Both the position numbers and the translations under genes were made by a program. Positions 1 through 64,000 of a stretch of 64,000 nucleotides of DNA are shown piece by piece. The notes beneath the pieces were generated by a model. The model was not told the DNA's origin, did no database searches, and saw only the letters and a program-made list of their open reading frames with translations. Positions within the stretch are counted from its first letter, which is position 1. Each line of letters opens with the position of its first letter. Location of the stretch: the IMG/VR virus record IMGVR_UViG_3300030108_003783, positions 1-64,000 of that record; one strand, given 5' to 3'. Origin of the DNA: a virus.

Positions 1-1
1 T

Positions 2-247
2 AATAAAAGACCAAGAAAGTTACCAGAAGATATGGTTAAAAAATCTTGGCAAGCAGTACAAAATAACATGGGAAAATTTCAAACTCTATTTGGAGCAAGT
101 AATATGTTAATTGTTGATAATTCAGAATATAAAGAATTTTCAAGAGTAGTTAAAAAAGCTGCTAATTCATTTGTAATTAAACCAATTAAAAATCCTATTG
201 CAAAGAAATGGATTAAAAAAGAATTGGAGCTAAGAAAGAAAATATGA
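2..247 (+). CDS. C-terminal part of a P-loop kinase (zeta-toxin/AAA_33-like), 5'-truncated by the window edge; paralog of the next gene
   Basis: Frame is open from base 2 (NKRPRKLPEDMVKKSWQAV...NPIAKKWIKKEL) and aligns by eye with the C-terminus of 244..1413 (RARKERTLLDKVVERSWQSV...NKIAVKWLKH). Confidence 0.7.
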   Translation, partial: NKRPRKLPEDMVKKSWQAVQNNMGKFQTLFGASNMLIVDNSEYKEFSRVVKKAANSFVIKPIKNPIAKKWIKKELELRKKI

Positions 248-1413
248 AACTAGCAAATTGGTTAGCTAAAAATATAATGTATGATCACGTTGATGTTGAT
301 ACTGTTGAAGAATTTATAGTATCGGGTAATGTCAAAAGAATTCTAGAAGCCAGTGCAACTTCAACTTCTGCAACTGGTGATGTAGACGACGGACCTACAA
401 CGTGGTATACAAATAATGCTTCATATAAAAAAGACAATGATATGATGGCTAAGAAACTTGGAATGCAAGTTGTAGATTATCTTTTGTCTAATGAAGAACC
501 AATGCAAGGCAGAGTAAATGACAACATCCCTTCTTATTATCCAGCAGGAATACCAGGTGTAACAACAGCAACGAATAAAGATTACAAAGGTACACAAGCT
601 TATAAAAGATGGAGTAAAAGAATAAAAGATATTGCATTAGTTATAGGGTATGAGTTTATAGACTTTTTAGATAAAGAAGAGATTCCTTCAAAAACTCCTG
701 ATGGTGAAAAAATAAAAGATCAATTAAATGAAGCAGTTAAAAATAAATACGCATTTAAAGCTATTTTCTTAGCTGGTGGTCCTGGGTCTGGTAAATCAAC
801 TGTTATTAATAAATTATTCGGAATACCAGAAAAATCAAAGATACAATCTAATTTAACAAGAGCAGGATTAAAAGTAATAAACTCAGATCAAGCTTATGAA
901 TATTTAAAAGCTAAAAATAAAATACCACCATCGGAAAATGACATGGATGATGCTCAAAGATCTCAAGCTGGTAAGCTTATGGCTAAAGCTGTAAAGGTAG
1001 CAAAGAAACAATTGCAACTTTATGTAGATAGTAAACTGGGTATTATAATAGATGGTACAGGAGCATCATCAAATGCTCTTGGAAAAAAGAAAGCAATGAT
1101 AGAAGAATTGGGATACGATTGTTATATGATATTTGTATCTACTTCTTTGGAAACTGCTTTAGAAAGAAACAGAGCTAGAAAAGAAAGAACATTGCTAGAT
1201 AAAGTAGTAGAAAGATCTTGGCAATCAGTTATGGACAATTTAAAAACTTATAAATCTATGTTTGGATCTAATTTTTCAGAAGTATCTACAGAAGGTAAAG
1301 AAACAAACAATTTACCTAATGGAGTTAGATCAAAGATAAACAAGTTTTTAAATAAACAACCAAAAAATAAAATTGCTGTTAAATGGTTAAAACATGCAAG
1401 GGAGTTATTATAA
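244..1413 (+). CDS. Two-part protein with C-terminal P-loop kinase domain (zeta-toxin/AAA_33-like)
   Basis: AIFLAGGPGSGKS Walker A, INSD, IIIDGTG Walker-B-like, ALERNRAR lid. Confidence 0.75.
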   Translation: MKLANWLAKNIMYDHVDVDTVEEFIVSGNVKRILEASATSTSATGDVDDGPTTWYTNNASYKKDNDMMAKKLGMQVVDYLLSNEEPMQGRVNDNIPSYYPAGIPGVTTATNKDYKGTQAYKRWSKRIKDIALVIGYEFIDFLDKEEIPSKTPDGEKIKDQLNEAVKNKYAFKAIFLAGGPGSGKSTVINKLFGIPEKSKIQSNLTRAGLKVINSDQAYEYLKAKNKIPPSENDMDDAQRSQAGKLMAKAVKVAKKQLQLYVDSKLGIIIDGTGASSNALGKKKAMIEELGYDCYMIFVSTSLETALERNRARKERTLLDKVVERSWQSVMDNLKTYKSMFGSNFSEVSTEGKETNNLPNGVRSKINKFLNKQPKNKIAVKWLKHARELL

Positions 1414-1988
1414 TGAGAAAATCTATTAGTGAATCAAAAGTTCAAAGAATGAGAAACCTTGCTACAGGTAACATTCATGCTAAGTCTAAAATAAGAAGTG
1501 GGTATACAACTAAAAGAATTATTAGAAAAGAAGGCGATGTCTGGGAAGAAAGAGGTAAAACTTGGACAATACAAAATGGTTTAAAACAAACTGTAAATAA
1601 ACTTGATAAAGCAAGAAAAGAAAATGCTGTACCTTTATGTTGCCCTAATTGTAATAAAAGAATGAGACATATAACAGATAAATTTGCATATTCACATTTT
1701 AAATTTTGTATGGATTGCTTAGCAGATTTCGAAACGAATATAAAAAAGAAGGGTAAAGAGCATTGGTTAGAATATGTTAAATCTGTAAAGTCAAAAAACT
1801 TTGATTCTTGGTTAAAAGAAATTAAAGAAGAGTATAGCGATTTCTTAAATCAAAGAGAATCTAAAACTATGATTTCAGAACACGGCGATATAGAAGATTG
1901 GGGAACAGGTCAAACAAAAGAAGAATTACAAAAATTATTTGACAAAGAAATTAAAAAGATAATGGAGCTAAAAAATGAAAAACTCTAA
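1413..1988 (+). CDS. Hypothetical protein with Cys cluster (CPNC...CMDC), possibly Zn-binding
   Basis: Start moved to ATG 1413 (TAATG overlap, GGAG upstream); two CxxC pairs. Confidence 0.65.
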   Translation: MRKSISESKVQRMRNLATGNIHAKSKIRSGYTTKRIIRKEGDVWEERGKTWTIQNGLKQTVNKLDKARKENAVPLCCPNCNKRMRHITDKFAYSHFKFCMDCLADFETNIKKKGKEHWLEYVKSVKSKNFDSWLKEIKEEYSDFLNQRESKTMISEHGDIEDWGTGQTKEELQKLFDKEIKKIMELKNEKL

Positions 1989-2316
1989 AAAGATAAAAGA
2001 AATAATAAACGAAGAGATGGAAAGAATCATTGAAGCTTCAATGACAAAGGGTTTTAAGAAAGCAATTGAAGCTTATCAAGACGTTCAATTAAAGCAGCAA
2101 AAATTAAGAAAAGCCTTTGTAGCAGAAAAGAACCCTAAGAAAAGGGAACAATTAAAACAAGCTTTAATTAAAATGCATAAAATCGTAAAGAAAGCTGAAT
2201 CAGATTTCAATGCAGCTTTAATGCAAGAGCCTGTTGATTTAGATGAAAATGCATCTTATTATTTAGACAAGAAAAAAGATAAGATAATGAAATTTAGAAA
2301 ACAAAAAGGAGAATAA
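1975..2316 (+). CDS. Hypothetical coiled-coil protein, possible head-internal protein
   Basis: ORF with GGAG SD; IINE and IIE motifs near the N-terminus. Confidence 0.55.
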   Translation: MKNSKKIKEIINEEMERIIEASMTKGFKKAIEAYQDVQLKQQKLRKAFVAEKNPKKREQLKQALIKMHKIVKKAESDFNAALMQEPVDLDENASYYLDKKKDKIMKFRKQKGE

Positions 2317-2319
2317 GTT

Positions 2320-2715
2320 ATGGGACTAGGATTAGGAAAATTATTTTCAGGTGGAGCTGGAGAACTGGTAGAATCAGTTGGTGGTGTACTTGATAATCTT
2401 ACAACAAGCAAAGAAGAAAAGCTAGAAGCTAAACGTAAAATGAAACAATTAATTTCAGATTACGAAACTAAAATGGAACAGAATATTACAGATAGATGGA
2501 AATCTGATATGAATTCTGATTCATGGTTATCTAAAAATGTAAGACCATTGGTATTAATATTTTTAGTTGTATGTACAGTATTAATGATATTTATAGATGC
2601 AGGAACTATTGCATTTGAGGTAGAAGAAAAATGGACTGATCTTTTACAATTAGTTTTAATCACAGTAATAGGTGCTTATTTTGGAGGACGTTCATTCGAA
2701 AAACGTAAAAAATAG
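2320..2715 (+). CDS. Holin-like membrane protein (GTA 3TM-holin-like)
   Basis: SDSWLSKNVRP followed by two hydrophobic helices and YFGGRSFEK; AAGGAG SD. Confidence 0.7.
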   Translation: MGLGLGKLFSGGAGELVESVGGVLDNLTTSKEEKLEAKRKMKQLISDYETKMEQNITDRWKSDMNSDSWLSKNVRPLVLIFLVVCTVLMIFIDAGTIAFEVEEKWTDLLQLVLITVIGAYFGGRSFEKRKK

Positions 2716-2717
2716 TT

Positions 2718-4292
2718 ATGAGTCAAAACCTTAAACAAATTATAGCAGCAGAATATAAAAAGTGTGCTACTAACCCAACGCACTTTATGAGAAAATATTC
2801 TTATATTCAACATCCAAATAGAGGAAAGATATTATTTGATTTATATCCTTTCCAAGAAAAGTCTTTGGATATAATAGCAGAAAGCGATTATAATATAATA
2901 CTTAAATCAAGACAATTAGGTATATCAACTTTAACTGCTGGATATGCTTTATGGTGCATGTTATTTAATGAAGACTTTAACGCATTGGTAATTGCAACAA
3001 AGCAAGATGTAGCAAAAAACTTAGTAACAAAAGTTAGAGTGATGCACCAATATTTACCTTCTTGGTTAAAGGGTGGAGTAGTAGAAGACAATAAACTTTC
3101 TTTGAGATTAAGTAATGGTTCTCAAATTAAAGCCATATCTTCATCTCCAGAAGCTGGTCGTTCTGAAGCACTATCTTTATTAGTAATGGATGAAGCAGCA
3201 TTTATTGACCATATAGATGATATATGGGCATCATCACAACAAACACTTGCAACTGGTGGTAAATGTATAGCATTATCAACACCAAATGGTATGGGTAACT
3301 GGTTTCATAAAACTTGGGTTAAAGCTGAAAATAATGAAAACAAATTCAATACGATAAGATTGCATTGGTCAGTACATCCAGATAGAGATGAAACTTGGAG
3401 ACAAGATCAAGACGAATTACTAGGTCCAAAGATGGCAGCACAAGAATGCGATTGTGATTTCCTATCTTCAGGTAATTCTGTTGTACCATCTGAGTTATTA
3501 CAATGGTATAAAGAAACTGTATGTCAAGATCCAGTAGAACAAAGAGGTCCTAATGGAGAATATTGGATATGGGAGTATCCTGATTATTCAAGAGATTATA
3601 TGGTTGTTGCCGATGTAGCTCGTGGAGATGGTGGAGATTATTCAACTTTTCAAATAATAGATGTTGAAACTGTTACACAAGTTGCAGAATACAAAGGACA
3701 AGCTGGAACAAAAGAATTTGGTAACATGTTAGTAAATGTTGCTACAGAATATAATGAAGCATTATTAGTTGTTGAAAATGCCAATGTAGGTTGGGCAGCA
3801 TTACAACCAGCAATAGATAGAAATTATAGAAACTTATATTATACATATAAACACGACGGCGTTACAGATGCAACAACACAATTAACTAAAGGGTATGATT
3901 TAAAAGACCGCTCTCAAATGACTCCTGGTTTTACAACATCATCTCGCACAAGACCCCTTTTAGTTTCAAAACTTGATATTTATTTTAGAGAGAAGTCCTG
4001 TGTAGTCAAGTCCAAAAGATTGATAGATGAACTATTAGTTTTTGTATGGAATGGCAATAGGCCAGAAGCTCAAAAGGGTTATAATGATGACTTGGTAATG
4101 GCTTTTGCAATATCTTTATTCGTTAGAGATCATGCTTTAAAATTAAGGAATGAAGGTATTGAATTAAATAGATTAGCACTAAACAATTTTGAAAGGGGTA
4201 GTGGTATATATAACAAAAGTAATCTTCCTAATGATGGCTGGACAATGAAAACTGGAAATGATGAAGAAGATTTAACTTGGCTTTTACGATAG
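2718..4292 (+). CDS. terL: Terminase large subunit (T4 gp17-like)
   Basis: LYPFQ, KSRQLGIST Walker A, LLVMDE Walker B, STPNG, ADVARG and DDLVMA nuclease motifs. Confidence 0.95.
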   Translation: MSQNLKQIIAAEYKKCATNPTHFMRKYSYIQHPNRGKILFDLYPFQEKSLDIIAESDYNIILKSRQLGISTLTAGYALWCMLFNEDFNALVIATKQDVAKNLVTKVRVMHQYLPSWLKGGVVEDNKLSLRLSNGSQIKAISSSPEAGRSEALSLLVMDEAAFIDHIDDIWASSQQTLATGGKCIALSTPNGMGNWFHKTWVKAENNENKFNTIRLHWSVHPDRDETWRQDQDELLGPKMAAQECDCDFLSSGNSVVPSELLQWYKETVCQDPVEQRGPNGEYWIWEYPDYSRDYMVVADVARGDGGDYSTFQIIDVETVTQVAEYKGQAGTKEFGNMLVNVATEYNEALLVVENANVGWAALQPAIDRNYRNLYYTYKHDGVTDATTQLTKGYDLKDRSQMTPGFTTSSRTRPLLVSKLDIYFREKSCVVKSKRLIDELLVFVWNGNRPEAQKGYNDDLVMAFAISLFVRDHALKLRNEGIELNRLALNNFERGSGIYNKSNLPNDGWTMKTGNDEEDLTWLLR

Positions 4293-4307
4293 AGGGTAAT
4301 AAATAAA

Positions 4308-6140
4308 ATGGAAAACAATACATTTTTTAATAGACTAAGAGGGTTATTTTCTACTAATACAATCGTAAGACGTATTGGAACTAATAAATTAAAGGTTATA
4401 GATGTAAATAAAACCCAAGCACAAGAAAAATTAAGTACAAACAGATTAGTAGATAGGTTTAGTAAACTTTATTCTACAATGGGAATTATAAACCCAACTA
4501 ATGATCCAAACTTTCATACACTAAAATTGCAATTATATGGTGATTATGAAGTAATGGATGAAGATTCAATAGTATCAGCAGCACTAGATATTTACTCTGA
4601 TGAATCTACACTCAGAAATGAATACGGAGACGTATTAACTATTAATTCTAAAGATGAAGAAATAAAGAAAATATTACACAATTTATTTTATGACGTTTTA
4701 AATATAGAATTTAACTTGTGGCCATGGATAAGAAACATGTGTAAATACGGCGACTTCTATTTAAAATTAGATATAACTGAAAAAATTGGTATTGTAGGAG
4801 TATTACCTTTATCTTCATATGAAATGTATAGGTCAGAAGGATTTGATCCTGCAAACCCTGAGCTAGTAAAGTTTGTTCAAGATCAATCTATGGGTGGATA
4901 TACAACTGGTTATAATTCTCAAACAAAATCTAAGATAGAATACGATAATTACGAAATAGCTCACTTTAGATTATTATCAGATACTAACTTTTTACCATAC
5001 GGTAAATCTATGATAGAATCAGCTCGTAAAGTTTGGAAACAGTTAACTCTTATGGAAGATGCAATGATGATTCATAGAATTATGAGAGCTCCAGAGAAAA
5101 GAATATTTAAAGTTGATATTGGAAATATACCTCCTGCAGAAGTTGATACCTACATGCAAAGAGTAATTAACAAATCAAAGAAAACTCCATTTGTTGATCA
5201 AAAGACTGGTCAATACGATATGAAATACAATCTTAATAATATGATGGAAGATTTTTATTTACCAGTTAGAGGAGGTCAATCTGGAACAGAGATTGATACA
5301 CTTTCGGGTATGGAATGGACAGGTATCGATGATGTAAATTATTTAAAAGAAAGAATGTTTGCTGCATTGAAAATTCCTAAAGCTTTTATTGGTTATGAAG
5401 AAGGCGTTGAAGGTAAAGCTACATTAGCAGCACAAGATGTAAGATTTGCAAGAACGATAGAAAGAATACAAAGAATAATTACCTCAGAATTAACTAAGAT
5501 AGCAATTGTACATTTATATTCTCAAGGGTATACAGATGAACAACTAGCAGATTTTGATTTAGAATTAACTAATCCATCAACTATTTACAAACAAGAAAAA
5601 ATAGAATTATGGAATAGTAAAATAGAATTAGCAAGAAATATAAAAGAAGGTCAAATGCTTTCTGAAGATTGGATATACAAAAACATCTTTGAATTAAGTG
5701 ATAGAGATATGACAGAAGAAAGAGAAAGAGTAGTAGACGATGCAAAAGAAAGATTTAGAAAGAGACAATTAGAAGATGAAGGTAATGATCCAAAACAATC
5801 CGGCGAATCTCTTGGTACACCTCATACTCTTGCTATGATAGATCAAGACGATGAAGGAGACAGTGGAGGAGAAACTGCAACAGCTTTTGAAAATAGGAAC
5901 GAAAGAAACGGAAGACCGCCAGAAGGTCCAAAACCAGGAACTCAAGATTCAGCTAGAGGAAGAGATCCGTTAGCAAAGGAGATAAGAAAAAGGACTTCTA
6001 AATTATCTAATAATATAAGAGGAGCTAGGAAAAGCCCATTGAAAAGAGAATCTAATTCTTCTATAGCTAAAAAGCTATTTTCTTCAAGTGAAAAGATCTC
6101 TATATTAAATGAAAACAATCTATTAGACGACGATATTTAA
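4308..6140 (+). CDS. Portal protein (T4 gp20-like)
   Basis: LMEDAMMIHRIMRAPEKRIFKVDIGNIP, EDFYLPVRGG, IDTLSG; follows terL. Confidence 0.95.
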   Translation: MENNTFFNRLRGLFSTNTIVRRIGTNKLKVIDVNKTQAQEKLSTNRLVDRFSKLYSTMGIINPTNDPNFHTLKLQLYGDYEVMDEDSIVSAALDIYSDESTLRNEYGDVLTINSKDEEIKKILHNLFYDVLNIEFNLWPWIRNMCKYGDFYLKLDITEKIGIVGVLPLSSYEMYRSEGFDPANPELVKFVQDQSMGGYTTGYNSQTKSKIEYDNYEIAHFRLLSDTNFLPYGKSMIESARKVWKQLTLMEDAMMIHRIMRAPEKRIFKVDIGNIPPAEVDTYMQRVINKSKKTPFVDQKTGQYDMKYNLNNMMEDFYLPVRGGQSGTEIDTLSGMEWTGIDDVNYLKERMFAALKIPKAFIGYEEGVEGKATLAAQDVRFARTIERIQRIITSELTKIAIVHLYSQGYTDEQLADFDLELTNPSTIYKQEKIELWNSKIELARNIKEGQMLSEDWIYKNIFELSDRDMTEERERVVDDAKERFRKRQLEDEGNDPKQSGESLGTPHTLAMIDQDDEGDSGGETATAFENRNERNGRPPEGPKPGTQDSARGRDPLAKEIRKRTSKLSNNIRGARKSPLKRESNSSIAKKLFSSSEKISILNENNLLDDDI

Positions 6141-6150
6141 TATACTTTGT

Positions 6151-6160
6151 GATATTTATA
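6151..6160 (+). promoter_or_regulatory. Class B (putative late) promoter motif GATATTTATA
   Basis: Recurrent intergenic ATATTTATA upstream of operons. Confidence 0.55.
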
Positions 6161-6182
6161 ATTACATTATAGGCAGGAATAT

Positions 6183-7046
6183 ATGAAAAAGAAAACTAAT
6201 AAACATTCGAAATTCAAAAATACAGGCGTATTATTTGAACTACTAGTAAGACAAATTACTAGCGATACTCTAAGCGGAGTAAAAAATTCTCCTGCTATAA
6301 AGATATTGGAAAAATATTTCAATTCTAAAACAAATATTAGAAAAGAAATACAATTATATCATACTTTGCAAAATCAAAAGTTTAATTCTGAAACTAAAGC
6401 AAATAGATTTATTGACGCTGTTATAAAAGAAAACAAGAAAATAAATAAATCAATTCTTAGAAATGAAAAGTATAATTTAATTAAAGAGATAAAATCTAAT
6501 TATAATTTAGAAAGCTTTTTTAAAACTAAAATTTCAAATTATAAATTAAATGCATCTATTTCTAAAACTTTAGATAGAGAATATACTAATCCAAGTGATA
6601 AGGTTAGATCAAGATATACAGTTATTGAGCATATCATAGGTAATAATCCTATCAAAGTTAATGATGCAAAAGAAAAAGTTATTAAAGAATACAAGAAACA
6701 AGATACAGACTTAAGAGTTTTATCTTATAAAATTTTATTAGAAAAATTCAATAGTAAATATGGTAAATTAAATGTTAACCAAAAAACTCTATTGAGAGAA
6801 TATATAAATAATATTTCTAATAGTAAAAAGTTAAAAGAGTATTCAGATTCAGAAGCAATTAAAATTGCTGATGCAATAAATAAGAAGGTAAATAAAGTAG
6901 ACGATAAAGTTATTAAAATTAAATTAAATGAAGTAAAAGATCAAATTGTAAAAATGCAATCTGAAAGAAAACTAAAAGATGTACACTTAGTTTCTTTACT
7001 TCGTTCTTATGATTTATTAAGGGAGCTTAAAAATGTCACTAAATAA
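6183..7046 (+). CDS. Basic hypothetical protein of the head module
   Basis: 287-aa Lys-rich ORF (KHSKFKNTGVLFELLVRQIT) between portal and protease. Confidence 0.7.
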   Translation: MKKKTNKHSKFKNTGVLFELLVRQITSDTLSGVKNSPAIKILEKYFNSKTNIRKEIQLYHTLQNQKFNSETKANRFIDAVIKENKKINKSILRNEKYNLIKEIKSNYNLESFFKTKISNYKLNASISKTLDREYTNPSDKVRSRYTVIEHIIGNNPIKVNDAKEKVIKEYKKQDTDLRVLSYKILLEKFNSKYGKLNVNQKTLLREYINNISNSKKLKEYSDSEAIKIADAINKKVNKVDDKVIKIKLNEVKDQIVKMQSERKLKDVHLVSLLRSYDLLRELKNVTK

Positions 7047-7479
7047 AAAATTAAAAGAATTAGAAGATAAGTTAAAAGAAGAGGAAGTGGACGAAGCAAA
7101 TGTAACTGGTACTGCTGATGGCCCTTATAATACACCTTATGCTTTTGGTAAAAAGAAAAAGAAAGATATAGAAGTACTTGGCTATAAGAAAGTAAAAGAA
7201 TCAAAGTTTATGACTTTAGCAAAAACTACATTTCTAAATGAAAGATCTTATAAAGAATACAAGAAAGATGAAACTTATACTTCTAAGCAAAAAGTAAACA
7301 ATTCTATCAAAGAAATAAATAGCAAATTAGCTAAGATTGAAAGAATTGTAAATCAGAATATAAAATTAAAATCTGAAACTGGAGTAGATAGAAATAGTTA
7401 TTGGAAATCTACTAGAAGTAACCTGCAAAAAATTGCGGAAAGAATGGCAAGAATTACAGAAAGGTTAAGAAGATTTTAA
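7033..7479 (+). CDS. Hypothetical head-module protein
   Basis: 148-aa ORF with GGAG SD, YNTPYAF motif. Confidence 0.65.
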   Translation: MSLNKKLKELEDKLKEEEVDEANVTGTADGPYNTPYAFGKKKKKDIEVLGYKKVKESKFMTLAKTTFLNERSYKEYKKDETYTSKQKVNNSIKEINSKLAKIERIVNQNIKLKSETGVDRNSYWKSTRSNLQKIAERMARITERLRRF

Positions 7480-7610
7480 TGAAAGCTAAAAAGAAAATAA
7501 CAGAAAAACTTGATAATAATGATTTAGAACAAATACGAAAAATCATTAGACAAGAAATTGCAGAGTTATTTTTTGACTTATATAGAAAAAGAACCGTTTG
7601 GAGTAAATAA
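7479..7610 (+). CDS. Small 43-aa protein not in the ORF track (MKAKKKITEKLDNNDLEQIRKIIRQEIAELFFDLYRKRTVWSK)
   Basis: Fills the gap exactly, with TAATG overlaps at both ends. Confidence 0.7.
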   Translation: MKAKKKITEKLDNNDLEQIRKIIRQEIAELFFDLYRKRTVWSK

Positions 7611-8242
7611 TGAAACAAGTACTTATAGATACTATACCATTTAACGTTTCTCCTCAATTGATAAGAGAATCAGAAGAAAGAAATGGAGGAAGAATAATTG
7701 TTACTGGCGTTTTACAAAGAGCCGGTGCTAAAAATCAAAATGGAAGAGTTTACCCAAAAGAGATATTAGCAAGAGAAGCAAAGAAATATGAACAAGTAGA
7801 AATTGCAGAAAGAAGAGCTTTAGGGGAATTAGATCACCCAGATTCTTCTGTGGTTAATTTAGCAAATGCTTCTCACAATATCAATAGAATATGGTGGAAA
7901 GAAAACGACTTATTAGGAGAAGTTGAAATTCTGTCTACACCTTCTGGAAATATATTAAAAGAATTGCTTAAAGCAAATATAAGATTAGGTATATCTTCAA
8001 GAGGAATGGGATCTGTAAAACAATTATCAGAAGATGGAACATTAGAAGTACAAGGCGATTTTGAATTAGTTTGTTGGGACTTCGTTTCCAATCCTTCTAC
8101 ACATGGTGCTTTTATGAACCCAGTAAACGAATCAGTTACAATGGAAACAGTAAATACAAAATATGATAGATTAAACAATATCATTAACGAAATGCTTTGC
8201 GATTTAACATGCAAATGCTCTTTACCTACTAGGAGAAAATAA
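7610..8242 (+). CDS. Prohead core protease (T4 gp21-like)
   Basis: NQNGRVYP, ALGELDHP, GISSRGMGS, DFVSNPS. Confidence 0.95.
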   Translation: MKQVLIDTIPFNVSPQLIRESEERNGGRIIVTGVLQRAGAKNQNGRVYPKEILAREAKKYEQVEIAERRALGELDHPDSSVVNLANASHNINRIWWKENDLLGEVEILSTPSGNILKELLKANIRLGISSRGMGSVKQLSEDGTLEVQGDFELVCWDFVSNPSTHGAFMNPVNESVTMETVNTKYDRLNNIINEMLCDLTCKCSLPTRRK

Positions 8243-8964
8243 TGAAACTTAGAAATTTATTAAAAGAAAATGCTGAAGATAAAGCTAAAAAGCTAACATC
8301 AGAACAAAGAGCAAGAATTCTTGATGGCGTTTCTAAATTCAATGAATACGGTAAATCTGTTTACAGAGAAACTGATATTAGAGAATTAACAAAAACCCTA
8401 AAAGAATTATCTGAGCAAGCTTCTAATTTAGCTATAACAGAAGCTGGAGATTGGTTCGATGAAATTTCAGTTAAAAGAGATATGAAAGAAGTAAATTCTG
8501 CAGTAAGCTTATTTGAAAAGACTGCAAATGAAATTACAACTTTACAACAAAGAATGGAATCTGTATTTGAAGATATAGGTAACAAGCTTGGTAAATATTA
8601 CGAAATTGCAGAGGCAGTAGATAAAATAGATGATAAAGAAGCTGAAATGGACTTTAAAGATTTACCAGACAAAGATATTGATAATGATGGTGACGTAGAT
8701 GATTCTGATGAGTACTTACATCACAAGTTAGGAGTTGTAGCAAAGAAAACTGAAAATTTATCTTTAAGTAAATTGAAAAATGAAGCAGCACCAAGAATGA
8801 AAACAGCAAAAGAAACAGAAAATATTAAAAAAGTTTATTTAGCTCTTTCAGGATTAAAAAAAGCAGGTGGCTCAGGAAGATATGGTAGAGAATTTGATAG
8901 TGCAAAGAAAAAAGCTCTTAAGGCTATGAACGATATGTTAACATATTCTAGAATAGGAGGATAA
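8242..8964 (+). CDS. Hypothetical head-associated protein with a DxDxDG Ca-binding-like loop
   Basis: MKLRNLLKE N-terminus; DKDIDNDGDVDDSDEYL. Confidence 0.65.
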   Translation: MKLRNLLKENAEDKAKKLTSEQRARILDGVSKFNEYGKSVYRETDIRELTKTLKELSEQASNLAITEAGDWFDEISVKRDMKEVNSAVSLFEKTANEITTLQQRMESVFEDIGNKLGKYYEIAEAVDKIDDKEAEMDFKDLPDKDIDNDGDVDDSDEYLHHKLGVVAKKTENLSLSKLKNEAAPRMKTAKETENIKKVYLALSGLKKAGGSGRYGREFDSAKKKALKAMNDMLTYSRIGG

Positions 8965-8966
8965 TA

Positions 8967-9923
8967 ATGAATTCTAAAATGATTAGAAAAATAATTAAAG
9001 AAGAATTACAAGCTCTTCTTATAACAGAAAAATTTGAATCGAAAAAGCTTTCAAATCTATACTCTATGCTATCAGCTGAAAGATGGTCAGGTGGTAAAAC
9101 TATCTTTACAAAAATAGCAGCAACAAAGAAATTTGATTGGGCAAACACACCAGACTCTGCAATTAAAAAAGCAACATCAGGTAATGCTGGAGCAAACATA
9201 TTAAATGTATTTGTAGTAACAAAGAAAAAGCAAAACATGCAAGACAGAGGCTATTACTATAACACTATACAACCAGGTTTACTTGGTATGACTTTAGGAA
9301 AGAAGATATTAGGAGCTAATGGTAATATAGTTAATAGAAAAGGTGATAGAGCTGGAGCTGATTATACTAAGAAAGGCGTTCACAATTTCAAACAATTTAA
9401 TGCTTATGCAGATGAAGTTTATCAAATAGATACAACTAAAGTTCCAAGCTCAGTTGATATAGCAAACGCAAGAGCAGCTGCAAAAGCTGGAGCAACAGCA
9501 TTACTTTCAGCAAGAGATGTATTAAGAAATAACAAAAAAAGATACCAAGATGCTTTAACAATGAAAGCTGGAGAAGGTGGTTGGAAATCAGCAAGAGATT
9601 ATGTAAAACGTGCAACTGAAACTTTACAAAAGGCTGTAGAAAATCATACAAAAATGTTATCCAATGGAATGTACATGAACACTTGGAATAATGAATATGG
9701 TAATGCTTCAACATTATATGGTAACATAATGGAAAAGTTTAAAAGATTTCAAGAGCAAAACAAATCTGCTTTGAAACATAAAGCCGACGGTAGAGAAACC
9801 GATTATCATAAAGATAGAATGGCTTCAACTCTAAAAGAAATGAAAGATTTATTTATAGATTTTAATAGAAGAATGAAACAATTAGAAGGCGCTAAACCAC
9901 AAAAAATTCAAGCAGGTTGGTAA
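8967..9923 (+). CDS. Hypothetical protein, possible head-internal protein
   Basis: 318-aa ORF, AGGAGG SD, IRKIIKEE...LITE N-terminus. Confidence 0.6.
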   Translation: MNSKMIRKIIKEELQALLITEKFESKKLSNLYSMLSAERWSGGKTIFTKIAATKKFDWANTPDSAIKKATSGNAGANILNVFVVTKKKQNMQDRGYYYNTIQPGLLGMTLGKKILGANGNIVNRKGDRAGADYTKKGVHNFKQFNAYADEVYQIDTTKVPSSVDIANARAAAKAGATALLSARDVLRNNKKRYQDALTMKAGEGGWKSARDYVKRATETLQKAVENHTKMLSNGMYMNTWNNEYGNASTLYGNIMEKFKRFQEQNKSALKHKADGRETDYHKDRMASTLKEMKDLFIDFNRRMKQLEGAKPQKIQAGW

Positions 9924-9949
9924 AAAATACAACCCTCATCGCTCTCAAT

Positions 9950-9989
9950 AAAAAAGTTGGCTTATTCTTTGGATAAGTCAATTTTTTTT
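9950..9989 (+). terminator. Intrinsic terminator overlapping the bS21 promoter
   Basis: AAAAAAGTTGGCTTATTC-TTT-GGATAAGTCAATTTTTTTT: stem with three G-U pairs and a T8 tail. Confidence 0.65.
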
Positions 9990-9999
9990 GTTATATTTA
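9968..9999 (+). promoter_or_regulatory. Class A promoter upstream of bS21
   Basis: TTTG-GATAAGTC...(20-nt spacer)-TATATTTA. Confidence 0.7.
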
Positions 10000-10034
10000 T
10001 ATGTAATTAAAATTATTCACTAAAACAAAATTAT

Positions 10035-10370
10035 ATGAAAAAATTTGTTCCTAGAGATAGATCTGGTAAACCTATTTCTAATTATAAGAAAAGACATGAA
10101 TTTGTTATACCGGGTATACCTTCCGGTGTCAAAGTTCCAGGTAATACATCTGGTGATTTAGAAAAAGCTTTGAAAATCTTTAAAAGACAATTGAAAGACA
10201 CTGGAAAGTTGGAGGAGCTGAGAGATCGGCGATATTATGAAAAGCCTTCTGCTGCAAGAGTTAAAAAGATGGACAAAGCTATCAGATTACAGCAAAAGAA
10301 AACAAGACTTGAAAAAGCTTGGGATAAAAAGCATATCTGGACTTCTATTATAGACGGCAAAGCTCAATAA
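10035..10370 (+). CDS. rpsU: Phage-encoded 30S ribosomal protein bS21 with N- and C-terminal extensions
   Basis: VKV...DLEKALKIFKRQ...G.LEELRDRRYYEKPS..R..K..KA signature. Confidence 0.88.
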   Translation: MKKFVPRDRSGKPISNYKKRHEFVIPGIPSGVKVPGNTSGDLEKALKIFKRQLKDTGKLEELRDRRYYEKPSAARVKKMDKAIRLQQKKTRLEKAWDKKHIWTSIIDGKAQ

Positions 10371-10389
10371 TTTAATTATTACATTTTAA

Positions 10390-10429
10390 AGCAGTTTAGA
10401 CAATAGTTAATTTTATTGTCTAAATTGTT
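10390..10429 (+). terminator. Long hairpin downstream of bS21 (terminator or processing site)
   Basis: AGCAGTTTAGACAATA / TATTGTCTAAATTGTT, 16-bp stem with two G-U pairs; no strong U tail. Confidence 0.45.
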
Positions 10430-10460
10430 GTGGAAAAACTATTCTTTTTCTATATTTCTA

Positions 10461-10470
10461 TATATTTATA
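10461..10470 (+). promoter_or_regulatory. Class B promoter motif for the scaffold/capsid operon
   Basis: TATATTTATA. Confidence 0.55.
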
Positions 10471-10590
10471 TTCGAATCAAGCATACAAAAATGCGTTATC
10501 ACTATATAATGCAGTATGTATTTAAAAACATTCCTATTAAGGTTCCCAATAACCTTATTTCCAAATTTAACATATTAAAGGAGAGAACAA

Positions 10591-11577
10591 ATGTCAAAAG
10601 ATTTGTTAAAAGAAGCTATTGCTGATGCGAAGGCTGTTAGAGAAACTGCAATTGCAAACGCAAAATTAGCTTTAGAAGAAGCTTTCACTCCAAGACTTCA
10701 AAGTATGTTGTCTGCTAAGATTCAAGAAGAAGACGACATGGATGAGAATGATGATGTAGAAGAACAACATGACGCTGCAACTGAAGATCCAGGCAAGAAC
10801 GACGTATTTGCTGAAGACGAGGAAATGGAAGAAGATGAGGAAACTAACGAAACTGAAGATATGGACGAAACAGAAGACGCTGAAGAAGGCTATCATAAAG
10901 AAGGCGAGGACATGGAAGAAGGTGAAGATATGGACGAAGCTGACGATATGGACGAAACAGAAGAAACTGAAGAAGGCATGTACGAAGATGAATTAGAAGA
11001 AATCATCAAAGAATTAGAGGAAGAGGATGATATGGATGAAACTGAAGATATGGATGAAGCAGAAGACATGGATGAAGAAAAAGAAGACATGAAAGAAGCT
11101 GAAGACATGGATGAAGATGAAGACATGGATGAAAACCTTGACCTTGACGAAGTAATCAAAGCATTACGTGAAGAAGATGATATGGATGAAGAAGAAAAGA
11201 AAGAAGAAGGTATGTATGAAGACGAACTTGAAGAAGCTTACAAGACTATTAGATCTTTAAAAGCAACTATCAATGAAGTTAATTTACTTAACGCTAAGCT
11301 TTTATTCTCAAACAAATTATTCAGAAGTAATGATTTGAAAGAATCGCAAAAAATGAAAGTAATTGAAACGTTCGATAGAGCTAACTCTGTAAGAGAAGTT
11401 AAATTAGTTTATTCTACTTTAGCTGAATCTTTCAAAGGATACACTCCAAAGAGAACTAAAAAGATTACTGAAGGCTTTGCTTCTAAAGCTTCAAGATCTA
11501 CGGCACCAAAGAAAGGTGCAATTGTTGAATCTTCTAATTTTTCAAATAGAATGAAAAAATTAGCAGGTTTATTGTAA
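10591..11577 (+). CDS. Prohead core scaffold protein (T4 gp22-like role)
   Basis: Extremely acidic EDMDE-repeat middle, position directly before the MCP, C-terminal RMKKLAGL. Confidence 0.85.
   Translation: MSKDLLKEAIADAKAVRETAIANAKLALEEAFTPRLQSMLSAKIQEEDDMDENDDVEEQHDAATEDPGKNDVFAEDEEMEEDEETNETEDMDETEDAEEGYHKEGEDMEEGEDMDEADDMDETEETEEGMYEDELEEIIKELEEEDDMDETEDMDEAEDMDEEKEDMKEAEDMDEDEDMDENLDLDEVIKALREEDDMDEEEKKEEGMYEDELEEAYKTIRSLKATINEVNLLNAKLLFSNKLFRSNDLKESQKMKVIETFDRANSVREVKLVYSTLAESFKGYTPKRTKKITEGFASKASRSTAPKKGAIVESSNFSNRMKKLAGLL
10810..11230 (+). repeat. Degenerate coding repeats (GAAGAYATGGAYGAA, EDMDE) in the scaffold gene
   Basis: Many EDMDE/DDMDE units; GMYEDELEE occurs twice. Confidence 0.75.
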
Positions 11578-11612
11578 AATTATTAACTTAGAAATTGAAT
11601 AGGAGACACAAA

Positions 11613-13253
11613 ATGTCAAATCAAATTTCAAACTTATTAGCAAACTCAGAAGCTTCATTTCGTGCACAAAGAAATGAAACTAAAGTTCTTGTTAATAAAT
11701 GGGAAAAAACTGGTCTTCTAGAAGGTATCGATAAAGAATACGATAAGCACAATACTGCTATCCTTTTAGAAAATCAAGCTAAGCAATTGATTACAGAGGC
11801 TAACTCTACTTCAACTACTTCAAAAGAAGAATGGAACGGCGTTGCTCTTCCACTAGTTAGAAGAATCTTTGGTGAACTTAGCGCAAAAGAATTCGTTAGC
11901 GTACAGCCGATGAATTTACCATCAGGTCTAGTATTCTGGTTAGATTTCAAATATGGCTCAAATGCTATGGGAGATGCTAACGGAAGAAGATTTAACGATG
12001 GAACTGATATCTTAGGTGATACTTCATCTTCAAGCACACCAACTGGTGGTCTTTACGGAAGAGGTAAATCTGGATATACTACTGCTTTAACTGAATCAGC
12101 TGCTGTAACTGCAACACACGCTACTGCATCTTGGGAAGACTTAGGATATGATGGTGCACTTTCTGCATCTGTAGCTGCTGGTAAAGTAATGAAAGTTACT
12201 TTAGCTTCATCTAATTATCCAACTGATTTTGATGCAGACGCTGTTAAGTCTGTAGCTATTTCTGCTTCAGATGGTGGTAAATATGATGTAGCTGATAACT
12301 TACAAGCTTATAACTATACTTCAGGAACTAACTCATACTTCTTTACTTCAAAAGATTCTGCTGGTGGAGCTGCTCCAACTGCAATCGGAAAAATCTTTTA
12401 TGGTAAAGCTCCTGCTGATAATTTATCAAGAGGTGACTTTGAGGATAGATCAGGTGGTCAAGCTGCTGCTGCAAATGGTACAATCGGTCAAACTGATTTA
12501 GCTATTCCAGAAATCGATGTAGCTTTAAAGCAAGAAGCTTTAATTGCTAAAACTAGAAAGCTAAAAGTTGTTTGGACTCCAGAGTTTGCACAAGACTTAA
12601 ATGCATACCACTCTATCGATGCTGAAGCAGAATTAACTTCAATGCTATCTGAGTATGTATCAATGGAAATTGATATGGAAATCTTAGAAATGGTATCTGA
12701 TGCTGCACTTCACACTGATAACTGGATTGCTGAATTAGGTAAGATTGCTACTGCTGGTTCTGATGTATTAACTGCATCTGATAACGTAGCTGCTTATACG
12801 CAACACACTTGGTTCCAAACGTTAGGTACTAAACTACAGAAAGTTTCTAACAAGATTCATGCTTCAACAATGAGAGGGGGTGCAAACTTCGTAGTAGCTT
12901 CTCCAGATGTATGTACAATCTTAGAATCTTTAACTGGGTTTGGAGCTGACACTGATGGACTTAAAAATCAGTTTGCAATGGGTGTATCTAAAGTTGGTGC
13001 TATCAACAACAGATATACTGTATACAAGAATCCTTACTGGCAAGACAATGAATTATTAATGGGCTTCAGGGGAGCACAATTCCTTGAAACTGGTGCTGTT
13101 TATGCTCCGTACATTCCGTTAATTATGACTCCACTTGTTTATGATCCTACTAACTTTACTCCAAGAAAAGGTGTAATGACAAGATACGCTAAGAAAGTTG
13201 TTAGACCTGAGTTCTACGGTAAGATCTACATAGGACAATTAAATCAAATTTAA
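11613..13253 (+). CDS. Major capsid protein (T4 gp23-like)
   Basis: LLENQ, VSVQPMNLPSGLVF, KTRKLKVVWTPEFAQDLNAYH, YAPYIPL, PRKGVMTRY; start set at ATG 11613 after AGGAG. Confidence 0.97.
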   Translation: MSNQISNLLANSEASFRAQRNETKVLVNKWEKTGLLEGIDKEYDKHNTAILLENQAKQLITEANSTSTTSKEEWNGVALPLVRRIFGELSAKEFVSVQPMNLPSGLVFWLDFKYGSNAMGDANGRRFNDGTDILGDTSSSSTPTGGLYGRGKSGYTTALTESAAVTATHATASWEDLGYDGALSASVAAGKVMKVTLASSNYPTDFDADAVKSVAISASDGGKYDVADNLQAYNYTSGTNSYFFTSKDSAGGAAPTAIGKIFYGKAPADNLSRGDFEDRSGGQAAAANGTIGQTDLAIPEIDVALKQEALIAKTRKLKVVWTPEFAQDLNAYHSIDAEAELTSMLSEYVSMEIDMEILEMVSDAALHTDNWIAELGKIATAGSDVLTASDNVAAYTQHTWFQTLGTKLQKVSNKIHASTMRGGANFVVASPDVCTILESLTGFGADTDGLKNQFAMGVSKVGAINNRYTVYKNPYWQDNELLMGFRGAQFLETGAVYAPYIPLIMTPLVYDPTNFTPRKGVMTRYAKKVVRPEFYGKIYIGQLNQI

Positions 13254-13300
13254 TAATTAATCTATTTAATTATTTAATATTATTAATTGAAAAATGCATT

Positions 13301-13326
13301 AGGGCCCTCATAACGAGGGCTCTTTT
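13301..13326 (+). terminator. Intrinsic terminator after the MCP gene
   Basis: AGGGCCCTC-ATAAC-GAGGGCTCT-TTT. Confidence 0.75.
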
Positions 13327-13347
13327 GTGCGTTATCTTTTGCAACTT

Positions 13348-13357
13348 GATATTTATA
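13348..13357 (+). promoter_or_regulatory. Class B promoter motif
   Basis: GATATTTATA directly after the terminator, followed by AGGAG SD. Confidence 0.6.
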
Positions 13358-13377
13358 TAAAAGAATAGGAGATTGTT

Positions 13378-14061
13378 ATGAGTGTAAAATTTACGAATGG
13401 TCCAAAGAATAATAAAAAAGGATATAGATTTCTTTTATCTTTAAATGAAGAACAGAAATTAACTAAACCTTATATATTAGAAAATGACGTTTCCGTTATA
13501 ACTGGTAAAGCTGGTTCTGGTAAAACGTTATTAGCTTGTCAAATTGCATTACAAGGAGTATTGGAAAAACGATATAAAAAGATCATAATTACTAGACCAA
13601 CAGTTTCAAAAGAAGATCTAGGATTCTTACCTGGTGGAGTAGAAGAAAAAATGGCACCATGGCTTTCTCCGATATATGGTAACATGTATCAATTGCTAAG
13701 AAGAGAAAGAGTTGATCAAATGATAAGAGCAGATCAAATAGAGATAGTGCCTGTATCATATATGAGAGGAAGAACTTTTTTAGAATCTGTAATTATAATA
13801 GATGAATGTCAAAACCTAGATAATGAACAAACTCTAATGATATTGCAAAGACTAGGTAAAGGTTCAAAGATGTTATTTTGTGGTGACACTGATCAAGTAG
13901 ATTTAAAAAATGCTTCGACAAGCGGATTAGCTTTTTTACAATCAATTACCAATTTATCAGGTTTTTATGTTAAAAATTTAGAAACAAATCATCGTCACCC
14001 AATACTAGACAATATATTACCAATATATCATAATTTCTTCAAAGTTAACAAGAGAAAGTGA
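13378..14061 (+). CDS. phoH: PhoH-like ATPase
   Basis: GKAGSGKT, ITRP, LGFLPG, YMRGRTF, IIDECQN, GDTDQVD. Confidence 0.93.
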   Translation: MSVKFTNGPKNNKKGYRFLLSLNEEQKLTKPYILENDVSVITGKAGSGKTLLACQIALQGVLEKRYKKIIITRPTVSKEDLGFLPGGVEEKMAPWLSPIYGNMYQLLRRERVDQMIRADQIEIVPVSYMRGRTFLESVIIIDECQNLDNEQTLMILQRLGKGSKMLFCGDTDQVDLKNASTSGLAFLQSITNLSGFYVKNLETNHRHPILDNILPIYHNFFKVNKRK

Positions 14062-14069
14062 TATTTATA
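14060..14069 (+). promoter_or_regulatory. Class B promoter motif
   Basis: GATATTTATA followed by AAGGAG SD. Confidence 0.6.
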
Positions 14070-14084
14070 TAAAAGGAGAAAAGC

Positions 14085-15245
14085 ATGGCAGTTAACATAC
14101 CAATATGGCCGGGGTCGGCTTCTTTATCTGATGTAGCAGGAAATACACCATTCGGATTATATGATACTGATGACGCATACGTTACAGCATCAATACAAAC
14201 TGCAGATTGGTGTGCAAAACGTCTTGGTTATCCTATAGTAGATATAGAACTACAAGATAAACAATTTTTTGCTTGTTTTGAAGAAGCTGTAACGGAATAT
14301 GGTGCTCAAGTAAATAGATTTAATATAAGAGAAAATTTATTAACTGTTAAAGGTGGTGCAACTGGTTCTTCTTATACTGGTAAAAATATAGAAGGCGGTT
14401 TAGATGGAGTTATTCAAATAGCAAAAACTTATGGATCTGAAGCTGGATCTGGTGGTAATATAGATTGGTATAGCGGCTCAATAGCAATTACATCTGGATC
14501 ACAAGTTTACGATTTAGCTTCAACTGCTAATTCATGTTCATATGAATCAGGTACTCCAGGAACAGATGCAATAGAAATTAAAAAGATATTCCATGAAGGA
14601 ACACCAGCAATACAAAGATTATTTGATCCTTATGTAGGAACAGGAGCTGGAGCTTCACAATTAATGCAATCTTTTGGTTGGGGTGGTTATTCTCCTTCTA
14701 TCAATTATTTAGTAATGCCATTATACGATGATATGCTAAGAATGCAACAAATAGAATTTAATGATCACGTTAGAAAATCAGCATTTACTTTTGAATTGAT
14801 AAATAATAAATTAAGAGTATTTCCAAAACCAATTTCAAATTATACATTCTATTTCCAATATATAAAAATATCAGATAGAAGAGGTAGATCAACAGAAGGA
14901 GTTATTTCTGACTTTTCAAATGTTGCTTATGATAATATACCTTATACACATATTAATGATCCAGGTAGATCTTGGATAAGAAAATACACATTAGCTTTAA
15001 CTAAAGAATTACTTGGAACTGTTAGAGGAAAATATTCAACAGTGCCAATACCAGGTGCTGATACATCTTTAGATGGAGACGCTTTAAGATCAGAAGGAGC
15101 TGCAGAAAAAGAAGGTTTGATTGCACAATTAAGAGAAGACCTAGAAGCTGCATCTAGAAGAAATTCAATGGAAAGATCCAAAGAAGAATCAGAATTTCAA
15201 CAAGAATTAATAAACAAAGTACCATTAGGTATTTATCTAGGATAA
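14085..15245 (+). CDS. Neck / head-tail adaptor protein (T4 gp13-like)
   Basis: RLGYPIVDIEL, WIRKYTLALTKELLG.VRGKY...IPG...LDG; gene order. Confidence 0.8.
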   Translation: MAVNIPIWPGSASLSDVAGNTPFGLYDTDDAYVTASIQTADWCAKRLGYPIVDIELQDKQFFACFEEAVTEYGAQVNRFNIRENLLTVKGGATGSSYTGKNIEGGLDGVIQIAKTYGSEAGSGGNIDWYSGSIAITSGSQVYDLASTANSCSYESGTPGTDAIEIKKIFHEGTPAIQRLFDPYVGTGAGASQLMQSFGWGGYSPSINYLVMPLYDDMLRMQQIEFNDHVRKSAFTFELINNKLRVFPKPISNYTFYFQYIKISDRRGRSTEGVISDFSNVAYDNIPYTHINDPGRSWIRKYTLALTKELLGTVRGKYSTVPIPGADTSLDGDALRSEGAAEKEGLIAQLREDLEAASRRNSMERSKEESEFQQELINKVPLGIYLG

Positions 15246-15249
15246 ACAT

Positions 15250-15762
15250 ATGCCATTATTCGGTGGAGAAAGAGATATAAGTTTATTTAGGAGGATTAAT
15301 CGCGAATTGATCAATGAGATTGTAGATACAAAAGTAGATATAATAAAATATGCAATTAGAGATATAAAAGAAAACTTATACGGTGAAGCAATAGGAAAAC
15401 AATATTTTAAGAATGTTAGAGTTGGTGCTTTAATAGAACAAGGTTCAACAGAAATTACAGATACAGAGTTTGGACCAGATGTAAATAAAGAAGTAACATT
15501 TAAATTCTTAAGAGACGATATAAAAGACGTAGCAAATTTAAAATTAGAAATAGGCGATTTATTATTCTGGGATAATGCTTATTGGGAAATAGATAAAGTA
15601 TCTTCTGGTAATCAATATTTCATGGGTAGAAATCCTTCTACTAATTATGCTGGTGATCAACATGGATACAATCTAGCTGTAATTTGTGAAACGCATATGA
15701 CAAGAAGAAGCAAAGTAGACAGAGAACAAACTAATACAGGATATGATAGGGATCTATATTAA
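15250..15762 (+). CDS. Neck / head-closure protein (T4 gp14-like)
   Basis: NLYGE, IGDLL...YWEI motifs; gene order. Confidence 0.6.
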   Translation: MPLFGGERDISLFRRINRELINEIVDTKVDIIKYAIRDIKENLYGEAIGKQYFKNVRVGALIEQGSTEITDTEFGPDVNKEVTFKFLRDDIKDVANLKLEIGDLLFWDNAYWEIDKVSSGNQYFMGRNPSTNYAGDQHGYNLAVICETHMTRRSKVDREQTNTGYDRDLY

Positions 15763-16565
15763 TGGCTAAGAATCCAACAGCAAGAGAAACAAGAGAAAAA
15801 TCTATAGATAGATCAGCTCAGATAAAAAGAGACGATAAAGTTTCTATACCTGAAGTTGGTTTATATGATATAGATTTAGCTGTAAAATTTTACATTGATA
15901 ATGTAATACAACCAAACATATTAAATGGAAATGGGTCTATCATGCAATTGCCTGTTATATATGGTTCATCTGAAAGATGGAAATCTGTACAAAAAACAAA
16001 CTTTTATAGAGACGCTAGAGGTAAAATACAATTACCATTGTTTATGTATAGAAAAACAGATATCGTTAAAAATAGAGAATTGGGAAATAAAGTAGACCCT
16101 AATGCTCCAGTTTTTCAAAGTATAAAAATGAAATATACAAAGAAAAACCAATACGATAATTTTTCAAGATTATATGGAAGAAAGAAAATAGAAGAATATC
16201 ATAACGTTGTAGTACCAGATTATGTTAGAGTTTCATATGAATGTATTATATGGACAGATTTAATAGCACAAATGAACTCTGTAGTTGAAGCTATAAATTA
16301 TGCAGAAGGTGCATATTGGGGAGATCCGAATAAATTTAGTTTTAAATCAAAAATAGATTCTTTCTCACCTGCAACAGAAATAAGTAAAGGAACAGACAGA
16401 GCTACTAAATGTTCTTTTAATTTGCAATTAGACGGTTTTATAATACCGCAAACAATACAAAAACAAGTAAATAGTCAAATGACAAAAACATACTCTACTT
16501 CTCAAATAGTATTTGGGTCAGAGGTTACAAGTAATATAGACGATGCTCTATCAGGAAATTATTAA
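15762..16565 (+). CDS. Tail terminator / sheath stabiliser (T4 gp15-like)
   Basis: PVIYGSSERW, IQLP, PDYV.VSY...IWT...QMN..VE; gene order. Confidence 0.7.
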   Translation: MAKNPTARETREKSIDRSAQIKRDDKVSIPEVGLYDIDLAVKFYIDNVIQPNILNGNGSIMQLPVIYGSSERWKSVQKTNFYRDARGKIQLPLFMYRKTDIVKNRELGNKVDPNAPVFQSIKMKYTKKNQYDNFSRLYGRKKIEEYHNVVVPDYVRVSYECIIWTDLIAQMNSVVEAINYAEGAYWGDPNKFSFKSKIDSFSPATEISKGTDRATKCSFNLQLDGFIIPQTIQKQVNSQMTKTYSTSQIVFGSEVTSNIDDALSGNY

Positions 16566-16585
16566 TAAAGTTATAGGAGATAAAA

Positions 16586-16846
16586 ATGGCATTACCAAAA
16601 AGAGAAAAATTTACAAAAGACGAATTAAAAAGTCTAACAGATATCAGAGATAAGTTCTCTGAAGTATCTTATAAAATAGGTCAAATAAGAATACAAAAAA
16701 TACAATTAGATGAACAAGAAAAATTAGTTTTAAAAGAATTAGATGCTAACTTCGATAAAGAAAAGGAAGTAGCAAAAACATTAATAGATAAATATGGTAA
16801 AGGTACAATTGATATAGATTCAGGAGAATTTATTCCTGCATCATAA
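16586..16846 (+). CDS. Small coiled-coil hypothetical protein
   Basis: AGGAG SD; C-terminal KYGKGTIDIDSGEF. Confidence 0.7.
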   Translation: MALPKREKFTKDELKSLTDIRDKFSEVSYKIGQIRIQKIQLDEQEKLVLKELDANFDKEKEVAKTLIDKYGKGTIDIDSGEFIPAS

Positions 16847-16866
16847 TCATTTTGATTTTTCTTTAT

Positions 16867-16876
16867 GATATTTATA
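16867..16876 (+). promoter_or_regulatory. Class B promoter motif upstream of the tail sheath gene
   Basis: GATATTTATA. Confidence 0.6.
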
Positions 16877-16934
16877 TACGAGACGAAAGTAATAATAGTA
16901 GAATTACTTAAAGAAATAAAATTAGGAGATTAAC

Positions 16935-18713
16935 ATGGCAGAAAAAATAGTCAGTCCTGGTGTATTTACCAGAGAAAATGATCTTTCATTTGTACCCCAG
17001 GGTGTAGCTGAGATTGGCGCTGCAATTGTAGGACCAACAGTAAAAGGGCCAGCTTTAGTACCAACTGTGGTTTCTAGCTTTGGCGAATATTCAACAATAT
17101 TCGGTACTACTTTCAACAGTGGTTCAGATCAGTATGAGTATTTAACATCCTTAGCAGCAGAACAATATTTGCAAAATGCTGGACAATTAACAGTAGTAAG
17201 AATTTTATCAGGAAGTTTTTCTAACGCAACTTCAAACTTCTTAGATAAATCATTCGTTCCTACATCAGAATCTAATGCACAATCAACAAGTACTAACCAT
17301 AGTTCTTCGTTTGCAATTAAAACTAGATTCGATGGAGCAATCTTAAACTCTACTGGTTCACAAGGAACAAATGGATTATTAACCAATGGAACAGAAAACA
17401 ATTATAGATGGGAAATTACCAACGTAAATAAAAATACTGGTACTTTTACATTATTAGTTAGACAAGGAAATGATACTCACACAAATAAGATTATTCTTGA
17501 AACATGGAATGATTTATCATTAGATCCTAAATCAAACAATTATATAAGAAGAGTAATTGGTGATCAAAGATATACTATAGCAGATTCAACAACTACAGAT
17601 CCTTTCTTACAATTAACTGGTGATTATGCAAATAAATCACAATTTATTTATGTAAGCTCAAATCAAACTACAATTGATTATTTAGATGAAAATGGAAACA
17701 CTGGTTCATTAACTAATGCTTTAGGATTATATACAGCATCATTACCAGCAGCAGTTTCTGGTACATTTAAAGCTGGATCTGATGGAGCAGTTAAAGCAGC
17801 ACCAAAATTCTTTGATAATATAGCAAATGGAAATGCACAAGGATATGATCCAGATCAAGATGGTAATACATACCAAACAGCATTTAGATTATTAAAGAAT
17901 CAAGATCAATACGATGTAAATATGATCCTAGCTCCAGGTATAATACAACAAAATGATTCAGCAACTACAACTTTATTAAAAGAAGTTTGTGAAGCTAGAG
18001 GAGATGCTTTCTTTATAGTTGATCCAGTAAATCATAATACAACTTCATTAGCAACTGTAACAGGAGTAACAGAACAATTGATTACTTCATACGGAGCTAT
18101 GTATTGGCCATGGGTTAAGATCTTCGCTTCTAGATTAGGAAAGAATGTTTGGGTACCACCATCAGTAGTAATGGGAGGAGTAATTGCTTTCAATGATAAA
18201 GTAGCTGCAGAATGGTTCGCACCAGCAGGTTTAAATAGAGGAGGAATCGGAGCTGCAATTCAAGCAGAAAGAGGATTAACTCATGCAAACAGAGATACTT
18301 TATACGAATCAAGAATTAATCCACTAGCAACATTCCCAGGTCAAGGGGTTTGTGTTTGGGGACAAAAAACTCTACAAAAAAGACCAACAGCTTTAGATAG
18401 AGTTAATGTTAGAAGATTATTGATTAACCTTAAGAAATTTATTGCATCTACAACTAAGTTCTTAGTATTTGAAAACAATACTTCAACTACAAGAAATAGA
18501 TTCTTAAGTACAGTTAATCCGTATATGGAACAAGTACAACAAAACCAAGGTCTATTTGCTTTCAGGGTTATTATGGATGAATCTAATAATACACCAGATG
18601 TAATTGACAGAAATCAAATGAAAGGTGAAATATTTATTCAACCAGCAAAAGCTGCAGAATTTATAATAGTAGACTTTAATATTATGCCAACCGGAGCAAC
18701 CTTCGGGGAATAA
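16935..18713 (+). CDS. Tail sheath protein (T4 gp18-like)
   Basis: SPGVFTRENDLS, YWPWV, WFAPAGLNRG, WGQKTLQ, RVNVRRL, VFENN. Confidence 0.96.
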   Translation: MAEKIVSPGVFTRENDLSFVPQGVAEIGAAIVGPTVKGPALVPTVVSSFGEYSTIFGTTFNSGSDQYEYLTSLAAEQYLQNAGQLTVVRILSGSFSNATSNFLDKSFVPTSESNAQSTSTNHSSSFAIKTRFDGAILNSTGSQGTNGLLTNGTENNYRWEITNVNKNTGTFTLLVRQGNDTHTNKIILETWNDLSLDPKSNNYIRRVIGDQRYTIADSTTTDPFLQLTGDYANKSQFIYVSSNQTTIDYLDENGNTGSLTNALGLYTASLPAAVSGTFKAGSDGAVKAAPKFFDNIANGNAQGYDPDQDGNTYQTAFRLLKNQDQYDVNMILAPGIIQQNDSATTTLLKEVCEARGDAFFIVDPVNHNTTSLATVTGVTEQLITSYGAMYWPWVKIFASRLGKNVWVPPSVVMGGVIAFNDKVAAEWFAPAGLNRGGIGAAIQAERGLTHANRDTLYESRINPLATFPGQGVCVWGQKTLQKRPTALDRVNVRRLLINLKKFIASTTKFLVFENNTSTTRNRFLSTVNPYMEQVQQNQGLFAFRVIMDESNNTPDVIDRNQMKGEIFIQPAKAAEFIIVDFNIMPTGATFGE

Positions 18714-18738
18714 TAAAATAACAAAGAGGAGAAAATAA

Positions 18739-19227
18739 ATGGCTAATTTAATAGACCCAAATGAAATGATGTTTACTTCCTTTCAACCAAAGGTAGCTAA
18801 CAGGTATGTAATGTATATAGACGGGATTCCTTCTTTTTTAATTAAGAAAGCTGCAAGACCATCTGTTAAATTTAATACTATTACTATGGATCACATGAAT
18901 ACACAAAGAAAGATTCAAGGTAAAGCTTCTTGGGATGATATCACAGTAACACTCTATGATCCAATCGTTCCTTCAGGTGCACAAGCAACTATGGAATGGG
19001 TAAGACTTGGATATGAGTCTGTAACTGGTAGAGCAGGATATTCAGATTTTTACAAGAAAGATATTGTATTCAACGTATTAGGTCCAGTAGGTGATAAAGT
19101 TGAAGAATGGACATTAAAGGGTGCATTCGTAACTTCAGCAGGTTTTGGAGAGATGGATTGGTCATCTGATACTCCAATGGAAATATCTATTGGTATTGCA
19201 TACGATTACGCAATATTACAATACTAA
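18739..19227 (+). CDS. Tail tube protein (T4 gp19-like)
   Basis: Follows sheath; WDDITVTLYDP, EEWTLKGAF, GEMDWS. Confidence 0.9.
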   Translation: MANLIDPNEMMFTSFQPKVANRYVMYIDGIPSFLIKKAARPSVKFNTITMDHMNTQRKIQGKASWDDITVTLYDPIVPSGAQATMEWVRLGYESVTGRAGYSDFYKKDIVFNVLGPVGDKVEEWTLKGAFVTSAGFGEMDWSSDTPMEISIGIAYDYAILQY

Positions 19228-19241
19228 AATAAATTTAAGTT

Positions 19242-19272
19242 AGAAGAGGGCTCTGGAATAGAGCCTTTTTCT
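19242..19272 (+). terminator. Intrinsic terminator after the tail tube gene
   Basis: AGAAGAGGGCTCT-GGAAT-AGAGCCTTTTTCT. Confidence 0.75.
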
Positions 19273-19280
19273 GCTTTCTT

Positions 19281-19290
19281 CATATTTATA
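19281..19290 (+). promoter_or_regulatory. Class B promoter motif
   Basis: CATATTTATA directly after the terminator. Confidence 0.55.
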
Positions 19291-19332
19291 TTATATGAAG
19301 TTTAACGTTATAGAGAAATAGGAAAGGTTATT

Positions 19333-20217
19333 ATGAGCGGAAAACCAACAAGACTGTCGGATCAAGAATTAAAAGATCAATTAATTGATAAGGCAAATTT
19401 TCAAGAAAAAACAGAAATAGTAAAAGACAATAAATTTCCAACTGAAATTATTGACTTGCCTTCTAAAGGTATACCATATCCAGAAGATCATCCATTATCT
19501 TCAGGAAAGATTGAAATGAAATATATGACTGCTAAAGAAGAAGATATTTTAACAACTCAATCTTATATTACACAAGGAACTGTATTAGATAAATTATTTA
19601 AAGCATTGATTATTTCTAATGGTGAAGGAAAACAAGTAAAATATAATGATATTTTAGTTGGAGATAAAAATGCAGTAATGATTGCTGCAAGAGTATTAAG
19701 TTATGGTAAAGATTATGCCATATCTATTCCAGACCCATTTAATGCTGGTGAACCTCAAGAAGAAACTATAGATCTTACAAAGATAGATCATTTACCTTTG
19801 CACGAAGAAATTACAAAGTTTCCAAACCACTCAGAGTTTGAATTTGAATTACCAGTATCAAAGAAAAGAGTTACTTTTAAATTAATGACTCATGGTACAG
19901 AGAAAAAAATAGATTACGCTTTAAAGGATTTAAAAAAGCAACAAAAAAGAATTAAAGATGACGTAGACAGAACAATGTCTACAAGATTGAAACATATCAT
20001 CACAGCTGTAGACGGTGAAAAAGATAGAAAAATAATTGATGATTTTGTAGATAATCATATGTTAGCTTTAGATTCTAGAGGCTTTAGAAATTATTTAAAG
20101 TCAGTACAACCAGATGTAGATCTAACCTATCAGTTTATATCCAATGAAACTGGAGATGAAAGGGAGGTGGAGATACCCATTGAAGTGAGCTTTTTTTGGC
20201 CTGACTCCAAAATATAA
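19333..20217 (+). CDS. Baseplate-hub / tail assembly chaperone (T4 gp26-like)
   Basis: LPSKG..Y, MTAKEEDIL, ARVLSYG, FELPVS, C-terminal FFWP; lies between tube and tape measure. Confidence 0.75.
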   Translation: MSGKPTRLSDQELKDQLIDKANFQEKTEIVKDNKFPTEIIDLPSKGIPYPEDHPLSSGKIEMKYMTAKEEDILTTQSYITQGTVLDKLFKALIISNGEGKQVKYNDILVGDKNAVMIAARVLSYGKDYAISIPDPFNAGEPQEETIDLTKIDHLPLHEEITKFPNHSEFEFELPVSKKRVTFKLMTHGTEKKIDYALKDLKKQQKRIKDDVDRTMSTRLKHIITAVDGEKDRKIIDDFVDNHMLALDSRGFRNYLKSVQPDVDLTYQFISNETGDEREVEIPIEVSFFWPDSKI

Positions 20218-20443
20218 ACAAGATTTACATTCAACCATATTTTTATTGCTGTATAAAGTACCAGGCTTTACTCATGACGATTTATACAATATGCCAATCT
20301 GGCTTAGAATATATTATTTAAAAGAATATAAAGAATGGAAAAAAGCTGAAAATGAAAATGCAAGCGGTCAAGAATCTGCAGATCAAGGACAAGAAGCAGC
20401 ATATCAACAGTACTTAAAAACACGTCAAAACAATCCTAGCTAG
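20192..20443 (+). CDS. Frameshift extension of the chaperone (FFGLTPKYKQDLHSTIFLLLYKVPGFTHDDLYNMPIWLRIYY...)
   Basis: The +1 frame opens after TGA 20186-20188, passes through the T7 run 20191-20197, and has no SD-led start. Confidence 0.65.
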   Translation, partial: FFGLTPKYKQDLHSTIFLLLYKVPGFTHDDLYNMPIWLRIYYLKEYKEWKKAENENASGQESADQGQEAAYQQYLKTRQNNPS

Positions 20444-20476
20444 ATATTTATATTAAATTAATAATCTAGCTAGGAG
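20434..20476 (+). promoter_or_regulatory. SD-occluding hairpin with a class B promoter motif in its arm and loop
   Basis: TCCTAGCTAGAT (20434-45) / ATCTAGCTAGGA (20464-75); GATATTTATA at 20443-52; AGGAG at 20472-76. Confidence 0.6.
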
Positions 20477-20484
20477 TTTTGTAA

Positions 20485-20694
20485 ATGAAAGAAAAAAATC
20501 AAATAGACGAAGGTTTATTTAGTAAAACAATAGGCAGAGCTTTATTGTTCTTATCTGGTGCAGGTAAAGATTATAAAAAATTAAAGAAAAATATAAATGA
20601 TCCTGTATACAAAAGAAAGATGAAAGATCTAGAAGACAGTCTAAAAACAGTAGCACAAAAATTTGATGATATAGATAAAATGTACGGAAGATAA
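20485..20694 (+). CDS. Small hypothetical protein before the tape measure gene
   Basis: AGGAG SD, 69 aa. Confidence 0.65.
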   Translation: MKEKNQIDEGLFSKTIGRALLFLSGAGKDYKKLKKNINDPVYKRKMKDLEDSLKTVAQKFDDIDKMYGR

Positions 20695-20700
20695 TAATCT

Positions 20701-23466
20701 ATGGGGCTAAAAGACGAATTAAGAGCTCGGAAAGAGATACTACAAGCAGCAAGAGATGAAGTATCTGTTCAACAACAGAAACTTGATAACTTGATTGCTC
20801 AACTTGGGACTATGGATAAAATGGACCCAAAGTTCCAAGCTATGCAAAATAAAGCAACGGCTATGTCTAATGCCATTGCTGATGCAACAAGAAATGCTAA
20901 TGAATTAGCTAGTGAAGTTGGAAAAACTGAAGATTCTATTTCAAAAGCAGAAGACAGATTGCAATCCTTTTCAGATAAAGTACAAGGCATAGTTTCTAAG
21001 GTTCCTATAATAGGTGAATCATTTGCAAACGGAATACAAACAGCTACTGATAAAGCAAAAATAATGATGGACAGATGGTTGAAAGAAACTGATGGAAGTT
21101 GGAGAAGAACATTTAAAATAATGGGTGCTGTAACTGCTGGTTTATTATTAGGAGGATTATTTGCTGCTTGGAAATTGTTTCAATCTTTATTAAGTACATC
21201 TAATGAAACAATGATGGAATTCTCTACTGCAATGACTGATACTGCAAGAACATTGCAAATGTCTAAAAAAGACGTAAGAGATATTGGAGCTGGAGTTGGA
21301 GACTGGGTTAGATACGGTTCAGGTTGGGCATCAGCTGTGGCACAAATTCGTGATGATATGGGATTCATTCCTAAATTAACAGAAAAAGAAAATAACTTGG
21401 TTGCTAAGCTTGCAACTAATGCAGGATTAGGTGCTGATCAAATAGCAAACATGTACAGACAATCTCAAAACTTAGGAATGGAATTAGATGTATATGTTAA
21501 AAATCAACAAAAGAAAATATTACAATTAAATCAAGAAAATGGAACATTCTTTACACAAGCAGAAATAATAAAAGAAATAGCTGGTGCTTCTGATGAAACA
21601 TTAGCAATGTTTGGTAAACAAAATCAAGAATTAGAAAAGCAAGTTTTAATTGGTAAAAAAATAGGTTTAAATTTAAATCAACAAGCTTCTATAGCAAAAT
21701 CCTTATTAGATATTGAATCTAGTATAGAAGCAGAAATGGAAGCTAGAGTTTTAACAGGAAAAGAAATAAACTTTGATAAAGCAAGAGAATTAGCATTAAA
21801 TGGTGATATCTCTGGAGCTTCCGAAGAGATAATGGGTCAACTAGGTGGAATAGACGAATTCAATAAAATGAATATCGTACAAAAAGAAGCTATTGCAAAA
21901 GCAGCAGGATTAGAAGTTGGTCAATTGCAAAAATCATTAGAAATGCAAGCAGGATTAGCTGATCAAGCTAATGTTGGTGGGGCAGCTGGAGCAGGGGGAG
22001 CAGGAGTAGCAGGAGCTGCAAGTAATGCAGATTTAGCAGCAGCCGATGAAGCAAGAAGAAGAAAGTGGGGAGGAGTTTTAATGCCAATAGCTAAAGCTCT
22101 TAGATCTTTAAGAATTGCAATAGAAGATAAATTATATACATGGTTAACAGGACCAGATGGTTCTGCTTTCATAACTGGAGTTGCAAATTCAATTGGTGAA
22201 GTAGCAAATTGGATTGCAACCGGTACAGCACCTTCATGGTTTACAAAATTTGAAACCGATTATATACAACCTATCAAAACTAAGCTTGAAGAATGGACAG
22301 CATGGATAGCTGAAAACCCGTTAACTTCTATTGGTATAGCTTTAGGTGGTACAGTTGGTATTACCCAATTAGGAGAATACCTAGGAATACTATCAGACAA
22401 AGACAGAGATGGAACATCTAAATCTAGAGCATTATGGGTTAGACAAACAGATGGTGTATTCGGAGATATATTAGGTTCACTTGGTGGAAGAAAAGGTGGA
22501 TTAGGAAGATTTGGAAGAGCATTTAAGAAGGGAGGCTTTAAAGGTTTAGGTAAATCTTTATTTAGAGCATCAGGGTTAAAAGGGATAACAAAAAGTTTAA
22601 AGGGTGGAATAAAATCTTTAAGTGGATTAGCTAGTAAATTAGGGGGATTTTTAAAGAAAAGCTTTGCTAAAAAGAAACCTAAGGTTAAAGCAAAGAAAGG
22701 TGGATTATTTAGTAGAATAGGTGGAGCAATAAAGAAAGGAGTTAGCAAAGCAGTAAAAACTGTTAAGAAAGGTGCTTCAGCAGTAAAGAAAGGAGCATCC
22801 AAAGGTATTCAATTTGTAAAGAAAACTGGATCTAAAATAATATCAGCAGTTAATCCTATACCAAAACTTAAAAAAGGATTAACTAGTAAAGCTGGAGCTT
22901 TCGTAAAGAAAGCAGCTAAAGGAGTTGGAAAGATAGGTGGAAAAGTAGTTAAGGGTGGTTTAGTTGGAGCATTATTTAATGCTGCTGCTTTAGCATCAAT
23001 CTTATCTTCTGATATGCCAGCAATGGATAAAGCAAAAGAAGTTGTAAGAACAGGAGCTGGTATCTTAGGTGGAGCTCTTGGTTCTATAGCTGGTTCAATA
23101 ATTCCAGTAGTTGGTACATTAGGTGGAGGTATTCTTGGAGGTTTAGTTGGAGACTTGATTGGTAGTACACCAGCTATACAAAATGCACTTGCTCCCCCAC
23201 TAGCAGGTTTATTTAAAGGAGAAGAAGTAGAAGACTTTATATTATCAGATAGAGGTTTAATTAAATTTAGAAAAGACGATTTAGTTATAGGTGGAACAAG
23301 ATTAAACGAGGGCTTAGGAACTGGTGATAATAAAGCTTTAGATAGATTAGTAGAATTAATGGAAAAACTAATCAAAGTAACAATTCAAGATAGAGTAATG
23401 TCAGTAGACGGTAAAGAGTTAGCAACAGCTTTAGCTGAAACAGAAAATTATAGAGGGGTAGCATAA
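20701..23466 (+). CDS. Tape measure protein
   Basis: 921 aa, helical and Ala/Gly-rich, LLDIESSIEAEMEARVLTGK; follows the chaperone. Confidence 0.8.
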   Translation: MGLKDELRARKEILQAARDEVSVQQQKLDNLIAQLGTMDKMDPKFQAMQNKATAMSNAIADATRNANELASEVGKTEDSISKAEDRLQSFSDKVQGIVSKVPIIGESFANGIQTATDKAKIMMDRWLKETDGSWRRTFKIMGAVTAGLLLGGLFAAWKLFQSLLSTSNETMMEFSTAMTDTARTLQMSKKDVRDIGAGVGDWVRYGSGWASAVAQIRDDMGFIPKLTEKENNLVAKLATNAGLGADQIANMYRQSQNLGMELDVYVKNQQKKILQLNQENGTFFTQAEIIKEIAGASDETLAMFGKQNQELEKQVLIGKKIGLNLNQQASIAKSLLDIESSIEAEMEARVLTGKEINFDKARELALNGDISGASEEIMGQLGGIDEFNKMNIVQKEAIAKAAGLEVGQLQKSLEMQAGLADQANVGGAAGAGGAGVAGAASNADLAAADEARRRKWGGVLMPIAKALRSLRIAIEDKLYTWLTGPDGSAFITGVANSIGEVANWIATGTAPSWFTKFETDYIQPIKTKLEEWTAWIAENPLTSIGIALGGTVGITQLGEYLGILSDKDRDGTSKSRALWVRQTDGVFGDILGSLGGRKGGLGRFGRAFKKGGFKGLGKSLFRASGLKGITKSLKGGIKSLSGLASKLGGFLKKSFAKKKPKVKAKKGGLFSRIGGAIKKGVSKAVKTVKKGASAVKKGASKGIQFVKKTGSKIISAVNPIPKLKKGLTSKAGAFVKKAAKGVGKIGGKVVKGGLVGALFNAAALASILSSDMPAMDKAKEVVRTGAGILGGALGSIAGSIIPVVGTLGGGILGGLVGDLIGSTPAIQNALAPPLAGLFKGEEVEDFILSDRGLIKFRKDDLVIGGTRLNEGLGTGDNKALDRLVELMEKLIKVTIQDRVMSVDGKELATALAETENYRGVA

Positions 23467-25745
23467 TGCCTATAAATTTAACTGCAAACTTATTAGAATA
23501 TTACAATCAACAAGGTTCAAGCTTGGATGATGGAGCAGGGAATGCATTTTCAACTACACCATTACAATCTTCAGCTGGTTCCTCAACGCTTGGACAAGCT
23601 AATACTATTTTTAGTACAACACCATTAGGAGCAACTAATGCTGCAACAGTAAATAACCCATTTTCTACAACACCATTAGATGGGTCAAATGCTGCTACAA
23701 TAAATAATCCATTTTCTACAACTCCATTGGATGGGTCAAATTCTCCTACAATAAATAATCCATTTTCTACTGCAGCTTTGCCTGCTGGACTGAATATTAA
23801 TGCAATATTAAACCCATTCTCTACAACTGCAATTTCAAATGTAACATCATTAACAAACCCTCCAAACATACCAGCATTTACTCCACCAGTATTTGCAACA
23901 GGAGTACCAGGAACATTAACATTTAATAATGCTTATACGGATCCAAACATTCCACCAACTGTGACAATGAATAATCCAACAGGGTATTTTAATCCAAATG
24001 GAAGCTTATTATCTTTAGGTGAAGGTATACCTCAACCACCTAATGTTATGTCACCTCTGTCTTCTTTAGGTACATCTGGAGAAACTTGGAAAAGCATATC
24101 AGCTGCGGGAACACCATCATATAGAGAAGCAAAGACTTTATCTTTATTGGGACCAAACAAAACTTTAAATGAAACAAACTTCTTAGATATAAATTCAGAA
24201 TATGCAACAGGTTTTACTAAAAACTTTACGCCTGGTATACCATCTAAATACACAGGGATACAAGGTTCTCCTGGTGCATTAACTTATGATAGAAAAGCTG
24301 GTGTAATAGAAGGCTTATATTCAAATACATTTAATTCAACAAATAGATACGAAGGAAGTGAAAAGCTATTTAGTAAATTTCAAGCATTAGATACAGAAGT
24401 ACAAGTTAATCAATTTGTTGGTACAAAAACATTACAGCAATTATATACTCAAACAAATTTCGATAAAATACAAATAAAATTTGATGGAATAGCTGGAAGC
24501 GGTCCTTTAGTTAAAAGAGGAATACAAAATTCATTAGATTTAAATTTTAAATCAACTTCAGCAAAAAGCGGATTAGAACCAACAACTTTGAAAGATGCTG
24601 CTGCAGAACATAAAATTAGATTAGAAGCTGCAATAGAAAATTCAGGGTTCTTAGATAGAAGAAAGGGTAATACTATATTACAATTACAATCAAGATTCCA
24701 ATTGGGATTAGGTATAATTCCGCAATTATTAGCAACAGGTAATTATGAAATAGGAGCTGGTTTTAAAATAAGAGAAGAAGGTTTATTAGATAAATTTCAA
24801 AAACAAGCTTTTATACTTGGTGGAACATTAGCTAAAATACCTCATCATATAATTAATTACAGTGTATTAGAATCTTTAACAATGAAGCATGGCTTTAATA
24901 AAGATGATCAAGGCTTTTACAAAAAAGGTAAACTTGCTTCGCTTCTTGGATTAAAAGAACCTAATAACGATTTAATACCATTTTACTTTGAAGTAATGCA
25001 TAAAAACTTTCCTCATTTCGATGGTAAAGAATTTTCAAATTTAATAACAGATGGTAACGGGATATTAACTTTTAGAGGTACATTAAAAACTATAGGTCAT
25101 TCTATAACTCCTCAATGGTCAAGTAAGAAATATTTTGGAAGACCAGATTCAGTACACACATATTCTGGCTTTTCTCAAAATTTATCTTTTTCTTTTCAAG
25201 TTTATGCTCCATCTGTAAAAGATATGCCAGATATGTATCATAGATTAAATGAATTAATCAATTTAACTAAACCAGGCTGGAATGAAGAAAAATCTTTTAT
25301 GAAAGGTCCAATAACAAAATTAACTATTGGCGACTATATGAATTCCCAACCAGGGTTTATAGCTTCTTTAAGTATATCTCCAGATGAACAAGTTTATTGG
25401 GATATGGGTAAAGATCCAATGAGAGGTTTACCTCAGGTTGCTCAAATAGTACCACAAGGATTAGTAGACAATCTCCTTCCACCTATAATAGGCGGTAATA
25501 GAAAAACAGATAGACCTAAAGTACCAAGAGCATTTAATGTATCAATAACTTATACAATAATAGAAAAAGAAATGCCAAACGCAGATGGACAAGGTTTCTG
25601 GAAGGTTGCTAATCTAGAAGGACCCAACGGAGTTAAGTTACCAGCAGGAGGAAAGAAAGGAAGAGCAACAGATCTTAAAGCTCCAACAAGTACAGATGGA
25701 ATTAACGATTCTGGTAGAAGGTTTATTATAGGAGGTACTATATAA
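23466..25745 (+). CDS. Baseplate / tail-tube-initiator-like structural protein with N-terminal repeats
   Basis: C-terminal W...KYFGRPDSVHTYSGF.QNLSFSF and P.TKLTIGD; gene order. Confidence 0.6.
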   Translation: MPINLTANLLEYYNQQGSSLDDGAGNAFSTTPLQSSAGSSTLGQANTIFSTTPLGATNAATVNNPFSTTPLDGSNAATINNPFSTTPLDGSNSPTINNPFSTAALPAGLNINAILNPFSTTAISNVTSLTNPPNIPAFTPPVFATGVPGTLTFNNAYTDPNIPPTVTMNNPTGYFNPNGSLLSLGEGIPQPPNVMSPLSSLGTSGETWKSISAAGTPSYREAKTLSLLGPNKTLNETNFLDINSEYATGFTKNFTPGIPSKYTGIQGSPGALTYDRKAGVIEGLYSNTFNSTNRYEGSEKLFSKFQALDTEVQVNQFVGTKTLQQLYTQTNFDKIQIKFDGIAGSGPLVKRGIQNSLDLNFKSTSAKSGLEPTTLKDAAAEHKIRLEAAIENSGFLDRRKGNTILQLQSRFQLGLGIIPQLLATGNYEIGAGFKIREEGLLDKFQKQAFILGGTLAKIPHHIINYSVLESLTMKHGFNKDDQGFYKKGKLASLLGLKEPNNDLIPFYFEVMHKNFPHFDGKEFSNLITDGNGILTFRGTLKTIGHSITPQWSSKKYFGRPDSVHTYSGFSQNLSFSFQVYAPSVKDMPDMYHRLNELINLTKPGWNEEKSFMKGPITKLTIGDYMNSQPGFIASLSISPDEQVYWDMGKDPMRGLPQVAQIVPQGLVDNLLPPIIGGNRKTDRPKVPRAFNVSITYTIIEKEMPNADGQGFWKVANLEGPNGVKLPAGGKKGRATDLKAPTSTDGINDSGRRFIIGGTI
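23544..23835 (+). repeat. Coding tandem repeat with ~51-nt unit (PFSTTPLDGSNAATINN)
   Basis: CCATTTTCTAC at 23658, 23709 and 23760; degenerate copies near 23544, 23607 and 23814. Confidence 0.85.
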
Positions 25746-26032
25746 TGAGATATTCTAAATCTAAAATAAAAATAAATAAAGAAACTGGTAATAGATACAC
25801 AGAAACTATAAGTTATCCTACGATACCAATAACTTTAGGTGATTTATATATTCAAGCAAATGAAGGTTTAAGACTAGATCTAATATCCCAACAATATTAT
25901 AATACTCCAAAATATTGGTGGGTAATAGCTTTAGCAAATAATATGGGAAAGGGAACATTATATGTAACAGCAAGTAGTCAATTAAGAATTCCTGCTAACC
26001 CTCAATCATATGAAAATAAAATAAGAGGATAG
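25745..26032 (+). CDS. Small LysM-like baseplate protein (gp53 / tail-X-like)
   Basis: RLDLISQQYY....WWVIALAN....LRIP. Confidence 0.75.
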   Translation: MRYSKSKIKINKETGNRYTETISYPTIPITLGDLYIQANEGLRLDLISQQYYNTPKYWWVIALANNMGKGTLYVTASSQLRIPANPQSYENKIRG

Positions 26033-26039
26033 TTACAAT

Positions 26040-29000
26040 ATGGCTTTTAGAGGTATATCATTAGAACCTATACACAGACACATTCAAATGAGACTGGAGG
26101 AATTAAAAGAGCAGCATTCTTATTTTAATAGAGGTAATATAGGTTTTCACTTTGAGCAAAATTTAAATGTCACTTCTGGTGCTGATGCTTTTTTAAAATT
26201 AAATGAAAAAACGTGTTGGTATTCTTTAAGATCCAATGCAATGTTTCAAAACGATGCAGGAGAATATACAGAACCTTTATATAATAAATTAGGACCCATT
26301 TGGGATAATGCTCAACAAACTACTGTTGAACAACTTTTATCTGGGCCAAACGCTGTAAGAGATTTTCAATTTAGATATGCAAGACAAGATTACGACTTAA
26401 CTCCTCCACCAGGAGTAGAAGCAATAAATATTACGAATAAAGGTACTTTAGGGTCTATTAAAACTGCAGATATAAAATTAAGATGCTTTCATCCGAATGA
26501 TATATTAGATATAGAAAGAGCTTATTTAATGCCAGGAATAACATTATTCTTAGAATGGGGTTGGACTGGTACTACACCTATAGATACCGTTACCTATGAA
26601 AGCTTAAAAGGTAAACCTGCTATAGAATTAGAAAATGAAATTTTAAGAAAAAAACTAGCAATACCATCAGGACCTTTAACGATAACTAATGGTCAACAGC
26701 CTGCAGATGTATTATCTTTAAAACCTGGTCAATATGACGGAATGTTAGGAGTTATAACAAAATTTAATTGGTCTTTAGATTCAGATGGAAGTTACGGAAT
26801 AAATGTATCTATTATATCTCCAAACTCTTTAACAATGGGTGTAGAATTAGAAACTCATCTTTTAAATGCTAAAAAAGCAAGTGGTTTTGTTTGGAGTAGA
26901 AGGAAAAAGAAATATATAGGAGAAAGTGGAAAAGAAGGTGGTCAAGTTGTATCCAAGGTAAATGAGACACCAATTTCAGATCCAGAGTTTATAGCAAGAT
27001 CTATAAAGAAGATACTGTCTTTAGATTCAGAAGACGACTTACCAGCTATTTTACCTAAGTATCCAATGGAATACGATTTAGGACTGGAAAAGAAAAAAGA
27101 CGCAGCTAATGCAAGATTGAATTCTAAAAAGAAATCTGGTAAAGCTTTAATAAAACAATTGGAAAAAGCAATAGCCCAAGCTAAAAAAAGAAAAGCCGAA
27201 TTAATAAAAGCTAATAATGCAATACAAGCAGCAACAAAAGCAATGGGTACTGCTTATGCAACTTTTAATAGAACAGTGAATCCTCTGGGTGTTAATGCTC
27301 CATATATCGTTAGTAACGATTTAGTTTTATTAAAGGGTAAAATCAAAGGAACTCAGACAACTATAGAGCATTGGTATTTTTACGGTCCGTTTAAAGAATA
27401 TGTTGATGTATTCCCATTTAGCACTAGTCCATTATCTGAATTATATGACCCTTCTTCAGAAGCAGACTTTCTCGAGTTAAGTGGTGGAAATTATGCATTA
27501 TTTCAAGATGCAGACGAGGCAGTAATTCATATTGAAGATGAATTAGATTTTATACAAGATAATTTACCTGGAGTAGAAAAAAGATTGGCAAACGCAGAAG
27601 CTAAATTAAAAAGAGATACTGAAAAAGGTGAACAAGAAGTAAAAGCAATAGAAGAACAACAAAATGCTGAAGTTAATGCTAAAGCGCAAATCAATCCTCT
27701 TTCTTCAGATGGATCATTTGTATTACCTGGTGGTAAAGATAAAAAGTTTATTTATCACGCTTCAGATGGAATGGGTTTATTTGCAGATGCTTTTTCAAAA
27801 ACAAAATACAAAAAAGTAAAAAAGAAACAAATATTTTTTAGAAATAGAAATTATTCCTATCTTTATGCAAAACCAGAAGCTCAGTTTCAAAGAAATGGAA
27901 AAGATGTAAGATACTGGTGGCAAACAGATTTTGCTTTTTCAACTTCTAAACAATCAGGTAAACCTTTAACGGAAGGAGCATTATATGCAATTAGAGGATG
28001 GTTTCCTTCACCTGATGGTGAAAACCGAATAACAAAAGATTTTGTAACTTGGAGATTTATTGAAGACGTTGTATTATCTTTTGCACAACCAAGAGAAAAG
28101 AGAGCATTAGGAGACGGTGAAGAAGACGTATTAACAGATCCAGGCTTTCCAGTATTAACATTAAGTTCTACACATGTTTCTGAATATCTAGCAGAAGACG
28201 AGAGTCAAGGGCAAACAACTCTTTTTCCCAATCAATGCGTTAATCATCCTTCTATATTATCAATGGATACAAACGTTTGCTTATTATGGGATAAACAAAG
28301 TCTTGATCACTTAGATTCTTTAGCAGATGTTATGCCATTTACAGCCGCTGCAAATAAATTATTAAATCATAAAAAAGACTATGAAAAAAAATGCGGTGGT
28401 AGATTTGTAGAAGACGTAACTGCAAACGGAGAATCAATTACTACTTTTGGTACTTATGATACAGCAAATATTAGAGATATATTAGTAAACGTAGACCATT
28501 TAATATCAGTTTTAAATTCGCAAAGAACATTTGAAACTATGGTAACAACTTTGTTAAATGATATAAACGATTCATGCGGTAAACCTTGGGATTTTGTTTT
28601 ACAAGCTCATGAAACAGATGCTCATGTTTTAAAGGTTGTAGATAGAAATTGCACAGACAGTGTAGAAAAAGAAAATCCTAATCCTTATATAATTGGTAGA
28701 ACTATTATAGGTGATGCACCGATAAGTCCTTTACCAAAAGATAATATGGTACAAGACGATGAAGCAATTGAAAGTAACAATAAATACGGGTTAAAAGAAG
28801 GCCCAGGTCAACCTCCTGCTGCTTCAGAATTCGATTTTAAATTTCAAAACAACTATTTATTTAAAGGTAAAGGGGTAGGTAATATATTAAAATCAGTTAA
28901 GATGAATTCTAAATTACCAAAGTCTGTCCAAACTATGGCATTTATATCTAATAAAAGACCGCCTTCAAATACTTCAGAAAAGAAAATGAATACTTTTAAT

Positions 29001-29504
29001 ATATATGGAGAAAACATAGTAGATTCATTTTATAGAGGAGCTGTAACAGGTAAAAGGCCTAAAAAGTTTGAGCAACAAGCACAAGATTTATTAGCAACAA
29101 AACAAGAAAACTATAAAAATTATGTAATGGGATATAGATCATTATTCACATTAAAAGAAGCTGCATCAAAAAGCTCTATAAATATAAGACAGATACAAAA
29201 AAATATTATCAATCAATTGATATATCCAAACTTGTCATTGATGAAATCACCACAAACAAAAGCTAATGTTTCTCAAAACCCTAGATTATTACCTTTAGAA
29301 TTGCAATTAGAACTTGATGGTATATCTGGAATCTATCAAGGAAATTCTTTAGCAATGCAAACTATAAGTGATGGAGGAGTTTTACCAGATAGATATAAAG
29401 ATAAAGTTGTATTTCAAATAACAAAAGTTGCACAAAGTATAAGCGATTCTGGTTGGACTACAAGTTTAACATGTTTAATGAGAATGAAACCACTGGAGGA
29501 TTAA
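26040..29504 (+). CDS. Large baseplate hub-like structural protein
   Basis: 1154 aa; YLMPG.TLFLEWGW, YDGMLG.ITKFNWS, LELDGISGIYQGN, WTTSL; gene order. Confidence 0.6.
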   Translation: MAFRGISLEPIHRHIQMRLEELKEQHSYFNRGNIGFHFEQNLNVTSGADAFLKLNEKTCWYSLRSNAMFQNDAGEYTEPLYNKLGPIWDNAQQTTVEQLLSGPNAVRDFQFRYARQDYDLTPPPGVEAINITNKGTLGSIKTADIKLRCFHPNDILDIERAYLMPGITLFLEWGWTGTTPIDTVTYESLKGKPAIELENEILRKKLAIPSGPLTITNGQQPADVLSLKPGQYDGMLGVITKFNWSLDSDGSYGINVSIISPNSLTMGVELETHLLNAKKASGFVWSRRKKKYIGESGKEGGQVVSKVNETPISDPEFIARSIKKILSLDSEDDLPAILPKYPMEYDLGLEKKKDAANARLNSKKKSGKALIKQLEKAIAQAKKRKAELIKANNAIQAATKAMGTAYATFNRTVNPLGVNAPYIVSNDLVLLKGKIKGTQTTIEHWYFYGPFKEYVDVFPFSTSPLSELYDPSSEADFLELSGGNYALFQDADEAVIHIEDELDFIQDNLPGVEKRLANAEAKLKRDTEKGEQEVKAIEEQQNAEVNAKAQINPLSSDGSFVLPGGKDKKFIYHASDGMGLFADAFSKTKYKKVKKKQIFFRNRNYSYLYAKPEAQFQRNGKDVRYWWQTDFAFSTSKQSGKPLTEGALYAIRGWFPSPDGENRITKDFVTWRFIEDVVLSFAQPREKRALGDGEEDVLTDPGFPVLTLSSTHVSEYLAEDESQGQTTLFPNQCVNHPSILSMDTNVCLLWDKQSLDHLDSLADVMPFTAAANKLLNHKKDYEKKCGGRFVEDVTANGESITTFGTYDTANIRDILVNVDHLISVLNSQRTFETMVTTLLNDINDSCGKPWDFVLQAHETDAHVLKVVDRNCTDSVEKENPNPYIIGRTIIGDAPISPLPKDNMVQDDEAIESNNKYGLKEGPGQPPAASEFDFKFQNNYLFKGKGVGNILKSVKMNSKLPKSVQTMAFISNKRPPSNTSEKKMNTFNIYGENIVDSFYRGAVTGKRPKKFEQQAQDLLATKQENYKNYVMGYRSLFTLKEAASKSSINIRQIQKNIINQLIYPNLSLMKSPQTKANVSQNPRLLPLELQLELDGISGIYQGNSLAMQTISDGGVLPDRYKDKVVFQITKVAQSISDSGWTTSLTCLMRMKPLED

Positions 29505-29505
29505 A

Positions 29506-29991
29506 ATGGCAAAATTAAATGAACAAGAACCAATAGACCAAGAAGCATTACCAGATAGAGTTAAAAGATCTAAATTACCAATTGATCCTCTTTATCCAAA
29601 ATCTAGATATGACTCACAAGATTATTTTGAAATAATAGGAGAAGATGTTCCAGATGATATTGTAACACCTGTAACAACTTTTATTCCTCCAACAGAGAAA
29701 GATTATGAAAAGGGATTTTTTAATAGATACTTTATAGCAAGGTACGATTCAAATTTTGCAACTGAAGTTTCAATGAAATATTTTACAAAAAAATTCTCAA
29801 AATTACCAGACGGTCTTTATTTGGGTACAAATATGAAATGGTACATAACTAATAATAATTTACCAGTATTAGATTCAATAAGAACTACTATAACAGCAGA
29901 ATCTGTAAATAGGCATAATACAGAAATAGAATCTAAAAGATTGCCGCAATTAAAAAATACTATAAAAGATTTTACTCAATTCTTTCGATAA
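29506..29991 (+). CDS. Hypothetical protein at the end of the tail module
   Basis: GGAGG SD; PTEKDYEKGFFNRYF. Confidence 0.65.
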   Translation: MAKLNEQEPIDQEALPDRVKRSKLPIDPLYPKSRYDSQDYFEIIGEDVPDDIVTPVTTFIPPTEKDYEKGFFNRYFIARYDSNFATEVSMKYFTKKFSKLPDGLYLGTNMKWYITNNNLPVLDSIRTTITAESVNRHNTEIESKRLPQLKNTIKDFTQFFR

Positions 29992-30014
29992 GTCAAATAA
30001 ATTTCTTATATTAG
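29983..30014 (+). promoter_or_regulatory. Class A promoter (leaderless geometry)
   Basis: TTTC-GATAAGTC...N20-TATATTAG; ATG 4 nt later. Confidence 0.6.
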
Positions 30015-30018
30015 GAAT

Positions 30019-31047
30019 ATGAATATAAAACAGGTTACATTAGATAAAGAGAAAAAAGTGTGCGTTCATTCTTATATAAAGAATGGAAGGGTTATAGATT
30101 TAGATTCAATAAAAACATCAACTCATTTATTTTATCAAAGAATGTACTGGAATAGGCCAGATATTTTTGATATTATACCAAACTGCAAACATCGTGAATA
30201 TATAAATAGTTTAGATAAAAGCTTAGACAGTTTTGAATTATCAGAGTATGATATTAACATAGCACAAACTTACGAAAATCTGATTTTACCTTTATTTAAT
30301 AAAATAGAAGAAAATGGCTTATACACTAAAAATGGTTATGAACATTCCAAGTACAATTTATTTACTATTACTGGTAGACCATCAAATGCAAACAATGGTA
30401 TAAATTATGCCGCATTAAATAAAGCTGATGGCTCAAGGGAAAGGTTTACTAGTAGGTTTTCTAATGGCTTTTTATTAGAAATGGACTTTGATGCATATCA
30501 TATCAGATTGATTGCAGATTTAATAAATTATAAATTACCTGATTCTTCTGTTCATGAATACTTTGCAAAACAATTTTATGGTGTTACTTCTGTAACTAAA
30601 GAAGAATACGAACAATCTAAAGCAATGTCTTTTCAAGTTTTATATGGTGGTGTTCCAAAAGAATTGGAAGCAATAGAATATTTTAATAAAACTAAGCAGT
30701 ACATTTTTAAGCTTTGGGATAATTATAATTATAAGGGTTACATACAAACACCAGTATTCAATAGAAGGTTATATAAAAACAATCTGGAAAATATGAATCC
30801 TCAAAAGTTATTTAATTATTTAATACAAGCTTACGAAACTGAAAGGAACATTAAAGCAATAGAAAAAATTCATAATATCCTTAAAGGTTATAATTCTAAA
30901 TTAATCCTTTATACATACGATGCATTTTTATTTGATTGCGCAAAAGAAGAAATATCAATTATAAAAAATGAAATTGCAAACAATTTAGATTTTCCAGTTA
31001 AAATGCATGTAGGTAAGAACTACAATGATATGAAGCTTTTAACGTGA
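30019..31047 (+). CDS. Family A DNA polymerase domain, short and divergent, no exonuclease domains
   Basis: TITGRPSN, EMDFDAYHIRL (motif A), SKAMSFQVLYG (B), NYLIQ, YTYDAFLFD (C). Confidence 0.8.
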   Translation: MNIKQVTLDKEKKVCVHSYIKNGRVIDLDSIKTSTHLFYQRMYWNRPDIFDIIPNCKHREYINSLDKSLDSFELSEYDINIAQTYENLILPLFNKIEENGLYTKNGYEHSKYNLFTITGRPSNANNGINYAALNKADGSRERFTSRFSNGFLLEMDFDAYHIRLIADLINYKLPDSSVHEYFAKQFYGVTSVTKEEYEQSKAMSFQVLYGGVPKELEAIEYFNKTKQYIFKLWDNYNYKGYIQTPVFNRRLYKNNLENMNPQKLFNYLIQAYETERNIKAIEKIHNILKGYNSKLILYTYDAFLFDCAKEEISIIKNEIANNLDFPVKMHVGKNYNDMKLLT

Positions 31048-31053
31048 TTTATT

Positions 31054-31063
31054 GATATTTATA
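31054..31063 (+). promoter_or_regulatory. Class B promoter motif
   Basis: GATATTTATA followed by AGGAG SD. Confidence 0.6.
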
Positions 31064-31087
31064 TTCAAAGATAAATAGGAGCAAAGT

Positions 31088-32230
31088 ATGAACATAAACT
31101 CTATAGTTAAAGAATGGGCTTGGCGAACAAATGATGGTATGCCTAATCCTAATGATAGAGATCATATAGAATTATTAGAAAATATACTATTAGCTCATAA
31201 GTACGATAGAGATTTTGTAGATCAATTCATTCATCAAATAGCACCATTAAATGAAGCAGCAATTAAAAATTCAAAAGTATTAGCTGCTATAAAAGCTAAG
31301 AATAAAAATGCAGCTTTTAAAAAGTTTTTAGGTAATTTACCTAGTGGTGATCCAGCAAGACAGATGAAAAATTATCTAGAAAAATTAGACGATAAAAAAG
31401 CTGAAGAATTTGCAGATATACTATACTCTTCTGCTAATCCTCCAAAATCAATTGGTGGTGGAGTACAAAGAGATATATTTAATATTGATGCAAAGGGAAT
31501 AGGTAAAGGTGAACTTTGGTTAGCAGTTATGACTAAGAACTCCGAGATACAAGGTGGAGGAGTTTCTTTCGATTTAAAAGCTGGCGGTAAAAAATACGAA
31601 GTAAAAGTATATGACACTTCTGCTTCTGCTGTAATTAGATTAGGAACTGAAGGAGCATTAGGATCTACAATATTTTGGCAAGAGATATTAGACACTTTAA
31701 AATTATTAGAAAAATTAGTTAAGTCTGTTAATATAAAGGATTACTTTGATAATGATTTTGCATCAGCAATAGATAAAATGATATCTAGAAAAGGTATGAC
31801 ATTGAAGGGAGAATTCAATAAAGCTGATATGAAAACGTATGAAACTTTCTATAGATTAGCAGAAGCTAAAACTAAAGTTGCTGAAGATGGTTTTAATAGA
31901 ATAGATTTAAGAGGGCCTAACACAAGACCTCAATCATTCACCATCAAACCAATACCTTCTAATATATCTGGTAACAGTATAAAAATAGAATTAGTAAAAG
32001 GTAACACTAAAGATACAGTTTTATCTAATATCATAACTGAATTAAGAAGATTAAAATACGTTAGACAACCTGGAGCTTTAGCAACTGACGTACAAAAATC
32101 TGTTGATAATGCAATTGCAAGTGGACCAGCTGATGCCTTCATAGTATTCAGACCAGGAAGAATATACGTTGGAAATAAATTTAAATTTGGTGTAATTTCT
32201 CAAGGTGGTATAAAGATTATTGAAAGGTAG
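31088..32230 (+). CDS. Hypothetical protein with possible PD-(D/E)xK nuclease domain
   Basis: GKGELWL...FDLK.GGKKYEVK. Confidence 0.55.
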   Translation: MNINSIVKEWAWRTNDGMPNPNDRDHIELLENILLAHKYDRDFVDQFIHQIAPLNEAAIKNSKVLAAIKAKNKNAAFKKFLGNLPSGDPARQMKNYLEKLDDKKAEEFADILYSSANPPKSIGGGVQRDIFNIDAKGIGKGELWLAVMTKNSEIQGGGVSFDLKAGGKKYEVKVYDTSASAVIRLGTEGALGSTIFWQEILDTLKLLEKLVKSVNIKDYFDNDFASAIDKMISRKGMTLKGEFNKADMKTYETFYRLAEAKTKVAEDGFNRIDLRGPNTRPQSFTIKPIPSNISGNSIKIELVKGNTKDTVLSNIITELRRLKYVRQPGALATDVQKSVDNAIASGPADAFIVFRPGRIYVGNKFKFGVISQGGIKIIER

Positions 32231-32232
32231 AT

Positions 32233-32634
32233 ATGAGAACAAATTTATTATGCACATTTACTAATCCTAGAGATAAAAGAAAAACTATCGATTTAATTAT
32301 TGATAAGTATGATATATTGTACAATAAGATTTTTCTTTTAAAGAATGTAGATAATGATAGAGAACTTATGTGCACTTATAATATATCTATAGAAGAAAAT
32401 TATTCTGAACTGGAAAATACTATTTTGTTGCATAGAAAAAAACAAACAAATACTTTATATACTATTAACGCTTTAAATTCTTTAATAAAGATTTTAAACA
32501 ATGGTGTATTAGATACAACATACCAATTAGATTGGGAAAATTATAGAAATACAATGTTGTTAACTAATGAGGAAGGTTTAAAAAGAGTTGAAACTGAAGT
32601 AGAAGATATTATCTATATAAAAATAAAAAGGTAA
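32233..32634 (+). CDS. Hypothetical phage protein
   Basis: 133 aa; LLCTF, CTYN, HRKKQTNTLYTINALN. Confidence 0.7.
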   Translation: MRTNLLCTFTNPRDKRKTIDLIIDKYDILYNKIFLLKNVDNDRELMCTYNISIEENYSELENTILLHRKKQTNTLYTINALNSLIKILNNGVLDTTYQLDWENYRNTMLLTNEEGLKRVETEVEDIIYIKIKR

Positions 32635-32639
32635 GAGCT

Positions 32640-33203
32640 ATGATTAAATTAAAAAATTTATTACACGAAAGCAATATTTCAGAAAACTTGAAATATCATA
32701 TTAGAAATCAAATATCATTAAATGAATCAGTATTTAGATATGGCTCTAAATCTCACTTCGATTTAATTAATGAAGCAAGAAAATTGCATAACAAGGGTGC
32801 TGAATTTGATCCTTATTCTAAATATATACTAGAAACGGATATGGGAACTATGGGATTATATGAAGGTGAAGAAGTACCATTAGACTTTCCAATGATAAAT
32901 GAAGCAGAGTATCAAGGTAGAAAAGTAGATTTGAATAAACCTAAAAGAGGTGGTTCTGCAAAATATTACGTTTATGTAAAAGATCCTAAATCTGGTAACA
33001 TTCGTAAAATAGCTTTTGGTGCAAAAGGTGGTGGTGGAAAATTAGCTGTAAAAATTAAGGATCCAAAAGCAAGTAAAAACTTCGCAGATAGGCACAACTG
33101 TGATCAAAAGAAAGATAGAACGAAAGCTGGATATTGGTCTTGTAACTTACCAAGATATGCAAAACAATTAGGCTTAGGTTCTAATATGAATAAATTCTGG
33201 TAA
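32640..33203 (+). CDS. Hypothetical virion-type protein with basic C-terminal domain
   Basis: MIKLKNLLHE leader; YYVYVK...IAFG...FADRHNC...AGYWSC. Confidence 0.7.
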   Translation: MIKLKNLLHESNISENLKYHIRNQISLNESVFRYGSKSHFDLINEARKLHNKGAEFDPYSKYILETDMGTMGLYEGEEVPLDFPMINEAEYQGRKVDLNKPKRGGSAKYYVYVKDPKSGNIRKIAFGAKGGGGKLAVKIKDPKASKNFADRHNCDQKKDRTKAGYWSCNLPRYAKQLGLGSNMNKFW

Positions 33204-33467
33204 ATGAATCCATATACAGACGAAAATAATACAGGTTATAAAATAAGAACATTTGAAAAAGATGTTCCAGAAGAAGAGTTGATTTGGCATACTGATGAAA
33301 GAACTAGAGTAGTTGAAGTATTAGAAAGCAAAGGTTGGCAATTTCAATTCGACGATGAATTACCATTCGGATTACAACGTGGTACTATAATAAACATACC
33401 AAAAGGTAAAATACATAGGATCATCAAAGGTAATAGTAATTTGGTAATTAAAATCAAAGAAATTTGA
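33204..33467 (+). CDS. Small cupin-fold protein
   Basis: WHTD...R and IPKGKIHRIIKG. Confidence 0.7.
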   Translation: MNPYTDENNTGYKIRTFEKDVPEEELIWHTDERTRVVEVLESKGWQFQFDDELPFGLQRGTIINIPKGKIHRIIKGNSNLVIKIKEI

Positions 33468-33528
33468 TATTTATATTAAAGGTTTTTGCCATTTTCTTTG
33501 GATATGTCAAAAATTTTTCTTATATTTA
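33466..33528 (+). promoter_or_regulatory. Tandem class B (33466-33475) and class A (33497-33528) promoter motifs
   Basis: GATATTTATA, then TTTG-GATATGTC...N20-TATATTTA. Confidence 0.65.
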
Positions 33529-33562
33529 ATAAACATTAACAATTAACACTAAGCAGTAAAAA

Positions 33563-33907
33563 ATGAAAGATTTATTATTAGCAATGGGCTTTTTTGCCAT
33601 TGGGCATACATTAATTTGGTTTCAAACAAACGGTCAATTCCTATGGAAATGGTTTCGTGAAAACCCTCTTATAATATCTATAATAGGTGGTACAATTATA
33701 TCATACTTCTTTATAGCAGGCACTAAACATATAGTGACTTTTTCTAATGGTCTATTATGGCCTGGAAGATTATTAGGTTTTGGTATTGGTATCTCATCTT
33801 TTACTATCTTAACAATAATTTATATGGGTGAGGGTTTAACAACAAAAACAATTACTTCTTTGATATTAGCAGTAGCATTAGTTAGTATACAAATATTTTG
33901 GAAGTAA
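33563..33907 (+). CDS. Small four-helix membrane protein (SMR/DMT-like size and topology)
   Basis: 114 aa with four hydrophobic segments. Confidence 0.65.
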   Translation: MKDLLLAMGFFAIGHTLIWFQTNGQFLWKWFRENPLIISIIGGTIISYFFIAGTKHIVTFSNGLLWPGRLLGFGIGISSFTILTIIYMGEGLTTKTITSLILAVALVSIQIFWK

Positions 33908-33933
33908 ATTGTTAATAACTTTTTCAAATTATA

Positions 33934-33965
33934 TTTGGATAAGTCGAAAAAAATTATTATATTTA
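33934..33965 (+). promoter_or_regulatory. Class A promoter (leaderless geometry)
   Basis: TTTG-GATAAGTC...N20-TATATTTA; ATG 4 nt later. Confidence 0.7.
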
Positions 33966-33969
33966 CAAT

Positions 33970-34899
33970 ATGAAAAACAAAAATCTAACACTAGGATATG
34001 CATGTATCAATATGGAATTACGTAAAGACAAAATCTTTACTAATCGTCACATGCGTCAAAAAACGTTCGAAGCAAAAGGTATTGAATATGCTTCTGAACT
34101 TAATTTACTAAATGTCAAAGATCTTGTAAAAATTATACAATGGAATATTGACAATGATATTAAATTGTATCGTATGTCTTCAGATATATTTACATGGCAT
34201 TCTCATTACAATCTTACAGATTGCCCAGATTATCCTGAAATCAAACGCCATCTTGAAATTGCTGGTAAACTGGCAAGGGACAATGGTATTCGTCTTTCAG
34301 CTCACCCTGGTCAATACACTGTACTTGCATCTCCCAACGAAGACATTGTTGTCCGGGCAATTGATATCTTGGACAAAACTGCAATTGTAATGGATCTTAT
34401 GGGTATGCCAAAAACACCAGAATGCAAAATCAATATACATATCGGTGGTACTTACGACGACAAAAAAGCTACAATGGCTAGGTTCTGTAAAAATTTCAAA
34501 CGTATCATTCCATCTGCACAAGCTCGTCTCACAATAGAAAACGACGACAAAGCTTCAATGTATTCAGTATCGGATCTATATGAAGGTATATACAAAGTAA
34601 TTGGTATTCCAGTTGTATTCGATTATCATCACCACAGATTCTGTACTGGTGGTTTATCCGAAGCTGAAGCTTTACATCTTGCAGCTAAAACTTGGCCAAA
34701 AGATATTCGTCAATGTACTCATTATTCCGAATCTATGGCACTAATGGAAGGAGCTGAAGATAAACGTGAACAAGCTCATTCAAATTATATTTACAACGAA
34801 ATTAACACGCACGGTCTTTCTATCGATTGCATGGTGGAAGCAAAGATGAAAGAAAAAGCTGTTCAAAGGTATTATGATAAACATTTGGTTTTATCGTAA
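33970..34899 (+). CDS. uvsE: UV-damage endonuclease UvsE/UVDE
   Basis: LGYACIN, YRMSSD, RLSAHPGQY, INIHIGG, IENDD, VFDYHHH, HYSES, EAKMKE. Confidence 0.95.
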   Translation: MKNKNLTLGYACINMELRKDKIFTNRHMRQKTFEAKGIEYASELNLLNVKDLVKIIQWNIDNDIKLYRMSSDIFTWHSHYNLTDCPDYPEIKRHLEIAGKLARDNGIRLSAHPGQYTVLASPNEDIVVRAIDILDKTAIVMDLMGMPKTPECKINIHIGGTYDDKKATMARFCKNFKRIIPSAQARLTIENDDKASMYSVSDLYEGIYKVIGIPVVFDYHHHRFCTGGLSEAEALHLAAKTWPKDIRQCTHYSESMALMEGAEDKREQAHSNYIYNEINTHGLSIDCMVEAKMKEKAVQRYYDKHLVLS

Positions 34900-34915
34900 T
34901 TTTTTATTATATTAG
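34884..34915 (+). promoter_or_regulatory. Divergent class A promoter
   Basis: TTTG-N20-TATATTAG without the full GATAWGTC core. Confidence 0.45.
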
Positions 34916-34952
34916 TAACAATTATTTATTTAACAATTAAAAGGAGAAAAAA

Positions 34953-35717
34953 ATGGCAATTGATTTAGATGCTATCCGCAAGAAGCTTCAAGGCTTACAA
35001 ACAACGACGACAAGAACGTCAAATTTATGGAAACCAGAACCTGGTAAAAATGTAATTCGTATTGTACCTTATCAATTTAATAAGGACAATCCATTCCAAG
35101 AATTATTCTTTCACTATGGTTTAGGCAAAAGAAATTATTTATCACCTGTTACTTTTGGTGATGCAGACCCAATAGTTGAGTTTGCTGATAAACTAAAACA
35201 AACTGGTAACAGAGATGATTGGAAATTAGCTAAAGGGCTTACACCAAAAATGAGAACTTATGTTCCAGTTATAGTTAGAGGTCAAGAATCAGAAGGTGTT
35301 AAATTATGGGGCTTTGGTAAAACTGTTTATCAAGAACTATTAACATTTATAGCTGATCCTGATTATGGTGATATCACAGATGTTAAATCTGGTAGAGATA
35401 TTACAGTTACTTTTACTCCAGCTGAAGGAGGTGAAAGATATCCTAAAACTGCAATAATGGTTAAACCTAACCAAACACCTGCAACAGAGGATAAAACAAT
35501 AGCTGACAATATTATGAATGGTCAAGAAGACATTTTCAATATTTTCAAAAGAGTTTCTTATGAAGATTTAAAAGAAGCTTTAGAAAACTGGTTAAACCCT
35601 GAAAATGATGAAAATTCTAATGAAGTACCAGCAACTGATAAGAAAGAAGAAGTACCAGCTGGTGTTAAACAATCTGACGATATAGATTCAGCATTTGATG
35701 ATTTATTTAATAATTAG
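34953..35717 (+). CDS. Single-stranded DNA-binding protein (T4 gp32-like)
   Basis: WKP..G...IRIVP, LWGFGKTVY, DITD..SGRD, acidic tail DDIDSAFDDLF. Confidence 0.85.
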   Translation: MAIDLDAIRKKLQGLQTTTTRTSNLWKPEPGKNVIRIVPYQFNKDNPFQELFFHYGLGKRNYLSPVTFGDADPIVEFADKLKQTGNRDDWKLAKGLTPKMRTYVPVIVRGQESEGVKLWGFGKTVYQELLTFIADPDYGDITDVKSGRDITVTFTPAEGGERYPKTAIMVKPNQTPATEDKTIADNIMNGQEDIFNIFKRVSYEDLKEALENWLNPENDENSNEVPATDKKEEVPAGVKQSDDIDSAFDDLFNN

Positions 35718-35727
35718 GAGATAATTT

Positions 35728-36876
35728 ATGGCAAGGAAAAGTAAAGCTCAAAAAGCAGCTATTGATTCTAGAGATGAACTTGCTGGAGTTATCGCTGACT
35801 CATTAAATAAGAAATTCAAGTCAATGAAAGTGGCTTATTTCTTAGATGGAGCGGAAGAGACACCAACAGATTTAACTGAATGGGTTTCTACTGGTTCATC
35901 ATTATTAGATCTTGCAATTTCAAATAGACCTCATGGGGGATTACCAGTAGGAAGGATTACAGAGCTAACTGGATTAGAAGCTTCTGGTAAATCTTTAATT
36001 GGTGCTCACTTATTAGCAAACACTCAAAAGCAAGGTGGACTAGCAGTTTACATTGATACAGAGAATGCTATGAATGAGGAATTTGCAAGAGCTATTGGTA
36101 TTGATATTTCTAAATTACTTTATGTACAACTCGAAGCTATCGAGGATATATTTGATGTAATTGAAAATATAATACTAAAGATCCGTGAATCGGATAATGA
36201 TAGATTAGTTACTATCGTAGTTGATTCAGTTGCAGCTGCAACAACCAAAGTTGAACAAGAAGCAGATTTTGAGAAAGATGGTTGGGCAACCTCTAAAGCT
36301 ATTATTATATCTAAAGCTATGAGAAAGGTTACTCAATTAATTGGTAGACAGAGAATCTGTTTGGTATTTACAAATCAATTGAGAGTTAGATTGGGTGTAT
36401 CATTTGGTGATCCTTATACTACCTCAGGTGGTAAAGCATTAGGATTCCATGCTTCATGTAGACTTAGGTTAAAAGCTGCTGGTCAAATAAAAGCTAAGAT
36501 TGATGGGAAAGAGCAAGTAGTTGGTATTAAAACTAAAGCTCAAGTTGTCAAGAATAGAATGGGACCACCATTAAGAACTGCAGAATTCCAAATCTATTTT
36601 GATAGAGGAATTGATGATTATGGTTCATGGTTACAAGTTATGAAAGACTATAACTTAGTCAAACAAGGTGGGTCTTGGTATACTTATATTGACCAAACAA
36701 CTGGTGAGGAAATCAAATTTATGTCTAAAGAATTTGAAGATAAAATCCTCTCCGATGAAACTAGGAAAGAACGTATTTACAATTCTATATGTAATGCGTT
36801 AACCATGTCTTACAAATCAGACGATATTGGTATTGATGATGTAGAGATTGGTAACGACGACGTTCCTATTAACTAA
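35728..36876 (+). CDS. recA: RecA/UvsX recombinase
   Basis: STGS..LD, GLEASGKS, YIDTENA, VVDSVAA, FTNQLR, GGKALGFHAS.RL, KNRMGPP. Confidence 0.95.
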   Translation: MARKSKAQKAAIDSRDELAGVIADSLNKKFKSMKVAYFLDGAEETPTDLTEWVSTGSSLLDLAISNRPHGGLPVGRITELTGLEASGKSLIGAHLLANTQKQGGLAVYIDTENAMNEEFARAIGIDISKLLYVQLEAIEDIFDVIENIILKIRESDNDRLVTIVVDSVAAATTKVEQEADFEKDGWATSKAIIISKAMRKVTQLIGRQRICLVFTNQLRVRLGVSFGDPYTTSGGKALGFHASCRLRLKAAGQIKAKIDGKEQVVGIKTKAQVVKNRMGPPLRTAEFQIYFDRGIDDYGSWLQVMKDYNLVKQGGSWYTYIDQTTGEEIKFMSKEFEDKILSDETRKERIYNSICNALTMSYKSDDIGIDDVEIGNDDVPIN

Positions 36877-36879
36877 TCG

Positions 36880-36958
36880 GTTATTAATACGGAGGGTAGA
36901 AAAAATGGTAGCTTAAGCAATTGTGGTAGCTTAAACTTTTTCTCCCTCTGTTAATAAC
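36880..36958 (+). ncRNA. Candidate structured element: ~22-bp bulged stem whose loop carries two TGGTAGCTTAA direct repeats
   Basis: GTTATTAATACGGAGGGTAGAAAAA / TTTTTCTCCCTCTGTTAATAAC; repeats at 36906-16 and 36924-34. Confidence 0.45.
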
Positions 36959-36972
36959 TTTCTTCCATTTTC

Positions 36973-37004
36973 TTTGGATATGTCAAAAAAATTTCTTATA
37001 TTTA
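36973..37004 (+). promoter_or_regulatory. Class A promoter
   Basis: TTTG-GATATGTC...N20-TATATTTA; nearly identical to the 33497 copy. Confidence 0.7.
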
Positions 37005-37022
37005 CAATGTAAATAAAACAAA

Positions 37023-38063
37023 ATGAAAAAATACTATAGCGAAATATTAAAGAATTTAAATGAAGATACTGAGCCTTTAAAGCTTAATGATAGAGTATTA
37101 TTAGTAGATGGCTTAAATACATTTATCAGAGCTTTTGTTATGAACCCATCAACTAATGAAGATGGTATTCATATTGGTGGTATCAAAGGGTTTATGTTGT
37201 CAATGGGTTATGCCATTAAAAATATTAAACCAACAAGAGTTATTGTTTGCTTTGATGGGGCTGGTGGTTCACAAAGACGTAGAAAGCTTCATCCTGAATA
37301 CAAACAAAACCGTAAAGTAAATAGAAGATTATTAAGGGCTGCTCATCAAGATCATTCAGATGAAGATAACAAGCTTGCAATGAAACATCAGCTACAAAGG
37401 TTATTAGAATATTTAAGCAATTGTCCTGTTACATTAGTATCTATTGATAAGATAGAAGCAGACGATTCTATTGCATATATAACAAAGCAAATATTAAAAA
37501 ATAGCAAATGCTTTATCATGTCTTCAGACAAAGACTTTTTACAATTGGTGGATAAAAGAGTTACAGTTTGGTCACCAACGAAAAAGCAATATTACTTTGA
37601 TGAAAACGTTAAAGAAGAGTTCGATTTAATACCGGAAAACTATATTTATTATAAATGTCTTTTAGGAGATAAAGGTGATAATGTTCCAGGTCTTTCTGGT
37701 TTAGGTCATAAAACGTTATATAAAAATTTACCAATATTATTTGGTCCAGATCCAATAACAATGGACGATATAATAGATTATGCTAAAACAAATGCATTAC
37801 AAACAAAAGCTTTAAAATTGATTGCTGATAATGTAGACCATTTAAATTTAAATTATCAATTAATGCAATTACATGAAACAGATATTTCTGGTTCTGCAAA
37901 AGAAAGATTACAAAATTTAGTTAAAGCTAAAATACCTTCTTTTGTCAAATACGATTTTATGAAAATGCTTTTAGAGGACAGGATGTGGATTGTTAAAAAT
38001 ATAGAATTTTGGATAAGAGATGTCTTCTTATCATTAGACACAAGGGGAAGGGATGATAAATAA
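37023..38063 (+). CDS. 5'-3' exonuclease / flap endonuclease (Pol I 5' nuclease, T4 RNase H-like)
   Basis: LVDGLN, FDG, YKQNR, EADD, SSDKDFLQL, GDKGDNVPGL.GLG.KT. Confidence 0.92.
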   Translation: MKKYYSEILKNLNEDTEPLKLNDRVLLVDGLNTFIRAFVMNPSTNEDGIHIGGIKGFMLSMGYAIKNIKPTRVIVCFDGAGGSQRRRKLHPEYKQNRKVNRRLLRAAHQDHSDEDNKLAMKHQLQRLLEYLSNCPVTLVSIDKIEADDSIAYITKQILKNSKCFIMSSDKDFLQLVDKRVTVWSPTKKQYYFDENVKEEFDLIPENYIYYKCLLGDKGDNVPGLSGLGHKTLYKNLPILFGPDPITMDDIIDYAKTNALQTKALKLIADNVDHLNLNYQLMQLHETDISGSAKERLQNLVKAKIPSFVKYDFMKMLLEDRMWIVKNIEFWIRDVFLSLDTRGRDDK

Positions 38064-39396
38064 AATTTCAGATTTCGGTTATAACTTTCAAACAAAGTTA
38101 ATTGCAGCATTACTTACTGATAAAAACTTTCTGCAACAGATTTCAGATATACTTGATCACAAATACTTTGAATCAGAAGCAGCATCATTTTTAGTTAAAT
38201 GTATAAAAGATCATGTATCAGAATTTAAAGCTGCTCCAACAATGGAAGTTTTAAAGGTTAAAATAAAAGAACTAACAGATGAAGTTTTGGAAACATCTGT
38301 TGTTTCTACTTTAAAAGATTCAATGAGAAATGTTGAATCTACTGATTTGGAATTTATTAAAGAAGAATCTATTAAGTTTTGTAAAAATCAAAAATTAAAA
38401 GCTGCAATTGTTGAATCTGTTAATTTATTGCAAAGTGGAGAATTTGATGCAATCAAAACAAAAATAGATGAAGCAATGAAAGCCGGGGGTGATAGAAATA
38501 TTGGCCACGAATATAATAAAGAAATAGAAGATAGATATAAGGAATCTGTCCGTAATACAATAACAACTGGTTGGGAAGTTATAGACGATTTGGCAGATGG
38601 AGGATTAGGAAGTGGGGAGCTTGGTGTAATGGTTGCACCAGCTGGTATTGGTAAATCTTGGGCTTTAGCTAATGTTGGAGCTAATGCTGTTAAAGCTGGT
38701 AAAACCGTTTTGCATTATACTTTGGAATTAAATCAAGCTTATGTAGGATTAAGATATGATTCTATATTTACAGGCATTGCAGCTCAAGATTTAAAATATA
38801 ATTTAGACGATGTAAAGAAAAGGTTAAAACAAATACCTGGCGAGTTAGTTATTAAATATTTCCCAACAAAAGGTGCAACGGTTTTATCTCTTGGTGCTCA
38901 TATTGAAAAATGTAAAATACAAGGAAAGAGTCCAGATTTAATTATAGTTGATTATGCAGATTTATTAAGAGGTAATGGAAGAGAAGTTAGACATGAGCTT
39001 GGTAATATTTACGAAGATTTAAGAGGATTAGCTGGTGAATATGAAATACCGATTTGGACTGCATCTCAAGCAAATCGTTCTGCATTACAAGAAGATGTTA
39101 TACAAGCAGACAAGATTGCAGAATCATATTCTAAAATAATGACTGCTGATTTTGTGGTTTCATTGTCAAGAAAGATTGAAGATAAGGCAGCTGGAACTGG
39201 AAGATGGCATGTTATTAAAAATAGGTTTGGTCCAGATGGTATTACTTTACCTTCTAAAATGAATGCATCAAATGGTCAAATCGATATTTATGATGGAGCA
39301 ACTATTCAAGGTCAAGCTGCTCAAGAGGATATCAATAACAACTCCGAATATTTAAGAAAAATGTTAGGAAATAAATTTAAAGAATTAAATACATAG
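38053..39396 (+). CDS. Replicative DnaB-like helicase (T4 gp41-like)
   Basis: APAGIGKS, YTLEL, IVDYADLL, WTASQANR, AES, KNRFG. Confidence 0.93.
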   Translation: MINKISDFGYNFQTKLIAALLTDKNFLQQISDILDHKYFESEAASFLVKCIKDHVSEFKAAPTMEVLKVKIKELTDEVLETSVVSTLKDSMRNVESTDLEFIKEESIKFCKNQKLKAAIVESVNLLQSGEFDAIKTKIDEAMKAGGDRNIGHEYNKEIEDRYKESVRNTITTGWEVIDDLADGGLGSGELGVMVAPAGIGKSWALANVGANAVKAGKTVLHYTLELNQAYVGLRYDSIFTGIAAQDLKYNLDDVKKRLKQIPGELVIKYFPTKGATVLSLGAHIEKCKIQGKSPDLIIVDYADLLRGNGREVRHELGNIYEDLRGLAGEYEIPIWTASQANRSALQEDVIQADKIAESYSKIMTADFVVSLSRKIEDKAAGTGRWHVIKNRFGPDGITLPSKMNASNGQIDIYDGATIQGQAAQEDINNNSEYLRKMLGNKFKELNT

Positions 39397-39434
39397 ACAG
39401 GGTTATATAAATATATATTCATATTTATTATGGA

Positions 39435-39465
39435 GACTGGCTATAACATAGGCCAGTCATTTTTA
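39435..39465 (+). terminator. Hairpin between helicase and RNR (terminator or leader element)
   Basis: GACTGGCTAT-AAC-ATAGGCCAGTC followed by ATTTTT. Confidence 0.45.
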
Positions 39466-39497
39466 TCTAAAAACGAAACAGAATAGAGGAATACAAA

Positions 39498-41357
39498 ATG
39501 GAAGTATCAAATCAAATATTATCAGAGATTACAGTTTATATGAAGTACGCAAAGTACTTACCAGAAAAAAATAGAAGAGAAACTTGGGAAGAGTTAGTAA
39601 CAAGAAATAAAGAAATGCATATAAAAACTTACCCGAAAATGAAAGAAGAAATAGAAGAAGCTTATAAACTAGTATACGATAAAAAAGTACTTCCATCTAT
39701 GAGATCATTACAGTTTGGTGGTAAACCAATAGAAATATCGCCTAATAGAATATACAATTGCGCTTATTTACCTATCGACTCTGTTGATTCATTTAGTGAA
39801 ACTATGTTTTTGTTGTTAGGTGGTACTGGCGTTGGTTATTCTGTACAAAGACATCACGTTGCAAAGCTGCCTGTAATAAATAAACCTTTTCCTAAAAGAT
39901 CAAGAAGATTTTTAATTGGAGACTCTATTGAAGGTTGGGCTGATGCAATAAAGGTGTTGATGAAATCTTATATGAATGGAGGAGGATCAAGAATAGAATT
40001 TGACTTTTCAGATATTAGACCAAAGGGAGCAAGACTAATAACGTCAGGTGGTAAAGCTCCAGGTCCACAACCATTAAAGGAATGTATATTAAAATTGACT
40101 GGTATTTTAGAATCAAAAGAAACTGGTGATAGAATAACAACATTAGAAGCTCACGATATGATTTGTCATATAGCCGATGCTGTTTTAGCTGGAGGTATTA
40201 GAAGAGCTGCTTTAATTAGTTTATTTAATGCAGATGATGATGCAATGATATCATGTAAATCGGGTAACTGGTGGGAATTAAACCCTCAACGAGGTAGAGC
40301 AAATAATTCAGCTGTACTAATGAGACACAAGATTACTAAAAAGTTCTTTTTAGATTTATGGGAAAGAGTTGAAAAGTCTGGTGCTGGTGAACCTGGTATT
40401 TATTTTAATAATGATAAAGATTGGGGAACTAATCCATGTTGTGAAATAGCATTAAGACCATTTCAATTTTGCAATTTATGCGAAGTAAATGCAAGTGATA
40501 TAAAAGATCAAGAAGATTTAAATAATCGTGTAAAAGCTGCATCATTAATTGGTACTTTACAAGCTGGTTATACTCAATTCCATTATCTTAGAGATATATG
40601 GAGAGAAACAACAGAGAAGGAAGCACTGATTGGAGTATCTATGACTGGTATTGGTTCTGGTACTGTTTTAGGTTATGATACAGAAGAAGCAGCAAAAGTT
40701 GTTAAAAAGGAAAATGCAAGAGTTGCAAAACTTCTAGAAATAAATAAAGCAGCTAGATGCACAACTGTTAAACCTGCTGGAACAACATCATTAGCTTTAG
40801 GAACATCATCAGGTATCCATGCATGGCATAACGATTATTATATAAGAAGAATAAGAGTTGGAAAGAATGAAACAATATATAATTATTTGAAAACGAATCA
40901 CCCTGAGTTAGTAGAAGATGAATACTTCAGACCTCATGATACTGCAGTAATTCAAATTCCTCAAAAAGCTCCAGCTGGTGCAATATTAAGAACAGAATCT
41001 CCATTCCAATTATTAGAAAGAGTAAAGAAAATAGCTACGGAATGGGTTAAGTCGGGTCACAGAAAGGGTTCTAATACTCACAACGTTTCAGCAACTATAT
41101 CATTGAAACAAGAAGATTGGGAATTAGCTGGTCAATGGATGTGGGAAAATAGAAAACACTATAACGGTTTATCAGTATTACCTTATGATGGTGGAACGTA
41201 TACTCAAGCACCATTTGAAGATATTACAAAAGAAAAATATGATGAAATGATGAAAACTTTAACAGAAGTTAATTTATCAAATGTTATAGAAGTAGAAGAT
41301 AATACAGATCTATCTGGAGAATTAGCTTGTGCAGGAGGTTCTTGTGAAATTACATAA
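39498..41357 (+). CDS. nrdJ: Class II (adenosylcobalamin-dependent) ribonucleotide reductase
   Basis: YNC, GGTGVG, RRAALI, TNPCCEI, QFCNLCE, VKPAGTTS, C-terminal CAGGSC; no small-subunit gene adjacent. Confidence 0.9.
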   Translation: MEVSNQILSEITVYMKYAKYLPEKNRRETWEELVTRNKEMHIKTYPKMKEEIEEAYKLVYDKKVLPSMRSLQFGGKPIEISPNRIYNCAYLPIDSVDSFSETMFLLLGGTGVGYSVQRHHVAKLPVINKPFPKRSRRFLIGDSIEGWADAIKVLMKSYMNGGGSRIEFDFSDIRPKGARLITSGGKAPGPQPLKECILKLTGILESKETGDRITTLEAHDMICHIADAVLAGGIRRAALISLFNADDDAMISCKSGNWWELNPQRGRANNSAVLMRHKITKKFFLDLWERVEKSGAGEPGIYFNNDKDWGTNPCCEIALRPFQFCNLCEVNASDIKDQEDLNNRVKAASLIGTLQAGYTQFHYLRDIWRETTEKEALIGVSMTGIGSGTVLGYDTEEAAKVVKKENARVAKLLEINKAARCTTVKPAGTTSLALGTSSGIHAWHNDYYIRRIRVGKNETIYNYLKTNHPELVEDEYFRPHDTAVIQIPQKAPAGAILRTESPFQLLERVKKIATEWVKSGHRKGSNTHNVSATISLKQEDWELAGQWMWENRKHYNGLSVLPYDGGTYTQAPFEDITKEKYDEMMKTLTEVNLSNVIEVEDNTDLSGELACAGGSCEIT

Positions 41358-41419
41358 GGATTGGATTGTAGATTTATATTACGAGGAAATGGTTATTGGG
41401 TCCAATAAGGAGAACAACC

Positions 41420-41614
41420 ATGACAGATATAAACGACCTAAACAACAAACTGAAAAAGATTCAAAAAGATATAAAGGAATATCAAAAAGCTTGCAATCAC
41501 AAAAATCAAGCTATGAAAATGAATGATAAAAATGAAATACAATGGCGCTGTTTAAAATGTGATTCATTTATTAGAATACCAACACAAGAGGAAGTTACAA
41601 AATGGCTGAAATAA
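41420..41614 (+). CDS. Small protein, possibly Zn-binding (CxH...CxxC)
   Basis: Start moved to ATG 41420 after AAGGAG. Confidence 0.6.
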   Translation: MTDINDLNNKLKKIQKDIKEYQKACNHKNQAMKMNDKNEIQWRCLKCDSFIRIPTQEEVTKWLK

Positions 41615-41847
41615 AAGAGCAAAAGGATTTAGTTTTACAAAGAGTACCACCAGGAGATCAATGGTCTCCAGTAAATGGTGACACCAATATAATATTACCA
41701 TCGTTAACAGAAGGACTAGAATATATCTTTCAAAGAGACGGTGTAAGAGATTTTCATTTAGCTGCATTAGATGGTAAAGTTTATGCAGTACAAGAAGTAG
41801 AAGTAGCACCGCCACCACCAAAAACTTTCAATTTATATGGTGAATAA
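41602..41847 (+). CDS. Hypothetical protein
   Basis: 81 aa, GAGG SD, RVPPGDQW. Confidence 0.6.
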   Translation: MAEIKEQKDLVLQRVPPGDQWSPVNGDTNIILPSLTEGLEYIFQRDGVRDFHLAALDGKVYAVQEVEVAPPPPKTFNLYGE

Positions 41848-41879
41848 TTTGGATAAGTCCAAAAAATTTGTTATATTTA
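41848..41879 (+). promoter_or_regulatory. Class A promoter (leaderless geometry)
   Basis: TTTG-GATAAGTC...N20-TATATTTA; ATG 4 nt later. Confidence 0.7.
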
Positions 41880-41883
41880 GTAT

Positions 41884-42402
41884 ATGATTACAATGATAGA
41901 AGGCCCACGTAATACGGGCAAAACACACTTATTAAAAGAGTCTGGAATTAAGGTTTATAAATTTCCATTTGCAAAATGGTACGATATACTTGACCTTGGC
42001 AGAGATAAGCTTGCTGCTAATGCTTTTGGCATGGGAAGATTAATGCTGCATGATTTATCTAATAATGGGTATATAGATAATATTATAACTGATAGAAGTA
42101 TAATATCGCCATTAGCTTGGGGTGTAATAGAAGGAAGAGTATCGCAAAAAGAATCTCATACTTTATTGATGCATATGATTCACGAAGGTATTTTAAATGC
42201 AGATGATAAAGTAATCTATGTTACTGGTGATAACCCAAATGGTAGAAGCAGAGGTGATCATTGGGATGATTCTGATTTTGAAATAGAATCTAAAATGTAT
42301 TATCATATAATGGAAACCTTAGATAAGTATCTAGGCAATGTAATAGAATTTGAAAATAAATTTGATAACCTTTCAACAGCATTATTTAAAAAATTATTAT
42401 GA
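41884..42402 (+). CDS. dNMP kinase-like P-loop protein
   Basis: IEGPRNTGKT and ITDRS, as in thymidylate-kinase-family proteins. Confidence 0.7.
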   Translation: MITMIEGPRNTGKTHLLKESGIKVYKFPFAKWYDILDLGRDKLAANAFGMGRLMLHDLSNNGYIDNIITDRSIISPLAWGVIEGRVSQKESHTLLMHMIHEGILNADDKVIYVTGDNPNGRSRGDHWDDSDFEIESKMYYHIMETLDKYLGNVIEFENKFDNLSTALFKKLL

Positions 42403-43148
42403 ATTTAATTTATCACCCTTCAATAGCAATAGAAAAATCTAAAGAAAAATTATATTCTTTAGGTCAAGAAGTATTCAGTGGAAAATGGCAATCAGTAGAC
42501 GTAGACCAATCTATGTGGGAATTATTTAATCACACTGTAAAATGTGCAATGCCTCAAACTGTAAAAGAAATGGTCAAAGAAATAAAACCTAATTTACCTT
42601 GGGCTGATGATCACTTTGAAGAAAGAATAGGGGGTAAACCTTTAAACCCACCACCAAGTAATGAATGGTGGCCTTTTGCTCAAAGAGGTAATAAGCAATT
42701 CAAAGCAGATGAAAAATTTTCTCATACTTATCCAGAAAGATTATGGCCACCATACAGAAAAGGTGTTAGATTTAATTATGGTTCTATGAATGATGTAATA
42801 GATTTATTGGAAAGAGAACCTTATACAAGGCAAGCATTTTTGCCAATATGGTACCCTGAAGATACTGGTGCTCATCATAAAGAAAGAGTTCCATGTACAA
42901 TAGGTTATCATTTTATCAGAAGAGATGATTGGTTACATTTATTTTACTTCATTCGTTCTTGTGATATAATAAGGCACTTCAGAGATGATATTTACATGGC
43001 AATGAGAAAAGCTAAATTTGTATTAGATGAATTAAAGAAAAGAAATAAAGAATGGGAAAATGTAAAACTTGGAATATATGATATGAAAATTATTTCATTA
43101 CATTGTTTCTCTAACGAAAAAGGAATATTAAAACAAAAAAATATATAG
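42399..43148 (+). CDS. Thymidylate-synthase-fold enzyme, probably a dCMP (hydroxy)methylase
   Basis: TRQA..PIW.PED, catalytic VPCT, RSCDIIRHFRDD, SLH. Confidence 0.75.
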   Translation: MNLIYHPSIAIEKSKEKLYSLGQEVFSGKWQSVDVDQSMWELFNHTVKCAMPQTVKEMVKEIKPNLPWADDHFEERIGGKPLNPPPSNEWWPFAQRGNKQFKADEKFSHTYPERLWPPYRKGVRFNYGSMNDVIDLLEREPYTRQAFLPIWYPEDTGAHHKERVPCTIGYHFIRRDDWLHLFYFIRSCDIIRHFRDDIYMAMRKAKFVLDELKKRNKEWENVKLGIYDMKIISLHCFSNEKGILKQKNI

Positions 43149-43157
43149 GAGAATAAA

Positions 43158-43595
43158 ATGAAATTTGCAAAAGTAAGAGATGTAAAAACACCAACAAGAG
43201 CTAATCCAACTGATGCTGGAATTGACTTTTTTGTACCAAATGATATGCCAATACATGAAATACGAAAAAACGAAAAAGCTTTAATTCCATCTGGTATAAA
43301 AGTTGATGTTCCTGAAGGTTTCGCTTTAATAGCATTTAATAAATCTGGCGTTGCAACAACTAGAGAATTACAAGTTGGAGCATGCGTAGTAGATTGCGGA
43401 TATCAAGGTGAAGTTCATTTTCATTTATTTAATTATGGCAAAAATACAGTTTATATCAATCCAGGAGATAAAATAGTTCAGTTTGTTTTATTACCATTAG
43501 GAGATCCAATTGTAGAAGAAGTTAAAGAATCTGAATTATATAATTCAATATCTTCAAGAGGAACTGGAGGTTTTGGTTCAACTGGGACAAAATAG
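43158..43595 (+). CDS. dut: Trimeric dUTPase
   Basis: AGIDF, NKSG, VVDCGYQGE, GDKIVQ, RGTGGFGSTG. Confidence 0.93.
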   Translation: MKFAKVRDVKTPTRANPTDAGIDFFVPNDMPIHEIRKNEKALIPSGIKVDVPEGFALIAFNKSGVATTRELQVGACVVDCGYQGEVHFHLFNYGKNTVYINPGDKIVQFVLLPLGDPIVEEVKESELYNSISSRGTGGFGSTGTK

Positions 43596-43606
43596 TTCTC
43601 AAAAAA

Positions 43607-43638
43607 TTTGGATAAGTCGAAAAAATTTCTTATATTAG
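43607..43638 (+). promoter_or_regulatory. Class A promoter
   Basis: TTTG-GATAAGTC...N20-TATATTAG. Confidence 0.7.
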
Positions 43639-43659
43639 TATATAATAAAAAAGTTACAT

Positions 43660-46095
43660 ATGAAAGTATCAAAAATAACATCAGTATTTAATAAAGGTAA
43701 ATATGATATATATTTATCTGGCTATGACGACAATGGTAAAAATGTAAAGAAAATTGAAAAGTTCGATGATTATTTCTTTTATGAAGCAGAAAACATTTCA
43801 GATATAGATGATTACCCAGGATTAAAATGTATCCCTGATAAAATCTATAAATCTGTTGAAGGTAAAGACTTATTAAAAGTTCATTATACTTCTGTTAAAA
43901 ATAAACATAAATTGCAAAAGAAATTTATCAAACGTACATATGAAGCAGATTTAAAACCTGAATTTAAATATATGCTTGATCAAAAATTGGAGTGGTCTTC
44001 AAAACGTCACTTCATGTATTTGGATATTGAAACATGGTATGATCCAAACGATTCATCTCAAAACAGACCTGAAACACCTAATATGCCAATTACTTCGATT
44101 GTTGCATATTCAAGTGAAGCTGATAAATATTTTGTATTTTCATGGCATCCTGAAAAAACTAAAAAGTTTGATGAACCAAAATTTGTTGACAAAGAAAACG
44201 TAACATACGTATTTTGTAAAACGGAACAAGAAGTATTATTAGGTTTTATAAACTTGATTAAAACAAGCAATCCAGATATTCTTTCTGGTTGGTATTCGTC
44301 AGGTTATGATATGCCTTATATATTAAATCGTTCTAAAAGATTAAATATTCCTATTGAAGAGATATCTGTTGTAAAAGATTATTACATCAGAAAGCGTGGT
44401 GATTATTGGAAATTTCAAATAAAAGGTTTAGACCATATAGATATGATGGAAGCTTTACAAGATTTAAAATATAATTTACCAAACTGGAAATTAGCAACAG
44501 CAGCTAAAGTTATTTTAAAAGATGAAGAATTTGGAAAGCTTACTGATACTACTTGGAAGAATTGGATTGATGATTACGAAGGCTTCTTAAAATATGCTGT
44601 TAGGGATGTTGAAATTTTAAAAGAAATAAATGAAAAAGTTCAAGTATTTGATTTATATATTTCAATGCAACAAATTGCAAACCTTGAAACATTAAATTTA
44701 GTATTCTTTAAATCAATGCTAATTGATAATTACATGTGCAAGGAATTTCATAATGAAACTATATTCCCAACAAGATATACTAAAAAGCGTAGAGACTATC
44801 AAGGTGCTATTGTTATTGAACCAACTGAACCGGGTTTAAATGAAAATGTAACTGTTATGGATTATACTTCACTATATCCAACAACTGTAATGGCATTTAA
44901 CATTTCACCTGAAACTTTTATATGCTCTCAAGAACAGTGCGAAAAAGCTGGTATGGATATCGAAGATGTAGTCAAGCAATTGAAAGCTGATAATATAGAT
45001 TACGTAGATACTGGATATTCTAAGGATCTTTTCGGAAGGAGGTATTTGTTTTATGGTCATACTCACAAAGTTGGTATTCTACCTCAAATACTTAAAAAGG
45101 TATTTGTACAAAGGGTTGAAATTAACCGGGCATTAAATGCAGGTGAAATTCCAGATGATCAATATGAAGCAATGCATAAAAGACAATGGTCATATAAAAT
45201 TATTATGAACAGTGCTTATGGTGCAATGGGATATTCACTTTTCAGAATGTGTTTATTTGAATGTGCTGATTCAACTACTTATTTTGCAAGGCAAGCTTTA
45301 AAATTTGGTTTAGTACATTTTAATAATAAAGGTCATAAACCGTTATATGCTGATACTGATTCTGTATTTATTAAATCTAATGGCAAAGATGAAAATGGTA
45401 TGAAAGGTATGCAAAAAGAATATAATGATTCTTTATATAATAATTTCGTTAAAAAGCATAATACAGGTCCAGTTAAAGATTACATGTTTTTAGATTTAAA
45501 ATTTGAATATTATCTTGATAGAATATACTTCGGTGATGTAAAGAAAAGATATTATGGTATTGTAAAAGGTTCTGGTAAAAAGGTTATTAGGGGTATGAAT
45601 ATTATTCGTAAAGAAACACCAGAGTATTTAAAGAAAAGGTTAAATGATATGGCTGAGTTAGCTGTTACTAATAAGTTAACATTGGATTGGGTATTAGATT
45701 TACGTAAAGAAGTTGAATCCCAGCCATATCAAAAAATAGGTATGGCCAAAGGCTTTGGTAAACCTTTTAATACTTATACTAAAACAATGCCTCAACATGT
45801 AAAAGCTGCTGTTTGGGCTAATGAAATATTAGGTACAGAATTAACAAATTTAGATAATCCATATTTATTTTATGTAAAATCTAAAATCGAAGATGATAAA
45901 AAAGTTAAAGAAAGGCATAAAGCTATTTGTATTAATGAAGATGATTTACATTTAATTGATACTAATAAAGATAAATTTGAAATTGATTACGATACTTTAT
46001 TTTATAAGCAATGTATTGTTCCTATTGAAGAATTTAAACAAATGCCATATATAGTAGATTTACTTGAAAAATATAATGAAACTATCAAGTCTTAA
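43660..46095 (+). CDS. Family B DNA polymerase with 3'-5' exonuclease
   Basis: LDIET, GWYS.GYDMPY, YAVRD, MDYTSLYP, KIIMNSAYG, YADTDS, KKRY. Confidence 0.95.
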   Translation: MKVSKITSVFNKGKYDIYLSGYDDNGKNVKKIEKFDDYFFYEAENISDIDDYPGLKCIPDKIYKSVEGKDLLKVHYTSVKNKHKLQKKFIKRTYEADLKPEFKYMLDQKLEWSSKRHFMYLDIETWYDPNDSSQNRPETPNMPITSIVAYSSEADKYFVFSWHPEKTKKFDEPKFVDKENVTYVFCKTEQEVLLGFINLIKTSNPDILSGWYSSGYDMPYILNRSKRLNIPIEEISVVKDYYIRKRGDYWKFQIKGLDHIDMMEALQDLKYNLPNWKLATAAKVILKDEEFGKLTDTTWKNWIDDYEGFLKYAVRDVEILKEINEKVQVFDLYISMQQIANLETLNLVFFKSMLIDNYMCKEFHNETIFPTRYTKKRRDYQGAIVIEPTEPGLNENVTVMDYTSLYPTTVMAFNISPETFICSQEQCEKAGMDIEDVVKQLKADNIDYVDTGYSKDLFGRRYLFYGHTHKVGILPQILKKVFVQRVEINRALNAGEIPDDQYEAMHKRQWSYKIIMNSAYGAMGYSLFRMCLFECADSTTYFARQALKFGLVHFNNKGHKPLYADTDSVFIKSNGKDENGMKGMQKEYNDSLYNNFVKKHNTGPVKDYMFLDLKFEYYLDRIYFGDVKKRYYGIVKGSGKKVIRGMNIIRKETPEYLKKRLNDMAELAVTNKLTLDWVLDLRKEVESQPYQKIGMAKGFGKPFNTYTKTMPQHVKAAVWANEILGTELTNLDNPYLFYVKSKIEDDKKVKERHKAICINEDDLHLIDTNKDKFEIDYDTLFYKQCIVPIEEFKQMPYIVDLLEKYNETIKS

Positions 46096-46105
46096 ATCGA
46101 AACTA

Positions 46106-46115
46106 TATATTTATA
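46106..46115 (+). promoter_or_regulatory. Class B promoter motif upstream of groES-groEL
   Basis: TATATTTATA. Confidence 0.5.
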
Positions 46116-46156
46116 TTATACAAAATAAGTTATAAAATTAATAAATGGAGGTTAAC

Positions 46157-48062
<1,906 letters not shown>

Positions 48063-48064
48063 CT

Positions 48065-48295
48065 ATGGAAAATAAACAAAATATCAATATCAACCCAGAA
48101 GACTTAACAGATGTTGTTTGCGATGAATGCGGAGGTCAAGTATTTGTACCAGCATTTTTATTTAAAAAGATCTCTGCAGTTTTATCACCTAATGGTAAAG
48201 CTTCTATGATACCATTAAACGTTTTTAAATGTGATCATTGTGGTCATATAAATAAAGATTTTATACCTAATCAAGGTGGAAAAAAAGTCTTATAA
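48065..48295 (+). CDS. Small Zn-ribbon protein
   Basis: CDECG...CDHCG. Confidence 0.7.
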   Translation: MENKQNININPEDLTDVVCDECGGQVFVPAFLFKKISAVLSPNGKASMIPLNVFKCDHCGHINKDFIPNQGGKKVL

Positions 48296-48327
48296 TTTGG
48301 ATAAGTCCAAAAAATTTGTTATATTAT
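48296..48327 (+). promoter_or_regulatory. Class A promoter (leaderless geometry)
   Basis: TTTG-GATAAGTC...N20-TATATTAT; ATG 3 nt later. Confidence 0.7.
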
Positions 48328-48330
48328 AAT

Positions 48331-48546
48331 ATGAAAGAAATACAGCACAAACATCCAGACCATTATAATAAAGGCGAAATAGAAGTATGGGACTTTATAG
48401 CTGATCAAAAATTAGATTTCTTTGAAGGAAATATAGTAAAATATATTTGCAGATGGAAAACTAAAAATGGATATAAAGATTTATTAAAAGTAAAAGAATA
48501 CATAGATAAATACTTAGAAGTCGTATCAAAAGACTATGAACTTTAA
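48331..48546 (+). CDS. DUF3310-like protein (T7 gp1.7-related nucleotide kinase family)
   Basis: HPDHY...IE..DFI...GNIVKYI.R...KNG..DL.K...Y; start moved to ATG 48331. Confidence 0.8.
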   Translation: MKEIQHKHPDHYNKGEIEVWDFIADQKLDFFEGNIVKYICRWKTKNGYKDLLKVKEYIDKYLEVVSKDYEL

Positions 48547-49486
48547 TATATTAAATATAAAAGATCCACTGGCAATGTCACGTGAAGCAAAGAAGCTTGG
48601 GAAAAAGATGATATCTAATTCTCAAATAAAAACTTATTCACAGTGTCCTCACAAATGGAGAACTATGTATATAGATGGGAATAAAGAATATCAACAATCT
48701 TTATTCTTTACATTTGGTACAGCTATGCATGAAACATTGCAACACTTTTTGCATGTAATGTATACTCAAACTGCTAAAGCTGCTGAATCTTTAGATCTTC
48801 CTAAAATGTTAAAGGAAGAAATGACTAAAGCTTATAAGATGGGTTTGAAAAGAAATAAAGGCGAACACTTCACAAATAAGTTTGACCTTGAAGATATATA
48901 CAAAGAAGGTGTAAAAATATTAGAATTTTTTATTAGAAAAAGAGGAGCTTATTTTTCAAAAAAGAATTGTGAGCTTTTAGGTATTGAAGTTCCTATATTT
49001 GTAGAATCTGATTGCAATCCCAATATATTAATAGGTGGTTTTCTAGATGTCGTTATGAAAGAGCACGATAAAATTAAAATATACGATATTAAAACTTCAT
49101 ATAAAACTTGGGATAAGAAAAAGAAAAAGGACAGTTCTTTCCAATTAAGATTATATAAAAAATACTTTTCAAAGCAATATGATATACCAGAAGAAGATAT
49201 TGATATAGAATATTTTATTGTAAAAAGAACCATATATGAAAATTCAGATTTTCCTCAAAGCAGAATACAACAATTTTCACCTTCATCTGGTAAACCAACT
49301 ATGAATAAAACAGCTGCAATAGTTGACGATTTTATTTTGGGAGTATTTAATGAAGATGGTTCATATAATACAGATAGAGAATATAAAGCCCTTTCTGGTG
49401 TCAAAGGTAGAAATTGCAAATATTGCCCATTTAAAACTGATTATATTAACTGCCCAAAAGAAAATAGAATAAAAACAATAATGTAA
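48536..49486 (+). CDS. Cas4/RecB-like PD-(D/E)xK exonuclease
   Basis: SNSQI..Y..CP, GTAMHE, LDVV...YDIKTS, QL.LY, CKYCPF...C. Confidence 0.85.
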   Translation: MNFNILNIKDPLAMSREAKKLGKKMISNSQIKTYSQCPHKWRTMYIDGNKEYQQSLFFTFGTAMHETLQHFLHVMYTQTAKAAESLDLPKMLKEEMTKAYKMGLKRNKGEHFTNKFDLEDIYKEGVKILEFFIRKRGAYFSKKNCELLGIEVPIFVESDCNPNILIGGFLDVVMKEHDKIKIYDIKTSYKTWDKKKKKDSSFQLRLYKKYFSKQYDIPEEDIDIEYFIVKRTIYENSDFPQSRIQQFSPSSGKPTMNKTAAIVDDFILGVFNEDGSYNTDREYKALSGVKGRNCKYCPFKTDYINCPKENRIKTIM

Positions 49487-49518
49487 TTTGGATATGTCGT
49501 AAAAATTTGTTATATTAA
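49487..49518 (+). promoter_or_regulatory. Class A promoter (leaderless geometry)
   Basis: TTTG-GATATGTC...N20-TATATTAA; ATG 4 nt later. Confidence 0.7.
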
Positions 49519-49522
49519 TATC

Positions 49523-49930
49523 ATGAAACAAAAAATAGGCATAATAGGAAGTAGAGAATACTCTAATAAAAGAAAGATAAAAGATACTATATTCAAATTA
49601 AAAAACAAGTTTGGTGAAAACGTTGAAATAGTATCTGGAGGTTGTCCTCATGGAGCTGACAAATATGCAAAGAAATATGCTCTAGATTTTGAATTAAAAT
49701 ACAGGGAATTCAACCCAGCTCATACAGTTCAAAATTTATATTCAGCTATGCATGAAAATTATTATGGAAAAGAATATACTCCAAAACATTTTTTCCATAG
49801 AAATAAATTACTTGCAAAATACGTAGATTATATAATAGCTTTTATACCAAAAGATGCTCCATCTAATGGTACAATAGATACAGTTAAACATGCTAAAAAA
49901 TTAGGAAAAAAAGTTGTCGTAATTACCTAG
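49523..49930 (+). CDS. SLOG-superfamily (DprA/YspA-like) protein
   Basis: IGIIGSR, IVSGG...GAD, RN, S.GT..T...A. Confidence 0.8.
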   Translation: MKQKIGIIGSREYSNKRKIKDTIFKLKNKFGENVEIVSGGCPHGADKYAKKYALDFELKYREFNPAHTVQNLYSAMHENYYGKEYTPKHFFHRNKLLAKYVDYIIAFIPKDAPSNGTIDTVKHAKKLGKKVVVIT

Positions 49931-49946
49931 TTTAAATATATATCTA

Positions 49947-49956
49947 TATATTTATA
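49947..49956 (+). promoter_or_regulatory. Class B promoter motif at the head of the glycosylation cluster
   Basis: TATATTTATA. Confidence 0.5.
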
Positions 49957-49972
49957 TACGAAGGAAATGGTT

Positions 49973-50146
49973 ATGAAATGTCGAGAAACAAAATTAACAT
50001 CTGTAAATGTCAATGACAATATAAGGAAAGAATTCAAGAAAATTGCAATTGATGAAGATATTACTTTTCAAAAGTTAGTAAATATAGCTTTGGAATTGTA
50101 TACAAAAGATGAGCAGTTTAGAAAGACTATAAATAAAAGGAGATAG
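49973..50146 (+). CDS. 57-aa ribbon-helix-helix-like DNA-binding protein not in the ORF track
   Basis: MKCRETKLTSVNVNDNIRKEFKKIAIDEDITFQKLVNIALELYTKDEQFRKTINKRR; AAGGA upstream. Confidence 0.7.
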   Translation: MKCRETKLTSVNVNDNIRKEFKKIAIDEDITFQKLVNIALELYTKDEQFRKTINKRR

Positions 50147-50151
50147 GTTAT

Positions 50152-51588
50152 ATGCAATTACCCAAGCTAAGCAGAGTTGTCAAAAGAAAGAAAAAAAAGA
50201 TTTTGCTATTATCTGATGATATGAGACTAAAGTCTGGCGTTGGAACAATGTCAAAAGAAATAATAAGAGGTACAGTAGATAAGTATGACTGGGTTCAAAT
50301 CGGAGGAGCACTCAATCACCCAGATGCAAACAAAGGCTTTTTTGATATATCTCAAGATGTAAAAAAGATGAGCGGAGTAGATGATGCAAGTGTAAAGATT
50401 TTACCAGTTGCTGGTTATGGTGATCCTCATGTCTTAAGAAATGTAATTAAACATGAAAAACCAGATGCAATTGTACATTTTACAGACCCAAGATTTTGGG
50501 GGTGGTTGTATAATATGGAACACGAAATAAGACAAAACATTCCAATTGGATATTTAAATATTTGGGACGATTTACCATTCCCTCATTGGAATGAAAATGC
50601 CTATGAATCATGCGATTTATTAATGGCTATTTCTAAACAAACTTATAATATAAATAAAAATGTTTGTCAAAGAAAACCAAGAACTAATTGGGACTTAACA
50701 TACGTTCAGCATGGTATAGATGAAAATATATTTAAACCGATAGACAAAACTGATCCAGAGTTTATAAAATTCAAAAGCGATATTTGTAAAAACAAGGAAT
50801 ACGACTTCATAGCATTTTTTAATTCTAGAAATATTAGAAGAAAATGCCCATCTGATTTAATTTTAGCTTTTTCAAAATTTTGTGATATGCTTCCAAAAGA
50901 AAAATCTGAAAAATGTTTACTCTTAATGCATACAGACCCAGTTGATCCTAATGGTACAGATTTACCAGCAGTAGCATCAGCTCTATGTAAAAATGCAGAA
51001 GTAAAATTTAGTGCACAAAAATTAGACGAAAAGAATTTAAATTTTATGTATAATTTAGTCGATTTATGTTGCAATCCATCTTCAGCTGAAGGTTTCGGTT
51101 TATCTCATATGGAAGCAATGATGTCAGGTACACCAACTATAGCAACTGTATTAGGAGGTTTACAAGATCAAATGGGATTCAAAATAGACGGAGAAGAGTT
51201 TAACGTTGACCACTTGACTTCGGAAATACCAAGTAATTCAACTGGAGAGTTATCAACTGATCACGGTTCTTGGACTTTACCATTATGGCCTCAAATGAAT
51301 TTGCAAGGTTCACCAGCAACACCTTACATTTATGATTCAAGAGCAAGTGTTAGTCAAATTGCAAATCAATTAAAAGTTTGGTATGACAGAGGAAATGATG
51401 ATAGAGAGAAAAGAGGATTAGAAGGAAGGAACTGGGCAATAGAAAATGGTTTTAATAATAAAGGTATGTGCAAAGCTTTCATCGATTCTATGGAGGGTTT
51501 ATTTGAAAATTGGAAACCAAGAGAAAGATTTACTTTAGAAAAAGTTGAAGAAAGTAAATGCATATATCCACAGGGAGAGTTAATATGA
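50152..51588 (+). CDS. GT-B (GT4-like) glycosyltransferase
   Basis: SGVG, HGID, RNIRRK, SAEGFGLSHMEAMMSGTP. Confidence 0.88.
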   Translation: MQLPKLSRVVKRKKKKILLLSDDMRLKSGVGTMSKEIIRGTVDKYDWVQIGGALNHPDANKGFFDISQDVKKMSGVDDASVKILPVAGYGDPHVLRNVIKHEKPDAIVHFTDPRFWGWLYNMEHEIRQNIPIGYLNIWDDLPFPHWNENAYESCDLLMAISKQTYNINKNVCQRKPRTNWDLTYVQHGIDENIFKPIDKTDPEFIKFKSDICKNKEYDFIAFFNSRNIRRKCPSDLILAFSKFCDMLPKEKSEKCLLLMHTDPVDPNGTDLPAVASALCKNAEVKFSAQKLDEKNLNFMYNLVDLCCNPSSAEGFGLSHMEAMMSGTPTIATVLGGLQDQMGFKIDGEEFNVDHLTSEIPSNSTGELSTDHGSWTLPLWPQMNLQGSPATPYIYDSRASVSQIANQLKVWYDRGNDDREKRGLEGRNWAIENGFNNKGMCKAFIDSMEGLFENWKPRERFTLEKVEESKCIYPQGELI

Positions 51589-52844
51589 GAAAGATATATA
51601 TAAGTTGTCCTGCAACATCTAGATCTGGTTATGGCGACCATTCAAGAGATTTAATTAGAAGTTTTATAGAAATAGATAATTCTCAAGTTACTATCATTGA
51701 TCAGAAATGGGGCGATTGTCCTCAAAACGCTTTAACAGCAAAAGATATAGATATCTCATCTAGGATATCACAAGATGGTAAGATTAAAGAAAAGCCTGAT
51801 ATTTGGGTTCAAATAACTGTACCAAATGAATTTCAACCCATAGGAAAATTTAATATAGGTATAACTGCTGGAATGGAAACAACAATGGTTTCACCAGAAT
51901 GGATAGATGGTATGAATAAAATGGACTTAAATATAGTTCCATCTAAACATTCAAAAGCAGTATTTGAAAATACAGTTTACGATAAGCATGATAAAAGAAC
52001 GAATCAAAAAGTTGGCACTTTAAAAGTTGAAAAACCTATAGAAGTAGTATTTGAAGGATCAGACTTAGAAGTTTATAAGAAAACTCAAGATATACCTGAA
52101 ACTATTAAAAAAGCTTTTTCAAACGTAAAAGAAGACTTTTGCTTCCTAACAGTTGGGCACTGGTTGCAAGGAGACTTTGGTCACGATAGAAAAGATCTCG
52201 GAACCACTATAAGATTATTCTGTGAAACATTTAAAAAGAAAGGTAATAAAAAGCCAGCATTAATTTTAAAAACTTCAGCAGCAGGTTTTTCAATAACTGA
52301 TAAAGAAGAAATGAAAAGGAAAATAAATGCAGTTTTAAAAGCTTGCAATTATTCTTGCAATGTTTATTTATTACACGGAGATCTAACTGACGAGGAAATG
52401 AATGGTTTATATAATCATCCTAAAGTAAAAGCAATGCTATCAATGACTCATGGTGAAGGGTATGGTAGACCATTACAAGAATTTTCAATAACTGGAAAAC
52501 CTACGATTGCTTCTAATTGGTCTGGCCAAACAGATTTTCTTTCAGAATACGGTTTGATGTTAGCTGGAGAATTAAAACAAGTTCATCAATCTGCAGTTTG
52601 GGATAAAGTTATATTAAAAGAATCTAAATGGTTTTATGCTGATATAAATTATACTTCAGCTGTTATTAGCGATGTATTTAAAAATTATAAAAAGCATTTA
52701 GAAAGAACTAGAAAACAAACTAAATACATAAAAGATAACTTTTCTTTAGCTGCAATGAATGATAAATTAAAAGAAGTTATTGAAAGAAATTATAATATAC
52801 CAGAAAAGGTTGAATTGAATTTACCAAAATTGGAGAAAATATAA
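51585..52844 (+). CDS. GT-B (GT4-like) glycosyltransferase
   Basis: SRSGYG, VPSKHS, DRKD, HGEGYGRPLQE; ATGA overlap start. Confidence 0.85.
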   Translation: MRKIYISCPATSRSGYGDHSRDLIRSFIEIDNSQVTIIDQKWGDCPQNALTAKDIDISSRISQDGKIKEKPDIWVQITVPNEFQPIGKFNIGITAGMETTMVSPEWIDGMNKMDLNIVPSKHSKAVFENTVYDKHDKRTNQKVGTLKVEKPIEVVFEGSDLEVYKKTQDIPETIKKAFSNVKEDFCFLTVGHWLQGDFGHDRKDLGTTIRLFCETFKKKGNKKPALILKTSAAGFSITDKEEMKRKINAVLKACNYSCNVYLLHGDLTDEEMNGLYNHPKVKAMLSMTHGEGYGRPLQEFSITGKPTIASNWSGQTDFLSEYGLMLAGELKQVHQSAVWDKVILKESKWFYADINYTSAVISDVFKNYKKHLERTRKQTKYIKDNFSLAAMNDKLKEVIERNYNIPEKVELNLPKLEKI

Positions 52845-53284
52845 TGAAAAAAGAAAACGAATGGATTAAAAGTCCAATAACAAATAGAGAAGAAGTTTTA
52901 ATGCACGAAGATCCAGCTGATGGAATTAGCAAAATGTGTATTGGTAGCGGTTTCTATACAAATGAAAACCCTTTAAATTATAAAAAGAATCCAGATTTTG
53001 ATATAGAAAAGTATGAATCTAAAATGCCAACTATATTGAAAGAGTTAAGATTTGATGATGGGGAATCTTATTGGTACCCATGCACAATATCTACAGCAAC
53101 AGCAATAGTATTTCCAGCTGGAACAAAGGAAGATTGGAAATGGTGCTATGCTGAGATAAAAGACCTTGAAGATCAAGTTGGAGATTATACAAGAAAATTA
53201 GATATTGAATCTGCTCAATACTTTGATAGATTTATTGAAGCAAGTAAACAAATAAATGGGTACAATTTAGATGAATTATCTTAA
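52844..53284 (+). CDS. Hypothetical protein
   Basis: 146-aa ORF, TAATG-coupled. Confidence 0.6.
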   Translation: MKKENEWIKSPITNREEVLMHEDPADGISKMCIGSGFYTNENPLNYKKNPDFDIEKYESKMPTILKELRFDDGESYWYPCTISTATAIVFPAGTKEDWKWCYAEIKDLEDQVGDYTRKLDIESAQYFDRFIEASKQINGYNLDELS

Positions 53285-53708
53285 CGAACATAGATATAAA
53301 TCTGAAGGTTTGCAAAGAGTCTCAACTTCGGGATTAGAAAAGGGTATGATAGTTTCTTGTAGATACACTAATAAAAAGGGAAGATCAAAGTCTCTTTTCA
53401 TATTAATTTTGAATCCTGGTTATGAAGGAAAAGTTCATGCAATAACCTTAGAAAAATTTTCACCTAAAGATTTAAATGGCTTAGCTGGTAAAGTTGGCGT
53501 TAGATTAATACCAAAATTTAGTGTAAGAGGTTTGAATTTCCCTAAGCTTGAAATGATCCAATCGTCTAGAAGATTTTATGGATCATTTTTAAGAAATATA
53601 AGAGATAAGTACGATGATTGTTATAGAACATATTTTACTAATAAACTTACAACAACATTCGTAGTAGATTATAAATTTGACGAAGATATAGAAAAGTTTT
53701 TACAATGA
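53271..53708 (+). CDS. Hypothetical protein
   Basis: 145-aa ORF overlapping both neighbours. Confidence 0.6.
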   Translation: MNYLNEHRYKSEGLQRVSTSGLEKGMIVSCRYTNKKGRSKSLFILILNPGYEGKVHAITLEKFSPKDLNGLAGKVGVRLIPKFSVRGLNFPKLEMIQSSRRFYGSFLRNIRDKYDDCYRTYFTNKLTTTFVVDYKFDEDIEKFLQ

Positions 53709-54142
53709 ATAAAATTATTACAGGTTTCACAGCAGGGAATTTTGATTTATTACATCCTGGATATATAATTACATTTGAGGAAGCAAAAAGGCATTGTGAT
53801 AGGTTTTTAGTTTTTTTACAAGATGATCCATCATTACATAGAAAATCAAAATATAAACCAGTTATACCATTGTACGATAGATACAGAGCTTTAATGTCTA
53901 TAAAATATATAGATGGAGTTTACACTTATCAGACTGAAGAAGAGTTATACGAGCTTATAAAGTTTTGGAAACCAGAAATAAGAATACTTGGTGAAGATTA
54001 TATTGGGAAACCTTTTACTGGTGATGACTTACCACCAAAGGTTATTTATACTTCAAGGTCTCATAAGTGGTCAACAACTAAATTAAAAGATTTGATAACT
54101 AGACAAACTATCAAACAAAACCCGGAGATATTTAAAAAATGA
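53705..54142 (+). CDS. TagD-like cytidylyltransferase
   Basis: GNFDLLHPGY (HxGH variant), LGEDY, STTKLK. Confidence 0.8.
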   Translation: MNKIITGFTAGNFDLLHPGYIITFEEAKRHCDRFLVFLQDDPSLHRKSKYKPVIPLYDRYRALMSIKYIDGVYTYQTEEELYELIKFWKPEIRILGEDYIGKPFTGDDLPPKVIYTSRSHKWSTTKLKDLITRQTIKQNPEIFKK

Positions 54143-54765
54143 AAATAAGTTACGCAATAACAGTATGCAATGAGCATAAAGAAATAGAAAAATTATTAAC
54201 ATTTTTATTTGAACACAAAAGAAAAGAGGATCAAGTCGTAGTTCAAATGGATATGAATGCAACTGAAGAAGTTATTAATATATGCGAAAAGTTTGAAAGT
54301 AAACCTATATCAGAATATAGTTTGAATCAATTTGCATTAAATAAAAATTTCGCATCATATAAAAACAATCTAAATAAAAATTGTAATGGAAATTGGATAT
54401 TTCAAATAGATGCAGATGAAATACCTAATGAATATTTAATCGAAGCTCTTCCGTTTATATTAGAAACTAATCCTGATATTGAAGCCTATTGGGTACCTAG
54501 AGTAAATACAGTTGCAGGTATAACTGATGAACATATTGCTAAATGGGGATGGAGATTAAATGAAGATGGCTGGGTAAACTTTCCAGATTGGCAAATGAGA
54601 ATATATAAAAATGATAAAAATATATATTGGATAAAACCAGTTCATGAACAATTGAAAGGATATACTAAATTTGCAAATTTACCAGCTGAAGAAAAATTTG
54701 CTTTATATCATCCAAAGGATATTGGAAGACAAGAAAAGCAAAATGCATTTTATGAAACGATATAA
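54139..54765 (+). CDS. GT-A (GT2-like) glycosyltransferase
   Basis: ISYAITVCNE, NFA..KN, IDADE, VPRVN, VHE. Confidence 0.85.
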   Translation: MKISYAITVCNEHKEIEKLLTFLFEHKRKEDQVVVQMDMNATEEVINICEKFESKPISEYSLNQFALNKNFASYKNNLNKNCNGNWIFQIDADEIPNEYLIEALPFILETNPDIEAYWVPRVNTVAGITDEHIAKWGWRLNEDGWVNFPDWQMRIYKNDKNIYWIKPVHEQLKGYTKFANLPAEEKFALYHPKDIGRQEKQNAFYETI

Positions 54766-54776
54766 GGAATAGAATT

Positions 54777-55424
54777 ATGGCAAATGGAATTTATAAAGTA
54801 ACAGAACAATTTGAAGAGAGACTTGCATCTTATACGGGAGCTAGATATGCAGTTACAGTTGACAATATGAGTAATGGCTTGTTCTTAGCTTTATATTACG
54901 AAAAAAATATTGCAAAATCAATAAAAGAAGATTTTGTGACAATACCTAATAGAACATATCCATCTGTTCCATGTGAAATTATACATGCAGGTTTAAAAGT
55001 AAAATGGAAAAAGTTAAAAAGTAAAACGTTAACTGGTGCTTATAAATTAGAAGGTTCAAATATTTGGGATTCGGCTTTAAGATTTACTCATAATATGTAT
55101 AAACCAAAAACTCATATGTGCCTTTCATTTACTGGCCCATATAAAACTTTCAAACTTAGTAAAGGTGGTTGCATATTAACAGATGATCATGAAGCTTATC
55201 TTTGGTTTAAGAGAGCTAGATTTAGTGGAAGGAGAGAATGTTCATATGAAGATGACAATTTTGATATGCTTGGTTGGAACTTTTATATGATGCCAGAATT
55301 AGCCGCAAGAGGTTTACTTTTAATGAATCAATTTTACAATATAGATGGAACTCCAAAAAAGAACAAAGATATAACTCATACTTATCCAGATTTGAGTAAA
55401 TTTGAAATTTATAATAAGTCATGA
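54777..55424 (+). CDS. DegT/DnrJ-like PLP sugar aminotransferase, short form
   Basis: FEE.LA.YTGA.YAV, DSA, LSF..PYK....KGG..LTDD, GWNFYM. Confidence 0.8.
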   Translation: MANGIYKVTEQFEERLASYTGARYAVTVDNMSNGLFLALYYEKNIAKSIKEDFVTIPNRTYPSVPCEIIHAGLKVKWKKLKSKTLTGAYKLEGSNIWDSALRFTHNMYKPKTHMCLSFTGPYKTFKLSKGGCILTDDHEAYLWFKRARFSGRRECSYEDDNFDMLGWNFYMMPELAARGLLLMNQFYNIDGTPKKNKDITHTYPDLSKFEIYNKS

Positions 55425-56065
55425 AAATAGCAATAATGCAACCTTACTTTGTGCCCTATTTGGGATATTTTCAATTGATCAATGAAGTAGATATATTCGT
55501 TTTTTATGACGACGTTAATTTTATTAATAGAGGTTGGATAAATAGAAATACTATAACTATGAATAACGAAATAAAAAGATTCACTGTGCCTCTTATAAAG
55601 TCTAGTCAAAATAAAAAGATAAATGAAATTGATGTTAATTGGGATAGTAAAGAAATTAATAAGTTATTAAAAACTTTCAGATACAATTTAAAAGGTAAAT
55701 CAAAAGCTATAAAAATAATAGAATCTATCTTTGAAGATAAACCAAAAAGCATTTCAGATATGGCAATTCAATCAATCAAATACTTTTGCAAAGAACTAGG
55801 TATTAAAACTAAATTTGAAAAATCTTCTGAGATAGAGTATAAAAAATCTGAAGATAAATTGTTAAACTTAGTTAATATATGCAAAAGTAAAAATATATCT
55901 AATTATGTAAATGCAGAAGGTGGGCATAAATTGTATACAAAGAAAGATTTTAAGGCTAATGGTATAGATTTGAAATTTCTAAAGGGAACGCCATCTACAT
56001 CAATTTTAGATATAATAGATTCTAAAGATATAAAAGAGAGATTACTTAATTATGAAACAATATAA
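55421..56065 (+). CDS. WbqC-like protein
   Basis: IMQPYFVPYLGYFQLI...D.FVFYDDVNF...GWINRN, Y.NA.GG..LY. Confidence 0.88.
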   Translation: MKIAIMQPYFVPYLGYFQLINEVDIFVFYDDVNFINRGWINRNTITMNNEIKRFTVPLIKSSQNKKINEIDVNWDSKEINKLLKTFRYNLKGKSKAIKIIESIFEDKPKSISDMAIQSIKYFCKELGIKTKFEKSSEIEYKKSEDKLLNLVNICKSKNISNYVNAEGGHKLYTKKDFKANGIDLKFLKGTPSTSILDIIDSKDIKERLLNYETI

Positions 56066-56831
56066 TAAAATATGCACAATAGATATGAGCAAGTCTTCTA
56101 AAAGTATATTAGAGGAATTGCAGCCAGTTTGGGGTAAGTTCAAAGCATATCATATTGAAAACGTAAATACCAAAGATTTTGAAAAAGAATACGAGGAAGC
56201 AGCAGAAAAATTAGGTGAAATTAGATTATGCCATCCTGTCAATGATAAAAGTACAGAATTTTCAAAGTCAAGAGATATAAAGTACAATCCAGAAATATAT
56301 CATTACTTTGCTTCTAATACTAGGCAACCATTGCATACAGATTATGCTTACTATCACGAGACAGAAAGTCCTGATTGGTTAATGTTATATTGCATGCAAC
56401 CTTCAGAATATGGCGGTAAAACTCACTTGCTGTCTACAGAGTCTTTGATTTCTATATTGAAAAAATATAATCCAAAACTTTTAGAAGATATAAAAGTAGA
56501 TGTTACTTGGAAATATAATGGAAAAGATGGAGACAAAATTCATAAAAAACCTATACTAGAAGGTCATAAAATAAATTGGAATTATTGGCAAATAAAAGAA
56601 GAATTAAATACACCAGAGGTAATGAAAATCAGAGAAGAATTTTTTACATTCTTAGAGAAAGTTATTGTTGATGGTTGTATGTATGACTTCTCAAAGATTT
56701 GGAAACCTGGAGACTGTATAATTTTTAATGACAAATTTACTTTGCATGGAAGAGATGCTTTCTTAGGTCAAAGATGGCTAAAAGATCATGCATTTTATTC
56801 AAAACAAAAAGAAAGGATGTATCATATATGA
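56052..56831 (+). CDS. TauD/clavaminate-synthase-like 2OG-Fe(II) dioxygenase
   Basis: PLHTD, LMLYC, GGKT, WKPGD.IIFND...LHGR, RWL. Confidence 0.85.
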   Translation: MKQYNKICTIDMSKSSKSILEELQPVWGKFKAYHIENVNTKDFEKEYEEAAEKLGEIRLCHPVNDKSTEFSKSRDIKYNPEIYHYFASNTRQPLHTDYAYYHETESPDWLMLYCMQPSEYGGKTHLLSTESLISILKKYNPKLLEDIKVDVTWKYNGKDGDKIHKKPILEGHKINWNYWQIKEELNTPEVMKIREEFFTFLEKVIVDGCMYDFSKIWKPGDCIIFNDKFTLHGRDAFLGQRWLKDHAFYSKQKERMYHI

Positions 56832-58501
56832 AATACGTAATATGGGTAGATAGTTACAGATCAAATAGTGGTGGTATTGCTGTATTGCATAAGTTAGGAC
56901 AGAAACTTCAAGAGAAAGGTTGCAGTGTATATATGTATTCACCTAAAAGTTTACCAGGATTAAATCTGATAGATAACTATGGTGTTGAAAGAATAAAAGA
57001 TGAAGCTTGGATAATATATCCAGAAATAGTAATAGGTAATCCTTTAAATGCTAAAAATGTAATCAGGTGGGTTTTAAATAGTCCTGGATATATTGGAGGC
57101 GATTCAAATACTTGGGGTAACAATGATTTAGTATATTCTATAGGTGATTATTTCAAAATAGACAAGTCAATAAATGTAGAAGGTTATCTGAAGATTTGGG
57201 ACTTTAAGCTTGATTATTGGAAAGATGAAAATTTGGAAAGGTCTATCGATACTCATCTTATTAGAAAAGCAAAAGATAGAGCTGGTTCTAAAAAGAATGC
57301 AACTTTTGATATGCACTCTAAAGATTCTATTTGTTTAGATGGAGATATTGCAAATGACTTTTCAAAATTAAAAGAAAAATTAAATCAGACAAAAACTTTT
57401 ATTAGCTATGACTCAGCTACATACTATTCAACAATTGCAGCATTATGCGGAGCAATATCAGTTGTAATACCAGATGGAAAAAATAGCAAAGAAGAATATA
57501 AAAGAAAATTCCCTTTATGTAAATATGGAGTTGCTTGGGGCTTAGACGATATTCAATGGGCAATAGATACAAAAGATAAAGTAAGACCTCACTTAGAAGA
57601 TATGGAAAAAGAATCCGATGATCTTTTAGATGAATTTATATTAAACACTTCAAAAGCAAAATTGTTTTTAAGAACAGCAAACAACAAAATCTTTTCAGCT
57701 GGTGAAGTATACAAATTAGGATTTCCAATTGAAGAACCTTTTTATATACCAAAAGAATACATTGAATCTAAAGAATATACAATATTAAGAACATGTCATG
57801 GCCTTGGAGATTGGGGTATTATTTCTTCTTTACCTAGAAAATTGAAAGAAGCATATCCTAATTGCAAAGTAAATATTCCATCGCCTAAATTACTTAGTGA
57901 ATTGTTCAAGGGTCACGAAGAAAGATGGTCTTCATGGGATAACCCTTTCAATGTAGTTAAAACTATATTTGATAATAATCCTTATGTTGATAATTACATA
58001 GACAGCTTTCAAGGTGAAATTTACAATGATCATTATCATATTTACGATGGAACAAAAGATGAACCTTTAGCAAAACAAATTCTAAGGTTTTGGAGAGTAA
58101 AAGATTTAAGTAATATACAACCAGAAATATATTGGACAAAAGATGAAGAAGAAAAAGCAAATGAAATTATAAAAAATAATCTTGGTGATGAATTTGGTTC
58201 TTTAATGTTATCTAATAGATTCAATAATGAAAGCATTGATACTATTCAATCTATATTAAATGATCAAAATTTACCTATAGCTTATTGGACTTCATCAGAA
58301 AATCATGGATTAGTATTTGACAAAAAATTAGATTTAAAAGATATAGATATAAGAATTCAATTGCTAATAAGATCCAAGGGCAAATTTACAGTTGGCAATC
58401 AATCTGGAGCTGTAGACGTTTTACCTAGGTACACTAAAACTTTTATTTTACCTAGAACTAAATTAAGAAGTAACATAATAGATGGAGCATATTATATATG
58501 A
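56828..58501 (+). CDS. Two-domain putative glycosyltransferase
   Basis: SGG..VLHKL, YPEI..GNP, SYD...Y....AALCG; second domain HGLGD...NNPYVD (GT9-like); ATGA start. Confidence 0.6.
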   Translation: MKYVIWVDSYRSNSGGIAVLHKLGQKLQEKGCSVYMYSPKSLPGLNLIDNYGVERIKDEAWIIYPEIVIGNPLNAKNVIRWVLNSPGYIGGDSNTWGNNDLVYSIGDYFKIDKSINVEGYLKIWDFKLDYWKDENLERSIDTHLIRKAKDRAGSKKNATFDMHSKDSICLDGDIANDFSKLKEKLNQTKTFISYDSATYYSTIAALCGAISVVIPDGKNSKEEYKRKFPLCKYGVAWGLDDIQWAIDTKDKVRPHLEDMEKESDDLLDEFILNTSKAKLFLRTANNKIFSAGEVYKLGFPIEEPFYIPKEYIESKEYTILRTCHGLGDWGIISSLPRKLKEAYPNCKVNIPSPKLLSELFKGHEERWSSWDNPFNVVKTIFDNNPYVDNYIDSFQGEIYNDHYHIYDGTKDEPLAKQILRFWRVKDLSNIQPEIYWTKDEEEKANEIIKNNLGDEFGSLMLSNRFNNESIDTIQSILNDQNLPIAYWTSSENHGLVFDKKLDLKDIDIRIQLLIRSKGKFTVGNQSGAVDVLPRYTKTFILPRTKLRSNIIDGAYYI

Positions 58502-59139
58502 AAAAGATAGTATACAATTCTGAAAAATTTAATTGGCAAAATTCTATTGCAAAATTATTTGGTGTAGATTATTTACATAACATAAATGAAAATGTAGAAG
58601 TATTCAAAAGAGAAACTGACCAGAATACAAAATTCCATAGTTTATTCTATGATTGGATAAGAAAGGAATCAACTGTAAAAATGTATACAGACTTTATAAA
58701 TGAAGTGGTAAGACCTCTTTACGATGAAGAAATAGTTTATCAATCCATCCCTACTTTCAGAGTTTGCTATCCTAATAATATAGCAGTTGGGGAATTTCAC
58801 AAAGATAAATATTATAGGAATATAGAATGGGCTGAAAAAGTAAAAGAGCTAAATTACTTTTTACCGATAACTGATGCATTTGAAACTAATACTATTTGGG
58901 TAGAATCAGAAGAAGATAAAGGCGATTATAAACCTATGAATTGCAATTATGGCGAATTAATTCAATGGGACGGAAGCAATCTAAGTCACGGAAATAAAAT
59001 AAACAAAACGGGAATGTGCAGAATATCAATGGACTTTAGAGTAATTAAAAAGTCAAACTATATAGACAGCGACCACGAAACGATTAACACTAAAACAAAA
59101 TTTGGTATTGGTGGATATTATAAAGAAACAGGAGAGTAA
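58498..59139 (+). CDS. 2OG-Fe(II) oxygenase-like protein
   Basis: YQ..PTFRV, FHKD, HGN..N.TG..R.S.DFR. Confidence 0.75.
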   Translation: MKKIVYNSEKFNWQNSIAKLFGVDYLHNINENVEVFKRETDQNTKFHSLFYDWIRKESTVKMYTDFINEVVRPLYDEEIVYQSIPTFRVCYPNNIAVGEFHKDKYYRNIEWAEKVKELNYFLPITDAFETNTIWVESEEDKGDYKPMNCNYGELIQWDGSNLSHGNKINKTGMCRISMDFRVIKKSNYIDSDHETINTKTKFGIGGYYKETGE

Positions 59140-59141
59140 AT

Positions 59142-60608
59142 ATGTTTTTAATAAAAGACTTAAAGAAAAAGTATACAACAGACGATACCGTAAAAAATCA
59201 AATCAAGATTCACTTTGGTGATTGCTCAAAGCTTGAAAAGGAATACGATGAATTTTGGGATAATCAATTGATGGGTCAAATTTTAAATCACTGGGCTAAT
59301 CCTGACCGTCACGTTGCTGGAGCTGGGCCAATAGATTATAATGAAGGTAAAATTTTATATTTATATATTAGAACTAAAAAACCAAAAAACGTTTTGGAAA
59401 TTGGTCATGCTGGTGGAGCTTCATCTATTGTTATATTAAAAGCTTTGGAAGAAAATGGAAATGGTAAATTATGCACTTGTGACTTGAAGTCTTGGAGTGA
59501 AGATCCTAATCTATTACCACTTTTTAGAGATTATATAGATAACAAATCTGATATGCTAGAAATGCATGGTCATATCGATGCACTAGAACTGATACCTAGA
59601 TTAACTACTAAATTCGATATAGTATTTACAGATGCAAGTCATGAGCTAGAATTTTGTTTACCAATGGCAAAAATACTAAAAGAAAAATATCCAGAAGCAT
59701 TACATTTATATCATGAATGGGCATTCTCACCTTTCTCTAGTAAAGAAGCTCAAGATTATTTAAGTATAAAAGAAAATATATATCATCAAAAAATGGCAGA
59801 AAGAGAAGCTTTTGAAAAGGTTTTTGATATAGCTGATTATCATCATTTTGGTTTTTATGGAAGTTGCGGATTGGGAGTTGTAAAGAAAAGAGAAGAAACT
59901 CAAACAATAAAAGTTTATTATAGATTATCAAATCAGCAAGCTGGTATTCACAAAAATAAAATTGCAAATGCAAACAAAAAAAATTGTTTAGAAAATTGCA
60001 TAAATAAATTTGGAAAAGAGAATATAACTGTTTTAGGCGACAATTTAAATACAGAACATATAGAATGGCTTAGAGATTTAGGTATAAGATTTATAGAAGT
60101 TTCTAATGGAAATGGTTCTGGAACTTTTAGAGATGCATTAAATTTATGCATAAAAGAGAATTTAGAATCTGATTTTGTATATTTATTAGAGGATGACTTC
60201 TTACACAAAGAATCATCAAAAGAGTTATTAATAGAAGCATTAAATAAATACGACGGTTATATTACATTGTACGATCACCCAGATAAATACATCAATAAAG
60301 AAGATGGCGGTAACCCTTTTATAGAAGAGGGAGGAGAAGTAACAAGAGTTGTTACTACTAAGAATGTGCATTGGAAAATTACAAATTCAACAGTTATGTC
60401 TTTTGCTGCAAGAGTATCTAGATTGAAACATGATAAAGAATTATTAGAAAAATATTCTTCTAATAGAATAACAGATTCTTTTAGTTTCTTTACAGAATTA
60501 TCTAGAGAAAAAGGTATACCAGCATTAAGTTCTATTCCAGGTTTTTCTACTCATTGTGAATCTGCATGGTTATCACCGTTTACTAATTGGGAGGAGATAA
60601 ATGATTAG
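59142..60608 (+). CDS. SAM-dependent methyltransferase fused to a GT-A-like domain
   Basis: VLEIG.AGG.S, FTDASH; C-terminal YLLEDDFLH, TLYDHPDKY. Confidence 0.75.
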   Translation: MFLIKDLKKKYTTDDTVKNQIKIHFGDCSKLEKEYDEFWDNQLMGQILNHWANPDRHVAGAGPIDYNEGKILYLYIRTKKPKNVLEIGHAGGASSIVILKALEENGNGKLCTCDLKSWSEDPNLLPLFRDYIDNKSDMLEMHGHIDALELIPRLTTKFDIVFTDASHELEFCLPMAKILKEKYPEALHLYHEWAFSPFSSKEAQDYLSIKENIYHQKMAEREAFEKVFDIADYHHFGFYGSCGLGVVKKREETQTIKVYYRLSNQQAGIHKNKIANANKKNCLENCINKFGKENITVLGDNLNTEHIEWLRDLGIRFIEVSNGNGSGTFRDALNLCIKENLESDFVYLLEDDFLHKESSKELLIEALNKYDGYITLYDHPDKYINKEDGGNPFIEEGGEVTRVVTTKNVHWKITNSTVMSFAARVSRLKHDKELLEKYSSNRITDSFSFFTELSREKGIPALSSIPGFSTHCESAWLSPFTNWEEIND

Positions 60609-61389
60609 TGTAATAATTCCATCTTACAGGAATCCAAAATGCTTAGATATTTGTTTAGAGTCTGCATTAAGAGGGCAAGATAAAGATAATGAAATAATAT
60701 GCATTTTAGATGGTTACCCTAAAGAATCTGCAAACGTTTTAGAAAAATATAAAAACGATGTAAATTTTTTACCCTTACCTGAAAATAAAGGTATGCAATA
60801 TGCATTGAATATGGGTGTTTATAATGCTTCATATGATAAAGTTCTAATAGTAAATGACGATAATGTATTCCCTATAGATTGGGATAAAATATTATTAGAA
60901 GATTATAATGATAATTTAATTTTAACACCCAATCAAATAGAAAAAGCAGAAAGCTTATTTAATTTTGAGACAAATGATTTGGGAAGCCCTGATAATTTTG
61001 ATTTAGAAAATTTCTTTAATGAAGAGCTTAATCATAGAAAAAATAATATTACAGATGACGGTGGCATCTTCCCTTTTCTAATTTCAAAGAAAAAGTATAT
61101 GATGGTTGGAGGATTTGATACTTTATACCCATCTCCATTTATTTGCGATTGGGATTTCTTTTTAAAATGTGAAATTGCTGGAATGGAAACAAAGCGTTCA
61201 AGAAAGTTATGTTTTTATCATTTTGGTTCGGTTTCAACTAAAAATGGAAAAGAGGGTGAAAGATTCAAGCAATCAGAATTACAAGCTGTAGATTTATATA
61301 AATATAAATGGGGATTCGATATGGTATTAAATGAAGATAACTCTCATTCGCCTAAAGGTCAAACAATAAAAGGAATTAGATATGAATAA
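60601..61389 (+). CDS. GT2 glycosyltransferase
   Basis: ISVIIPSY, VNDD, VGGFD, DWDF, YHFGS. Confidence 0.88.
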   Translation: MISVIIPSYRNPKCLDICLESALRGQDKDNEIICILDGYPKESANVLEKYKNDVNFLPLPENKGMQYALNMGVYNASYDKVLIVNDDNVFPIDWDKILLEDYNDNLILTPNQIEKAESLFNFETNDLGSPDNFDLENFFNEELNHRKNNITDDGGIFPFLISKKKYMMVGGFDTLYPSPFICDWDFFLKCEIAGMETKRSRKLCFYHFGSVSTKNGKEGERFKQSELQAVDLYKYKWGFDMVLNEDNSHSPKGQTIKGIRYE

Positions 61390-62389
61390 AAAAATATTGA
61401 TAACTGGAGTCGCTGGATTATTGGGATCAAGACTAGCAGATTGGATAATAAAAAATACAGACTATAAAGTAATTGGTATAGATGATATGTCTGGTGGATA
61501 TATTGAAAATGTACCTAATGGTGTAAAACTTTATAAGTTTGATTTAAAAGAATTAGACAGAGTAAAAGATCTATTCAGAAAGCATAAACCAGAAATAGTA
61601 TATCATTTTGCAGCTTATGCTGCTGAAGGCTTGTCACCATTTATTAGAAAATTTAATTATGAAAATAATTTAATAGCTTCTACAAATCTTATAACTTGCA
61701 GTATAGAACAAGATGTAAAAAGATTTATTTTTGCAAGTTCTATGTCTGTATATGGAAATAAATATGAACCACCTTTCCATGAAGATTTACAACAATGCCC
61801 TATTGATCCTTATGGTATTGCAAAGTTTGGTGTAGAACAAGATTTGAAGATTGCTTATGAACAACATGGTTTAAAATATACAATTATCAGACCTCATAAC
61901 TTTTATGGTCAAAATCAAAATATTTGGGATAAATACAGAAATGTATTAGGAATATGGATGTATCAAATAATAAATGGTATGCAACCTACTATATTTGGTG
62001 ATGGTGAACAAAAAAGAGCTTTCAGTTATGTTGACGATTCAATTATCCCATTTTGGAATGCTTCACAAAGAGATGAATGCATAGATGAAATAATTAATCT
62101 TGGTGGTATAAAAGAATATACAATAAATGAAGCTTGTAATATTTTATGCAAAGTTACTGGCACTGATTTAAAACCTAAATATTTAGAAGCAAGGCACGAA
62201 GCAAAACATGCATGGTCAACATGGGAAAAATCTCAAGATCTTTTAGATTTCAAACACGAAATAGATTTAGAAGAAGGTTTAACTAGAATGTGGAATTGGG
62301 CACAAACACAACCAAACAGAAAAAGATTCTTTTGGGGAGATTACGAATTAAATAAAGGAATTTACGATTATTGGAAAACAGAAAAATGA
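61382..62389 (+). CDS. NAD-dependent nucleotide-sugar epimerase/dehydratase
   Basis: ITGVAGLLGS, HFAA, SSMSVYG, YGIAK. Confidence 0.92.
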   Translation: MNKKILITGVAGLLGSRLADWIIKNTDYKVIGIDDMSGGYIENVPNGVKLYKFDLKELDRVKDLFRKHKPEIVYHFAAYAAEGLSPFIRKFNYENNLIASTNLITCSIEQDVKRFIFASSMSVYGNKYEPPFHEDLQQCPIDPYGIAKFGVEQDLKIAYEQHGLKYTIIRPHNFYGQNQNIWDKYRNVLGIWMYQIINGMQPTIFGDGEQKRAFSYVDDSIIPFWNASQRDECIDEIINLGGIKEYTINEACNILCKVTGTDLKPKYLEARHEAKHAWSTWEKSQDLLDFKHEIDLEEGLTRMWNWAQTQPNRKRFFWGDYELNKGIYDYWKTEK

Positions 62390-63210
62390 AAACACTAGGA
62401 ATTATTGGTCAAGGATTTGTTGGAACTGCAGTCTTTGAAGGTTTAAAAGAGCATTATATTATAGAGACTTATGATATCAGTAAAGAATCAACATGTAAAT
62501 CCTTAGATGAAATATATGGAAAATCTGAGGTTTTGTTTTTATGTTTACCTACACCAATGGATATTAATGGTTCATGCCACTTAGGAATCATAGAACCAGT
62601 ATTAAAAGAATTAAATTCATTTGGAAAAAAAATAATTATTGTAAAATCTACAATCCCACCGGGCACAACGGAAAAATGGAACTCAGAATATAAAAATTTA
62701 GATATAGTATTCAATCCAGAATTTTTAACTGAAGCAAATTCAATTGAAGATTTTAAAAATCAAAATAGAATTATAATTGGTGGTCCAAGACCAGCATCAA
62801 CAAAAGTAAGAAGATTATTTAAAAAAGCATTTCCAAGAGTTGCAATAATTAAAACAAGTTCAACAATAGCAGAAATGGTTAAATACTTTACAAATTGTTT
62901 TTTAGCAACAAAAGTATCATTTGCAAATGAGATGTACGAAATCAGTAAAGCTTTAGATATAGATTACGATAAAGTAATTGAATATGCTCAATATGATACA
63001 AGGATAGGTAATTCCCATTTAGAAGTACCAGGACCAGATGGAGACTTTGGATACGGGGGTCATTGCTTTCCAAAAGATGTTAGAGCTTTAATTGATAAAG
63101 CTGAAAAGCTTGGACTGATGCCTTTGATGCTAGAAGCAACAATGACAAAAAATAATATAATTAGAACCAATAGAGATTGGGAAAAACAAAAAGGAAGAGC
63201 AGTAATATAA
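62386..63210 (+). CDS. ugd: UDP-glucose/GDP-mannose dehydrogenase family protein lacking the C-terminal domain
   Basis: GQGFVG, CLPTP, KSTIPPGT, NPEFL, GYGGHCFPKD; ATGA start. Confidence 0.85.
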   Translation: MKTLGIIGQGFVGTAVFEGLKEHYIIETYDISKESTCKSLDEIYGKSEVLFLCLPTPMDINGSCHLGIIEPVLKELNSFGKKIIIVKSTIPPGTTEKWNSEYKNLDIVFNPEFLTEANSIEDFKNQNRIIIGGPRPASTKVRRLFKKAFPRVAIIKTSSTIAEMVKYFTNCFLATKVSFANEMYEISKALDIDYDKVIEYAQYDTRIGNSHLEVPGPDGDFGYGGHCFPKDVRALIDKAEKLGLMPLMLEATMTKNNIIRTNRDWEKQKGRAVI

Positions 63211-63452
63211 TGCAATATTTTATTTTATTTCCAGAAGACACAGAAAAAGAAGTTGTATTCGAAGATAACCTATTAGGAGAAAGTTCTTTTAAAACCTTTT
63301 GGGGTGGAAGAGGATTAATTAAATTAATGACCATGGTAGATAAGACTCCAGAATTATTAGGGTTAGTTAGAATAAAAGATGATAAAGGAAAAGAATACGA
63401 AGTTTTAGAATTTTTAGATTCAATTAAAAAATTAAAAGTCAGGACAAGATAA
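63210..63452 (+). CDS. Hypothetical protein
   Basis: TAATG-coupled start at 63210. Confidence 0.6.
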   Translation: MQYFILFPEDTEKEVVFEDNLLGESSFKTFWGGRGLIKLMTMVDKTPELLGLVRIKDDKGKEYEVLEFLDSIKKLKVRTR

Positions 63453-63574
63453 TGAAAATTAATATCAATAAATTAGTAATTGACGATGATGGTGAAATTA
63501 AATTACCAAAAAGAAAAAGAAAAAAATCTGTTAAGAAACATAGAGAAGAAAAAGATCATCCTAACAAAAAGTAA
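63452..63574 (+). CDS. Possible 40-aa basic peptide
   Basis: TAATG-coupled, AGGA upstream; MKININKLVIDDDGEIKLPKRKRKK... Confidence 0.4.
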   Translation: MKININKLVIDDDGEIKLPKRKRKKSVKKHREEKDHPNKK

Positions 63575-63606
63575 TATATATTTATATATTTAATAAGGAG
63601 ATTATA

Positions 63607-63867
63607 TTGGCAAACCCTAGTAAATCAGAAAAGATAGGAAGCTTCGTTAAAAGTGTAGGTTATCTTTCTATAAGACAAAAAATAACACAACCGAGAAAAA
63701 AGAAATTACCGAATGGTAGTTTTGAAACAATAGGTGGTTCTGTAGAAATAAGTTTATTTCATGCTAAAAATAAAATAGGGGGACCATATAAATCTCATGC
63801 ACTTGCAGAAGCAGAAGCTCTCAAACTATTAGCGGATAAGTTCAAGTATAGAAAGCCAAAAAAGTAG
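63607..63867 (+). CDS. Basic hypothetical protein (TTG start)
   Basis: Class B motif at 63577-86 and AAGGAG SD upstream. Confidence 0.6.
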   Translation: MANPSKSEKIGSFVKSVGYLSIRQKITQPRKKKLPNGSFETIGGSVEISLFHAKNKIGGPYKSHALAEAEALKLLADKFKYRKPKK

Positions 63868-63934
63868 TATTTAGTTTGGTTTTTTGATATTTATTAAAGA
63901 ATATTTATACGAAAAAAGAAAGAGGAATACTTCT

Positions 63935-64000
63935 ATGAACGAAGCAAACGAATATAAAATAACCTTCGGACCATATTCTGCAGAATTAAAATCTGGTCAG
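63935..64000 (+). CDS. Start of a gene running off the window (MNEANEYKITFGPYSAELKSGQ)
   Basis: GAGGA SD, ATATTTAT motifs upstream, frame open to the edge. Confidence 0.45.
   Translation, partial: MNEANEYKITFGPYSAELKSGQ

Follow-up and report, generated by a model that had tools for sequence, protein, structure and literature searches.

Several enzymes built on the thymidylate synthase (TS) fold act on cytosine nucleotides. The T4 hydroxymethylcytosine pathway combines the dCMP hydroxymethylase (dCH) gp42 with the dNMP kinase gp1, the dCTPase/dUTPase gp56 and the deaminase cd; T4 dCH is described in PMC6400193 as lacking the C-terminal tail of TS, and the same source gives that tail as necessary for the reductive (methyl-forming) step. 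It also gives Glu68 for MilA, the CMP 5-hydroxymethylase of mildiomycin synthesis (PDB 5b6d, 5jnh). The flavin-dependent 5-hydroxy-dCMP synthases (AfhB of phage HY126, PDB 9iqu/9iqc; RB69 gp48; DLP3 gp80) work with a cognate kinase. Xp12/PaMx74-type dCMP methylases are N177D-type enzymes (E. coli ThyA numbering) whose phages also encode a 5-methyl-dC deaminase of the dCMP deaminase family, and N177D is reported as a determinant for dCMP in PMC13326640 and PMC8670742.

Here we describe a TS-like enzyme, encoded by an uncultured, T4-like marine phage, whose substrate is most likely dCMP rather than dUMP.

The kinase, TS-like and dUTPase unit

The phage record comprises 133,730 bases, with an estimated completeness of 77%; the window, that is, the whole stretch of DNA that was analysed, comprises 64,000 nucleotides. 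Positions 41884–43595 form one unit encoding a thymidylate-kinase-like kinase, the TS-fold enzyme and a dUTPase (Table 1). The kinase stop and TS-like start overlap in an ATGA read directly at 42399–42402, confirming the coupling reported in the first-pass annotation. The dUTPase follows the TS-like gene in 6 of 6 dereplicated loci of this lineage, within which the upstream position of the ribonucleotide reductase (RNR) is also kept by synteny.

Table 1. Features of the locus, with coordinates in the window.
Feature	Position	Strand	Basis
Class II (B12-type) RNR, upstream neighbour	39498..41357	+	PF02867, PF21995, PF17975
Promoter-like motif, copy 5' of kinase gene	41850..41877	+	Pattern search, sequence read
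Thymidylate-kinase-like P-loop nucleotide kinase, 172 aa	41884..42402	+	ORF, phrog_761, Foldseek
TS-fold enzyme, 249 aa	42399..43148	+	ORF, phrog_160, structure model
Motif RSCDIIRHFRDD, R186 to D197, with substrate-specificity Asp	42954..42989	+	ORF start, alignments
Trimeric-type dUTPase, 145 aa, last of three genes in unit	43158..43595	+	PF00692
Promoter-like motif, copy 5' of PolB	43609..43636	+	Pattern search
Family-B DNA polymerase (PolB), 811 aa	43660..46095	+	PF00136, PF03104

The class A promoter proposed earlier corresponds to a recurrent motif, TGGATAAGTC..AAAAAATTT.TTATATT, one copy of which precedes the kinase gene; it occurs nine times on the + strand of the window against 0.46 expected, a count reached by none of 100 shuffles. 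A sigma-70-type scan as a whole showed no enrichment (49 found, 43.5 expected). Since PolB is preceded by a motif copy, it has one of its own, and this copy delimits the kinase/TS-like/dUTPase unit on its 3' side.

The kinase matches phrog_761 'thymidylate kinase' (5.1e-4) and TIGR00041 (E 0.039); its structure model (pLDDT 77.4) retrieves thymidylate kinases and deoxynucleoside kinases with Foldseek (E 1.8e-5 to 3e-4, TMq 0.53–0.64). It shares the P-loop EGPxxxGKT with gp49 of Mycobacterium phage Muddy (hhalign probability 92.7%, 25 columns), and its 15 homologues are metagenomic without exception. The dUTPase is supported by PF00692 (73.2 bits, cut-off 22) and phrog_135 (8.9e-36), and falls slightly under the cut-off of TIGR00576 (95.5 bits, cut-off 102.55). 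PolB, which presumably draws on the nucleotide pool, matches PF00136 (126.7 bits), PF03104 (53.2 bits) and phrog_262 (7.6e-99), and is 22–26% identical to polymerases of T4-like phages and haloarchaeal tailed viruses.

The phage, itself T4-like, has in common with the T4 pathway a dedicated kinase, a genomic deaminase and a B-family polymerase. Unlike that pathway, the kinase is thymidylate-kinase-like, with no likeness to gp1 (probability 0.4%), and the place of gp56 is taken by a plain trimeric dUTPase; the 133.7-kb record yielded no dCTPase of the gp56/MazG type, and no T4-type DNA glucosyltransferase was identified in this phage.

Fold and active site of the TS-like enzyme

The TS-like protein scores below the cut-off of PF00303 (22.1 bits against 24.3) and matches phrog_160 at 4.4e-23. 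Its structure model (pLDDT 94.6, pTM 0.92) predicts, with high confidence, a full-length TS fold, as first annotated: residues 8–249 correspond to E. coli ThyA 1–222/223, and the C-terminal tail of TS is missing (VIA). Z scores to ThyA, AfhB (20.1) and MilA lie at 19.4–20.5, and the three are tied (19.7–20.5). Foldseek aligns the model with MilA at E 9e-13 (TMq 0.73), while hhalign gives probabilities of 95% for T4 gp42 (196–219 columns) and 96% for RB69 gp48. When a profile of the clade was compared with the PDB, cytosine-acting enzymes came out on top: MilA (1.1e-10), the N229D mutant of L. casei TS (2.4e-8) and AfhB (3.3e-8).

The codon of R186 starts at 42954 and that of D197 occupies 42987–42989, so that RSCDIIRHFRDD coincides exactly with the interval in Table 1. 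Asp197 lies opposite the Asn177 site of E. coli ThyA in all alignments made: it pairs with the specificity residue of the N229D mutant (1njc) by phmmer, with that of MilA, 1njc and AfhB (9iqu/9iqc) by family profile, and with ThyA N177, T4 gp42 D179 and RB69 gp48 D194 by hhalign. Asp occupies this site in 179 of the 180 clade members with a residue there, the same signature recurring in every genomic context, and the catalytic Cys (Cys166 here) is present in 185/185; we therefore reject chance as the explanation for the Asp. The first-pass reading of this site is borne out, as is the His in place of the usual Gly (His193 at the Gly173 site; 168/180 members). Further conserved catalytic and substrate-binding residues are Tyr111 (=Y94), Trp91 (=W83), Arg144 (=R126'), Arg186, Ser187, Asp189 and His235.

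The comparison with TS and dCMP hydroxymethylases, called for at the outset, returned a TS fold and a cytosine-type Asp; judged by its residues, however, the enzyme fits none of the characterised classes. At the Leu143 site, Arg163 (185/186 members) replaces both the Asp/Glu of the published hydroxymethylase signature and the Leu of the methylase signature. With T4 gp42 the enzyme shares the fold, Cys, Asp, an F-R-(N/D)-D stretch and the lack of a tail, but it has Arg for Asp145, Asn aligned to Glu60, Gln for Arg124' and His at Gly175. MilA, which has the same specificity Asp, differs in having Asp at the Leu143 site, a length of 316–342 aa, a place in a bacterial antibiotic cluster and a preference for CMP. 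The 5-hydroxy-dCMP synthases share the short fold, the missing tail and the Asp, but are set apart by Glu at the Leu143 site and by a diagnostic D169N; here the pterin-binding Asp169 is kept as Asp189 (178/180 members), and the enzyme is therefore not of the 5-hydroxy type. From the Xp12/PaMx74 type the clade differs in lacking both Leu143 and the C-terminal tail.

The folate-activating Glu also appears to be replaced by Asn: Asn65 aligns to the Glu58/Glu60 site, in a low-confidence part of the alignment, and the local motif is N-L-P-W, where T4 has E-L-E-W and E. coli E-L-L-W. This substitution, together with invariant residues specific to the clade and unmatched in TS, dCH or AfhB (Arg163, His193, Gln145 for Arg127', W68, E75, R76, N83, P84 and E113), would suit a functional class of its own, acting on dCMP with another co-substrate or mode of folate activation and adding an undescribed C5 group. 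A flavin-dependent hydroxylase is already reported from the superfamily (PMC13326640). Sister phages would elaborate the group through an asparagine-synthetase-like amidotransferase, an AsnB-like gene being inserted between the kinase and TS-like genes in L015, L021 and L036; in 10 of 44 dereplicated loci the gene immediately upstream is IMPDH/GMP-reductase-like. E75 might, however, substitute for the Glu, whose loss depends on that low-confidence N-terminal alignment, and folate use fits the retention of Asp189 and Trp91 and the Arg at the Leu172 site, also present in folate-using MilA. We consider such new chemistry unlikely.

MilA ranks first in the profile comparison as well as in Foldseek, and Tyr209, a contact of the sugar 3'-OH, is replaced by Phe237 in most clade members. 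Both observations would suit a different nucleotide (CMP, as for MilA, or a modified uracil nucleotide) or a role outside DNA synthesis, in a small-molecule pathway. We find this quite improbable: the tie in VIA Z gives MilA no precedence, the gene lies amid RNR, kinase, dUTPase and polymerase genes in this lineage, and in other lineages polymerases and deaminases adjoin it.

Distribution of the clade and coexistence with thymidylate synthase

The clade is divergent and virus-restricted, with at least 570 IMG/VR stretches and 129 cultured-phage records (including Muddy gp46), whereas representative genomes of 185,579 species yielded 10 MAG contigs. Its cultured members include phages of Mycobacterium, Gordonia, Streptomyces, Serratia, Brevundimonas and Yersinia; they are 35–46% identical over 86–100% of the protein and carry the same residue signature. 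Literature searches found no published assay of any member.

Most of the 129 records bear the GenBank label 'thymidylate synthase'. A very divergent but true TS, converting dUMP to dTMP, would accord with that label, with the gene being the sole TS-fold gene in this record, and with its dUTPase and TMPK-like kinase flanks and the deaminase homologue elsewhere, the classical dUMP-to-dTDP set. Against it stand the almost exceptionless change of Asn177 to Asp, the loss of Leu143, Arg127, the C-terminal tail and apparently Glu58, and the near absence of the clade from cellular genomes. Moreover, of 19 large IMG/VR records with the clade enzyme, 15 also encode a full ThyA (as do 5/5 of those at least 90% complete), the Asn motif is present in 13 of the 14 ThyA regions fetched, and phage KimJongPhill carries ThyX. 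Because ordinary ThyA occurs alongside it, the clade is not a spare dTMP synthase, and we regard a true TS as highly improbable.

For this phage itself, the earlier observation that the window has no canonical thyA or thyX extends to the whole record (no other ThyA and no ThyX match in an estimated 77% of the genome), and neither occurs in the seven records of its lineage, all of them incomplete (16–80%). The argument from a second enzyme beside a real TS is thus borrowed from other lineages, and thymidylate supply via a deaminase may apply: dCMP would be methylated and then deaminated to thymidine nucleotides, the main output being dTTP with little or no modified cytosine. Such a route has been proposed for Xp12-type phages, and dTTP supply from 5-methyl-dCTP is put forward in 10.1101/2024.12.05.627091 for deaminases linked to N177D TS homologues. 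It would agree with the thymidylate-kinase-like kinase, a genome of ~70% A+T, and a dCMP-deaminase homologue at 82716–83195, related at 5e-61 to deaminases that sister phages carry within the operon; in L021 and L036 the deaminase gene is part of the operon. Nevertheless, the missing tail and the Arg in place of Leu143 speak against methylation, the Xanthomonas/Stenotrophomonas phage TS homologues of the Xp12 type match weakly (E 0.04 to 2), and in most other lineages an Asn-type ThyA would make the route redundant; it is fairly improbable.

A proposed pathway to modified cytosine

The explanation we favour, to which we give about an even chance, is that the enzyme produces a dCMP modified at C5, which may be 5-hydroxymethyl-dCMP, to be built into DNA. 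We infer substrate, product, kinase specificity, DNA incorporation and any anti-restriction role along the following lines. Cys166 would attack C6 of dCMP, Asp197 would read and protonate the 4-amino pyrimidine, and a one-carbon or other group would be added at C5; the coupled kinase would phosphorylate the modified nucleotide, a host kinase would complete the triphosphate, and the phage PolB would place it in phage DNA.

The modified-cytidylate pathway of the first-pass annotation gains in outline from the invariant Asp, the kinase coupling, the restriction to viruses and the true ThyA alongside in other lineages. It gains also from the cultured phages Muddy, Yersinia phage P744 and KimJongPhill, where the clade gene lies amid a kinase, a deaminase, a polymerase and, unlike here, a T4 gp56-like NTP pyrophosphatase (3.5e-8 to 5.5e-6), a dCTPase homologue, and from the kinship of the deaminase in this genome with those in the operons of sister phages. 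Cultured clade phages further differ in an extra gene of ~280–350 aa directly upstream, labelled 'pyrimidine hmase synthase' in P744, for which no homologue was detectable in this genome (phmmer, E up to 1). Against this pathway count the failed hydroxymethylase and methylase signatures, the apparently missing Glu, the lack of a detected dCTPase in the record and the lack of ThyA and ThyX in the seven incomplete records of this lineage; the dUTPase, dCMP-deaminase homologue, NT5C nucleotidase and TMPK-like kinase would suit a uracil/thymine pathway too.

5-Hydroxymethyl-dCMP is nonetheless our best guess. The tail is missing as in T4 dCH, and a relative (L014, 63% identity) has a 557-aa carbamoyltransferase and a glycosyl/methyl-transferase nearby, the former of a kind reported in PMC8670742 to act on 5hmC; Arg163 in place of Asp/Glu weighs on the other side. 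As to incorporation and an anti-restriction role, C-containing palindromes are under-represented in the genome (observed/expected 0.24 for GGATCC, 0.31 for GGTACC, 0.70 for CATG and 0.76 for GATC), and this continued avoidance counts against the modified-cytosine reading.

Fold and active site of the TS-like protein

Profile searches place the TS-like protein, the 249-residue product of the gene that follows the kinase gene, below threshold in the thymidylate synthase (TS) family: PF00303 matches residues 125–191 only, with 22.1 bits (E 9.5e-5) against a gathering cut-off of 24.3. The best NCBIfam match, a methanogen-type TS model (1.2e-9), is likewise well below its cut-off; phrog_160 is matched at 4.4e-23, and some members of the clade formed by the protein and its divergent viral relatives clear the PF00303 cut-off, with up to 44.2 bits. 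A structure model built on a 44-sequence alignment (pLDDT 94.6, pTM 0.92) was compared with TS, MilA (a CMP 5-hydroxymethylase) and AfhB (a flavin-dependent 5-hydroxy-dCMP synthase), and on this predicted model the TS fold extends over the whole chain. Foldseek ranks MilA first (E 9e-13, TMq 0.73) with TS and AfhB next, in a range of 9e-13 to 1e-10. VIA-align superposes 202–228 residues on ThyA of several species, AfhB (9iqc, 9iqu) and MilA with Z of 19.4–20.5 and rmsd of 2.5–3.5 A, the three enzymes being tied within one Z unit; matches in the ESM Atlas carry names at family level only. Another substrate or role we consider rather unlikely. The C-terminal tail, which in ThyA covers the folate so that hydride can be transferred, is missing, because model residues 8–249 span E. 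coli ThyA 1–222/223 of 264; the chain stops 14 residues past His235. The same tail is described as absent from dCH enzymes in the accessible text of PMC6400193.

Residues were mapped by profile alignment to E. coli ThyA, T4 gp42 and RB69 gp48, each taken from its annotated record, and conservation was counted in 194 sequences, made up of the protein itself, 150 representatives from the library and 43 IMG/VR genes left after dereplication. The protein has the catalytic Cys and the R-S-x-D phosphate/pterin motif of the superfamily. Kept, with the E. coli site in brackets, are Cys166 (C146), Tyr111 (Y94), Trp91 (W83), Arg144 (R126'), Arg186, Ser187 and Asp189 (R166, S167, D169) and His235 (H207). 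Canonical ThyA differs at six sites: its Asn177 is here Asp197, Leu143 is Arg163, Gly173 is His193, Arg127' is Gln145, His147 is Thr167 and Tyr209 is Phe237. The first-pass annotation had proposed a TS fold and had singled out the motif RSCDIIRHFRDD for an Asp at the specificity site and a His in place of the usual Gly; the motif lies where it was reported, at 42954–42989 (residues 186–197), and both substitutions prove to be family traits, Asp197 occurring in 179/180 members (the lone exception is a 138-aa fragment) and His193 in 168/180. Conservation is similarly high at Cys166 (185/185), Arg163 (185/186), Gln145 (181/188), Arg186 (180/181), Ser187 (174/181) and Asp189 (178/180), and the signature is identical in every genomic context examined. 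Glu60, given as conserved across all TS, CH and dCH enzymes in the accessible text of PMC6400193, corresponds to Asn65 in the T4-based hhalign and to Asn or Asp family-wide; this segment, in which N-L-P-W is aligned with E-L-E-W of T4 and E-L-L-W of E. coli, is of low confidence, and an invariant Glu75 lies close by.

Three positions (177, 143 and 169) have so far predicted the product of TS-family enzymes. According to the text of PMC13326640 available to us, N177D denotes dCMP preference, Leu versus Asp/Glu at position 143 tracks a methyl versus a hydroxymethyl product, and D169N marks flavin-dependent 5-hydroxy-dCMP synthases; the available portions of PMC8670742 and PMC6400193 agree on the role of Asp179/Asn177. 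Of these rules only N177D describes the TS-like protein. T4 gp42 shares the specificity and catalytic residues (Asp179 and Cys148, matched by Asp197 and Cys166 in hhalign) but has the acidic Asp145 at the Leu143 site, a hydroxymethyl mark in the same portion of PMC13326640, where the TS-like protein has Arg163. RB69 gp48 has Asn186 at the position-169 site, where the TS-like protein keeps Asp189 and hence lacks the D169N mark. Xp12-type dCMP methylases have a hydrophobic Leu143 site in contrast to Arg163, and no close kinship with the Xp12/PaMx74 TS homologues emerged, matches to Xanthomonas, Stenotrophomonas and Pseudomonas AAT-1 records having E of 0.04 to 2 over 39–58% of the query. Since position 143 is neither Leu nor acidic and Asp169 is kept, the protein appears from its sequence to fall outside every assayed class. 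The clade breaks the predictive scheme, because the cytosine-type Asp is present without any of the three product signatures. That the protein is a true but divergent TS is very unlikely in our estimation, given a specificity residue and a C-terminus that differ from those of ThyA.

The gene unit, the kinase and the genome

The first-pass annotation had described the kinase and TS-like genes as ATGA-coupled under a single promoter. The ATGA overlap of stop and start is indeed read at 42399–42402, and a copy of a promoter-like motif precedes the pair. This 28-base motif (TGGATAAGTC..AAAAAATTT.TTATATT) occurs nine times in the window against 0.46 expected, a count reached by 0/100 shuffles; a generic sigma-70 scan revealed no enrichment (49 found, 43.5 expected). 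All nine copies are on the + strand, in gaps ahead of early or replication-type genes: 9970–9997, 29985–30012, 33499–33526, 33936–33963, 36975–37002, 41850–41877 (ahead of the kinase gene), 43609–43636 (a separate copy for PolB), 48298–48325 and 49489–49516. Given the placement of the copies at 41850–41877 and 43609–43636, the kinase, TS-like and dUTPase genes form one unit.

Features of the viral genome and of related loci (window coordinates unless a genome or locus is named)
Feature	Position	Evidence or remark
Ribosomal protein S21 homologue	10035-10370	PF01165, 5.3e-13; promoter-like motif copy precedes
342-aa ORF, C-terminal piece of family-A DNA polymerase only	30019-31047	PF00476, 3.2e-12
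Class II ribonucleotide reductase (RNR)	39498-41357	
P-loop kinase-like protein, 172 aa	41884-42402	
TS-like protein, 249 aa	42399-43148	
Trimeric dUTPase	43158-43595	PF00692, 73.2 bits (cut-off 22)
PolB	43660-46095	GroES/GroEL next
GroES/GroEL pair	46145-48062	directly after PolB; PF00166 3.5e-22, PF00118 4.8e-75
Sugar-gene island, 13 kb	50152-63210	Pfam
1057-aa protein, C-terminal type-IX-secretion sorting domain	genome 67074-70247 (L002 4074-7247)	outside window; PF18962, 1e-9
NUDIX hydrolase	genome 77160-77663	weak match
dCMP-deaminase homologue	genome 82716-83195	PF00383 1.3e-23; 5e-61 to in-operon deaminase of L036
NT5C nucleotidase	genome 90731-91210	1e-43 to NT5C of L054
Asparagine-synthetase-like (AsnB-like) amidotransferase gene	L021 4641-6014	PF00733, 2.9e-41
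557-aa carbamoyltransferase	L014 3054-4727	three genes upstream of TS-like gene
FkbM-methyltransferase/GT34 fusion	L014 6793-8334	directly downstream of TS-like gene
T4 gp56 homologue, Muddy gp48	L006 3572-4030	3.5e-8
T4 gp56 homologue, P744 ORF026	L007 3528-4187	4.2e-5
T4 gp56 homologue, KimJongPhill gp76	L008 3190-3873	5.5e-6

The kinase-like protein is divergent. Its 15 homologues are metagenomic without exception, its HMM matches are weak (phrog_761 5.1e-4; TIGR00041 0.039, scoring 13.7 bits where 83.25 are required; a TMPK structure 0.61), Pfam returns AAA_14 alone at 18 bits, and no curated kinase HMM is reached at its cut-off. A P-loop (GPRNTGKT) is present and is common to the 'thymidylate kinase' of phage Muddy. 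The structure model (pLDDT 77.4, residues 28–49 unreliable) has an NMP-kinase fold, Foldseek matches it to both thymidylate kinases and deoxynucleoside kinases with E values from 1.8e-5 upwards (TMq 0.53–0.64), and its Atlas look-alikes are small clusters of viral nucleotide kinases. T4 gp1, the dNMP kinase of that phage, is unrelated (hhalign probability 0.4%, 16 columns). A dNMP kinase is a reasonable reading; we infer its substrate from the ATGA coupling.

The source record comprises 133,730 bases, is estimated to be 77% complete and has a G+C content of about 30%; the window is its first 64 kb. Of 160 called ORFs, 155 are on the + strand. A Pfam scan covered 155/160 ORFs, all but five short ones, and places the virus among distant T4-like myoviruses by its portal (gp20), capsid (gp23), sheath, tube (gp19), gp32, RecA/UvsX-like protein and family-B polymerase. 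The scan contained no DHFR, MazG/PRA-PH or DNA methyltransferase. The closest relatives of the capsid protein are in Microcystis phage Mel-JY01 (50.8%) and Flavobacterium phage 'immuto' (48.9%). A Bacteroidota host is plausible given the protein with a type-IX-secretion sorting domain encoded beyond the window; a similar domain is encoded near the TS-like gene in L053, one of the related stretches. The family-A polymerase piece coexists with a full PolB in the same phage.

Distribution of the clade and its gene neighbours

A search of the whole library returned 803 matches at E <= 1e-3 and 136 at E <= 1e-30. Relatives occur in at least 570 stretches of IMG/VR and, at E <= 1e-3, in 129 records of cultured phages, of which 72 are from Gordonia and the others from Mycobacterium, Clostridium, Serratia, Streptomyces, Brevundimonas and further hosts; nearly all of the cultured-phage genes are labelled 'thymidylate synthase'. 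Among cellular genomes, a search with one peptide pattern of representative genomes of 185,579 species gave ten loci, all on MAG contigs. Long forms of the protein (327–636 aa) carry intein or LAGLIDADG insertions, or extensions without other Pfam match, and fusion to a functional domain was rejected on this basis. The gene is a recurrent target of mobile insertions in long library members such as P0001, P0019, P0045 and P0047, with an intein in P0001 and LAGLIDADG endonuclease domains in at least 12/22 long forms scanned.

Coexistence with ThyA was examined in 19 IMG/VR records longer than 100 kb that carry the clade gene and in three cultured phages. Full-length ThyA (121.9–324.7 bits) is also encoded in 15/19 records, including 5/5 of those at least 90% complete, and the ThyA motif R-S-x-D-x-x-L-G-x-P-F-N, with Asn, is present in 13 of the 14 ThyA regions read, the 14th being cut by a contig end. 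Because ThyA occurs in 15/19 records and ThyX in phage KimJongPhill, the clade operates alongside a true dTMP synthase in most lineages. Judged from the genes found, this coexistence does not seem to extend to the lineage of the window: the lack of ThyA and ThyX seen in the window at first reading holds for its seven records (0/7), all of them incomplete (the window record, that of the nearest relative, L011, at 80%, and five fragments at 16–56%).

The survey of neighbours took in 81 loci, reduced to 44 by dereplication (<90% identity), with Pfam assignments for 101/188 neighbour-cluster representatives. In the window's lineage (the window, L009 and L013) the order is RNR, kinase, TS-like, dUTPase, PolB and GroES, the position of GroES being kept. 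Three related loci (L015, L021 and L036) have an AsnB-like gene between the kinase and TS-like genes, an insertion absent from the window phage, L009 and L013; in L021 and L036 a deaminase gene lies 3' of that for dUTPase. Elsewhere the TS-like gene follows a metallophosphoesterase, precedes an NT5C nucleotidase (L054, L059) or precedes a deaminase and PolA (four loci), and in 10/44 loci, including L062, L063, L066–L068, L070, L072, L078 and L083, a gene for an IMPDH/GMP-reductase-like TIM-barrel (PF00478, 1.4e-43) is directly upstream. In L014, whose TS-like gene is 63% identical, the gene has transferase genes nearby (see table), of which the carbamoyltransferase recalls the 5hmC carbamoyltransferase described in the accessible text of PMC8670742.

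The cultured phages Muddy, P744 (Yersinia) and KimJongPhill share a further order: kinase, then a product labelled 'dUTPase' or 'MazG', then an ORF of ~280–350 aa, TS-like, deaminase and PolA. Deaminase homologues were found in all three, and the annotated dUTPase/MazG proteins are homologues of gp56, the dCTPase/dUTPase of T4. The upstream partner ORF (Muddy gp47, P744 ORF027, KimJongPhill gp77) has no homologue in the six frames of our genome (phmmer, E up to 1). Nor was a gp56-like enzyme, an AsnB-like gene or a carbamoyltransferase found there; of all the neighbour families sought, only the NT5C, deaminase and weak NUDIX genes were matched.

A route to thymidylate by methylase plus deaminase, which we regard as unlikely, is favored by a deaminase homologue encoded in a genome record that has yielded neither ThyA nor ThyX and disfavored by the Arg that the protein has where dCMP methylases are hydrophobic.

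The proposed reaction and its consequences

The first-pass annotation proposed that the TS-fold enzyme and the kinase make a C5-modified cytidylate that PolB incorporates as an anti-restriction measure. The likeliest reading, to which we give an even chance, is that the TS-like protein converts dCMP to a C5-substituted dCMP and that the coupled kinase passes the product towards PolB. The TS-like protein would first convert dCMP to C5-substituted dCMP; this product would then be phosphorylated by the kinase on its way to the polymerase. Two features favor a hydroxymethyl product: the C-terminal tail is absent, and the gene in L014 has a carbamoyltransferase and a glycosyl-transferase as neighbours. 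Position 143, being Arg, and a Glu that is apparently lost speak against it. An undescribed C5 chemistry on dCMP is a doubtful alternative, in keeping with an active-site signature seen in no assayed class.

The virus-only clade may, tentatively, be a further functional class of the TS superfamily, which would put an undescribed C5 group on dCMP; the group would be used as is here and made nitrogen-bearing in the sister phages with the AsnB-like gene. The features behind this reading are Asn/Asp for the folate-activating Glu (in the low-confidence alignment), Arg in the position of Leu143 and His in that of Gly173. Were it true, hundreds of uncultured and more than 100 cultured phages, including the therapeutic Muddy, would bear an unknown DNA base behind the 'thymidylate synthase' label.

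TS-family enzymes let phages make altered pyrimidines and thereby escape host nucleases. The modification strategy is already known. Given that the clade is common and routinely labelled thymidylate synthase, the identity of the product would correct a widespread annotation and matters for how such phages are sequenced, cloned and used in therapy. Literature searches, whose coverage did not extend to the supplementary MetaGPA TS homologues (PMC8670742, 10.1101/2024.12.05.627091), which might include members, found no assay of any clade member; in the P744 paper (PMC11269248) the words restriction, modif, thymidylate and digest are absent. The IMG/VR screen of preprint 10.1101/2024.12.05.627091 demanded, in its accessible text, PF00303 at 1e-7, which the TS-like protein would fail because its match is only 9.5e-5.

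C-containing palindromes are under-represented in the sequence, with observed/expected ratios (both strands) of 0.24 for GGATCC, 0.31 for GGTACC, 0.70 for CATG and 0.76 for GATC. Such avoidance, a weak test, argues mildly against full protection. Full replacement of cytosine is disfavored, since no dCTPase was found and palindromes are still avoided, the latter point resting on that same weak test.

The sugar-gene island contains genes for two GT4 and two GT2 glycosyltransferases, a cytidylyltransferase, a DegT aminotransferase fragment, WbqC, a TauD dioxygenase, a methyltransferase, an epimerase and UDP-glucose dehydrogenase. Its products could add sugars to the surface of the host or, more speculatively, to a DNA base that has been hydroxylated. 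In L014, L023 and L052, sugar genes lie directly 3' of the TS-like gene.
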